A stretch of 64,000 bases of DNA from Bispira polyomma (taxonomy: Eukaryota): contig OZ287748.1 in NCBI GenBank assembly GCA_965649765.1, positions 68,324,001-68,388,000 on the forward strand, in the 5' to 3' direction. A program made the position numbers and the translations under genes. The notes under the pieces are model-generated. The model saw only the letters and a program-made list of their open reading frames with translations, made no database searches and was not told the DNA's origin. Position 1 is the stretch's first letter, and each line of letters starts with the position of its first letter. Positions 1 through 64,000 of this stretch are shown here, piece by piece.

Positions 1-135
1 AAAATTCTTTTGTTTTCATCCCCTGAACACTGAAGTGTGGTAGCCACTGAAGAAGTAACGTTTTCTGTAGCTGATGTTGTCGCATAGGTCAGGCACTGAG
101 TCTGGATACATAGCATGAAATCTGAAGAGATATTA

Positions 136-367
136 AGAGTACGGAATCTAAAATTCGCCACTGTACTCTGAAATTGGCCACCTAGGAAATGTTTTTTTGT
201 TAGAATTGTGGGTAATATTTGCTCAATGTGAGATTTTTGGGACTATTTTGCCTTACTTACCTAAAATTCCCATTATTTTTTCGCCATTTTTTTTTTTTTT
301 GATTTTGCTTAAATTTTAAGGGTGGCAAGCTTCAGATACAGTGGCGAATTTTAGATTTTCTTACTCT
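136..367. mobile_element. Small MITE-like element with imperfect ~45-bp terminal inverted repeats
   Basis: agagtacggaatctaaaattcgccactgta (from 136) is the near reverse complement of tacagtggcgaattttagattttcttactct (to 367); non-coding interior; TSD not clear. Confidence 0.7.
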
Positions 368-997
368 AGCTGAAATAGAGCAATAAATGTAGTCATCTAC
401 TTTAGTATCACATTATTCAACAATCCCAAAACCCAGGGAAAACATAAATTGCCTTTCTTCAAAATGAATACCGAGATATTTCTCGCCTATGAGAATAGAT
501 CTTACTGACAGCAGCTTTCCCTAATTACAAATTATTAAGTAAATTCCTATTGACTAGAGAGCAGCTACAAAGTCCCTTCCATATCTATAATCGAGTTGGT
601 TACCTCTACACCACCACCCCCACTAGTGATTAATCACAGTAGGCAGTAATTGTATTGTATTATGGATTTAAAAAAAATCACCATACACAATTAGATTAAT
701 ACATGAACGTGTTATCTGTAATAAAGGCCCTCCCTAATTATAGCTCCCCCCCCCCTTTTTTAAGAATTTTAAGAGATTCTTAGGGCAGTAAATATTAATA
801 TTTCACTCAAATATAAATAGAAAATTGGTAAAACTTGCCTCCAGGCAGTATTTACAATGTTAAAAATAGTCTCTCCTATGAGACAATTGTATGATTATGC
901 AAATAAGCGTGTAAAATTCATTCACATTTGCATGGTTCAGCGTCCAGATAGTCTATACATATTGCTATGATTTTTAACACTATTTAACACCCCCTCC

Positions 998-1028
<31 letters not shown>

Positions 1029-1123
1029 GTATCAACATTGTTATCTTCAGTAATACCACCCCTTCAAGAGAAAAACTCACAAAAGCCCCCGGGGCGTATA
1101 TTACAGACATTATTACAGTAGTT

Positions 1124-2535
1124 TTACCTTCTATTTGCCTCCATCTTGAAATGTAGGCCTATCCTATCTTGTATACGTTCACCAGTATGCTGCAAGCAAT
1201 CGGTCAGTGAAACAGGTGGCAGGTATGTTTTTCTCCCAAGTTTATCGTAGCCCACATACTCTAACTTATTTAGTTTATTATTTGAGGAGGGAGGAGTGGC
1301 GGCAAGTCTACATGGAGTGGTTTCGTCAAGTCTCCCTCTAAGATCAAAGGGGGCTGGCAGAAAGCTGTGGAGATATTCTTTATATTCATTCAAGCCTTTC
1401 ATCTCGATATCTGCAACAGCAGCATTGCCTTCCTCTTCTTTTCTCTTTGCATCCGGGTAAGACTTAGTCCAGTCCTGTACAGATTGACCTTCACTGTTCA
1501 TCATCATGTTTCCCTCTGCATTGTTATAATTACATTCAAATCGGTGCACAGGAACATTAGATCTATTTACTATCTGATCTTCAGGGTCTGGTTTCAACTT
1601 TTTGCCTCCCTTGATAGAGTCACAGTTGACCTGGTTTTGACCTCGAGGCAGGTACGAAGGACACTTCAGTTGCATGGTTCTAAGATCCACACCATAGCTC
1701 TTACTTGGTGGCCAACAAGGCGAAGTACCTTGCATAGTCTCTCTGGAACATGGCATTTGAGTTTGCTTGCATTTAGATGATATTTTTGGAGGGCAGGTTG
1801 GCATTTGTTCTTTTGTTGCTTCATTATCTGCGGAATGGCTTGGTAATGTTGCAGTCAAAAGCTCCGTACTTTTACGAAACTGGTAAATACCCTTGTCATT
1901 ATTCATCACAGCAGCAGTTTCTTTAGCTGCTATTTCATCAGTTTTACAACCACTGACTTCTCCATTTTCAGTTCCTGAGGCATCAATTGTCCCACAAGCA
2001 GGGGGTGGAAGAAAACCAAGTGCTTCTCTCATCAGCAAAAGTTTCTCCTTATTTGTGGCGTCGTTTTCAAGAATCTCTACTAGTCTTTGAAAGGGATACT
2101 GGTCCAAATCAATACCCAAATGTTTGGCTGAATCAGAGCTGCTAAACAACTCCAGATCCTTGATTAATCTGTACAACTCCTCAAACCTAAACTCTGAAAA
2201 TACTGATGGGTGTTCAAGATAATTCATGAGTAATGCCCTTAATGGGGCCCTTTTGCCATTTTCTTGATTTTTGCTCGACAGAAGACACAGCTTTGCCAAA
2301 GTTGGATTAATATTGTATTTGATGTTGGTCTTCTCAACAGGGTAAGATATGTTATTCTTTGTGCTGTTTTGTTCAGTGTATTTTGCCATATTTCTATCGG
2401 GGCTGAATATATCATCGTATTCTTTGGTTTTCTCAAAGTGATCTGGAAAGGTTTTGTTATAAAAAGGTTCTTCATACAGGTCCTTGTACATTTCTTGAAG
2501 ACTCTCTCTTGTTCTTTCTGATAGCAGCGCCCTGC
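1124..2535 (-). CDS. Unknown gene A, terminal exon 4 (helical region followed by long low-complexity C-terminus)
   Basis: 455-aa ORF 1124..2491 is open upstream to acceptor tcgacag|GC at 2535; phase 1 matches the exon-3 donor. No family recognised. Confidence 0.75.
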
Positions 2536-3106
2536 CTGTCGATTATAAAGAACATACGTTTTTTTATGAACAGCAGTTATAATTCCCATCAATAACTGTT
2601 ATATAAGGAAAGAATAGAGAGGTTAAATAATGACAACACCCTTATCCTTTAATATCTTTATTCCAATGTCATTAAATTGTAGAAGTCCACATGTCTACCC
2701 CAAGGTCCTAAATTAGGCTCTAAAAATCTGACTCAATACCAATAGGACCCTACCTTCTCTACAAATATTGTCTCTATATTCAAAACTGCTTACATCTACT
2801 CCCATTTGCTGTTTTGTTTCTAGAAAGTTGAGCCATACATACTACACTTACATGTACTATAATGCAGTAGTATCAAAACATCTAATATCCAAATATTTGA
2901 TTTGATCCATTGCCTTTGACCCTGGCAAATTTATATTTTACTCTTTGTTTTGTACTATTTGTCTATTTTATTACATTATCCTTCTATTTTAAGAACTGAA
3001 CAAAATCTTTCATTTGAAATATGATAATACAGACTCTACTGTAATCACTAAAAATATTAGTAGCCTGAGGATGATGTCTACAAATCACCGCTTTTCAGTT
3101 ACATAC

Positions 3107-3216
3107 CATTATCATCCAGGCGATTTGGATCATTTCTTGGAAACACTTCATGTTTGCAGTTGTGTGAGAAATAAGGCATAATAGGAGAGCCATCGAACAC
3201 AGTGAGACCATAAGGA
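3107..3216 (-). CDS. Unknown gene A, exon 3 (SPYGLTVFDGSPIMPYFSHNCKHEVFPRNDPNRLDDNG)
   Basis: Acceptor catttcag|T at 3216 inside the terminal minisatellite unit; donor AATG|gtatgt at 3107; 110 nt, phase 2 in and phase 1 out, fitting both neighbours. Confidence 0.6.
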
Positions 3217-3665
3217 CTGAAATGATGTATGTTGTAAATATAGTCATCAAACATACTGAGGCCATAAGGACTAAAACGATGTCTGTTGTAAATATAGTCA
3301 TCTAACACAGTGAGGCCATAAGGACTGAAATGATGTATGTTGTAAATATAGTCATCAAACACAGTGAGACCATAAGGACTGAAATGATGTATGTTGTAAA
3401 TATAGTCATCAAACATACTGAGGCCATAAGGACTAAAATGATGTATGTTTTAAATATAGTCATCAAACACAGTGAGACCATAAGGACTGAAATGACGTAT
3501 GTTGTAAATGTAGTCATCAAACACAGTGCGACCATAAGGACTGAAATGATGTATGTTGTAAATATAGTCATCAAACATACTGAGGCCATAAGGACTAAAA
3601 TGATGTATATTTTAAATATAGTCTTCAAACACAGTGAGGCCATAAGGACTGAAATGATATATGTG
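3196..3665. repeat. 54-bp minisatellite, ~8.7 copies, with 162-bp (3-unit) higher-order structure
   Basis: Unit aacacagtgagaccataaggactgaaatgatgtatgttgtaaatatagtcatca starts at 3196, 3250, 3304, 3358, 3412, 3466, 3520, 3574, 3628; units 2, 5, 8 share the variant catactgaggcc...gactaaaa. Confidence 0.97.
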
Positions 3666-3687
3666 GATATGTCGTGACAGAAACTCT

Positions 3688-3767
3688 TATCTGACAAGAT
3701 TTGAAATTCTGTCGACAGAGACTCCAATTGGAATATCTGTTGACAGAATTTCAAATCTTGTCAGATA
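3688..3767. repeat. 80-bp near-perfect palindrome centred on ccaattgg
   Basis: tatctgacaagatttgaaattctgtcgacagagactccaa / ttggaatatctgttgacagaatttcaaatcttgtcagata: 40-bp arms, 3 mismatches; partial extra arm at ~3781-3818. Confidence 0.9.
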
Positions 3768-4396
3768 TATTTGACATAAATCCCAATTGGAATCTCTGTC
3801 AACAGAAATTCAAATCTTCAGTAACATTAAAATTAATAATAACAATAGTTACTTATCCAGGGTAACATTATACAATACACTGCTTATTTAAATATTGTTT
3901 AATGGAACAATCACTGGCCATATATCATGGCAGTTACGTGATAGATATATTATGTTAATGGGGACAGCTGCACTCTTTTATATAATAACATAAAACCGCT
4001 TTCGTCAGTTACCAACTTCCATATAAGGATATTAACTAACTCTTACCTTGACTCGACAAGAACCGCCAACATACATTACCTTGTATATACACATATATAA
4101 CATTTCATTTGGAAGTCGGGTCCCCAAATCATAAGCAAATGGTTAGAATTCGGGTCCCACTTTAAAATGACATGAATACATTATTTTTTATTTGAAGAAA
4201 ATAAATAGATGTCGGGCCCTTGATATATATATAGCATACACTAACTGGGTAATATATGTATGCCAAATCTTAACCTCCTGCTAAAGTTTACCTAATTACC
4301 CAAGCTCATCAGCCACTGACTTAAAATCCAAGGAAGAAATAACACTTTTCTTTTTTGAAGTTGATTAAAGGTTATTTATGCATTCCAGAGTATTCC

Positions 4397-4608
4397 AGAG
4401 TAGGCCATGAGGACTGAAATTATGTACAAGTATAAAAAATATAGTCATCACACAGAGTGAGGGCATATGGACTGAAAATATGTACAGGTATATATAAATA
4501 TAGTCATCACACAGAGTAAGGCGATATAGCCTGAAATTATGTATGTTGTAAACATAGTCATCAAACACAGTGAGGCCATATAGACTTAAATTATGTATGT
4601 TGTAAATA
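4397..4608. repeat. Diverged second cluster (~4 copies) of the 54-bp minisatellite
   Basis: Recurring ggactgaaattatgta...aaatatagtcatcacacagagt units homologous to 3196-3665. Confidence 0.88.
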
Positions 4609-5195
4609 AAGATCCTTTTACACTTCCAAATTTATGACAACACTGCGCATGTCTGCTATGAATTTTGGGAAAAGGTTGCCCCCTCATTGCTTCAGTCAAT
4701 GGACACAATAAAAATAATGACTGTAAATGTGATTTTTTTTATATTCTTGCATTTTTGAACATTCAGGTGTCAAATAGTTACCTGTAAAATATTTAAGTTC
4801 AGCATATTGAATTCAAACACCTTTAGATTAATTGCAATACAAACTGACCATTGTTGTGCACAATAAGGGGCGTGTTTCACCCATAATGCATCGCATAAGC
4901 CCTTAACCGTAAAAAGGTCTATATAGTCAAAAATATAAGACAAACAAAGAAACTGAGAGGTATGTAATCCTCAGAAAATCATACCCGGACTCAAACTTTT
5001 GAAGAAAAAAAAAGTGAAAAAAATCCTACTCCCGCTATTTTATTCAGGTTTGCTCAAATACAAAGTAAATTCTTTCTGTGGCCCATACATCCACGAAGTT
5101 TTGTGTAAATTGGTTTAGTAGTTTTTTTATTTTTTTTTTATTTTATTTACAATTTATTTCAGACACTTGGTCCATATTACAAAAAATTACAGCCC

Positions 5196-5226
<31 letters not shown>

Positions 5227-5797
5227 AAAAAACAACATAAAATTAATAAAAGAGTGAAATATAGATATATAAAACTAAAGAAGTAAATACTATCGTTACA
5301 TGCTATGTATAATCCTATTGACAATTAAGACAACAGAAACAAATGGGACTATTAGTTTTGAGTATTTAAGATGTTGTGTGAGCATTCCTGTGCCTTAAAC
5401 TTAAGTTTTCCTGTTCCTTTTCTACTCCAATATCTCCTCTAATCTATAAAACAAGCCTTATCTGAAATATAAATTAGTTGTTCCAATATGGTCAAAACTA
5501 ATACTATTCATTGTATCTTGACAAAACTAAAATTACTAATAAATTGAAAAACTTACTTCAATCCAACCTTGAAACACGGTGGCAATCTGCAATACATGGG
5601 TGCACAAATTCAGGAATTTTAAATATATCTCTTTGTTTTCTCCATTATTTTGTACAAATTTTACTGTCAAAACAAGCTTTTCTTGCTGTGTTCAAGTACC
5701 AAAGGTAAAAGTACTGAAGGAACTTGGATAGTTATTTGGAATAAATATCACTGCAACCTCTTTGGTCATATTGTGATGGCCAGATTTTACAGGTGGA

Positions 5798-5905
5798 GGA
5801 AACCAGATTTACTGGCAAAAGAAACCAGAATTACTGGGTAAAGGAAACCGGATTTACTGGCAAAGGGAACTAGATTTACTGGCGATGGAAATCAGATTTA
5901 CTGGT
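5798..5905. repeat. ~20-bp tandem repeat, ~5 copies
   Basis: ggaaaccagatttactggcaaa and variants in tandem. Confidence 0.85.
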
Positions 5906-7292
5906 CGAGTAAAACAAGTACTATGTCCACTGAAAACCACTGAACTACCGCAAGTAAACCCTGAAAGAAGTTTTTTTTAATACAATAAATGTGTAGAATA
6001 TATGATGTTCTCTGGATATTAAATTCTTACTTTTGATACTAAAACTGACAAATATTTAAAAGTAAATGTTCCAACTGGCAGAGAGATAAAGAAAGAAAAC
6101 AAGAACACTGTCATGTCAGTTATCATCCACCATATTAACCTTAGTAAAGTAATATCACGATTAACAAATGTATTGTTTAATACAATTCATAACAGAGCCA
6201 ACGCACATGTCTGGAGGCATATTAAACCTGATATATACTATGTACAGAAAGCCTGAAATTCAATGTGCAACAGTGCCAACTAGTGTACTGCAGTAATCAG
6301 CAATTTTTTATTTATCTATATTGCCGTAATTATTTCTTATAATAGAAGTGTTTTAATAATGAACTGAAAAACATTAATGCCCCTTTGACCTTCAAGCAGT
6401 GGTCAAAAATCAAATCTGACCTGCTTAAACTTTTCTCATCCCATGATTTCCTAGAAGTTGGTTTCACATCTCTAAATTCTTGGACCAATCATAAGCAAGA
6501 TATAGAAGGGTCTTAAAGTATCGAGAGACAGCCATTTAATCTTAACAGAGGGGTTAAACATCAAATCTCAACTGCTCCAAAGATGCCGAGACCATGATTT
6601 CCTATTAGATGGTTTTTACATGCCACAACCTGTAGGACCAATAATAAGCTATGAGGGCATTTAAGTACATTGTACTTGTATGGACAAACCCATATGACCT
6701 TGAAAAAGAGGTCATGACAACTTAGACCATGGATCCTATGACATTGGAAGCATATGATAAAGAAGGAGTTGGTTGAAACCTTTCAAAGGAGACTTGAAGC
6801 AGTGGTTACAGAGATATTGGCTAAAAACAACAACAATGAATGGCGTACAGGTGCTAGAAAGAGAGGTAAAAGGTCTTCTATTTTAAAAATAGCATGCGTA
6901 AACTAGGTCAAAAACGTGCAAAACACACACATACACAGCATACATTTTATAGTATGCAAAAATATTATATTTTTTTTTCAGTCCATGCAAAAATTAACGA
7001 GTACGCAAAAATTAATAATGATGACACATTTGTTTTCACATACACCTGATCATTTTGTCGACAGCCGCTGTATTTAAAAGCTGTCAACATGTAAGGCTGC
7101 ATCTGGTTCTCACTGTAAAATAAAAGTTGGTGAAAAGTTATGTATGACTAAAACATTACATTCTTATGTTACTTCAGAGACCCAAAAGAGGCCAACAGCT
7201 TTTCTATAATATCTGGAGCTGTGTGTTTATCAAATGTCTTGAAAATAACTTACACTCATGCTTAAACTGAAATATCCATGTACAGTTGAAAC

Positions 7293-7660
7293 TAGGGGTG
7301 CGACAGTAGCAAAAATGAGCGTCCGGGATACCGTTTGTCAAAAACCGTTCCGATTCCGGGATACCGCAAACAAAATAAACCCAAATACTGCCAATCGAAT
7401 TGACCCTCAAGAACCTGAAGTATGCAAAACCAATCAAAACAACATGTGCGGTTTACCCAAAAATGACTAAAACGTAATAAAAACTCAAAATTCAATAATT
7501 TGCCAACATAAAATCTATTTTTATGAATCAAAACATATAGTTTCTTATTCGTTTGCAGTAAAAAGCCTGCATATTTAAAATACTAGTATGAACTTTTGTA
7601 GTCGGTCGGTACGTAAAATGGTCCCGTAACAAAAACGCCAACAGTACCAACGCAGCCCTA
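7293..7660. mobile_element. Non-autonomous hAT-type MITE (368 bp) in intron 2 of gene A
   Basis: Perfect 8-bp TSD gttgaaac (7285-7292, 7661-7668); termini TAGGGGTGCG / CGCAGCCCTA (1 mismatch). An 8-bp TSD with short TAG-starting TIRs is characteristic of hAT. Confidence 0.88.
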
Positions 7661-7906
7661 GTTGAAACCATTTTAGTCGAAACTCAAGAAATATCTTGAT
7701 ATAAGCAGGATTTTCACCTGACAGGGTTTATTTTAAAAGAAGAAATTTTTGTTTTTTTTTGTGAAACTACAAATGTTTCTCAAAGTAAAAGGAAAATTGT
7801 ATGAACACCTGTGTTATTCTTAAACAGATTTAAGTGATAAGAACAATATAAAGATGTGATTGCCATTAGTTTTAATGCAAGGCAAGGGACTCTAATATGT
7901 ATTACC

Positions 7907-8125
7907 CAGTAAAACTAATTCTGTAATATGTAAAAATTAGTAAAACTAATTCTCCAATATATGTAAAACCCAGTAAAACTAATTTTCTTATATGTAAAGC
8001 CAGAGAAAACAATATTTTTGTATATGTAAAACCAGTGAAACTCATTTTCTAATATGTAAAAGCAATTGATACTAATTCTAATATGTAAAATCCATTAAAA
8101 CTAATTCTCTAATATATGTAAAAAG
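7907..8125. repeat. Degenerate ~30-bp AT-rich tandem repeat, ~7 copies
   Basis: cagtaaaactaattctxtaatatgtaaaa recurring. Confidence 0.85.
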
Positions 8126-8282
8126 CCAGTGAATTTAAAATTTTTGCAGCTCTCAGCTGAATGTCTGAATACCAACAAAAAACAAAAGTTCACATTACTA
8201 TTTAGACAAGGCACCACTGAAGTGTTTCTGGCCTCTGCTCACAAAGAGATCCTTGGCCCTTTTTTTGCCAAGAAAGGACAAC

Positions 8283-8360
8283 CTGCCAATGCCCCCATAC
8301 TCTGTGGGGTTTTCACCCCAAGTCTTACCACCCAGTGCTGCCACATCCTGAGACTGTAGC
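8283..8360 (-). CDS. Unknown gene A, exon 2 (LQSQDVAALGGKTWGENPTEYGGIG)
   Basis: Strong acceptor ttcttgtttttgtgttccag|G at 8360; GC-richer 78-nt block; weak donor GGCAG|gttgtc, phase 2-2. An internal GGTG|gtaaga donor is an alternative. Confidence 0.55.
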
Positions 8361-8869
8361 CTGGAACACAAAAACAAGAATAGCCTTTGAAAAAAGATCG
8401 CAATATGAGCTTTAATATGCTTTTTTGTTTCCAAAAAATTCATTCAAGTATTATTCGAGTTTAAAGTAGGAACAAAACGGGTAAGATTACTTGTTAAATG
8501 GATAAACTGTGTACATTTTAAGTTACTGTCCACTAAGCTGTCCACCGTCTACTAAGCTGTCCACCCCCTGAAAATTCTGTACAATAAAGAGGTGATTTTC
8601 AACTACTAGAATAAAATATAAAAGCTCTGCTCATTTTAAATTCAAATGTTCAACTGTTAGATTGTTTGCATGAGAATTCCTGACCATTCTGACGACCACC
8701 ATATTATTATTAAGTGAATATGGAATTTCACACATAAAATGCATGTCTTCTGTTCAAAATATACTTATTAGGATTTCCAAAATAGTTCACATTGGAGATT
8801 ATTTCAGAGAATTGGTTTTTAAAGCCACACATATATCTTCTATCAGATATAAAAGCAATCTCTACAAAC

Positions 8870-9036
8870 CCAATAAATGGTATAGTGATTCTCTGTTTAT
8901 GTTCCGGAGAGTGTAAATCACTGGAGACATATGTAGGTGAAATCTTCCTCGTTGGTCCCTCATTCCTCACTCGAACTTTACCACCAGCTCTTGTTGATTT
9001 TGGCGTCAGCGGCGGAAGTAGCAAGTTGGTAGCCAT
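8870..9036 (-). CDS. Unknown gene A, exon 1 (MATNLLLPPLTPKSTRAGG...ITIPFIG)
   Basis: ATG at 9036 (aatATGG context) in a CpG-containing block; donor ATTGG|gtttgt, phase 2. Four-exon total 1767 nt = 588 aa + stop. Confidence 0.6.
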
Positions 9037-11590
9037 ATTCGGGAGGCTGTAAGCTACATTGATAATAGAAAATAATCTTGGTGATTGCTATATCCTACAT
9101 TTTCACACTGATTTTGAGTCTTATCACCAATCAGGGTATTTAATATGTGTGTTCCCTCGTAGGAAACACATCGTAAAGCTTTCCATAGAGATTGGTCAAT
9201 TCTTCTACGTCACTGTATATTGATAACGTTGTGCCACATCTATAATTTACAGTATTGTGTACGTCACGAACTCTGGGGTTATTTGCAGGATTTTTTAGTG
9301 CGAGAAATAACTATGTACTATTTGATAAATCATAGTTGTGGATACACATCCAAAAATAACTCATGATATTGAGCCATTTTATTTACTTACTATATTCAAA
9401 GTGTAATACATTGGAAAGATAACCAATCACTTTAAAATACAGTTTTGAAAAAGCGATGTGTATTAGCCTTGAAATCCCAATTTGCCAATATAGAAACGTC
9501 AACGGAAAATACGTGTTGATATAAATTAGCCCCATTATGGAAATGTGATTCAAAGAGAAATCCCATTTTCCTGTTAATATAATCAAACCAAGCGAATTAG
9601 TCACTATTGTTATTAAACTTTTCATCAGATTACAGAATTTATTAGGAAAACAGTTGTGATTTGTGTGATGTTTTAAGGTTTTTAGTTGCGTACATGGACT
9701 TTACATTGGGCACTCTTTTAATTTACTTAGCCAGGAGGTTAATAGCGTTTTCACTCAATTGGGGTATTTTATATCTACTATATATCACCTATTATTTCAT
9801 ACATTTTACTGACTTTTTCGGTCACCTTACTTAAAAGGAGCTAGAACCTTAACCTAATGTTAAACTTAGTTAAAGGTAACCTTCAAGTGAATATAACTTA
9901 AACTTAATGTCCACACTTAAACTTAGTTAAAGGTAACATTAGAGTAAACAATGTTAACTTAACAGTATAAAATACCATTAAACGTAATTTAAGTTAACCG
10001 TAACTGAGTACGGTGGCCTTAAACTCAGTTTGTAAATAGCTTACTATTGATAACAACGGTTATAATCTACAAGTAGATCTGTAATTTAGTTCAAGTGATG
10101 ATTACCTAACTAAGGAATAGATATGCACTAACAGGTATATGAACTAGCTAGATTGTTTGCCAAAGTCCAAGCACACAAACAAATGTGTGTCATATTATTT
10201 TATGTGTAAATATATATTAAGATCGAACTGCTAAAGTTTGCAACGTAGCTGTAATTTAATTTGGAATTGAATCATTTATTTGGCAGATTGATTGATAGAG
10301 CTTTACCAAGATGATTAGGATACCGGGGTAAGCATTGGTATAATTGTTTAATTAATTAATCAGGATTTGTTTTTCATGAGAAGTTCAATCCAATTTGGCT
10401 ACTATTGTAACAATAGTTTCATCACTTGTAGTGTTTTTTTCACATAGCATTTTTTTTAAATATGTATGATTTAATTGTTGCAACAAGTAGTCAGGTTTAA
10501 ACAGATGTACAGCTATTTTCATTAAAATTTGTGCATTTATAAAAACTGAAGAAAAATAGTATACTACTTATTTATTTTGGTAAATTAACCTTTCGAAAGA
10601 TTATTTCAGGACAAATGTTGCTTGTTTGCTTACTTAATAAAATTAATTCAATGAAACAACTATATTACCTTACTCACTGAGACATGTTTTAGCAAAATGT
10701 TGTATTTGTGTGGGCTCTCCACAGTAATGTGTTATGTGGTTAACAATTTGTTTGTGGCTTTGGGAATCATAGATATTGGAATGTTTTCAATATTTTTTTC
10801 AAATGAGTCCCACACCTTGATCAGGGACTTTCCAATAAAATATGATTTCTCCACAAATATACATTTGAAAAATTTCGAAACAAGCTTCAAGTAATTCCAG
10901 TCAAGTTTGATAAATACCAATAGTCCAAAAGAAGTTTAAGAGGAGGGCCAGAAGCAAACATAAGGAGAACAAGATATATAATCTATAGTAGATTTAGGTG
11001 TCCTGGTGTTCTCACCTCAGTCGCAGCAAGATATACTCGCCATCAAAATACTAAAAACTAAAATAAAGAGTAATAATAATATCTGATTCAAGGGAGGGAT
11101 GGAGGGTGTTAAAAAGCATGTCTTGTTACCCCAACTCCCTGAATGCAGGTGAAGGAACTCTTACATATAATCACACCACACCCAAGGTGTACAGACAGCC
11201 ACACATATAGCCATTCATAACCATTCATCTTATCATTGTTTGATACGTGTGTCTGGTAGTCAGGGGGAGTGAAGTCTTGTGACCCCACAACCAGCTGGGG
11301 AGGAGTAGTTTAACATTTTGTATTGAGAAAAGAGGCCAGGTATGAGACCTGTACATAACCTTGCACTATTTATACCTAGACTGACACTGATTGCTCAACC
11401 CTCAGTTCATATTCATTCGAAAACAAACTTTATCTTTGTAAATTTATAGCATGATAGTATGTTTCAGTACTTGTTTGTTTCACTAGATCATTACATAAAC
11501 AAATATGAAATACTTATTTTTTATTTACCCCAAAAAAATATTTGTACAACTTTTTTTTTGTTTGTGACTCAGATTATCAGCCAGGACACA

Positions 11591-11795
11591 GTTTATTGGT
11601 TCAGCTGTGGTGGTGATAAGCTTGGTTTTCATCCTCATTATTGGACTAGTAGCCGGTCTGGCCACCCCGGCACTCGAAAATGGCGGAAGCCCGGATCCAC
11701 AACCAGGACCAATTGTGAATGTGACCTCATTGATTAAAAGTACGGCACAGATCAATCATCTGGAGTTCTTAAATCACATTGCTGCCCATTTGTAG
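11591..11795 (+). CDS. Putative exon of a small secreted or membrane-anchored protein
   Basis: Frame FIGSAVVVISLVFILIIGLVAGLATPALENGGSPDPQPGPIVNVTSLIK...: long hydrophobic helix, Pro/Gly linker, NVT sequon; GC-richer than flanks; polypyrimidine acceptor at ~11571. Start exon unresolved. Confidence 0.4.
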
Positions 11796-13411
11796 ACTGG
11801 ATGTAACAAAAGTGTTGTACATGAACTGTATGAAAATTAAAAATCACCAGCTGTGTAAAGGCGTGTGCTCTGTTGCAAAGAAAATGTTTAAACTTTAAAT
11901 TACAGGACGTAAACTCCATGCATATGTTGTGTTAATTATCTTGCGTTGCGTAGAAATTATACGCACAGTGTTTCTAACAAACGTATAGGGGAGGGTGTTT
12001 TCAACCATACACAATGCGTAGATTGAATATAATTGTTAATTTTCATAAATACCCTTGGACATGAAATACGGACATAATGTAGGCATCTGCTTAGTACGCA
12101 TACGCCTATGCAATTCTGATGAATTTTAACCTTTAGTAGAAATTATAGTTTTTAATTTATTTTCCTTTCAGTTACAATATAATACGGTGAACAGAATGAC
12201 AGATAGGATTTTGTTCTTTGATTACCAGATTCATAATGTTCTAGCAAATGTAATATACAATATTGCTAAATACCTATAATGAATAAATCAGTAATAGAAT
12301 TAATTAAAATAAGGTGGTTAATAATAACCATATATCAGGCCCCAATTCTTAATTAACATGCATAAAACAAAGTATATTTCAATAAAACAAAAACATGGTT
12401 ATGAGTATATATTATTGTTATTGGCAACAACACTGACTTAGTCTACATCAATAGTATAAAAAAAGACCTCCGAGCTTCCTGTTCCGTATACATATATATG
12501 TATATATGCTTGCTTTTTTTTAATCTGGAGTTGGTATATATTAAATTTTTGCTAAGCAAATATTTGGTAGTGTTTTATGATGAGCAAAATTTAACTGAAT
12601 GGCCCAACTTTTTATCATATGTGTAATATCCTGAGATTTATTATAGTATTGTTCCAATTTTTTTGTGGACATTTTGGATGAAAGATAATTTCCTTAATTT
12701 AGAATTTGAAAGTATAAAAGTTCTGGAATTCATTTTTACTATTAAATATTTTTGTTTTCGTTTGTTTGTTCAAATTTTTACTTGCAATTCATTTTTAACA
12801 CCCAAATTAATTAGATAAAACAGATAAAATTACTTTCTACCAAAACAATTTACTTGTATAGTTGTTGGAATCCCATTACAGATTATTAAATTAAATAAAA
12901 GAGATGCATTTATTTTATCAGTAGTAAAAAAAAACATAATTAATTGATACTTTTGTGTACAGTTTCTCTCATTGTAATTTACCACATGCATGAGTATTAA
13001 ATCATTTGAACAAAAAATTAATCAAAAGTATTGAACATCATAATAAACTTTAATTCTGATTAACTGGTTCTGTAAATATTGGGATGTTTTATGTTTGTGT
13101 TTAAGAAAATCTGAAAATAATTGAAATTCCTTCAAATAAATAAATAAATAGAAAGATTATTTTTATTATTAAACCCAAAATTATATATTTAGTGCCAATT
13201 TGTGCCGGTTTAATAAAGTTTGAAAAAAATTCTTTCTAAAACAGATAAATGCATTTTTCTTTATTCTTGTGACCATGTAACGGTATAAATTAGTACATCT
13301 TGTAGTGAATAATGACGATAAACACATTTACTTGTCAGTTAACATTTTATGGAATTTTTTGAGTGTGTGTTTCAAAAGATATAATCGAATAGAAAAAGCG
13401 ACAAAAATAGA

Positions 13412-13500
13412 TTAATTGAATTCTGTATAAATGTAACATAGTTGATTAAATTCTGTATAAATGTATCATACTTGATTGAATTCTGTATTAATGTACCATA
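13412..13500. repeat. 30-bp tandem repeat, 3 copies
   Basis: ttgattgaattctgtataaatgtaxcata repeated. Confidence 0.8.
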
Positions 13501-14012
13501 GCTAATGTGATTAATTGTTTTCTTTGAAATCTCTACACAATGCAAATGAAAGATTAATTTATTATAGATGTTAACAAGCTTTAGACAATCTTTTTCTGAT
13601 AAAATGTTAATTAATGTTAATGCAATGCCTGTAACTTCAATTTTACAAAAGGTAAGAATTCAATATAAATGAATACATGAAAGGAGTCTTTCAATGAATT
13701 AATACTGGGCTGGGTTTCTTCCTAATGATAGTTGATTTGAATATATTTCTGACGCCAGTGTTACAATTTAAGTAAATATATTTGCAAAGTTCCCCAATTT
13801 GAACTTATCGTGTGGCATCATGCTTGCTACGGGTATAATTGCTTAATAATATTTTTTTGTAAATGCACTTGTAAACCTATTTCTTGACTATTTTATAACA
13901 AAATCTCACCTATACTTACCTGCACCATAAATTGCACCATAAATTGCAGTAATGCTTATTCTCCTGGGTTTTATTAACACAATCCTTTCATGAGTGTAAA
14001 AAAACCGTTTAA

Positions 14013-14068
14013 ATTACGTCACACTACGAAACATTTAATGACGTCATAATCACAGTAATGATGTCACT
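14013..14068. promoter_or_regulatory. Cluster of CRE/ATF-like motifs upstream of the 174-aa ORF
   Basis: ttacgtca (~14013), palindromic tgacgtca (~14039) and tgatgtca (~14059), 130-190 bp before the ATG. Confidence 0.35.
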
Positions 14069-14198
14069 TTTTTTTTCGTCAGTTTCTAAGATGTCCAGCA
14101 ACTAAGCTAAAAATATGTTTTTGTTTACACATACCATCAAATAAGAAAAACGTAAAAGGGATTGCAACTCATAATAAGCTGTACAACCAACAGATGAA

Positions 14199-14723
14199 AT
14201 GTGTAGATTAATGAAATTTATCTTTTTTTTAATTTTACTCCAAATATTCCTGTTATTTGCGGCATTTTTCGCGGCTATAGCGTCAGAAAATAGCCCCGAG
14301 TACTACAACACAGAATCAGTACATATTCCCTCCAGGAAACTGTTGAAGAAAGGCGATAGCGACAAAGACTACAAATGGTACGATGATGATAGTGATGTCA
14401 CAGGAAACTCCGAAGACGAGCCGAAAGTTCCGACCTTGCACCGAGTGAACAAGAAGCTCTGGGAAAAACGGAAGCTTGTTTTGGCGGGCATTATCTTGGG
14501 AATTCCCCTGAGTTTCCTTATCGAATTCCTTATTGCTCTCTGCTACAATGCCTTGCTGAATTGCGGTTTCTCGGCGTATGTCAGATGTATGGAGCCAATA
14601 TATTGTATAATGAATTGGGATGTGGGTTATCTGCATATCTGCCAAACGTACTGGCTAATGGGGTTGGACTTTCCTACCTACGACCACTATAAGGAACAGA
14701 AAGATGCATACACAAACGGTTAA
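14199..14723 (+). CDS. Intronless 174-aa orphan protein: signal peptide, acidic segment, TM helix, Cys/aromatic-rich C-terminus
   Basis: Uninterrupted ORF, GC/CpG-rich in very AT-rich flanks; MKFIFFLILLQIFLLFAAFFAAIAS leader; LVLAGIILGIPLSFLIEFLIALCY TM segment. Confidence 0.75.
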   Translation: MCRLMKFIFFLILLQIFLLFAAFFAAIASENSPEYYNTESVHIPSRKLLKKGDSDKDYKWYDDDSDVTGNSEDEPKVPTLHRVNKKLWEKRKLVLAGIILGIPLSFLIEFLIALCYNALLNCGFSAYVRCMEPIYCIMNWDVGYLHICQTYWLMGLDFPTYDHYKEQKDAYTNG

Positions 14724-15979
14724 AGGCCGTTTCACACTTTTATTATTTTATTTGTTTATACATAAAATTGCAATATCTGATATATTTTGTTTATGTTAAA
14801 TAGCTGTATATATTATTTTATTGAATATAATATTTTTTACATTTAATACAGCTTTTTACTTATTTCCTTTGTTGCATTGCAAAAGTCTATAACTATACAT
14901 AATTAACCGACTGAGAAAACACCATTTCGAAATGCTCCTGATTTAGTGCGCGTAATTTAATTTTTAATTTGTTTCTGAGGAGACCAGCCGACGGCCGACA
15001 GCAATTCTGTCAGTTTAGGTGATTTATTTATTTAAAAGTGTTTCCATGTGAGCAATGCCAACGGGCGGTGGAGAATGCCAGGCGATTTTTTCGGTACCAG
15101 GACCGAAAAAATCGCATGCCGCCGTGTAAACACTGCCAATTCTATATTAATAACTCAGAAATTACTAATGGCAAAAATTTCATAAAAATATGGTAAAAAA
15201 GCGTGTTTTATCAGGTATATTGTGTATTTTGTTGCATCAAAATCGGTTGAGAAATGGCTAAAATATTCAAGTTTAAATACAGGTATCTAGTTTTTGCAAA
15301 TAATTGTATGACAACCTAAAAATTGCAGATTGCCGTTGGACATCGGTTGATCACCTTAGAAAGTTGCCTGCATGGAAATGCTCACTTATAATCTATATTA
15401 TCATACCTCGGCTGTGAATCCAGCGATTCTATTGGGTAAAATGCGATCCAATGACATAACATAAAACCTGATATGGCCCCGGAGTCGGGGGCCTATTTCA
15501 CTGCAGTGGGCCATATCATTTACAAAGAGTATCTTTATTAAAAATTCTAAAAAATCCTTCGGTATAATAAACAGAATATCAATATATGTGCTCAATAGGT
15601 TGCTGGGATTGTAAGCCACCTTTTTTGGTAGAAAAGGAAGGCTTACATTGTAGAAACGGTTATTCTGACTTTCTTTTCTTAAGTCAGGCTTTCAATTTAC
15701 AAATATAAGTCATTTTACTAAAAACAATCCCCTTTTCAACATCTTCTGATAAATATTGCAGCAACATCAAAATAACTCATTTGAAAGAATACAAGATCAT
15801 ATTTTCATGTTGATGAAGTCAGCTTGATAATTGAGAGAATCATCTTACTTCTTCTGGTCTGTAGATTAAATGCAATGTTGCAAGCTACATGTTAATGATG
15901 CCAGTTTGGTAAGGTTGCCCCCTCTGCTCTTCTAGCCTGTGCCAGTGTCATGAGCAACAGCTAGTTAGTATTATTATCT

Positions 15980-16260
15980 GGTCCCCTGTGGCCTGATGGT
16001 TAGGGATTCTACTCTAGGTAGCCGCTGCTAGTTTCATTGGTGGGATAATATCCTACAGCAAGATATGTACATGCGTTTGCCTAGTGGCTTGGATGACCAC
16101 TTAAAATGGCGGTCCTCTGTCACTGTCACATGAGTCCTAACCCCAATGGCAAGATAAAGATTCTTGGGAATGTTGATAAATGCTCATCATCAAGCCTCTC
16201 TCTTCAATTGGGGGAATAACAGCAACTGATGCAGTTGACTCTTACAGTCAGGAAAGGGTT
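15980..16260 (+). mobile_element. Degenerate tRNA-derived SINE (second family)
   Basis: A-box-like tggcctgatggtt; body tagtttcattggtgggataatatcct recurs inverted at ~18570-18670, ~42770 and ~47655; 3' part repeated at ~16683-16840. Confidence 0.5.
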
Positions 16261-18763
16261 AATTAACACTCCAAATACCAGATCAGGGTAGATCAGATCA
16301 GTATATATAATTTTGAATACAAAATCTGAGCCCTAGTGGGGTTAAGTGCACTGTAAAAAGTAAAGATTTTTGGGGGTCAACGTTCCAGCAGAAATGAAAT
16401 CCTGGGCCGATAGTCAAAAAGATTCTTATTATTAAATTTTTATCTCAATCAATTTGATTGGCTGAAAATATTGTGTTCTAAAGAATCTGATTGGCTAAGA
16501 ATATGAAAATACCAAGACTTGTATGCTAAGAATATTTGTGAATATTGCCTTTGGGGATTCCATATTTGGGGACCAGGTTGCCATGGCCATCGCAATGGGA
16601 TTCTAGTATGCAATTAAGAAATGAAATCCACACATTAGTTTTATATATCCTCAAGGCAGATTTTCTAAATTACAGCTAATTGAAATGGCGGTCCTCTGTC
16701 ATTGGGTCCTATCCACAGAGACTCGCTAAATACCATTGGGAATGTTGATAAATTGTCATCCTCAAGCCTCTCTCTTATTAACCTAGGAACACTGAAGACC
16801 CTTGGGGACTTGAATGAATGATGTCATCCTCAAGCATATTCTTTTAGTTAAGGCAATAACAGTTACAGAATCCACAGTTTCATGAACATTCCACAAAAAT
16901 ATAGATATTTCAAAATAAATCTTCCTTTTTTTTTATACACTTGTCCTATTTATAATAAATGACAAAACAAACTTGTGCTTCATAATACCGTTAACTATGA
17001 CAAAATTTACTTTTTTTGAAACAAAAAACCTGTTTATGAACAGTGTTTTTTTTACAAATATATAGACCAATTGAATCATATGCATAATGTGCTGCAATTT
17101 TATTGATTAATAATTACATATACATGAACAAAATAGTTTTGAAATCATGTCTCTAATTATAGCCTTCTGATAATATTTTTACATGAAATTCTCTATCAAC
17201 TCTTTTAATATTCTCAGGGAACAAAGGAGTTATTTGATTAAATAGGTCATGACTCATGCCTGTACAGAATTTGACAAACCAATTCACTGACTATCCATAA
17301 CATATATCGATCTCATACTCTACAAATTTTGCCTTATGGCCTTTCCATGGATTATAGACATTTCATAGAAAACATGGAGTATTTGAGAATGGCAAGTTCT
17401 ATTGTCAATTGACACAACTTTTAACAGTTGTACGTTCCAGATTATGCTATTATTTATACAACTTATGTACTAAGCTGTGTATTTTAGGTACTAAGATGAT
17501 TGTCTTCATCAACAAATGATCAGATTTGTGCTAAATAATGCATAAAGTAGAACAACACTCTTTATTTCTATCTCCCATTAACCACTACTCTTACAAGATG
17601 TTAAATGTGGGTGGGGCTTTCCTTTTTAGTACAATATGTTAAATGTGTGTGGGGCTTTCCTTTTTAGTGTTCTTGTGAAATTGTAATTACCTAATTGCAG
17701 CTTTGTCACATGGAAAGCCGTAGAAAAAGCCATCACGGGGAAGGATTGTTCAGGCAATCTTGTCATCTTTTCTCATTACAGGTAAATTACAAAGCTGATA
17801 TCATGAACAAAATGTATGATTAAATCCCTGGAGAGTGATTACCCAGTAATATCTATTACCCATAATACTTCCTCCTTGATTCCAGGGTATGAGGCTTGTG
17901 TTTGTTAAATATTAGTAGTTTCTGGGTCACCATTTATTTGCATATTGTTGTTTTAGGGTTTTTTAAAGGTGGGTGGGTTGTTGTTTTTTGTTTTTTTTTG
18001 GTTGCAAATACAGTTTTGTAAATTTTGAATTTAATATTGTTTCAACAGGTATGTTAGACTTTTTTTTTCATAAATGTACCTGTAGTTGCCACTTTAGGGG
18101 TTAGCATTAAGTATGAGCAGTTCACACAGTTTTTACCATTCTTTGGTTGCATTTTCAAATTTCCAATTAATCGTCTACATTTGTTATGATTTTTATTATT
18201 AGAAATCTTTTAATATATTATAATCACACATCTGTACATAAGGGCCCTAGAATCTTTTTTTTTCTGTTTCATATATTTATATTTTATATTACAGTTATAG
18301 AGACAGAAACTGAAAAAAAACAAAAACATATATCAACCTAGTCTCTAGATTATTTAAAATTATCAGGAACCAATCCTGCTGCTGAGGAAGTTAAAATGTA
18401 TATAACGAAATAGGACATTTGTTGTAGCACACTTACTAATCACAGCGTCTTTTCAAATGCACTTCCTCATGGGCTGCCACTGTGGGTTCCGAGGCTTGTT
18501 TAAGGATGACCATTTCTCAACGTCCCCAAGAATCTTTAATCTGCCACTGGAGATAGCACTCAGTGACAGAGGATGTTATGCCACCAAATGAAACTAGCAG
18601 TTGGTACTGGGCATAGAACCAGGGACCTTATGATTATCATACCGACACCCTAACTACGAGCACTAGATCACAAAATCGCTATATAACACATTTAAAGTCA
18701 AATAATTATCTCATTGGAGTTCCTGGATTACTATGAAAACAACAATACAACTCTTGTGCCAAA

Positions 18764-21700
18764 TAGTCCTTAGGCTATTTCTCAGAAGAGGCTTAAAAAA
18801 AATTTCGCGGCCAAATCTCCCATATTAGGTTTATTGGTCTTATTTTGTAGATTTTAATATCAGGAAAAAGATTAGACCAGGTAACCCTGTGAGAAAGTGT
18901 CCAAAATATGAAAAAAAAAGTAAAATTCAAGATGGCCGCCACGTCAACAGATGAAATCAAATTTTCATCATATCTCAACTTCTAGACCAGCTAGAAACTT
19001 ACTTTTTGTATCTATACCTATGTTTTTGGGGTCAAGGAATCTAATAAAGTACATATTAATAATATTTATCCAACATTTATAGAATAAATCCACAATGGAC
19101 AACATTTGAGTGGAAAAAAGTACACTGATTTTCCTCTGTCATGTTCAAAAGTATGTCAAGTTCAGTTTTTCATCTTTCGGATACAACTATAAAAAAATTG
19201 TTTTTTATTTTAAATGAAAATAGGATAATTTTTGTACTTTTTGGGTGATACACAAGACTTTTAAAGCAGTCAAACATGTATAAAAATGAAATATATATAG
19301 TTAATGAGGCAAGACTTAATTCTTAATTCTCTGCACATCCGCACTGTATGCCTGACTTAGCTCAAATGATTTGAATGTCATTTGTTAATGGGCAATACAT
19401 CACTTGCGTCTTCATAACTGGGCAGGTTATATACACACCATAATGATTATGAATACAAAATCTTCAGTTCAGTCTTTATCAATAGTGACTCATCAGAGGT
19501 GAGTATTTTTAAATATTTTATTGTTAAGTTAAGCTATTTCAATTCATAGAATGAGCTAAGACAGAGCTCTGCTTGTTTTTCAATCAGAAGATTTACTAAA
19601 ATTGTAGGACATATTCCAACACATGTCTAAACTGAATCATTTTAAATATATATGTGAAGTGGACCCAAAAGCAATATTTACATATTTAGTTCCACGCAAG
19701 TTTTAAATTATTCACTATCAAGAGGACCATAAAATGTTGAGATTAATTGGATGACTCAGATAAAATGAACATCTTGAATATAATTGTTTTGAATGTGACA
19801 AATGACACTCAGTTAATCCTGGATTAATTTCTAGGGCTGGAACCGTTCAAATGCTGCAGAGTAGTGAAGATGTTAGTCTTCCCCATAGTGTTGGGTACCT
19901 GCCAGTTATCAACAAGTCACCAAATGAGCTTGCCACAGTTTTTACAGTCCTCTCCAATGCAATGGATGTGGTTGATGCTGTCGACTATGGACCATCCACT
20001 CAAGATGCTATACCCAAACCATCTGTGATAGTGACAGTGGATCAGGCTATATATGCCAAAGCAGCAGAGGTGGTTAATAATACATGTCTCAAAGATGACC
20101 TTGAGCGTATACCTTTTCATACTGGTTTAAAACACATTGATGTCATTGGCTGTAGCTATGGGAGTGCGGGTTTGCGTGACATTCTTGTCGAAGCTGGAAT
20201 TGTAGCTGAAGGCAGTGTTAATCAAGTTCTCAATTGTCGTCACTACAATTGTGCCATAAATGCTCTGAAGACAGTGCTTGAAGCTATGTGGCATCTACGT
20301 TTGGATGCCTATCTGAGATAGAGGGATGATAAAGAATTGCCAGCATTCCAGGACTTGTTGTGGCGTGTATCACAATTTTGGCATGATCTGTCACGTGTTC
20401 CATTAGAAGAGCTGGTTGCTTCTGCAGAATTTGCCAGCTTAAAGAAGAAGTTTGGCTGCTTCACCATGTCATAGTTTCTCAAATCAGCGTATGGAAGGTA
20501 ATGCATTCAGCAGAATTGCCCATGATCAAACTATAGAGGTAACCATCAACAGAGAAACAAAGACAAGTGGTGGTCAGATAGGAAAGACTCTACGTCACAA
20601 GAGTGTTAACCAGTGGGTCTGGACAGCTGCTGACAAGGCCCAGTATTATCTCTGTAGGAAGCAGCTAAGTGGTATGAATGAGGCCGGCTTTGAGACACAC
20701 AAAGATTGCTCACTGGCACGAGTAACTCATGATGAACAAGTTGTATAAAAGGTCATGAAAACAGTTTCAAATCTTATTGACCCTTACACTCACCAGGAAG
20801 TAATCACCCATGTTGCCTCAGGAAAACATGCTACACTGGAAGTAGAGGCAGATCTCCTATCTGCTAGGCAAGTAGGGCTGAAACAAGTTTACACATTTGC
20901 TACTGACAGGCTTAGCATAGGTGGTGAAATTGGCTTCCATAATCCTTTACCAAAGTTAAGACTGAAAACATTTGCACTATTAAGTCCAAGAAGGTCACAA
21001 AGAGAGATTCCTAGCAAGAAACGACTGCTGTATTTGCACATCTGTATGACGGTTGACGGAGAAGTCAGGTGAGCCATAACGAATTGATGTCATATGAACT
21101 CACCAGTGTACCCAGATCTCTGGCAGACAAATCTGATCTCCTTCACATACTCAGGGATGAGGCTGCAGATGCGCCACTTCCATTATTGGCTAATATAACA
21201 CACATAGTAGATGTCATGGCTGTACTTCAGTCACTGAAACCAAATGCCCCATATGACCATCTGACACTGCAGGTATTCAAGTCGATGTTAAAAGGAATGG
21301 GGATCACACACATCAAGTTGATCTGTTTTCCAATCATGAAGAAGCCGATACAAGCCTTCTCCTTCATGCCAAACATGCTAGCTAAGAAAGTGATGCACCA
21401 ATCCTCTCAGATCACCAGAGACAGATGTCCTTGTGTTGGCTGTTTTCTTGTGTATTACGGAAAAATTACTATTGTTGTTTAGAGTACAAAAAAATGAAAC
21501 ATGGTCATATATCAATGTGACAAGTATTGCTGACAGTCTAGGACAGAGTGTGTGTAAAGGTCTACTTGGTATGCATGCCTTTAGTGGTTGTGACTTCGCA
21601 AGTAGATTTGCTGGACCTGGGAAAACAAAAGTAGTGACACTTGCAATGGAAAACTATGAATTTTGCCAGGCCATGAAATCCCTAGGTGAGAACTTTGATC

Positions 21701-23031
21701 CAGATGCTGAAACATTAAAACAGGCAGAGAAGGCTATATGTTACCTGTATAATTCAGCACATTGTACCAACACCAATGATGTGCGTAGTGAGAAATGGAA
21801 TAGGCAAACCAACGAAATCACAAAGCTGCCTCCATGCCATGATAGTGCCATTCTGCACATCAGAAAAGCAAACTATCAAGCTACAATCCGGGAGAGATGT
21901 TTGAAAAGTCAAATGGAAATTCCTTCCCCACATGGCCATGGATGGATTATAAATGGAAGTGACATATCCATTTTGTGGATGTCCCAAGCACGTGCGCCAA
22001 AGAAAGTGCTACACATAGTGAAGTGTTTTTGCAAGTCTGCCACTCCTTGTAGTAGAAAGAAATGTCATTGTCGACAAAAGGGATACCCTTGTATGCTAGT
22101 CTGTATGTGTAATGATGATTGCTGTAATACTAATGACTTTGCCACAAATGATGAAATTGATTGAGCAAATGAATATGGGAACTATTTAATCCCCAGAGTA
22201 AATTATTATTCAAGAGTGTTGTGTAATATGTAAGAGAATGCCAGTATATGTTAAACTGTACTAGTTATTTATGACATGACATGACAGAAATTTGTTATAA
22301 TATTAAGAATATAGGTCAAATGGAAGAAATTTTCCCATAAGGATATTGGATGGTATTATGTCAATACACTGATGAATATATCTACAGTAGTCAGATTTGT
22401 GGTACTATTAGTTTGTGAGATGTGCTTAATAACTAAAATTCTTACTTTCAATTTAACCAACTGGCATAATAGATGCACATATTTTATATATTAAGCATGA
22501 ATCTACTGACACATCTTCATCTGCAACAAAGTATTAACTAATGGCCTATGGATTGATAATACCTTGAATCTATTAATTCTTTTGACAGAATATAATGATT
22601 GCATGGCACAAACTCGAACGGCACTGAACATGACATGCCTTTAAACATGACACAGGAAAATCAGTGTACTTTTTTCTACTTAAATGTTGTCCATTGTGGA
22701 TTTATTCTATAAATGTTGGGTAAATATTATTAATATGTACTTTATTGTACTTGACTTGATTCCTTGACCCCAAAAAACATAGGTATAGATACAAAAAGTA
22801 AGTTTCTAGCTGGTCTAGAAGTTGAGATATGATGAAAATTGGATTTCATCTGTTGACATGGCGTCCATCTTGAATTTTACGTTTTTTTTTTATATTTCGG
22901 ACACTTTGACACAGGGTTACCTGGTCTAATATTTTTCCTGATATAAAAATCTACAAAATAAGACCAAAAAACCTTATATGGGAGAGTTGGCCACGAATTT
23001 TTTTTTTTTTTCTAAAATAGCCTAAGGACTA
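18764..23031 (+). mobile_element. Degenerate Academ-superfamily DNA transposon (XPG-domain type), 4.27 kb
   Basis: TIRs ~400 bp (18764-~19166 vs ~22623-23031) starting TAGTCCTTAGGCTATTT and ending AAATAGCCTAAGGACTA; AAA on both flanks (3-bp TSD); internal transposase plus XPG-like nuclease plus Cys-rich finger, the Academ architecture. Confidence 0.85.
19834..22164 (+). pseudogene. Frameshifted Academ transposase: DDE-region, XPG/FEN1-like nuclease, C-terminal Cys-rich zinc finger
   Basis: Five tandem ORF pieces with motifs TVDQAIYAKA, HYNCA, DQTIEVTINR, HEEAD (21335-21349, in a frame absent from the ORF track), SPETDV, HAFSGCD..S.F.G.GK, LPP...H..KANYQ, PSPHGHGW and CFCK...C....CHC....YPC...CMC...CCN; stops and frameshifts between pieces. 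Confidence 0.85.
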
Positions 23032-25080
23032 AAAGTAAATATGACCTTTATGTAGTAACAAAGAACTAAATCCTTATTTTTAAAACATGTCATAACATCC
23101 CTATAATAATGAGCAGGGAACTAACTAGCCTGAAGCAGCTATTTATATACTTTCAGCAACAGTAAACAGGGTGTCAACTAGCTAACATACAGGCCTTATT
23201 TATACAGTCACTGTACTGTTCCTGTAATAATATAGCTTGATTTCCTTTCTTTGAAAGAGTGAATGGTTGCTTTCTCTCAGCAATAAAAGATCATATTTAT
23301 TTCTACTATGTGGTGTGTATGTGGGACAGTTGACAGTAGACTTGCTGAAGGCTGTTCTGTTTGCAGAGCAGAAAAGTACCCTGCTACTATTTGCCTTTAA
23401 TTGTATAATATAGAGATTTATCACACATAAACATACTTACGACCAAAGTACAGCATTTAAATAAGCGCTCAATAATTAGACATCGACAGTAATAAGTAAA
23501 TTCAATGAAATTTAGGTCCATTACTGCAATAGACCTTGATATAGAATTAAAAGTGTAAGGAATATTATTATTATACATTTATGATGCGCTTTACTGATAA
23601 TAGGCATCTTCTAAAGCGAAAAAAACTGTGCGACTGTTCCATAACAAGGGGGTGCGGTAAAGAAAGCTCTGAATACAGCCTTCCTGGTGGGTTTAACAGA
23701 CATAACAGAAAGTCAAGTATCTCTCTTCAGGTTACTGAAAGAGAGAAGGGAGGTAATGTTGGAGGACTGTTGATTTGATTTTACAGCCTTAAATTTGGTG
23801 ATATGAAGTTTGAACCAAAGTCTGTAGTGAATGAGAGGCAGTGCAGTTTTTTCAGGTATAGGGTGACATCAATGCGAATGCCCAGGCGATAAATGACCCT
23901 GCATAGATAGTTTTGAATGGACTGCAGCTTTTTAATCTATGACTTATCAATATATAACTGTTCCCTATTTCACCTTTTTTGTTCTTAAGAATTGAAGAAT
24001 ACTAGAATTTTGAATACAATTTTAAAGAATGCTTTGTTATTATATTTTTATACGTTGAGGTCACTAATACAAATTTTAATACATGACAGCTAGAAGACAA
24101 TCCAAATGGTAAAACATAATTAAGGTAGTTATAGAAGTAGAAAATGCACTATGTGTACCTGTAAAATGTACACATCTGAGGGACGTCATAAAGGACACAC
24201 AATACAAATCTGAGGGACATCAGTGCACCATGGGTGACTGTTGTTGAAGGTTGAAGGCGACTGTTATTGAGGGCGACTGTTATTGAGGTCCCTCCCCCCC
24301 CTCCCGTTTTTTATTACTTTAGCACTTCCCATTTTGTGCTTATCAACCAGCAAAACACACACATACACACTTGCCACCCTTGTCAAGAAAAATGGGCTAT
24401 TTACTCGCTTTACTTACCTCTATTTGACTAGCATTTCCAAGGCACAATGTTAGAAACAAAGGGGTTTAAAGCCTTTTGAACGGTATTATTATCATTGAAT
24501 ATTTACTTCATAGTAATTGTACTATATCTCGGATTTGTAGAAATATGTTTCTAGACAGTTAAAGATAAGAATTAATTTATTTTCCTGTTTTTCTGGTTTT
24601 GGTGTTTTTTTGGTCTTTTGTATACCAAGTGTCTAAACAACAAGTACACAAAAAAATAACATAATTTTTGAAGGGTGATACCTAGATGTGTGTTCTTTGA
24701 ATATAAAAAATATATATATACACCAATACACAATTTAAATCACTCTTGATTGATATTATAAAAGAGTAATTTATCTTTTTGTGATATTTTATCTTAATAT
24801 ACGCCTCAAACAAAGCTACTATCGGCAGACAACAACAAAAAAAAAAACCTCTACAATGAGCAAATTTACCCACTTACTGGGTGATTACAAAAAGGAACTG
24901 TGTGTGAGAGCTTTACCACAGCACTAAGAAAATAACAATATCAAATAGCTACTGTAGATTCTATGAAGTGACTTTACAGGTAACAACCAGCCTTTTGTTT
25001 CTGTTATTCTGTATGTCTATATGTACTTCTCCTACCCCTCCATTATTCGTGAATGAAGAGCTGCACTCAATAGATGGTCG

Positions 25081-25128
25081 TGGTAATGATGTTATTACAA
25101 TAGATATATTGTAATAACATCATTACCA
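25081..25128. repeat. Perfect hairpin, 22-bp arms and 4-nt loop
   Basis: tggtaatgatgttattacaata-gata-tattgtaataacatcattacca. Confidence 0.95.
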
Positions 25129-26129
25129 TGTACACCAAGCAAACGGAAGTAAATGAAGAGACAATTTGGAAAACATAATCGTTACTATCGTGTTAACCCA
25201 TATTAAGATGCCCAACAGTTGAATTTTTAACTACGTTTATGACGCAAGACACATTACAAAAATTCATATAAATTACGTTTCCATACAATTACCTTATGCA
25301 TTTAGTCTCTTGTGCCACTTTTCAAATATGTTATATTCGCTTCACTTATGTCTTAAACATTGAATACGCAAAATTTGATTTAAATTCTTTTTTATTATGT
25401 TTTGATTACGTTGAATATGTATCAGTGGATATTGCAAAAATGTAGCCAAACGATCTATCCTTTTGTGCTGATCAAATGATGATTTTTTCTTATGTTTTAC
25501 TTATCCAAGCATGCGTTTATATACGTTCAATACGACAAATTTGTTTCAGATTGGTTTTCATCACGTTTTACCTTCCGTTTGTTAATTTTTGTGTACGTAA
25601 TCAACATGGAAGTCCAGTGTGACCAGGCCATTAAAGAGAAAATAATACACTGTTACAGCTTAGATAACTGTGGTTACTTTTGGTTGTGCCAAAATACAGA
25701 ATTCATATTAGCATTATTTATGTTAAAATATAAAGATATTTTGAGAGCCCATCTTTATTCAAAATAAATATCTGGGACTACAAATTGCTGATCAATCAGT
25801 ACGCCTTTCGATTTTCTCAAAGTTTTATAATACATTAATATTCATACCAATGTATCTACTGAAATGCACAACAATCAATAATACAAGGCTTAGAAATGAG
25901 ACAAGATATTAATCAACAAGATCAGAAATTTGGTTAGATTTTCATTAAGCAATAACACAATTCTTCAGGTTATGGATATACCAAAAGTTATATTCACAAG
26001 TTTAGTTTGATTCTACGCGATCAATTCACCAATGTTTTTATACTGTTGGGCCATAAAGGGAATTTATGTATAGTACATGTACTGTGAGCTCCCAACTTGC
26101 AGCAGTAACTGGTATAGTTTCCTAATATA

Positions 26130-26700
26130 GGCCTGGTCACACCTACACGTGCTAAGGTCCCCTAATGTACCTAAGCAATATACACTGAAAACGTGGTAGT
26201 ATTGTATCAAAGTGATGTAATTTCCATAAAGGGGTAGTCGATTGTGATGTTTTGTCACGTTTCGTGACGATGTTGGTACTTGTACACACGAAGAGGGGGC
26301 AAAAAACGGACCCTTTACTGGTAGGATATCACTACCTACTACTATAAGAAGTAATATACTGCTACTTACGGCTGCGTTCTGCTGCCTTCTGCTACTTAGT
26401 GAAACTTTCTTGGCTAACAGAGACGATCTCACTACTTACTGGGACTTCCTCGCTACCTACTACTACATAAAGCTACTTACTGATATGTTTATGCTACTTT
26501 CAGAAACGTTCGGGGAACACTACAGAAAAAAGATGAAATGGAGACGTTTCCGGAACGATACTATACGTCGTGAAAGGTCTAAAAACGTAAAGAAATGATC
26601 ACAGAAGGGATCCTCACTTCCTACTACGTTTCAAAACGTTTCCTAAATTCCCACAACGTGACACAAACGTAGCTCTAGAACGTGTAGGTGTGACCAGGAC
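26130..26700. mobile_element. PIF/Harbinger-type MITE (571 bp)
   Basis: TIR ggcctggtcacacctacacgt / acgtgtaggtgtgaccaggac; 3-bp TSD ATA; interior rich in acgt and ctact motifs. Confidence 0.82.
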
Positions 26701-29700
26701 ATATAATATTGAAGCAATGTTCGATTCCAACCATTGTACGTGACAAGCAAGTGATTTGTATAATCATCACTTCTTACAATCAGGCAACCATAGGCTGTCC
26801 CATCTGCAGAAATACTTGGTGTATTAATGCCATGTCTGTTACCATTGTCAAATATGTATCGTCAGAGAAGTGAGACAAAAATTGATTTTGATAGCAAATG
26901 TTTATTTGTGTTCAGTTTAACATCCATTTTCCACAGCTGAGCAGAGTGTTAAAACAAGTAGTTTTTTTTTTTGTTGTTGGAAAAAAGTGGTAATGGGGAA
27001 GTTGTTTAAGGTTTTCCACAATGCAAACCACAAGGCCTTCAGCAGATCCACTACCAGCTTCTCCACACATAAATTGCTTTATGCTAAGGTCACGAACTGA
27101 ACCCTGGCCGCAGAGATTGAAGGCTATAGAGTGTATACCTATATACACAGCACTTGTTATTTATTTCTACCATTTATATACCTCCCACATTAATATATTT
27201 CATCCTGAGCATCTTGTTCTATGACAGGTCTTTCTTAGTTATTTCCAGTATTTATATAGCGCCCGAATTGATATATTTTATCCTGAGCATCTTGTTCTGT
27301 GGTAGGTCTTTCTTAATTTATAACGACTAAATCCAATCTTTTGTTGCTCAAGAAAGAGCTTAATAAAGACACATTTTTTTGTGACACTTTACTTTGACTC
27401 TATATACGGAACTGTATGTGAAATTTTACAGCTAAAATTTTCAAATGCAAAAGGCAAACAATAATGATGTTTTTACCTCTACTTAAAAATGACCAAAATG
27501 ATCCTTGGTGAAAATAAGCAGATGGAAGAAGAATATTTGTACCACCCCTAGGCGCTAAAATGGGAATATATTTTTGTGATGACAGGAGAAGAATATAATG
27601 CATGAACCTATGTACGGTCTGGATGGGTAGAATTTCTAGATGTTCTCGGGTTACCATAATGTTGATTTATTTTTAAACACTCTTCAGCTTGCAGTAGCAT
27701 CATTTTATTATTATTATTATTACAAAACCACATTTTAATTTACTGTAACAAAATTAACACACCCTCCTTTCTGCCATTATTGTAATAAGGAGTTGTCGTA
27801 GGTCAAGAAATTCATATAAAAGAAGGGGAGAAATTTTTAATTTTTTGGTGAGAATAACACCTTTGTTATTATATACAGCTGGCTCTAGGTGTCATTAGGC
27901 ATTCTACAGAGTTAACGGGCAGGGTCTGGGAGTTATATTTACTCCTTACAAAAGACAGCTAGCCCTTCTGGGGCGTAATGGTGTATATTTTTACAGTATT
28001 TTACTCGTAGTATAATTATGTACAGTGTTATATAGATTATATTATTATTTGTGGGTTTTTTCTTCAATTGCCATTTCCTTTTTGTTATTAGTTCACAAAT
28101 ATTAAAGGTCATAAGCTCAAATTTCTATTTTATTTACACTAAATTCCAGCTACAATTACCCCACAAACATTGTCAGTATTGTGTGTATCTTTCAGATGTC
28201 TTTCAAAGAAAATACTGCATTGATGGCAAAATAGTTTAGTTTGGTTTAACGCTCAACACATTTAGTGCCCCATATTGATGGGCAGTTCGTTGATATAGAG
28301 GGTAGTTGGTCAAGGTTTATTCTACTCTGCCAGCCTTCAGTAAATCGACTGTCAACTTGCCCTACATACACATCAGTGCTGAAATTTGAAACCCACATAA
28401 CCAGAAAACCCAAATTTATTGTTGAATTAATTTGAAAATTAATTTATCACATGAATGAAGTATATAATAGAGTCTTACAACAAGGCTACTAAATCAACAG
28501 TGTGTGTGTGGGTGTTGTGGAGGACAGATCTCTCAGTGAGTACTTAACAATCTCTACCCCTTTCTCACCCCCTCCCCAACTCTTTTCCCCTCCCCTTATG
28601 CCCCCCCCCCCCCACCCACAGTTGTTCTGTTGTATAAACTCAAAAGCTAGCTGATAAAAAGGGAGAAAGTGAAGTGACACACAGAGATGTGATATCACAC
28701 ATACTCACAGATTTAGAGAAGAGAGCTTGTAAGTGACACAATAACACAACTCCAACCATACAACAAAGGGGGGGAGAGGGGAGACACATATATATCTGGA
28801 TGCATTATATAAAACCTATACTGTATGTGTGTTATATGGAACTAAGTGCACCCTAATATGGATCTAGATTGGGCTAGTGGATAACTTAACATTCTCGTGT
28901 GTTTGGCCTTAGTTTTGCAAGGGAAGAGTACCATATGGATGCTGATTTAAGGTGGGTAGTTTTGCATTTGTGGACCCATGTAGTTATAGGCATTATGGGG
29001 TATTATTACTGTTTTGAGGTATGAAACAGAGTTATGCTGTTGGCAGCTTCATGTATTGAGAATGTATACAAGTAAAAATATTATAGGCACTCTATATACA
29101 CCCCATTGGTTGTAACCCACACTGACTTAGTAGAATTTTAAAGTATGCTGTAAACAGGTGTGTAAATATGACTCTCATTAAAACAATATTTTATTTTTTC
29201 AATCTAATTTCCTTCACCTTTACACTTTAATGAATTGGAAGATTAGTACATCTGTAACCGGCTTCAAATAAATAACATGTAAGAACTGACTATGAAACCA
29301 AGTGTCAGGTTTATTGTTTAACAAAAAGATATGATGTTGAACGTTCCTGAAAAATATTGATGCCGGTCCAAATTCTCCTCTTAAACTAATTATGTAGGTA
29401 TGAATCTTTAATTAGTTTGTAAGCACTGTACAAATGATGCACATAGTTTGACTTTTGAATTTTAGATTTGACCACTTAGTTTTGGCAGGCAGTGCCATAA
29501 CTGCAATGGGCAATATCCATGTCACGTATATCATATCCCACTGTTTCTATTTGCCTTATTTTGTTCCAACCAATATTAAGACCCCATTATCCCCCATTTC
29601 TGTTGTCAATATTATCTCAGGCCAATAGTTATACCCTGTTCTCAAGTATCGTGAAAAGTCATCTGTACACATCACATATACAAATTATTTTTTTTAGGAG

Positions 29701-32539
29701 AGCTGTGATGGATCTATGTATGTCATGCATATTCATCAAAAGTAGTGGATATGGACTGTACAAGTCATATTTACTTCTGTTCAAACCTTATTTGATGGTA
29801 TCAGGTATCAAAATTTGCAGTTATAGGCCAAGGTGGCACAGAAGTTATGAAAAGCTGATACGAAAAAAGAAAGTTATGCCCTGAAAATAAAAATGTTATA
29901 ATATGTACCCATTCCTTGCTTCAGTAACGGAAAATGTTGACATGTAGGAATGATGTTTATATGTGAATGAAAATATGACCTTCAAATCATCTACAAATAA
30001 TTCTAATACCCTTTTCAGTATTGGGCCCGACTACTGCAGTAATTCTCTACATCACCCTAGCATTCTGTTCAATGGTTTTCCATTTTTATTTGCAGTACGA
30101 TATGAAATTACAAACGACATTAATTAAAATTCTATTTTAATACGAGTATTCCCTGCATATCCATTTTTTACAATTCCCACACATTTTAAAGTCCACTAAT
30201 ACACTCCCTTTGCAGAGTAATGAGTTTAAATCTCAAATTTTAAGAAAAATTACATAATGCCATAACTTTGCCAAATGACTGCCAAATGAAAAATTTATGT
30301 ATGAGATTTGATATTTAGATATTTGTTGTCTGAGCTTTTCCAGTTGATTTATTTCGGCTTTCCATGCAAGGAGGATAGTATTTATGAATATCCTTACACA
30401 AATTTTCCATTAAGAGAAAAATGTTATGGGTCAATTAAGGTAGTGACAGCCCCGTATTTCCTTTGCCCATAACAAAGTAATTAGATATTTGATTCCAGCC
30501 ATATCATAAAAATATCTAGGTCAATACTCAAGAGATTCGAAACTCAAGATGATTTAATAGCCTGTTCTCACTTTCTGAATGAAAATTATCCAGAAATTTT
30601 TATCTACATGAATCAGAGAATACAGAGGTTTGAACCTAATTGCTTTTAATGACATTGCACTCATGTCATTAGATATTTTCATATGCTTCTGTTACATTCT
30701 GTTAGTTTCTGTTGCTGTAGAAAGTTTTGACAACACAACTGGTAAAGAAAGGGTGTTCTACAAGATGGTGTTTTAAGTCCCAGGTTTATGTACAAGAAAA
30801 ATTACTTCAGGTGAACTCTTTTGAAAGTGAGTTTCCACATTGTGTTACTTACGTCATTGTCAACATATTTTTTTTTTCTGTCATTGAAATAACAATATAC
30901 CAGTTGAGAATTATTAGGAGGATCTTAAAGTACATATTTCAGTGAGTTTGTGTTGATTTTTTTATTATTGTTCAAATCTTCTGCTTTAGAGCTAACTGTT
31001 TATTTTGTACTGGGGTTTTATAACTGAATGTAAGAAAATAGGCAATGGTTTGTTTTTAAAAGTAAAAAAAAAAACACAACAACATTAGGGATCGTAACAA
31101 TGTTTGGCAAATTGTTCTTCTTTTTTCAAACCTTGTGTAAGTGATCAATAGCCCGGAGAAGTAACAGCGTACGTGACTAGTTTAAGTAAAAGAATTATGT
31201 AATTAGGTCATAACTCTTGTTGCTTAGCAACTGAGTCCTAATAAATGCGTATTTCCTGTGAGCTGAATTGAGGGGGATTTTCTTCCCCGTCGGGCCGTTT
31301 TTTTTATATTTGGCTCTTATTGTTATTTCTGCAGCCAGAAATGAAGATTGAGATTGTCACATTGCATGACCACTTAAGAAAGAGTAACCTTAACCAGGGT
31401 TTAAAAGGGTTTTTTGCATTTGACCTGTTTATTGCTGTAGAGAGGCATTTGTGTTTTTCGTAAGCACCATTTCTCCCATATAAGTGCTCAGCAGAAGAAA
31501 CCCCCAGAGGGATCATATGGAAAGGTTATACATGGGTCATGTTAATTGTTTGCTATATATGGAAGACTGTGTTCAACAATGTAGTGACATAAGTAGCTGA
31601 AGTGTAAGTTAATAATGCCACTAATACAGTCCAACTACAAGAGGATGCCTAATTAAATAACAGACTCTCCGAGCAGGTCTGTGTCTTATGGTTTAGTTAC
31701 TGGAATGGATGATGGATATGATGGCCCTACCCTGCCATGTAGAGCAGTTTACCTCAGGAAAGATCAGGAAAGCACCTACTTCACTTTCGTTCAGGTGCAA
31801 ATTCAAAGGCATTATTGTTTCCATAATGCATTCCCCTTCTGTTGTCTTCAAGGTAATGGTTGGTCTTTTGATGTTTTGACATTCTCCATTCATATCACTT
31901 ACAAATTGGTTCATTCTTATCTAGGGCCCATTATCATTTCATATGATAAAGGAAGCATTAAAAGTTGGATTAAAATAATAAATGTATATTGTTTAGTGAA
32001 AGTGGTGACATGACCCGTTTTTTTTTTGTTTTTTTTTTTTTTCTTTTTTTTTTCAATTCCATGCAAGTACCAGTGTATTTGACGATTAACCTAAACCTTA
32101 TCCAAGATGGCAAGAATGAAGGCTTGTCTTAACCTTAAGTGAAAACCTTTTACTGAGGCTTACTCTGACATGTAGGGCTACCTCCCTCTGCACAATGCCT
32201 TTAAAAATGTACACTGCTTTAACAGAATCATCTTCTTGTAGCTGTTTCACTGTCAAGATAGATCAGGAGCAGCCTCGATTTTGGGCACTCCGGACGTAAT
32301 CTTGTAGCTCATGGATTGATCTTGACACTCAGGGTCGAAATCCTGGTGATCTGGGGATCTAATAACGCGATCGTGAAGTTTCTGAACATGTTAAATAAAT
32401 GGGGCAATTGAAGATTTTACCTCCCCTCTGAGGGAAAGTAGGGATTTGCCCCGAGTAACCCTGATGCCACCCCGGTTGATCTGGGTGTATTTCCCCCCAT
32501 CCCCCTAAAACAACAAAATGGAATCCTCATTGTTGTAAA

Positions 32540-32906
32540 TATCAACCTGGGTGGCTTTCCCGATTGTTAAGATCAGCTGGGGTGGCTTCTCCGATTGTTA
32601 TCAACTGGGGTGGCTTTCCCAATTGTTAGGATCAACTGGGGTGACACCCCGATTGAAAAGATTGCTCTTTGCAAAAAATGGAACATGGAAAAAACTGACC
32701 TTTTATACCCAAAACCCTATTAAAAAACTGAGGAGCTCAGTCAAACAAGTGTCACCCAGACTGATCTTTACGATCGGGGAGGTCACCCAGACTCATCTTT
32801 ATGATCGGGGAGTTCACTCAGACTCATCTTTATGAATGGGGAGGTCAATCAAACTGCTTTTTACGATCGAGGAGATCACCCAGACTGATCTTTACGATCG
32901 GGGAGG
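32540..32906. repeat. Two inverted arrays of the same ~30-bp unit (foldback-like)
   Basis: Left array (~4 units) ctttcccgattgttaagatcagctggggtgg; right array (~5 units) tcacccagactgatctttacgatcggggagg, whose reverse complement matches the left unit. Confidence 0.85.
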
Positions 32907-34026
32907 GGGCCTGCACAAGTAAGAATGATGGAGTATTAGAAAGTAACACAAGAAGAAATATTTTATGGAAATTTCCTTTTTGAAAAAAAAAGCTCTATCA
33001 CCTCTATAAACAAGAGAGCAAAGTTACCTGTGGGTGTGTCTGTATTTAAGGTCACATATTGTTTGTTGTTTCTCAATCAGTTAAGGAGTTTGTTTGGTGA
33101 TCATAAGGTCCCCGCCCGGTTTAAGCCCCCCGTTATATAGTGACATAATTATAAACACATTATAGACAAATTAATTTCAATAACTTTTTCATTCACACAA
33201 GTGGAATGACTTTCCAGAGCAAATAAAGTCCAACCTTGGCCTATTGTGCATTATTCTGGAAATTCCCCTGCTTGTATTTCTTATATGGCAACTTCCTGTT
33301 ATTTTTTTTTTTTTTTTTTATATGGCAACTTCCTGCTGCACAGTATTCTGTGCAACAAAACCACATCAGTTGTAGGAAAGAAAATAATTATCTGGCCAGA
33401 TCTCTTCAAAGATCTGGGTCAATGCCGGCAGATGTGCCTTAATTAAAATGAGGTAAACACCAGCCTTTCTCAGGCAGTAAGTTTATATTCTTTTTCAAAT
33501 ATAAGCACTATAAATATTAGTTTTCCAATCAGTAAATTATGGTAACTGTAGCCATCTTTATCTGGTATAAGCAAGCACAGTCAAAAGGTTTGTTATTTAA
33601 CAGTGATGTATATAAGGTTTTTTTAATACTATTTATAAAACGGCTTATCCGCAGAAATGTGGATGTCCTTTACATTAAAAGAGCTTGGTTTTCACATTAC
33701 TTCTTACTGTGCTTTTAGTTAGCATTCAAAGCACATCAACTCTCAGGGGAAAGAAGGGTTGGGGGTTATAAAAATATAGGTCTCCTGTAGTAGAATGATA
33801 AAATACAATGGTTAAATCCAGGGCACCTTTAAGAACTTTGTTATATATAAAAAAAATAAGTGTGAGTTAAGTTGTCAAGTAAAGACATTGCCTTAAGGGA
33901 ATTAGCATTTTCTGTAGGTGTAGAGATACTGAGAAGGGACACGGAGCCGGACTGAGGAGTCTTCACTTGCAAAAATTAGGCTTGCTAGAATAGAAATTTC
34001 AAGGAACATGTATGTGAGGTGAATAT

Positions 34027-34530
34027 AGCCTTAAAATTGAACTTATTTTATTTCTTTTTAAAGCACTTTCCATTCATGGTTCAAAGGAATAATTCATACA
34101 TGGAATATTATAGTAACTGCATTAATTAAAATGATGTATGCCTGGGTAAAATTTAAACTTGACCTCACCAATAGTTATTTTTGTTTTGTTTACCCTACAC
34201 TACATTAAAATCTAATGTTTTTTACTAACTTAATATGTATTATCAGTGTAATGCAAAACACTGTAATTGCAATTAATGCCTTTTCAAAAACTCCATAGTG
34301 GTAATTCCCAAAGACCTTCTTGGTGCACTGCTCTTTTATATGTACTCAGGAATGAATTGGTAGCACTTTGTATTGTCTCAATCAATGTTTTAAACCATGA
34401 ATGAAAGTGTTTTATACAGAAATGACATTAAAAATTAATGCAATTATTATATTCCATGCATGAATTAATGTTTTAAACCATGAATGGAAAGTGCTTTATT
34501 AAGAAAGAAAATGAGTTAAATTTTAAGGCT
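34027..34530. mobile_element. MITE/foldback with ~105-bp imperfect TIRs
   Basis: agccttaaaatt...aaagcactttccattcatggtt...catggaatat vs atattccatg...aaccatgaatggaaagtgcttt...aattttaaggct. Confidence 0.75.
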
Positions 34531-34584
34531 GTTATCCATAATTTTACTGCATACATAAATGAAATAATTAAAATGTTCTCAATC

Positions 34585-34812
34585 TGAAATTTTAATTCCC
34601 CCTATTTTAATCTCGCCTAGGCGGATTTAAAATCTGCCTAGGCGAAATCAAAATTTCAATTTGGTCTAGGCAGACTTTAAATCTGCCTAGGCCAGATTAA
34701 AATTCTATTAGACAAACTTGGAAATTTTAATTCCGCCTAGGCGAAATCAAAATTTTAATTTGGTCTAGGCGGATTTTAAATCCGCCTAGGGGAGATTAAA
34801 ATTTTGATTTGA
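34585..34812. repeat. Cluster of nested palindromes around gcctaggc
   Basis: Repeated cctaggcggatttaaaatctgcctagg-type modules in both orientations. Confidence 0.85.
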
Positions 34813-35186
34813 TTGATTTGATTGATCAGTTATAATTTGAGATTGTGTGTACTTCTACCGATACCTTTCAAATTCAGAACTAGAGTCAGGTGCCTGAACA
34901 TTAGATAGAAGGTTCATGAATAAATCTGCAGATGCAACTGGTAGACCTATGTTATGACGGAAAAGCAAGTTGGTACAGACTTTCAGTTTTGTTTTATCTT
35001 TGTTTCAGTAGATATCCAGGAAGAGAGACTATTCGATTCGGAATGTGCTGCAATTTCAAACTATCCAGAACATGCTAGTTGTTTGGGGTGTGTTAAGAAA
35101 TCGGACGTGGAGAAACAATTTCCTCTGCTGAGATTGTTGATTGATATGATGAATGATATAACTAATCTGGCTGTTGAAACTGAACA

Positions 35187-35217
<31 letters not shown>

Positions 35218-35897
35218 TGTGTTCATTAAGAGAAATTCTATGCCATCTCTAAAGGAACTTGTCTGCAATTAACCCCTGCTAAAAAAACAACAAAAAAAAA
35301 AAAAAAATTTCTCCTTAGAAACAAAAAGAAAAACTACCACAAGTGTACCAAGAATTCTTCCTTATGAGCAGGATATTGAAGTGATCTCAGGGATTAATGG
35401 GCCGCCAATTGTCCATAATTTCCACTGAGATTTTATATCTAGCTCCTTTAGTTTTTTTACTGATTCTGTGGAGTATGAGACTGTGTATATTGGAAAAACT
35501 GTAGGAATTTCCTGAATGAAAGCATTGATGTGATGTTACAATGAATACCTAATCTAGGATGTAGATTGTCAAATTATTTGTCGCATCACTCATGGGTCAT
35601 ATTTATCAATCAAGGATATTAAATTCACAATAATCTGACAAACTATATCCTGCTGTGTTCAATTAGTTTTGAAATCTGACTGCATGTATGAAGTTGCTCT
35701 CTGAAAGTTCTATTATTATTAATAGTGACCATTCAATATGGATACGGTAATGGTCCTAAACTCACAATACACTCAAACTAATATAACCTGTTGTATTTTT
35801 GTGTGCAATAAATAGTTCCTCTCTAAAAACTCTATCAATATGAATGGCGACATGTCTATATCATCCTCTAATGTATATTAATACATGTGGTACTTAT

Positions 35898-36025
35898 GGC
35901 CGCGGTGGCCTAGTGGTTAGCAAGCATTGCGGATCACAATCACTGGTCTCTCACCTCTGAGATCAGCTGGCGTGGGTTTGACTCTCTTCGATGCCTCGGT
36001 GGGAAAGGTGGTAGTTCCTTACTGT
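35898..36025 (+). mobile_element. 3'-truncated tRNA-derived SINE
   Basis: Homologous to the 5' half of 48422-48675 (ggccgcggtggcctagtggttagcaagcattgcg...gggaaaggtggtagttccttactgt). Confidence 0.85.
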
Positions 36026-38491
36026 AAAAAAGGTAATACAAAGGATTACTGCCCTTTCATGTGTTAAGCTAGGGTGAATGTTTGAATAAGACAGCACGCT
36101 TTCATAAGGGACTGCAAAAATATTGTTCTTATCATCATAATTGTCAAGTATATTGGAGTCAAAGAATTATACTGTTATTGGTGATGTTTTATAACCAACC
36201 AAACCACCAGTTGAATACTGGATTTTAGTTTGTTTGTTTTTTAAATTATACAAGTGGAAGGTTTATCTTGAAACAGTTTCACTGATATACAAGTATTAAG
36301 AAATTTAATGAAATTGATTTTCCTAACTTGCCGTTTTGTTTTACTATCCAAGGTTTTCCTCACACAAACTTCAAATATATTTGACAATGGTCATGCCCAT
36401 AAGGAAAGATTTGTTAAATGATTATACTTATTCACAGAATGATTTTGTTACATATGCAATCAAATATCTTTATTTATATACTGGTGTGTGTTCTCATTGT
36501 ATTTTTTATAAAGTCGTAAAATCCAAGACAAACATCCTGCTTCATTATTTTACATCTGCTATAAACGAAATGGCAATTGCATTCATATTCAAATTTGTTC
36601 TCATTGTACTGCATTTATCTACATTTATCTACCTTTGTCAGATGTTCAACGTTCTGATTAACCATTTCTTGGTAATTAACCATTTTTGTCATTGCCCTAA
36701 TTGTAAACAAAGACTTTTCTGATGTCGGGGTTATATTTTTACATAATGCGCTTCAAAACATCAGATTGAGCTAGTCATACCTGAACAATAGTCAAACGCC
36801 CCCACATAGGAAATATGCTTCCTGCTGGCACTACTTGTTTTCAGTTGTCAGTACCCCTGTCATGTGTACTCATCCATTAGAAACACATTAGCATTCATTG
36901 TCACACCGCCCTACAGTCTGCAAACAATAATCCATGAATGAAAGAGTTGTAAATGTCAGTGACCACAAGGACAAAAGTCCCCAATCAGGCACTTTGATGT
37001 CATTTCTATGTTGAAATGATGTTCTGATCCAAATCTACATCTATAGTTGATCACACATGAAAGTTCGATTGGCTTTGTTTTTATACATCAATAGGCAATA
37101 GAACCCAGGTTTTATATAATATTTAGACAGTGATGTTGTGAACAACACAATGAATAAAGCAAACTAAGAAGTATGAAACTAACTACAAGTTCTTATTGTA
37201 AAGCATATGCCTTTGTTGTTGAAATGTAGAGTGCCATAACAACATTCTGCTTTGAAGTTGTTGTAAAATCTACATTTTTCCTTTTAAGTAAAAATGTTTT
37301 TATAGTGAAAAAGGAAATTCTATGGACATTACCAAATATTATAATATTTCAATCCAGCCTCAAGGTCCACTGGTATAAATGGCCAAAATGCTCATGTGAG
37401 AGAGTTTGAAAGAAATGGTAGATATTAATTTTAAAATTTACTAACACAGACTGGCTTCTGGTTACTTTAGATAACCCCTAAGGTTTTAGGCTAGACTCCA
37501 CCTTAATCTAAAACTTGTACAGATAAAGAAAGAAGTTGCGATAACAAAATATGTAATATATTGTAAAAGTGGACATTTTTAAGTGCACAAAAATATTAGA
37601 ATTCTTAGGATATTTATTGGAATTTGTCCAATAATATTTTGATAAATCAAGCTATCTGGTTTTTATTGACTTACAATCTCGATAAATTGACTTGGCAATC
37701 TCGATTGATCTACTTACTAAGTTGACAAAATAGAAACAAAAATCATTTTACGATTCTACACTTTCGTATTTATAGAAATTGCAACCTTATGTGTAGTATA
37801 GATGAATGCTTCATCGGTGACGCATATACTATTTAATTAATGGAACACACCATTGACTTCTATCTACATATGTGACAGCAAAGGCTGAATGGCCTCTATT
37901 TGTGCACCTCACTTTCTTACTCAGTAGTGGTGTAAATAGAAAAAAATATTTACTCACCACCTGGTAATAATAGACAACTCATTCCCTTATTATATAGCAT
38001 CTAACTTTATCAACAATATTAGTTTACGTCAAGGAGACACATTTTCACCTAGGCATTGCAATAGTTTTTTTAAATGATGTACTTCTTTATGCAAATGACC
38101 TTACACTATTAGTGCAGTATAAGGAAGACCTTTAAAGCATGCTTGATGTAATGTTGCAGTGGGGACGAAAATTGGAAATAAACTTTAACCGCATCAAATC
38201 ACAAGTGTTTTATTTCAGAAAACCACGTTGTCCTTGTATTAAATTTTCTTTCCAGCTCGGATATGTGACTCCTTGAAAACTGTAAATAATTATAAATATT
38301 TATGAACGGTAATTTATGCAAATGTATATTTAAGTTAATAAATCGAGATGGCTAATTGATCAAGACATAAAAATATTTTCCAAGTGTTCGCTTCTGTAAA
38401 ACTTACTTCCTGGTGAGAATTTCCACTCATACAGTATTAACCCTGTATATTGACTTGAAAGGATTTCCTAGCTCTTCTTTATTACTATAAT

Positions 38492-38588
38492 ACTGGGCCT
38501 TAGCCAGGTCTTAGGCTTAAATCTAGCACAAAAGTATACTGATTTAAGCCTAAGACCTGGCTAAATCCCTTCGTGAATACGGCCCCAG
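38492..38588. mobile_element. Small hairpin MITE remnant (perfect 24-bp arms, 17-nt loop)
   Basis: ttagccaggtcttaggcttaaatc (38500-38523) / gatttaagcctaagacctggctaa (38541-38564) inside ctgggcc...ggccccag ends; absent from the paralogous site near 46830. Confidence 0.7.
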
Positions 38589-39734
38589 GGTATAAAAAAT
38601 TCTATAAATACAGCAGTTTATGTTATTTTCTGAAGCTTCCCTAATAGGAAATCAACTATGTGTATTTCACCAGGGAGCAATTTTGATACAAAAGGTCTCA
38701 AACCATAAACTCACAGTGTATTTTTGTGTACAGCCCCAAAAAAGAAAATCCAAAATCTAACTGCATAGTTGAATTCGCTGTTGAAAGCTTTATTAAAACG
38801 AATGTGACATGTCTTGGTTATTATTGTCATGCATAAAGACAGTTTGAGTATTTGAGTTTAAGAATACCAATAATTTGTAAGATCCTTGGTTTTATGCACA
38901 GCACCCCCCCCCTCCCCCCCTCCCCCCCCCTTCCAGTCTTCCATTTGCACCTATATTAACTCCCAATGTTAATTACACCGTGACATTTGCTACCAACAAT
39001 TACTGACCAATATACAGAGCCACACAAAAAAAGACATGTGGTTGATAATCAGACTGACAAAAGTCACCTCAAGCCATGGTCTGGTTCATTTATTGATGGT
39101 AGCTTTCTTCTTTTTTTTTTTTTGAGGCTTCATTTTTACAGCATTTCCTACTCTTTATTTCTATGTGATTACAACTTGCTTATCATACAGTTGATGAGAT
39201 GTTATGATGTTCTAAGGTTATGTATTATTATTATTATTATTGAAGCATTCATATAGCGCCCTACTTATAGATCATCCCCCAAGGCGATAATGCTACAACA
39301 TAGCCATGGTGTTCATCCGTAGGCAATAGTATGTTCAGATCATGCCAACAGATGTGATTCCCACCAATGAATCTCATGCCATTTAACGGGAGTTTAACCA
39401 GGGACCTTGAGATCACCACACCAACTCCCCTAACTACAATTAAACCTGGGACTATCTGGCCTCTGTATATGTTTTGGCAATATCACTTTGAGGGAATATA
39501 AACTCTTCAAGACAAAAATTAGTTATTGCTGGTCAGTCCAATATTTTGAGGGAAGTGATGCTACAATAACAATTATCATATTTAAGCAAGCAAAAGAGTT
39601 AAAAACAACGTATATTATTCAAATAAGAAGTGTTGTCCATTATCCAATAGTCTGGTTTAAGATTACATAACAAATGTTATACGCACTTGCATTTTTTGTA
39701 CTGGCAAGTGGCAAATTTTGTTGACAGAATATAA

Positions 39735-40427
39735 TGCCGTGGTCACACTGAGCTTACGCTTCGCTTACGCATGAAAATGGCTAACCTAAGGTAAAACGTA
39801 GTAAACGGAAGTAAAATGTAAGTAAAACGTAGTAAACGGAAGTAAACATAAGGAAAAGGTGGTACCTTAAGTTTTGTACCTTAAGTTTTGTACCTTAAGT
39901 TTTGTAAAAAAATGTCTTAATTTTTGGACTGTTCGAAATCTTTTACGTTTTTAGCCGTTTGCTACAAAAATTTCCGAAAACAGGTGGTGCGTTCGCGGCA
40001 AACATATGAAACGTATTCAATGTGTATTAAATATGAAGAGTGGGAGTAAAACGAACTATACCTACACATAATATTAGGGACGAGGAGAACAAAAACAAAA
40101 CGGGTTTACAAACGTTAAAAATGTGGAGAACGAGACTGAAGCGAGTTTAGAAGCGTGACTAGCGTATTTCTAAAACGTGGCCAATGAGGCTAACGCATTA
40201 TTAAACCGTGGCTAATGAGGTAAACTTAATTGAAAAAGCTATTAAAAAGTGTTAAAAAACGTATTAAATGCGTGTACAAACGTGTACAGATGCGTACTGA
40301 ACTTGTACAAAAATGGCCCACACATTTGATTTTTGCTACGTTTCCCCATTTTCCAATAGTTTTTCACTTCGTTTTCTCCTGTCTATGAAAAAAACGTAAC
40401 TCGAACGTACTCAGTGCGACCATGGCA
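39735..40427. mobile_element. PIF/Harbinger-type MITE (693 bp)
   Basis: TIR tgccgtggtcacactgag / ctcagtgcgaccatggca; TAA TSD; empty sites gacagaataag(a/g)gtcagac in paralogous copies near 43436 and 48367. Confidence 0.9.
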
Positions 40428-43400
40428 TAAGGGTCACACTTTTTCCCTTTTTCCAGACTTTATCTTGAGCATCATGCATACACATTTATCCATAATAGAC
40501 TGGTTTGGTCACATTACCCATTTTTTAATATATACTTTTATACTCGGGCCATTGTCTCATTTTGTCAGACTAAAAGGCTTAAAGTAACTTTTTTATGATT
40601 ACACACAAATACAGTCACCGGCCATAAGTAAATATCATGACCAGGTCTCTCAACTTAGGATTGCCATTCATCAACAGTCCCCAATGTTCTATAGAGACTG
40701 TCACTGAGGATAAAAGTTCCCATGATAGGGGAGAGTTATTCTTGTATCTATGTTCGTCAAGGCTCAGACAGTAGTCACTGTATTAATTTCACTGGTGTAT
40801 TTACCTTTACCAAAAAGGTTATGTTTTTATCCTTGTCTGTTGTTTTGTTTGTTTGTTGGTTGTATTTAACAGGATTTAACAAAAACTTTTGAAAGGATTT
40901 TGCTTATGGTACGGGTCAAGCGGACACTATTAAATTAAACAAACACAGCCTCTAACACAAAATAAATAACAGCTAAATCTCTCAACTTAGGATTTTTATT
41001 TATCAACAACCCCCAAATGTTCTGAAGAGACTGTAGAGGTTCCCATGACAGGAGTGAGCTTTTCTCATGTGGATATTTGTCAAGGCTCAGAGAGTAGTGA
41101 CTATATTCATTTTACTGGTATTTTTTTTTTTTTACTTTTGCCAAGAAGGTTATGTTCTCCCATCTTTCTGTTATTCTGTTGGTTGGTTGGTTGTATTTAA
41201 AACCAGGATTAGCCTAAAACTTTTGCAATTTTGTTTATGGTATGGGTCAAGCAGAAACCATTAAATTTTGGTTTAGATCCGGATGAAGCTAAGCGAGTAC
41301 TGAGTATGTAAGTAAAAATGCCACTAGGAAATGGGTGTATTGCTAAAAAAAAAGTAGACGACATCTACTTTTTTCATATTTTATCATATGGATGCTATTA
41401 TATGGCTGACTATGTGCACTTCAAGCAAAGACAATTTCATGGTTATGGCATCGATTTGCCTCCTTCTAATTGCTCATTTTGGTCTGTGCAGGACTATTGC
41501 CCCTCTATATGGTAAGCTAGAGTGAATGTTATGAAATTATTAAGAGAGAAAAAATTCATAAGGGCACTGCACAAACATTGTCATCATAAAGGGTCCATTT
41601 TGTTATTATCTAAGGTTTTAAGCACAAAAATGTTAAAAATGTTGGAAAATAGCATTGTTTATTATGTTAATGTTAATTTACAGTAAAATTTTGTCATAAA
41701 TGCAATCGAACACTTTCATAAATTTTTATTGGTGTACATTTTGTCAAGTGGTGAGAATCTTGTAATGTGCCATTAACCAGTTGAATTTGTATTCGTATTT
41801 ATACTCATTACATTTATTTCTGTTTGAACTAATATCTGCCATTCCCCTAACTGTAAACAAAGACTTTTCTTAAGTCAGGGTTATCTTTTTACATTACGTG
41901 CGAGAACATATCAGATAGGGCTATTCATACCTAGACAACAGACATACGCCTCTGCATAGGAAATATAGATCCTACAGGTTTTGTTTGCTTTCAGTTGTCA
42001 GCGCTCCTGTGATCTATTCTCATCCATTAGACACACATTAGCATTCATAATCACACTAACTGTGCTACTGAGTGCAAACAATATTCCAAGAATGAAAAAT
42101 TTGTAAAAGTCACCATAAGTAAAAAAAACACCTAGCAGGTAACCTCACAAGGATTGCATAGCTGTGCTATAATACTGTGTATAAAGGCAGCATTTTGTTG
42201 TTTTCTTTGTTGACTTTTTATGTACCTAAAGCTTTTCCGGTTACCTCAAGGAAATCAACACTCATTTCTTTTTATTTGAGTGTCATTGACTCAGGAATCT
42301 TTAGTTATAAAAAGGTCTCAAAACATACACTCAGAGTAAAATAATTATGTGGACAAAATTTGTAGTTTTGTGGTCAAGAAACGATATCCAAAACCTGACT
42401 GCATATTTGAATTCATCGTTGAAAGTTCTATTAAAACTAGTGACATGCCTGGGTGGATATAGTCATAAATAAGGGCAGCTATGTTTATGGTATTTGAGTT
42501 TAAGAATACAAGTCCTGAGTAAGATCCTTGGCCGTATACACAGCTCCCCAGTCTTCCAGACTTTTGTTCTTGCAATTTACAGGATTTTATGCTCTGTATG
42601 TCATACTCCGTATTTCTATGTGTGATTACAACTTACAGCTCTATTCCTAAGATGATTATTATTGAAGGATTCATATAGCGCCTTACTTATAGATCATCCC
42701 CTAAGGCAATAGTTCTACAACATGGCCTGGTGTTCATCCATAGGCAATGGTACATTGAGATCTTACCAAAGGATGTTATCCCACTAATGAATCTTGTGGC
42801 ATTTAGTCAGAGTCAATATGGGGAGCTTAAGATCACCACACCAACTCCCCCAACTAGAATTCAAACTGGAGACCAACCGATCATCAGACCAACATCCTTA
42901 CCACTAGGTTTCTTAAGGTGTTTTAGCAAAAGCACTTTGGGCGAAATAAAACATCTTGCAAGACAGAAATTGGTCAATGCTAGTTAGTCATGGGTATGTC
43001 CGGACATAAATTGCCTTAACCATCTAGCCAGCCATTCTATTTTGGGACTACATCCCTTAGGGTGAACGTGACTCTAACATTAGTGTGTGTACTCTTAGAG
43101 GCTGTCACTACTGTTAATTACTTTCCCTAAGAATATCTGTTGAATGTATTCCTACGCAAGTGTTACAGGGACCCAGAATTTCGAAGGACCAGACACAAAT
43201 AGTTTGTCTCATCTTACTCCAGCAATGTTCTAATAGTGACTTGTTTCAGTTCAACATGATGCTTGAATAACAATTATCAAATTTAAGCAAGCAAAGGGGG
43301 AAGTACAAACAACGGTTATTGTACAAGTAAGGAGTACTGTCCAGAGTCTTCTATATCTTGGTTTAAGATTACTAAACAAATGTTTCTAGCACTTTCATTT

Positions 43401-44380
43401 TTTGTACTGGTAACTGGCAAGTGGCTACTTTTGTTGACAGAATAAGAGTCAGACTTTTTTCTTCTTTTCCAGACTTTCTCTTTAGGATCGTGCACACACA
43501 TTTATTTTTAATAGTCCGTGTTGGTCATGTACCCATTTTTCCATATATATTTTGTATTTTTATTATTTTGGTTTTACTTTTATACTTGGCTCATGGCTTC
43601 CTTTTGTTAAACTTGAGGCTTAAAGTAACTTTCTCATGTTTACACACAAATAAAGTCAGCGACCATCAGTAAATAATTTGGCTAAATCTCTCAACTCAGG
43701 ATTGCCATTCATCAACAGCCTCCAATGTTTTGTAGAGGTTGTCGCTGGGGATAGGTTCCCATGATAGGACTAAGCTATTCTCATATTTGTGTTTGACAAA
43801 GCACTGAGAGTAACGACTATAATAATTTTACTGGTGTTTTTACTTTTTGCCAAGAACGTTGTTTTTCACCTCTGTCTGTTGTTGTGTTTGTTAGTTGGTT
43901 CAATTAAATGCCAAGATTACAGTAAAACTTTTGAAACAATTTTGGTTAGGGTATGGGTCAAGCAGACACCATTAAATTTTGGCCTAGACCCTAATAAAGC
44001 TAAGTGGGTACTGAGTAAGGAATTTATACTTTGATGAGTATTTACCTCACGCATTAAAAATTATTACGGATAGGTTGTTTTGGTCAAATATGTTATTCAT
44101 CCACTTCTTCATGTGCTGTCATATGGTTAACTTTGTGCACTTCGAGCAAAGACCATCTTGATTTTTTTCCTCATGGCAAATGAATGCGTCCTTCTGATTG
44201 CTCTTTTTTGGTCCACTTACTGTGACAAAATCAACATTTCATTTACATCCCCTAATATGAGATTAGGCTGAGTTTAAGACCTCTGATAAATTTGACTACA
44301 GCCATCTACTATTGCTTTACCAAATTTGTAACATTTAACTAAAGTCAGAAATGTATACCGTCAGGCTTTAGAATAAACTA

Positions 44381-44660
44381 AGCCTATACTTCTTTTCAGC
44401 CGGTATTTGTCACTGTATGTGTAAGGAACTGCTTTGTTCAGTAGATTTTTGTCTGTTTTACCATCAGATGTAATCGGTCAGGACTCGGAAAAATTCGGGA
44501 GGTTGGTCCAATTTTTCAACAAAAATGAAGAAAAATAAATAATTCTCAAACCATTTTACATAGCACATATCCGATAATAGGAAGTGATACATCAGCTCAT
44601 GTCGGCTCGGATTTTAAAAAATCGGCCGACGTCAGAATCGGCTGAAAGGAAGCCTAGGCC
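44381..44660. mobile_element. MITE (280 bp) with imperfect 22-bp TIRs
   Basis: agcctatacttcttttcagccg vs cggctgaaaggaagcctaggcc; TA on both flanks. Confidence 0.65.
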
Positions 44661-46489
44661 TACCAGACAAATTAAAGAGTTGTCTAAAACCTTTTGTCAT
44701 GAAATGTATTTGGCTTAAAACGGGTGCTTTTACTTCAGCAACATCAGAACAAAATAGCAATATGCAGGATTATTGCCCTTTCATGGGTTAAGCGAGAGTG
44801 AATGTTATGAAATTAATAAGAGAGAAAAAATTCATAAGGGCACTGAACGAACATTGTCATTATCATCATAAAGGGTCCATGTGATTATTCCAAAGTCCTT
44901 CTTTACTCTAAAGCTTATTTAAGTCTGCCTACAAGAGCTGATACTATAGACTTTATTGTAATTGCTGTTGTTTTATAACCAGCCAAACTACTAGGTAAAC
45001 AATGGATTTGGGCTTTCAAAATTGTCTAGATGGAAGTTTTAGCCTAAACAAAATTGCACTGATGTACTACTTTTCAGAAATTAACTAAAATTTAATTTTG
45101 CAATTGGCCATTTTCTAATTGTCCAAGGTGTTTAGCAAAAAAATGTCTTACAAATTGTTTACAATGTTGGAAAATGGGATTGTTCATTAGAAAATAATTG
45201 CTACATGTTAATATTAATTTACAGTAAAATGTTATCATATATGCAATCAAACACTTCTATAAATTTATAATGGTGTATATTATCATTACATCAGTGGTCA
45301 AGTGGTGACCAGTCTTGAACAGTAAAATGCATGACAAGCAGTGTACTTCATTAATGGAAAGAAACTTTTACATATGCTATATTAACAAGTTGAATTTGTA
45401 TATGTATTCATACTATACATGTATCTACCTTTTTTTAAGATATTCGAAAAAAAAATGCTAATTAATTATTTCTTACCAGTCCACAGACAGCCAATTAACA
45501 CTAGTATTTATCATTGCCCTAACTGTAAATAAAGTCTTTTCTCAACTGAGAGTTATAGTTTTACAAAATGCACAGAAAATTATATGGGACTAGTCATACC
45601 TGAACAATAGTCATACGCTTCCGCATAAGAAAAAAAATTAGTTCCTCCTGGTATTGTTTGCTTTCATTTCTCATTGTTCCTGTCATCTATTCTCATCCAT
45701 TAGACACATATTAGCATTCATTATTATGATCACTGGGTGCAAACAATAGCCACTGAATGAAAAATTTGTACAAGTCGGTCACAAAAGAAAAAAAAGCCAT
45801 CAAGCAGGCATTCTATCTCTTTGAATTGGATTGACTTTTAGATGTCAATATTAATTGGGCGTTAATTTCAAAGTTTTCAGTGTACCATCCTCAACAGATT
45901 TGTCATATTCGACTCCAACTTGTTTCTTTGGAGAAAGGCTACTTCATCAAGTTTTAAAAATGTAGTAAAATTAACCTAATAAAACACTTTTTTATAAATG
46001 CGAATATGTTGTGATATTCCAGGTAGAATATCAGGAAATTCAAAGTTGGATATTCCTTTTTGTAAAGTATATTCAAATCTAACCAACTTGTATTAAACTG
46101 TTACAAAGTTTTGATGTAATTTTGAGTATTTTGTTTTAAATGTCACACCCCCTTGTAAAGTCTAAGAAAATCCAAAAAACCCTGAATTCAAGTCTTATCA
46201 AAGTTATACTAAAAAAACAAGAAACAATTAATTAGTCGTTGGTTTTGCAAACAAAAAAAAAAAATAAAAAAGGTTATTAATAGATGTGAAATGAATTGCA
46301 TTTTACAAAGTTAACCCCTTGTTGGAGAAATTAAGCCGAACTAGTTGTGGTGTGTGTGTGTGTGAGTATTCCAAGACTTGTTTGTAGATTACTGCAGTGT
46401 ACTATCGCTTGCAGATTGGCAAGGGTCGCGTCGCGCTACGCTGGATTTGGTTTGCAATAGGCTTTACTTATCATCTATGCTGTCTCTCA

Positions 46490-46725
46490 GCACACTCACC
46501 AGAGGTAATCATCTCTCCACCTCTGGTTTCCTACCCCGAAAATCAGTTGGTTCAAAATCATTCTTAGTTGCAGCACCTGCTCAGTGGAACAGCCTCCCTA
46601 CTAGTCTTTGGACTGAGACAAGCATGACAGGTTTCAGAATAAAGCTCAAAACACATCTGTATCAGCTTGCTTTCCCACCCTAGCATTCATCTGCTGGTCA
46701 CGACTGAAATCTGATCACGAACCAG
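46490..46725 (+). mobile_element. 3' end of a CR1/L2-clade LINE
   Basis: SVGSKSFLVAAPAQWNSLP...FRIKLKTHLYQLAF matches the typical L2-group ORF2 C-terminus (WNSLP, FK..LKTHL). Confidence 0.8.
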
Positions 46726-48421
46726 GACATAAAGTTGACTTTGAAGTGGCCCTTTTACTGTTTTCTGCACAATTACATCTTAGTGAGAATTTCCACTGAT
46801 ACAGTTGACTGTGTATATTGACTTGGGATGATTACATAGAGGTGATATACTATTGTGCATAAGAAATTCTGTAAATACAGCTTTTGTGTTGTTTTCTGTG
46901 TGGATTTTTTATGTACCTGAAGCTTCCCTGATACTTCGAGCAAATGAACACTCATTTCTTTGTATTCAAGTCTCATCGGCTCAGCGATTTATAAAAAGTT
47001 CTTAAAACACAAAGTCACAGTAACCTAAAAATAACTATGATGTGGTATTGCTTTGTAGACTAGAAGAGATATCCAAAATCTGACTGAATATTTGAATCAC
47101 TGTCTGAAACCTCTAATATAACGAATAGTGACATGTCTAGTGGTTATTGACATTAATAAGGATAGCTATATGTAGATAATTTGAGCTTAAGAATACAATA
47201 ATTTGTAAGAGCTTTGGTTTTATACACAGCTTCCTAGTCTTTCATTTGCACCTATATTGACTCTCAATGCCATTTATACAGTATCATTAGCTACTAACAG
47301 TTATTGACCAAAAAAATACAGGGCCACAGAAAAAAGACCTGTACTTGTTAATCAGACTGACAAAAGTTGCCTCAAGCCATGGTCTGGTTTATTAAATGAT
47401 GGCAGTTTTTTTGGTGTGGCTTCTTCTTCCTGATGGCTTTTCTTCTTGCAATTTACAGGATTTTGTATTCTGTATTTTTAAGTGATTGCAACTTGCAGCT
47501 CATACAGTTGGGGAGATGTTTATATTATTATGTATTTTTACTATCAAAGCATATATATATATAGTTGCCTATTGATAGATCATCTCTTAAGGCAATAAGT
47601 CTGCAACATAGCCTGGGCCATTATCAGTTAACGATAGTGCAGATCCTGCCAAAGGATGTTATCCCACCAATGAACCTTCTGCCATTTAGTGGGAGTCAAA
47701 CCAGAGACCATCAGTTTTAACCAACCCAACTCCCATAACCACAATTAAAACTAGGGACCTTCTGATAACTTGACTAACACCCTTACCACTAGGTGGCTCT
47801 CGATATGTTTTGGCAAAAGCACTTCCAGGGAAATATGAAATCTTGCAAGACGGAAATTGGTCAATGCTAGCTCGTCTGATATGTTGAGGAAAGTTTTATT
47901 GTCAAAAACATGGATATTCCCTGACATAGATTGCCTTAACAATCCAGACAGCATTTCTAGATTGGAGCTATATGCTTTAGAGTGAAAGTGACTCTAACAT
48001 TAGTGGAATAGATATTCCTCTCTAAACCCCTCTTGCCTCTCTCTCTCTCTGTGTACTCTTAGAGGCTGTCACTAGTGTTATTTATTTTTCCTTAAAAATT
48101 TCTGTTGAATGTATGCCTACGCAAGTTGTTACAGGGACCCAGAATTTTCAGGGATCTGGCACAAATAGTTTGTCTCATATCACTGTGGGTTCGGTGAGTT
48201 CAAAATGATTCAACATATATAATTTAAGTAAACGAAAAAAGTAAAAACAATGGCTATTGTACAAATGAAAGTGCGGTCCAGAATCAATAATAGTTTGGTT
48301 CAAGATTACCAAACAAATGTTAAATGCACTTGCATTTTTTTGTACTGGCAAGTGCCTAATTTTGTTGACAGAATAAGGGTCAGACTTTTTTTACCCTTTT
48401 CCAGACTTTCTCTTTAGCATC

Positions 48422-48675
48422 GGGGCCGCAGTGGCCTAGTGGTTAGCAAGCATTGCGCTTCACAATCACTGGTCTCTCACCTCTGGGCGGCGTGAGTTCG
48501 AATCCTGTCGATGCCTATATGGGAAAGGTGGTAGTTCCTTACTGTGGGCCGCTGGTTTCAGTGCAGAACCTTGATCGACTGTATGCAGTGTTTCCTCCAG
48601 CGTTTCCAACTACCCGTCCCAAAATAACCTAAACAGGTACTAGAGTGGACGTTAAATATCCCAATTCCAAAAAAA
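48422..48675 (+). mobile_element. Full-length tRNA-derived SINE with 14-bp TSD
   Basis: A box tggcctagtgg, B box gagttcgaatcc, A-rich tail; perfect TSD ttctctttagcatc (48408-48421, 48676-48689); empty sites near 40455 and 43471. Confidence 0.95.
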
Positions 48676-50454
48676 TTCTCTTTAGCATCATGCATACACA
48701 TTTATCCATAATAGCCTGTGTTTGTCACGTACACATTTTTTTCATACATATTTTGTATTTATCATTTCAATATTTAATTTTATACTCAGGCCATTGTCTC
48801 ATTTTGTTAGACTTGAGGCTTTAAATAACTTCAAGATAACACACCAATACAGTCACCAACCATAAGTAAATAACGTGACAAAATCTCAACTTAAGCCTGC
48901 TTTTCATCAACAACCCCCAGTGTTCTGTAGAGACTGTCCCTGGCAATAGATTCCAATGCTAGGGGTGAGCTCTTCTCGTATTTATATTTGACAAGGCTCA
49001 GAGAGTAGTAACTATGTGAATTTCACTGGTGATTTTACCTTTCCAAAAAAAAGGTTTTTAGCCCTGTCTGTTGCTTGGTTGTATTTAACAGGATTAGATA
49101 AAAAGTTGTGAAACTATTTTGGTTATGGTATGGATCAAGCAGATCTGGATGACTCTAAGCAAGTATCGTCATACAAACTGATTAAATTGATAAAGTCAAG
49201 CTATATTTAACAAATCAATTGGTATAACTGTATTACTTCTCCCAATCTACAGAAATACTGTTGTGACATATGTACAATGAATCAGCTGTAAAATACAAAT
49301 AAATTACATGACATCACACATGCGCGAGTATTTGTTATCTCTTGATAACTTGCATTGTTCTGCAGTATCGTCTACTAACATGTACCAAAGATAGCATCTA
49401 GATCTTTTGTGTTCAAAAGCTAATGTATTTTCTAGTAGGTCACAGTTATAACATATTAAAGATGAGATAGAAAACACAAAGCAGCACTTTTCAACCTAAT
49501 AAAAATCCAGTATATAATTATAAATACACAAAATAATCAGTTGACATTATTTTATTGAAAAAAAATACTGCAGTGTTTGTTTCCCTTTAAAACGGGCAAC
49601 TATTATGGGACCAAGTATCATACTATATCAAAAGTCCCTTGTCAATGAGGTTGTTGAAAAGATTCATTTAAATATCATTTAAATCTGAGTGGAAATCTCA
49701 CAATATTTAATTCATTATACAATATAAGTGCCTAATAAAATATGTTCCATAATGAAACAATAAAAGTAATACAAAGTAATAAAAAAGTAATACATAAAAT
49801 CTATTACTTTGCAATCTATTACTATTACATTTTAAATTTTATAATCTTATACTATTACTATTACTTTGAAATTTCAGCAAATCTATTACTTCTATTACAT
49901 CGGCCCTAAGCCTGCAAGTATGTACCTAGAATACAGTATGAGGGTAACCATTTCATTATATTTCCCTGAACACTTGCGTCAATATATCACAGACATCATG
50001 GATATTTATTGACAAGTGATGCTTTCATAGAAGGGTCTTGATTCTGTCTGTCTGGTACCGACTGGGGCTTTGGCAGTCATTTTTTTCCTACTTTTTCACG
50101 TCTCCCCACTTAATTCATATGATTTCCTCATTGCTTAAATTATGTTGTTTTTCACCCTTTTTTTTTCTTCAATTTTGCCAATTGGATTCTCTCTGACTTT
50201 ATTTGCACAGACAATTTTTGTTGGTTCAGACATGTCATATAAATTTTTAGTTCTGACCAATATCATGTATCTGGTTTGATTGTTATATTGGTAAGCGTGT
50301 AACACAGTTTACATGTAATGCAACCTAAGAGTACAACACTTCAAATCTGGCAGCTTATCAAATCTTAAGCGTGTTCTAACAATATCTATTTTAAAAAATT
50401 TCACCCGTGGTTTTGAGTTTATATCAATATTGTTTCGTAGTGACATATAACATA

Positions 50455-50685
50455 GTGCTATATTAAGTGGGCTAAAACATTCGCCTCCCACCTCTAGGGT
50501 CTCGGTTCGAATCTCAGCCGGGGTTTTAAGTGGGAAAGTTGGCAGTTACTTGCCTGCCGATGGTCGCTGGTTTACACTATATAATCTTGAAAAATAAGTA
50601 TACATTAGTTTCATCCAGCACTGAAACTGCCTGTTGTGATATGACCTATACAATGTGTTGAATGTAACGTTAAACCCAAAATCAA
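50455..50685 (+). mobile_element. Diverged tRNA-derived SINE (related subfamily)
   Basis: B box ggttcgaatctc, gggaaagttggcagttactt body and acgttaaa tail shared with the 48422 copy. Confidence 0.7.
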
Positions 50686-51596
50686 ATCCTGAAAATATGT
50701 AATGTTACTTTCCTCAAACAGGATATATGTGATATCAGGAAGAGGCATGTATTTTGTATATTGTCATTTATCACATATATAGTCATAATATTTTTTATTT
50801 GTATTATTGTGAACATTGTTTGTATAATATAGCATTAATTGTTACATTTATGATATTGAAGACGAAACTCGTATACATTTCGTATATATTTCTACATTTT
50901 TAGCGCTATATCAAGGATAGAACAAAACAATAACATTATCAAAGAAGAAACACATTTTATTAATTAGTTACAACTCTCTAATATACACCGTCTACATTTA
51001 TCATATAAGAAACACCTGTTTTTAAAATTGTAAACATTCGTCAAAATCTATTGTTTAGATTTATAATAATAAAAAAATTTATAATTTTTTTTATTTCAGA
51101 CATATAGATAAGCACATTCTATAAATTAAAATTATTAAACAAACAAACAAAAGCAAGAAATAAGTAAAGAATATTATTATGTTAATCCAAAACTTAAAAC
51201 CTACTTATTCGACAAGGCTTTACCACCTTAGCCCTAAATTCACCCGGCGTCTCCATGGTGCTGATCCATGCTTGTCTAACAAAAATGCAAATTGAATAAG
51301 GATACTGTCCTGCGCCTTAGAATCCCCTAAGAAGTAGAGATTAAGCGCTATAAAAATTAGATTGAATTAGATTATGTTACATATTTAATTATAAATGACT
51401 ATTATCAAAGAAGAAACACACGTTTCAAATTTTTGTACAGGTCTCTAAAATCCACTGCTTACATAGTGTTATAATGGACTTACATAAAGCGGACTTTACC
51501 TTCCTTCAAACTGCCTATCTTCAAGGCTATTCTTGATGTTCTTTTTTTACAGCTATCTCTAGACCATCCCTGTGTACACACACATAGACTACCAAT

Positions 51597-51800
51597 ATGG
51601 TGAACCCCACAGAAGTCGTGGGTATAGCTGGGGCCATGTTGGGGTTGACTGTCTGTGTGGTTTTACTAGGGGTCTACTGGTTCTTTCTGTGGAGGAAGAG
51701 GGAGCCCAAATCTCCAGACTACAAAGCAGTGGGGGACTTCAAGCCCAGTGAAGTCTTCTCTTGGGACTCCAGTGCTAGTATTACCAAAAGTCTACAGGAG
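51597..51800 (+). CDS. Synaptotagmin-family protein, coding exon 1 (N-terminal TM helix)
   Basis: Acceptor ttttttacag| at 51552, ATG 51597, TM VVGIAGAMLGLTVCVVLLGVYWFFLW followed by RKR; donor GAG|gtaagc, phase 0. Confidence 0.88.
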
Positions 51801-51930
51801 GTAAGCAGATAATGAATTATGTGATGGGAAAATTCCAAAATCCTGATGAAAAAGCTACCAAATAACACAGATTCCAGTTATTCCAGTCTGTAAACCACTC
51901 TGCTCCACTTGTCAATGCAAAGCACTTTAA

Positions 51931-52596
51931 TGCCCTGGTCCCACCGGATGTACATTGGGTTAGGTAAGTCACGCAAAGGGCCGTGTAAATAGTTGATGTA
52001 AAATGTCAAGCAAAACTTGAATTAGCAATTTTCTCCATGTTGAAGGCATTAACAGACGTTTAAATTCATGTATTAGTACGTCAAAAAGCTGTAAAGTCTC
52101 GCAGGGCATGCATAAGTTAACGTCAAAGTATGTATTGAAACCCCCGTATGACAGGTACGAGTATGCCAATACACGTTGTAGGCCGTCATTTTCTACATTT
52201 ATGTACGTTTAAGTATTTTAAACCACGTCAAGTATGTTAAACCATGTTGACCCACGCAAATTGTTGCAACGTCACGCGAAAGTTCAGGTTTCAGTACGTC
52301 ATACTTTTACATCTCTTGCGTGTCCAAAATTCGAAGTATGTTAAACCACGTCAAGTATGTTAAACCACGTGGACCCACGCAAATTGTTGCAATGTCACGC
52401 GAAAGTTCACGTTTCAGTACGTCATACTTTTACATCTCTCAAATTTCAAACGGTTTAAAATTATAAATTTCTTGCATCTCATCTCTCACGCCAGATTATG
52501 TATGCTATATTACGTCAGCTCCCACAAATACCATGCAAAACCTACGCAAATTAATTTTAAACGTCTCCTAACGTGATGGCTGGTGGGATCAGGACT
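51931..52596. mobile_element. PIF/Harbinger-type MITE (666 bp) in a synaptotagmin intron
   Basis: TIR tgccctggtcccacc / ggtgggatcaggact; TAA on both flanks; internal ~105-bp duplication (~52212-52316 and ~52334-52438). Confidence 0.78.
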
Positions 52597-53380
52597 TAAG
52601 AAGGGACGCAGGCACACGCAGGGAATACTATCCAGAGAAAGATGATACTTCTATTTAACTGATCATCCACTATTGCTATTTATTCATAAAATAACTTTCT
52701 TAATTGCTGTCCCTATGTTATGATAGTCTCCCAGTTGAGCTTAGATAACTAGAAAACTTTTTAGGTTAAGGAGATAACTTAAAACCCATCTCTTTAAACT
52801 TCATCACCTTAATTTCCTCCCGGTACAGCCCCATATCTTTGTTTACAACCTTGACTTGACTGTTTCAAAATGCACAATACAAGTACATCACATATCTTTT
52901 CATAATATATATGTCTATGGTAAAATTCTACAAAGCAGGTGTAGAAATATATGTCTAAATGTTCATTGTACAATTTTCCTGTGATGCATCAATAATAAAA
53001 TGTACAACTACAAAGTGTAAATTCTGCAATAAATATCTATAATGTTACACTTAATAGTAGTTATGCTTTTTCTCTTCATAGTTATACCAGCAATTTTTAT
53101 AATTATACTTATTAGGCAATACTGAATATTTATGACTCCATTTAAGAGGTTCAAATAGCTTTTATATATCTTAACATGAGACATAATACTGTATCTATAG
53201 TCAAATCCTACTAAGCAAATACATTTGGAAACTTGTGAAACATATGTTTGAATGTTTGACTGTGTTGTACTAATGAAAATGTATACATTTTGCCCATACA
53301 GCTACCATATTCTGTAATATATCTCTATAATACCATTAATTTTTTACCTAGTTAACACTAAATTTTCTGGGGGTATTTAG

Positions 53381-53642
53381 GAACATCATAATGTACAACC
53401 TAAGTCCACCTATGGTAAATCCTTGCTGAACTACAAGCACTTATATGGTGATGAGGCCAGTCTGTCTAGTACCACCAGCAGTAGTACCCGTAGCAGTACC
53501 CTGAGTAGTCTTAAAGACATCGGAAGTATCCGTGATGGGGGATCCATCAGGAGCAAGTCATCTCGCTGTAGAACGCTGAGTGAAATGAGCGAGTCAAGTT
53601 CAGCCAGTCAGGACAGCGCCACTTTTGACACAGCTTCTATTG
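53381..53642 (+). CDS. Synaptotagmin-family protein, coding exon 2 (Ser-rich linker)
   Basis: tatttag|GAA...ATTG|gtgagt; 262 nt, phase 0 to 1, open frame. Confidence 0.85.
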
Positions 53643-54991
53643 GTGAGTAAAGAACAAGAATTGTCTTTTTTTAAACATCAGCGCCCAGGGTGACTGACAC
53701 CCCTTAGTTTGGTCCAAAGTGCATGAAATAATAGATACTCATTCTGCACTATTGGGATGGGAACCCGTGTTCCACTAGTATATATACCTTCCTCAGTGCA
53801 CGTTTTCGGGCTGTGCATGATAATCGCCTGATAATCTAAATCTGGCACCAATTAATGAAGGTCCTACATATTTCCAGCATGGTGGTGCCCTTTACACAGT
53901 AAACACCTCCCTATGGCGAACACCTTTTTCGTGGTCATATTTTGATACTTGTGAATTTGTACAGTACCTGGGTCCCATGAGTGTGTTCTATATTGAGGTT
54001 TTAATATATGTGTTATATATTTTCCTGCCACTCTGGTCAAGAGAGTAAACATGTTGTGTTTAGGATCAGATCACATGGGTTCAATACCAATCTAGGATTT
54101 CCCCCTACAGTCAGATAAATGCTTCAATAAAAAAAGGTTATTTTTATCCATGATTTTTTAAAAAAAATGCACATACATGGTGATGTCATGTATGAAATCT
54201 TCTGAGCCTTGTAAAATATAAAAAACTGCTACCCAAAACACCATCTGTGAGAAAAGACCACATAAGACCGTCAAAGGCCAAAAAATGTTTTCTCTGTCCA
54301 GTATTGTCTAACTTTGGAATTTTGTCACTTCCTAACTGATAACCTTACTTGGCTTGTGAACCGGCCTTTTAAATACAGCACCAGGTTACAAACCAAAATC
54401 AAATATGCATACAGACATTGCAATATAAATCGAGATATTAAGCAGCCAGCTGTGTATATTCGAGCGTGCACTATGTCATGTTTGATGGGGCTGCTTGCTT
54501 TGTGAGGAGTTATGTAATTCCTCACGTGTGTACTACCTGAAACTACATAACACTGTGTAGTCTTTTTTTCACAACATGTATGTGTATATATTATACGTTT
54601 GCTATACTGATGAATAAATAGTTACTTACATTTCTAGAAACCTTTATCAATTCCAGTCACAGTGTAATCCCATTAAGTTGAATATTAAGGAACCATACAA
54701 AATTGTTCTACTTAACAGTAATTCTACTTAACAGGGTAAATTTTATTCAAAAATATAGCAATGGGACCTTATAATAACTTTTACTTAACAGATGATTCAA
54801 ATCATCACTCCTACTTATAGGTAGGTGCTTCACTGTACAACGTCTTTTAATGAAACCTGTATAGCAACTTCGTGAATTAACAAAGTTAAAATTTAGAAAA
54901 ACCATTGATTTTGTATGGGGCATTTTTATATGTACATGAAAGTAACATGATTAATATGTCCCCTGTCATTGGTAATAATCATCTCTCTTCT

Positions 54992-55226
54992 AGGAGGTTA
55001 TGTTTTTCCAGGTTATGTTTGTTTGTTTGTTTGTCACGAGATTGCAAAAAAAACAAAAAAAAAAAAAAAACACTACTGCACAGATACACTCTACCTTTTC
55101 TGGAGTAAATTCCACTTAGGCCATGTGACAATCTAGCAAATTTTGAAATAGCGCTGTGAACAAGAGTAGATCCAGACGTGTTTTCACCTTTGGTGCAGGC
55201 ATCTGCTCTACTGACTGCTTTTCTAG
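54992..55226 (+). mobile_element. Short interspersed repeat, possibly Helitron/Helentron-derived
   Basis: aggttatgtttt head, (gttt)n tract and ...gctttctagt end; similar heads near 40816, 41147 and 49052. Class assignment is inference. Confidence 0.4.
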
Positions 55227-56429
55227 TTTCTTATGAAATATAACAATCCAAATTTTTTTAAAAAGACAGTAAATGTACCACAATCCCAAATCTGCAGATG
55301 TGGACTATCATATGACTGCAGTTTTGTTACAGTTTTAAGTTGAGGGAATCATACATCACATCAAAGGTTTCTTCTAACTACCAATCTAGTTGTGTCCCCC
55401 CCAAAAAACAACACCAAACAAAGACTTGTGGGCCGTTTCTGTCAGCAGAAATGCTTGTTTATGGAGGGTTGTACATCTCCATTACAGTTCTACTAAGGAC
55501 CATTCAAGGGTTGGTCAACTGTTCCCTTTGATCGTCATACTTTTTATATGCTTGGTTTGAGTAACAGACAAAACACAATCTAATAAGTGTAGCGTCAGTG
55601 AGATCAAATAGCATCAAACACAAAACTGATTTATTTGATTGTATTATCAACAAGAACACTCACATTTTTTTTTATTTTGGATATCTCTATGCTTTTACTT
55701 AATTGGAACAAAGAGACTATGTTTGCACATTTCTGATGCTATTTTTTTTTTATTAACTAAAAACTGGCATGAAAGATATCATAATTCACAAACACATAGT
55801 ATTTTTAGGAACAACGTGGGCGAAAAACGTTTTTTTTTTTCATTTTGACAGTAGTACTAATCAAGATTTACGAATGCCATTTTCAAATAAATATCAATGT
55901 TATACATTTACATAATAAAATATTCTTGTGACACTGAATGATATAAATGTATCCACACTAAGTGTCAAATAGAAAAAAAAGGGTACACTTTTTTCAGTTC
56001 ACCACAATCTGACTACTGAACAATAATTTTGATAGAATACGACATGGCGCAATATCAAGCAATGGCCGATAATACTAAGCTGACATCCCTTAGCTACGCC
56101 ACCGCTTACATATCAGGAAGTAAAAATGGGTACCCTTTTTTAACTGTATATATCGGATGAAAAGAAGCACAATGTCAGAATGTGCTAAAAGGAAGCTTAG
56201 GCTAATTCTCCACTAACCAGTAACCCGTTGCTTTGAGAAAACTTGATCAGCCAATCAAGACAAATCTTTGTGCCAGGTAATAGTAGAAAGATAGTTTAAC
56301 CATGATAAAAAAAACTTTAACTCTCTTTATAGAACCCATGTTTTTTTTAATTGATTTGGATTCTATGTAATGTGACACATCCTTGGTCAAATTGTGATGG
56401 CTAGATGTATTGGTGGAGGAAAGTAGTAC

Positions 56430-56646
56430 TACACGGGCGGTCGCCATGTTGGCCTGGTCATAATGTTGTCCGTTGCATTTTTAACAAACTTACAGACGGA
56501 AATAAATATTGAAAGCACATGCTACTTTAAGTCTATGAATTAAAGTACAGAATACTATATTTTATTTTTGAAAAATCTACGTTTTATATATAGAATTGTG
56601 CATCAACCAATATTGTGACCCGACCACTACTGTGACCGCCCATGTA
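56430..56646. mobile_element. MITE (~215 bp) with imperfect 39-bp TIRs, TA-bounded
   Basis: tacacgggcggtcgccatgttggcctggtcataatgttg vs caatattgtgacccgaccactactgtgaccgcccatgta. Confidence 0.7.
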
Positions 56647-57887
56647 TTTGTGGTGCAAACCACCAACCTACCATAAAAACCTTACAAACTGGTCGCCATT
56701 AGGGAAGCACTAGGATTCAATCCTACTGTCCCTACAGATAAGAGACTAGTGATATTAAAGCAGATTCTTTTAACCAAAAAATGCCTAATAATCGGTAAAA
56801 TATAAAGTACCTATATAACACTAATTTTGTTTTAATACAGACTTTGGATCCAAAACGGGTCAGATTACTTGTTAAATGGAAAAAAAATCATATTTAAAGT
56901 TACTATCTAATATGGCTGTCCTGTCCACTAAGCTGTCCACCGTTGTAAATATGGAGAGCCTTCATAGATTATTTGGAAGCAATCAACCCGTCCAAACTGA
57001 GGGTTATCAGATTTGGATATAGCATACAGTGGCAATATCAACGTCAGTGTATTTCACACTATGCGCTTGTGTTTCTTTTAAAAGACCACTCTTGTGACTG
57101 CCGATTTCTGTGAAAAAAAGGGCTAACTGTCGTGAATGTAGTTTTTATATTGATATTTATAGCCTGTGTTGTAATGGAGGTTGGTTAGGGATATATATGA
57201 CCTAATAAGCTCTAAGATTACACAATGTACTAAAAGATATCATTAGAACAGAAATTAAATAGTTTTGTCCTTATTTTGAACATTTTAGTTATTGCTAATA
57301 TAAATTCTGAGAGCCTGAATCTCTTAATATAAGTACCTGAAAAATTCTTTATTCCCGGTCCAAACAAACACTTGCCTGGTACTAATAATGAGAATGGATA
57401 TGGGTTTAAGAATAAAATATATCATATGGAGATGAATTGCATCCGTTGGAAGATGCCTTTTGCATCAATAAACTGTGTTGAAAAATAAAAAATACAATAC
57501 AATAAAATTTTTGCATACCGAAAACTGATCCATCGATGGTAACTCGATAGAGTGCATACCTCTCCACCAATGTGGCAAAAAGTAAAGAAAAAAAATCATG
57601 AATCTGCTCAAACATTTAATTATCTCCATCTCTCTATCAAATATCATGTAAATAAGTGAAGCCATTTTCTTGTAATCTGTGTAACAAACAAACACAGGTA
57701 AAAGCATAAATCACACACCTTTTAAAAACCATTAAATTTAAAGGCAGAACCCGGTATAGCTAAGTGAGTACTAAGTTCTTACAATGGAATTTAATGAGTA
57801 TATACCCCCCTTTTTCCCCCAAAGCTACTCCAAAGTTATTTATCCAATAGTCTTCGCACTGAAGCAAGGATTACAGGGTTTAGGGAA

Positions 57888-58065
57888 CAAAAGCTCAAAA
57901 CACATCTGTATCAGCTCGCTTTTCTGCCTAAACATTTGTCTGTTGGTCACGACTGAACTCTGATCACGAACCTTTTTTCCTTTGGACTATTTTTTTGCAT
58001 ACTGATTTGGTTGTGTGCCACAGAGGATGGCAGGTCATCAATTGTGGCACTATAGAAGTAAATAT
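57888..58065 (+). mobile_element. L2-like LINE 3' tail fragment
   Basis: aaagctcaaaacacatctgtatcagct...ggtcacgactgaa.tctgatcacgaacc shared with ~46640-46722. Confidence 0.75.
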
Positions 58066-58079
58066 CATTAACATTGCCA

Positions 58080-58337
58080 GGGGCCGCGGTGGCCTAGTTG
58101 CTGGCAAGCAATGCGCTTCACAATCACTGGTCTCTCACTTATGGGCAGCGTGAGTTCGAATCCCGTCGATGCCTATGTGGAAAAGGTGGTAGTTCCTCAC
58201 TGTGGGCCGCTGGTTTCAGTGCAGAATCTTGATCAACTGTATGCAGTGTTTCCTCCAGCATTTCAAACTACCCGTCCCAATATAACCTAAACAGGTATTA
58301 TAGTAGACGTTAAATATCCAAATTCCCCCCAAAAAAA
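58080..58337 (+). mobile_element. Full-length tRNA-derived SINE
   Basis: Highly similar over its whole length to 48422-48675; degenerate TSD attaacattgcca / attaacataacca. Confidence 0.92.
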
Positions 58338-58765
58338 TTTATTAACATAACCATGTAGAAGAACTATTAAGTAAATATATTATGCAAAACCAAATTTTTT
58401 ACAAAGGATGGGATAACTGGAAATTACTGAGTAAAGAATTTTAATTAATGGAAAAAATAGCCAACCAAAAATAGTAGACTCAATATCTCTCTTTTATCTT
58501 TGTCTGTGATTTTTATATTACAACATTGTATTAAAAAAACCTTATCTCCTTTTGGATATGCTGTCTCAAGATGAACTTTGAGAGGTCCATGTCTGCCGTT
58601 TAAGCTCATACCATTCTGATTTGCTATCCCGTGGCCGAGGTTTGCACTTTACCGAATGCTCTTGTTTAGAATTACTTAACCATACTCATGTTTTGTAGGA
58701 GGTGCATCCTTTACTATCTACTCTGTTTTTTATGTACATATGTATTTTATAACATTATGTTCCAG

Positions 58766-58900
58766 GTATCAAGCCCGAGCTTTACACACGTAAAGATACA
58801 GTACTCAGACAGGAATCCAGCTTTGCCAGCCTGGGCAGGCTTCACCTGAGGCTGAAGTATGACTTTCGTACATCTGACCTCATTGTTCATCTTATTGAAG
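58766..58900 (+). CDS. Synaptotagmin-family protein, coding exon 3 (start of C2A); not in the ORF track
   Basis: ttccag|GT ATC AAG CCC GAG CTT TAC: GIKPELY...LGRLHLRLKYDFRTSDLIVHLIE; donor GAAG|gtaaga; 135 nt, phase 1-1. Confidence 0.93.
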
Positions 58901-59782
58901 GTAAGAAGAATCTACACTGACACCTGTCTGAAGGGTTAATTCAAAGGTAATTTGTTACAGTTGTATTGAACCCTGTTATGTTTCTGCCAAAAAGAACAGC
59001 ATACATTACTGACAGGGGGTTACTACAAACGACACATAACTGTATTAAGATAATATGGTTAATGTTTTAATCGTTTGTCAAAAAATAATAATTCATTATT
59101 CTAGTACTTTGTATTTCAGTGAAAGGTTTATTTTACGGAAAGTTAGGGTAACTTTGATAAAGCCAGTTGATAAGGTCAGGCAATATTGAGCCCGACTTTC
59201 AATATGTGCTAAAGTGGGTGTTACCAACAAGTATACATGATGCAGTATACAAAAGTGGGGTAAATAAACATGTAAATATAGTATTGGTGAGTTAGTGGGG
59301 AAGATACTCACTTTGAAATGCAAAAGAACTTGGATCAATCCTAAGCCTGGGACTGGCGGTCCTCTGTCCTTCAATCCTATCGTTAATCTCAGGTTAAAGG
59401 CATGTTGACCAATACAAATTAGAATAAGATCGTATTCACAAGTCAATTCTTAATTAAAAATTTTTAATTTCTTTGCCAAGACTTTTGAATAAAATTGTAG
59501 GTACACATGTTTTATGATAATCAAGTGACGATTGCTTAGAATACTCTCATCTTCAGAAAATTAAAATACTAAGAATTTAGTGAATGTCAATATTCTTATA
59601 CAATGTACTTAAAATTAATCTTAGAAATCATTAATTTCCTAAAAATAGTTCTAAGTACAAGAATCACTCTAAGAATGATTCCTAATTACAACTAATTACA
59701 GTCTTTAAGAAACAGCTCAAAACATATGTAGATCACCTTGCTTTTTTACCTGAATATTCATCTGGGTTTTTTTTTATCTTAG

Positions 59783-60096
59783 CCCAAGACCTGAATTCCT
59801 GTGACCCGGCCTCGACCTTCGCTGACCCCTTTGTAAAGCTGCAGCTGGAACCCCCTTTGGACAACAAGGTGCGCCAATCGTCCATCAAGAGGCTGGCCAG
59901 ACACCCGGTGTTCGATGAATACTTTAAGTTCCCTGTAGGCTTTGAAGAACTGAGGGACAAAGTACTGACCTTGATGGTGTTTGACTTTGACAAGTACTCA
60001 CACAGTGAGCTGGTGGGTGAGGTCAAGGTTGACTTCTGTACCACTGACGTCAGCACTACCGTGGAGGTGTGGTGTGATGTAGAACCGGCTAGTGAG
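59783..60096 (+). CDS. Synaptotagmin-family protein, coding exon 4 (C2A body)
   Basis: tcttag|CC CAA GAC: AQDL...DPFVK...HPVFDEYFKF...VFDFDKYSHSELVGEV...W; donor GAG|gtatgt. Confidence 0.96.
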
Positions 60097-61004
60097 GTAT
60101 GTCCAGTTTGGGTTGCAAGTTTACTACATGTTGTGTCATATCACGATGGGGAGTTTAATTTACAGTGTCTGACCTACTGTTTTAAGTCAATATGACATGC
60201 ATATGCAATAAGAAGACTGTGATTGGGCATATTAGTTTATTATATTATGTTACATCTTCCCACTATTAACAGACTATATATGTATTTAAAGGTTAAGGCC
60301 ACCTTAAATTGATGCTTTAGGTTACTGGCATAAGTTTAAATTTATGCCTTACTTTAAGATCAGTTTAATAATTACTTGCTTTAAGGTAATCTTTTACATA
60401 TAACTTTACTTTAATTAGGGTGGTTTTAACATTTTGACAAAGAGTACTTATTAGTTTTTTATAGTGCATAAAAATAGTATTTCAATTTATTTGATGAAAT
60501 AAAAGCACTGAACCCCAACTAAGACCCTTCCAGTTAGTTTTGTTAGTTCAGATTTTGTGGTATATCACAATAGGCTAGTCATAAAACAGGGTAGTTGGTT
60601 AAGGTTTTTTTGCTCTAGAAACTACTTTGCCTTCAGCAAGTCTAGTGGCAAATTTCCTAAATACTTACCAGGGTCGGGAGATTTAACTCCATGATGGCAG
60701 AGATGGAAATACCACCAAAGCCATGATGATGTATGATGGTTGTTTTGCTGTCCAGTCTATGAAAAAGTATAACTAGGCCATGACTAAATGCATTAGCACA
60801 TTAGGGGATTTTTATCAATTTTGCGCATTATAAATGTTTATTATTATTAGATTATTATTAAATATTGAAGCGGGTCCAGGTAAAAGGGCGGATCCAGGGA
60901 ATCATTTCACCTTTTGGTAGTGTGGTACTTTAATGGAGGTATGTGCTAGTGCCTTTGTAGTTAATATACAGTCATATTGTACATAGTTCCTTCTGATTTC
61001 TTAG

Positions 61005-61125
61005 AATATAGACAAAGGTGGAGAACTCCTGATTTCACTGAGTTACCTGCCCACTGCAGAAAGGCTGACAATCGTTATTATGAAGGCAAGGAATTTGAGA
61101 CAGCCTCGAGCAGCCAGCAAGATAG
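61005..61125 (+). CDS. Synaptotagmin-family protein, coding exon 5 (start of C2B); not in the ORF track
   Basis: ttcttag|AAT: NIDKGGELLISLSYLPTAERLTIVIMKARNLRQPRAASKI; donor ATAG|gtaggt; 121 nt. Confidence 0.95.
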
Positions 61126-61994
61126 GTAGGTCAAATATCACAGACTAAAACGTATGGCAGAGTATGACAAATAACTTTTAGAAAGATATGGTATATATTT
61201 CAAAGCTTTTGTCTCTCATCAGCAACCTTAAGAGGGGAAAGAGCCTTTCTGTTGCCTCAGTAAATCCAACCAAGAGGGCTGAATCTAGAGTTTTCTCTAT
61301 TGCTGCTCCTACTTTATTGAATAGTCTCTCCGTTTAGCTTTAGATAACTTGAAACACTTTCTTGGTTCAGGAAAAAAAATATATCTTTTTAAACTCGCTT
61401 ATTCCCCTTTACTTCCATCCCTGTACACCCCCACACCCTTCATTACGACCGTGCCTATGTTTTAGAGTCTTGATTGATCAACCTATTCTGGTGTGTGCTT
61501 CAGAAGCTATGCATGACCTCCCCTATATATATACATATATATATATATCACCGTTTTGGACTTGAAGTCAAAGGGACAACATTTACACAAATCTGTATGT
61601 GGAGGGACCATATTTTAGCTTTTGTAATAATTTAAATTTTTAATTGAGATAATTTAGACGTTTTAGCTAACATACCAAAAGGGTCACATTGTTTATTTTC
61701 AAAAATAGTAATGGCAATTACTAGGTTAGTGTAACACAGCTTGAACTATAGCAGAACTTTAAGACATGTTACACTGAAAAAATGGGTACATTTTTTTCAT
61801 TAGGAATCCTTAACTTTAGCTAGATACTCACAGATAAACTTGGACAGTGACAATTTATTCAAAAAGGAATATTTAAATTGGTAATGGTCATTGTCCCAAT
61901 AATTTGGCCAGGTATTAGACTGTAAATTGTAAATACTGACAAAGACTGACAGACACCTGACATTAAGTCCCAATTACAAATAATTATAGGCTTC

Positions 61995-62165
61995 ACAGAA
62001 AAGCTCTGTATCGACTCTTTTTCCGCCTTAACATTCGTCTACCAGTTACGACTAAACTCTAATCACGAACCATTCCTGCTAATGGACTATTATTTTGCAT
62101 ATTGACCGAGCTATGCACCACAGAAGATGCCTGGTCATCGATTGTGCCACTATAGAAGTAAAACA
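61995..62165 (+). mobile_element. L2-like LINE 3' tail fragment (third copy)
   Basis: acgactaaactctaatcacgaacc...tggactat...cactatagaagtaaa shared with 57888-58065. Confidence 0.7.
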
Positions 62166-63649
62166 TTTACATACTTTCACATACATTTTGACTTTATGCA
62201 ATTTTTGCTTTGCAGTTTTTCAGTCCTAAAAAACCAAAATCTCAGTTTCTTGCTGGGAATCAATTGTTTGTAGAATAGGCTACAGGCTGAGTGCTAATGT
62301 TTTGATTACAGTGAACTCATTTAAATTAAACATCAATTGGCTATGTGCAATACTTCTGCTTAAGTTAGTTTTTGCACCGTTTTTGGCAGCATGGCTAGTA
62401 TGCTTCCTGAGGAAGCTGAGACTGAACAATTGGTTGACAAGTGGAAGAACCCAGTAATAATGTCAAATTATATTACATAACAGTGACATTTATAAATGCG
62501 CTATATCAAAATAATAATAATAATTATACTTATTATAATTATGCATGTATTATTATTTATCAGTGTAGAATAACCTATAGCACACCCCACTTATAATCCT
62601 TATATACCCCGCAGAAAGGTCATGCGTATTTTAGTGGAAAATCAAGTATGACACAATAATAGAATTAATCTTCTTAGCCAATTCACCCAGTCTATTTGCT
62701 AAAGGGAGTTTTGTCAGTTTCAATATACAGATATATGAGGTCTTCACAGATTGTGGGTTAGATTACATGAACAAGGAGTTTTCCTTTTGTGTCACATTAA
62801 CTTACTTTCTGTCTAATTTGATCCTATATATTCTCTTAAGAAACTCTTAAGTTCATACTCAGACTCAATTCAAGTGAAGGCTATCTGTAACTTCTGTTTA
62901 TGGAAATAACCCACACTTGTGACCATTCATTTTAATGGAGTTTTCAAGGCTGAATTCAAATATGCAGCCAGATTGCATTTATTTTTCCTCCCACCAGAAA
63001 TGGAGAAACTTTTGAATTAAGCTTAAGTTGCAGAGAATAAGGACATTGGGGTCTGTCCATCCACTCACTAAATCCGGAGGCAATATTTGAGAGAACAAGA
63101 AAAATTGTATATTCTACTTTATGGTGTAAAACAATTGCTTTCCATTTGTTTTTGCTTTCTCTAGCTATGTTATAAATGATAACTATTTGTATCTACAAAA
63201 ATAACATTTTGTTTAGAAATGATACACCTTTATTCAAGTAAACACAAATATAAATACCTAGAACTGAAAATTCGATTTTAAACCTTCACAGTTTCATTGT
63301 GGTGTGAAACTAGATTCTGCATTCTCCCACAAATTGCACCTGGTATGTAACTATGGTAAACAGGTTTTGTTAAACTTTTCTAATTACGAGATGTAACTAT
63401 GCTAATTTGTATATACGGTACATATATATATATGTATCTGTGAATCGTACTGACATAAAACCCTTCACAATTAATGATATAACCCACAGTGCAATATCTA
63501 ACTACCTCTAACTATATTATGTGTATACTGTTATAAGTGTTAATTTTACAATTGCCATAAATTTACGATTGCTTTGTTAAAAAAAACATCAATTTCTTTG
63601 GGAAATTATTTTCACCATAATTCTGTTCTATTCTCTCAATCTCACACAG

Positions 63650-63954
63650 ATCCTGTGGCTCGCATCACACTATTGGTGGAAGGAAAGCCAATCAAGCGTA
63701 AGAAGACATCCGTGCACAAATCTGCCATCAACCCGGTGTGGAACGAAGCCTTTGTCTTCAATGTCCCGCCCCACATTCTGGATAGCACCTCTCTGGATAT
63801 TTCCATCTCTGACCGTGACCTGCTGGGGCCGGGAGGAGGGTTGGGGACTTGTCTGATAGGGTCGGGTCGCCCCGGACTCGAGGGCCAGCACTGGGCGGAA
63901 ATGAAGAACAATGTCAGAAAGGCTGTTGCCAAGTGGCAACCACTGCACGTTTGA
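63650..63954 (+). CDS. Synaptotagmin-family protein, coding exon 6 (C2B body, stop)
   Basis: cacacag|AT CCT: DPVARI...KRKKTSV...NPVWNEAFVF...HW.EM....RKAVAKWQPL, typical synaptotagmin C2B end. Six exons total 1341 nt = 446 aa + stop. Confidence 0.96.
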
Positions 63955-64000
63955 TTGGTTACTGTATATAGAATTCTATTATATATATACCACAGCTGAA

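Follow-up and report, generated by a model that had tools for sequence, protein, structure and literature searches.

A mirage of tandem intron-exon boundary copies, four of them in frame and stop-free, before a conserved exon of an animal gene

A tandem array of 54-bp units lies at the start of a conserved exon on the minus strand of the window, the 64,000-nt stretch of Bispira polyomma DNA analyzed in this study (Table 1). The array is a mirage, in which an intron-exon boundary has been duplicated in tandem, and it sits in a conserved animal gene; the acceptor at 3216 is likely used, so that the upstream copies would be removed together with the intron. It is best read as a tolerated by-product, an ordinary member of a known, little-studied class of repeats, and a regulated splicing switch is unlikely.

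Table 1. Features of the array, the neighbouring repeats, and the host gene (positions within the window)
Feature	Position	Strand	Details
Last coding exon	16-121	minus	matches the P0006 C-terminus at 18 of 34 residues (pairwise E 6e-12)
Large coding exon	1128-2535	minus	1408 nt; 51% identity to P0001, E 1e-129; distant animal relatives
Coding exon, authentic	3107-3216	minus	110 nt, phase 2 to phase 1; donor GT at 3106
Young mirage array	3191-3664	minus	period 54, 8.8 copies, 89% matches, 0% indels, score 773 (TRF)
AG acceptors of the young array	3648, 3594, 3540, 3486, 3432, 3378, 3324, 3270, 3216	minus	TTTCAG or TTTTAG, then TCC; 54 nt apart
In-frame TAA, unit 5	3450-3452	minus	TAC to TAA; 344 nt before the exon junction
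In-frame TAA, unit 8	3612-3614	minus	base change as in unit 5, one 162-bp period away; 506 nt before the next junction
Dispersed repeat element	3667-3882		internal inverted repeat at 3688-3767; cuts the first young unit; contig loose ends at 3667
Further high-copy repeat fragments	3879-4395		depth in the thousands; strong GT donor-like site at 4046
Older array part, degenerate	4396-4597	minus	3.6 units with about 80% identity; AGs at 4584, 4530, 4471, and 4413
Predicted 30-nt exon	5557-5586	minus	phase 2 at both ends; GTAAGT donor at 5556; ordinary splice scores
Predicted exon with candidate start codon	7046-7112	minus	candidate start codon at 7053 (CAAAATG context); prediction only

Each 54-bp unit consisted of approximately 28 nt of the intron end, closing with TTTCAG or TTTTAG, followed by approximately 26 nt of the start of the next exon. 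An initial annotation of this DNA had described the units in this way, and the description was confirmed by TRF and the acceptor positions. The tandem units span the exon-intron boundary, the downstream exon has a homologue (P0006), and the AG splice signal is retained in the copies; it was present at the unit end in all nine young and all four old units, and additional AGs were found within the young array at 3579, 3417, 3301, 3282, and 3255. The unit was locus-specific and derived from the host gene rather than from a dispersed satellite, as the search against its own genome gave at least two matches, a lower bound from one scored candidate, both in the same intron. Young units, the truncated first one excepted, differed from each other by 1-9 of 54 nt in a nested pattern, and a 162-bp higher-order period reached 95% compared with 89% for the 54-bp monomer (TRF), indicating concerted evolution within the cluster.

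The k-mer depth of contigs was approximately twofold higher in the array than in its flanks (17.8/8.83 in run X1 and 15.5/7.04 in run X3), and the mean 31-mer multiplicity of the assembly in the array was 2.2; the array copy number is therefore consistent between the two, although the X1 and X3 runs, possibly those from which the assembly was made, are not independent support. The contigs of the three DNA runs behaved as genomic DNA. No other copy-number allele was seen in these runs, which is a weak observation because it covers at most two samples and contigs only, with no contig spanning the array. An origin of the array as an assembly artefact is extremely unlikely: the absence of a spanning contig among those listed would be compatible with it, but the nested unit differences, the agreement of k-mer depth with the assembled multiplicity, and the presence of a diverged second part of the array all argue against it.

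This second, older part is separated from the young part by approximately 730 bp of high-copy repeats, and its AGs are spaced by 54, 59, and 58 nt with a broken frame. The initial annotation was exact in its description of the young units but missed the older part at 4396-4597, the element that cuts the array at 3667, and the extra AGs. Copies of this element were found on many contigs at 86-93% identity (40 of 689 candidates scored), and no target-site duplication was seen for the window copy. The element is abundant and non-coding, and other copies extend past 3882, indicating that the window copy is truncated on its far side. The array may have started from a 54-bp stretch, 28 nt of it intronic and 26 nt exonic, that slippage or unequal crossing-over duplicated and that then grew into the intron. 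Insertions of mobile elements would later have split this one original array, the distal part would have decayed out of frame, and the exon-proximal part would have been re-expanded in 162-bp (three-unit) steps and homogenised. Separately, the old-array acceptors 4471 and 4413 scored 6.6 and 7.0 bits compared with 3.3 for 3216, and the donor-like site at 4046 and the old-array acceptors could delimit a stop-containing cryptic exon (4046-4471, minus strand).

Judged by its sequence, the exon at 3216-3107 is part of a real, conserved animal gene. The five exons in Table 1 form a model of 553 aa with no internal stop, in which exon order and phases are consistent and the donor upstream of the array has phase 2 as required. 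The exon matched the N-terminus of P0006, a protein of Ptychodera flava, at 10 of 20 residues (pairwise E 4e-5), whereas its first eight codons and the two upstream exons are model-based, with no homologue support. The 3216 site is the last usable acceptor because the next AG, at 3145, falls inside the conserved motif. Searches among proteins of near length matched P0001 and P0006 only, and of nine matches in a search for distant relatives, P0003 and P0008 were repeat-driven and were excluded from the alignment. The middle of the host protein was poorly conserved, and the predicted pLDDT of P0006 was 0.36. The profile had no match among solved structures, where P0006 gave only unrelated matches, mostly to designed filaments. 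An Atlas feature score of 0.80 for P0006 pointed, as a lead only, to a possible TEX33/CIMIP4-like ciliary protein, and this identity found no support, with no Pfam match for the exons or P0006 and the only PF15400 match of the genome on contig C6. That match elsewhere in the genome (C6:49278710-49279045, E 1e-11) belongs to the TEX33 family.

With respect to the 5' end of the gene, the symmetric 30-nt exon is open in two phases and could be skipped without a frameshift. An open frame at 8731-9087 (minus strand), whose ATG is at 9036, could be an alternative first exon; a promoter-like stretch richer in CpG lies immediately upstream, and only weak donors were found there in the needed phase. 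Translation could also start at an ATG at 3179 inside the exon, so that the array would precede the coding region and its frame would be irrelevant. In favour of this start, the N-terminus of P0006, the only full-length named relative, lies just a few residues ahead of the motif that it has in common with the exon, and the two upstream exons lack homologue support; however, P0006 may be N-terminally incomplete, and the upstream exons have ordinary splice scores, a phase-2 fit, and the CAAAATG start context, which make the internal start very unlikely.

Additionally, other features were noted in the window. A synaptotagmin-like gene at 51588-63951 (plus strand) encodes a hydrophobic stretch near the N-terminus and a pair of C2 domains (Pfam E 2.5e-16 and 6.7e-14). 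At 19806-22161 (plus), where the DNA is richer in GC, several long open frames are apparently pieces of a single broken gene, which is likely a decayed mobile element, and the one frame tested had no Pfam match. Open frames with signal-like and transmembrane-like stretches at 11568-11792 and 14178-14720 (plus) appear to be small membrane-protein genes, and one of them, when tested, gave no family above the cut-off.

The phase-2 frame was open from the acceptors 3432, 3378, 3324, 3270, and 3216 to the donor at 3106, in agreement with the initial annotation, which had also placed in-frame TAA codons in units 5 and 8. Accordingly, the four upstream copies at 3432 to 3270 keep an uninterrupted reading frame, and the rungs beyond them are closed by TAA codons at 3452 and 3614; from their shared base change, we infer that the two TAA codons are a single event that was copied. 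In the phase of the array, 350 of the 494 acceptor-like 28-mers of the window were stop-free, which together with a one-in-three chance of a suitable length gives an in-frame open unit in approximately 24% of cases by chance. Across the array, two stops were found in the frame of the gene and one in each of the two non-coding frames. The 14 distinct unit variants comprised 5 synonymous, 8 non-synonymous, and 1 nonsense changes, with a probability of at least 5 synonymous changes of 0.17 under neutrality, so that protein constraint, sought as a synonymous excess without nonsense changes, was not detected among the units, with low power. Synonymous changes were mildly in excess in the frame of the gene (5 of 14, compared with 1 and 3 in the other frames), which counts to some degree against the use of 3216. 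Because of the chance rate, the fewer stops in the two non-coding frames, and the neutral-like variants, the open frame is little special. It is explicable without selection, and its coincidence with a unit length divisible by three is likely accidental. These points and the frameshifted older part support the reading in which 3216 is used.

A scoring matrix was derived from 127 acceptors in the same genome and applied to the rungs. The 3216 site reached 3.3 bits, at the 7th percentile of these acceptors, and 3324, 3378, and 3540 were identical to it over the 28 nt scored, while 3270, 3432, 3486, and 3648 reached 1.5, 1.3, 4.1, and 3.9 bits, respectively. Since several acceptors are identical in sequence, site strength cannot single out a rung, and the identity of 3324, 3378, and 3540 to a weak 3216 makes leakage to upstream rungs plausible. 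No clear branch-point consensus was found for the genome, and the rungs were therefore not ranked by branch point. In general, exon definition favours the site nearest to the donor and the unique exon body. With near-identical and weak acceptors, exon definition would decide the choice, through pairing with the donor at 3106 and through the unique exon sequence that adjoins only the last copy, and upstream rungs would be used in at most a small share of transcripts.

The nearest rival, 3270, is among the weakest acceptors and has a new AG 12 nt upstream. One and two additional units would give exons of 164 and 218 nt, and 31% and 7.5% of 93 sampled internal exons were as long, whereas rungs 3378 and 3432 would give exons of 272 and 326 nt, and none of the 93 reached 272 nt. 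The weakness of 3270 and the sizes of the two longest exons thus favour 3216; on the other side stand the acceptors identical to a weak 3216, the ordinary sizes of the 164- and 218-nt exons, and the 1408-nt exon within the same gene. It is rather unlikely, though less so than the other alternatives considered here, that the ladder sees substantial use without regulation or that an upstream rung is the main acceptor, which would add one to four 18-residue units near the N-terminus by exonisation of the mirage in a tolerant, likely disordered protein. Four open, in-frame rungs, several acceptors identical to the authentic weak one, and the poorly conserved middle of the protein, with the low pLDDT of P0006, would all permit this. 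However, the units showed no protein-level constraint, the exon plus one unit matched none of three candidates among longer proteins (weak evidence), and published mirages splice normally in the available portions of the reports (PMC3087553, PMC3902484).

To place the locus within its genome, boundaries were called automatically in Ras-family (121 of 150) and ubiquitin-conjugating-enzyme (46 of 49) matches, leaving out full-length or intronless ones, and 166 of the matches had DNA. On the intron side, a copy on the same strand lay no more than 600 nt away from 9 of the 127 acceptors and 9 of the 132 donors (18/259), compared with 0 of 100 in the shuffled control; mirages were thus present at approximately 7% of the sampled conserved exon boundaries, with no preference for acceptors. 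A few of the 18 were weak single copies, and three more that were seen by eye were missed by the automatic set. Several were long arrays, such as one with 12.6 units of 45 bp and another with 16 of 30 bp, and examples of up to 16 units lie at C8:48381513, C3:20472079, C10:33541117, C2:93372974, and C7:32167117 (among loci L024-L147). Enrichment at boundaries depended on the control chosen, the controls being resampled from the same loci and hence non-independent: no significant enrichment was detected relative to flank positions with any outward copy (18/259 vs 86/1597, P=0.31), whereas it was approximately fourfold relative to end-of-array positions (18/259 vs 28/1597, P=1.6e-5). A stricter ungapped test gave 13/259 boundaries vs 133/3240 controls.

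The period was a multiple of three in 8 of the 18 other mirages, near the chance third, and none of the 18 had an in-frame stop-free copy (1.9 expected, P=0.12), since every in-frame copy met a stop. The base rate, its absence from the shuffled control, and the share of periods divisible by three support the use of 3216 at the present locus, which has many counterparts and is the kind of open, in-frame mirage to be expected from chance on occasion. The lack of another open case makes the locus unusual and is a point against this reading. Elsewhere in the genome, the use of upstream sites may be so frequent that selection keeps them prone to NMD. Orthologous loci lacking the array were not found among 160 metagenome stretches in a first scan, and 2 of 49 candidates in a second scan (L006 and L007) were rejected as chance matches in bacterial DNA. 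A further repeat was seen in P0003, a predicted glycoside hydrolase of Mytilus edulis (CAG2188861.1), which has many imperfect copies of an exon-like stretch at residues of about 400-930. From its sequence, this region looks like a boundary array annotated as coding, and gene prediction calls for caution, as such arrays can be annotated as coding repeats.

The initial annotation had further proposed that the number of repeats and the choice of acceptor could adjust the length of the protein or provoke NMD, as a candidate for an undescribed mechanism. The duplicated acceptor/exon boundary holds, and in-frame rungs are possible on paper, but the claim of an undescribed mechanism is unsupported, because the structure is that of the amphioxus mirage, already described and, in the available portions of the reports, free of splicing disturbance (PMC3087553, PMC3902484). 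The geometry would permit such a switch, with TAA codons 344 and 506 nt ahead of the next junction, open in-frame ladders were absent from the 18 other mirages, and an intronic VNTR affects the splicing of human ABCA7 according to the accessible part of the report (PMC5954066). Nevertheless, the switch is highly improbable: both stops represent one base change separated by one 162-bp period, the older array part has decayed, mirages are common at housekeeping exons, near-identical acceptors leave little sequence for a regulated choice, and, as weak evidence, the contigs of three DNA runs from at most two samples gave no other copy-number allele.

It is also quite unlikely, if somewhat less so, that the mirage is becoming an exon. 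Identical in-frame acceptors would then compete and produce a 54-nt transcript ladder with one to four His/Tyr-rich 18-residue units, and the copy number of an allele would set the mixture of long isoforms and NMD targets. If this were true, frame-closed mirages at approximately 7% of conserved boundaries would show real leakage and be kept NMD-prone by selection, and copy-number-dependent use of rungs would be a route from a junk repeat to new protein sequence. Under the preferred use of 3216 as well, the locus provides a natural test of how the spliceosome chooses among identical 3' splice sites, as four wrong choices would escape NMD and be countable in RNA.

Several human loci are comparable in part, and the statements on them follow the portions of the reports available. 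The CBS 844ins68 allele is likewise a duplicated intron-exon junction, in which splicing strongly prefers the distal site and removes the duplicate (PMC2630376); unlike the present array, it is a single 68-bp duplication whose length is not a multiple of three, and it has been tested in RNA. The 37-bp VNTR in intron 7 of F7 is also a minisatellite at an exon-intron boundary, with a first unit that spans the boundary and identical pseudo-sites that are functional but silent (PMC1557585), although it lies on the donor side, has a frame-shifting unit, and was dissected experimentally. In both boundary duplications, the site next to the exon body is reported to be used (PMC1557585, PMC2630376), and these precedents, as well as those in amphioxus, support the use of 3216. 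On the other hand, boundary minisatellites in human paralogues often occur with alternative transcripts, which can retain the repeat (PMC2812944), and this counts against it; those cases are mostly new introns inside repeated exons of recent duplicates, whereas here an acceptor ladder precedes a single-copy exon.

Our literature search found mirage reports for amphioxus only. The host genome in this study, of 1.035 Gb with approximately 34% GC, belongs to another animal, and the amphioxus genome differs from it in size and GC content. The sample suggests that approximately 7% of conserved exon boundaries carry mirages in a genome that does not appear lancelet-like. In the available portions of the amphioxus reports, BflGb6 carries a mirage of an intron 3' end and exon start with 6 and 3 copies on two haplotypes, and these mirages leave ordinary splicing undisturbed (Ebner et al. 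2010, PMC3087553); PGBD5 has mirage units of 60 and 108 bp, and no aberrant mRNA arises from the mirages of Adh and troponin C (PMC3902484). Here, in contrast to the amphioxus mirages, four copies are in frame and stop-free, and mobile elements have split the array into an old and a young part. As far as these portions of the reports extend, the present array otherwise resembles the mirages of Adh3, the globins BflGb6/BflGb9, troponin C, and PGBD5 in its tandem units of intron end and exon start, as in BflGb6, its retained AG, its position in the intron, a unit within the range of 10-160 bp, and its higher-order homogenisation, and, like PGBD5, it has a unit length that is a multiple of three.
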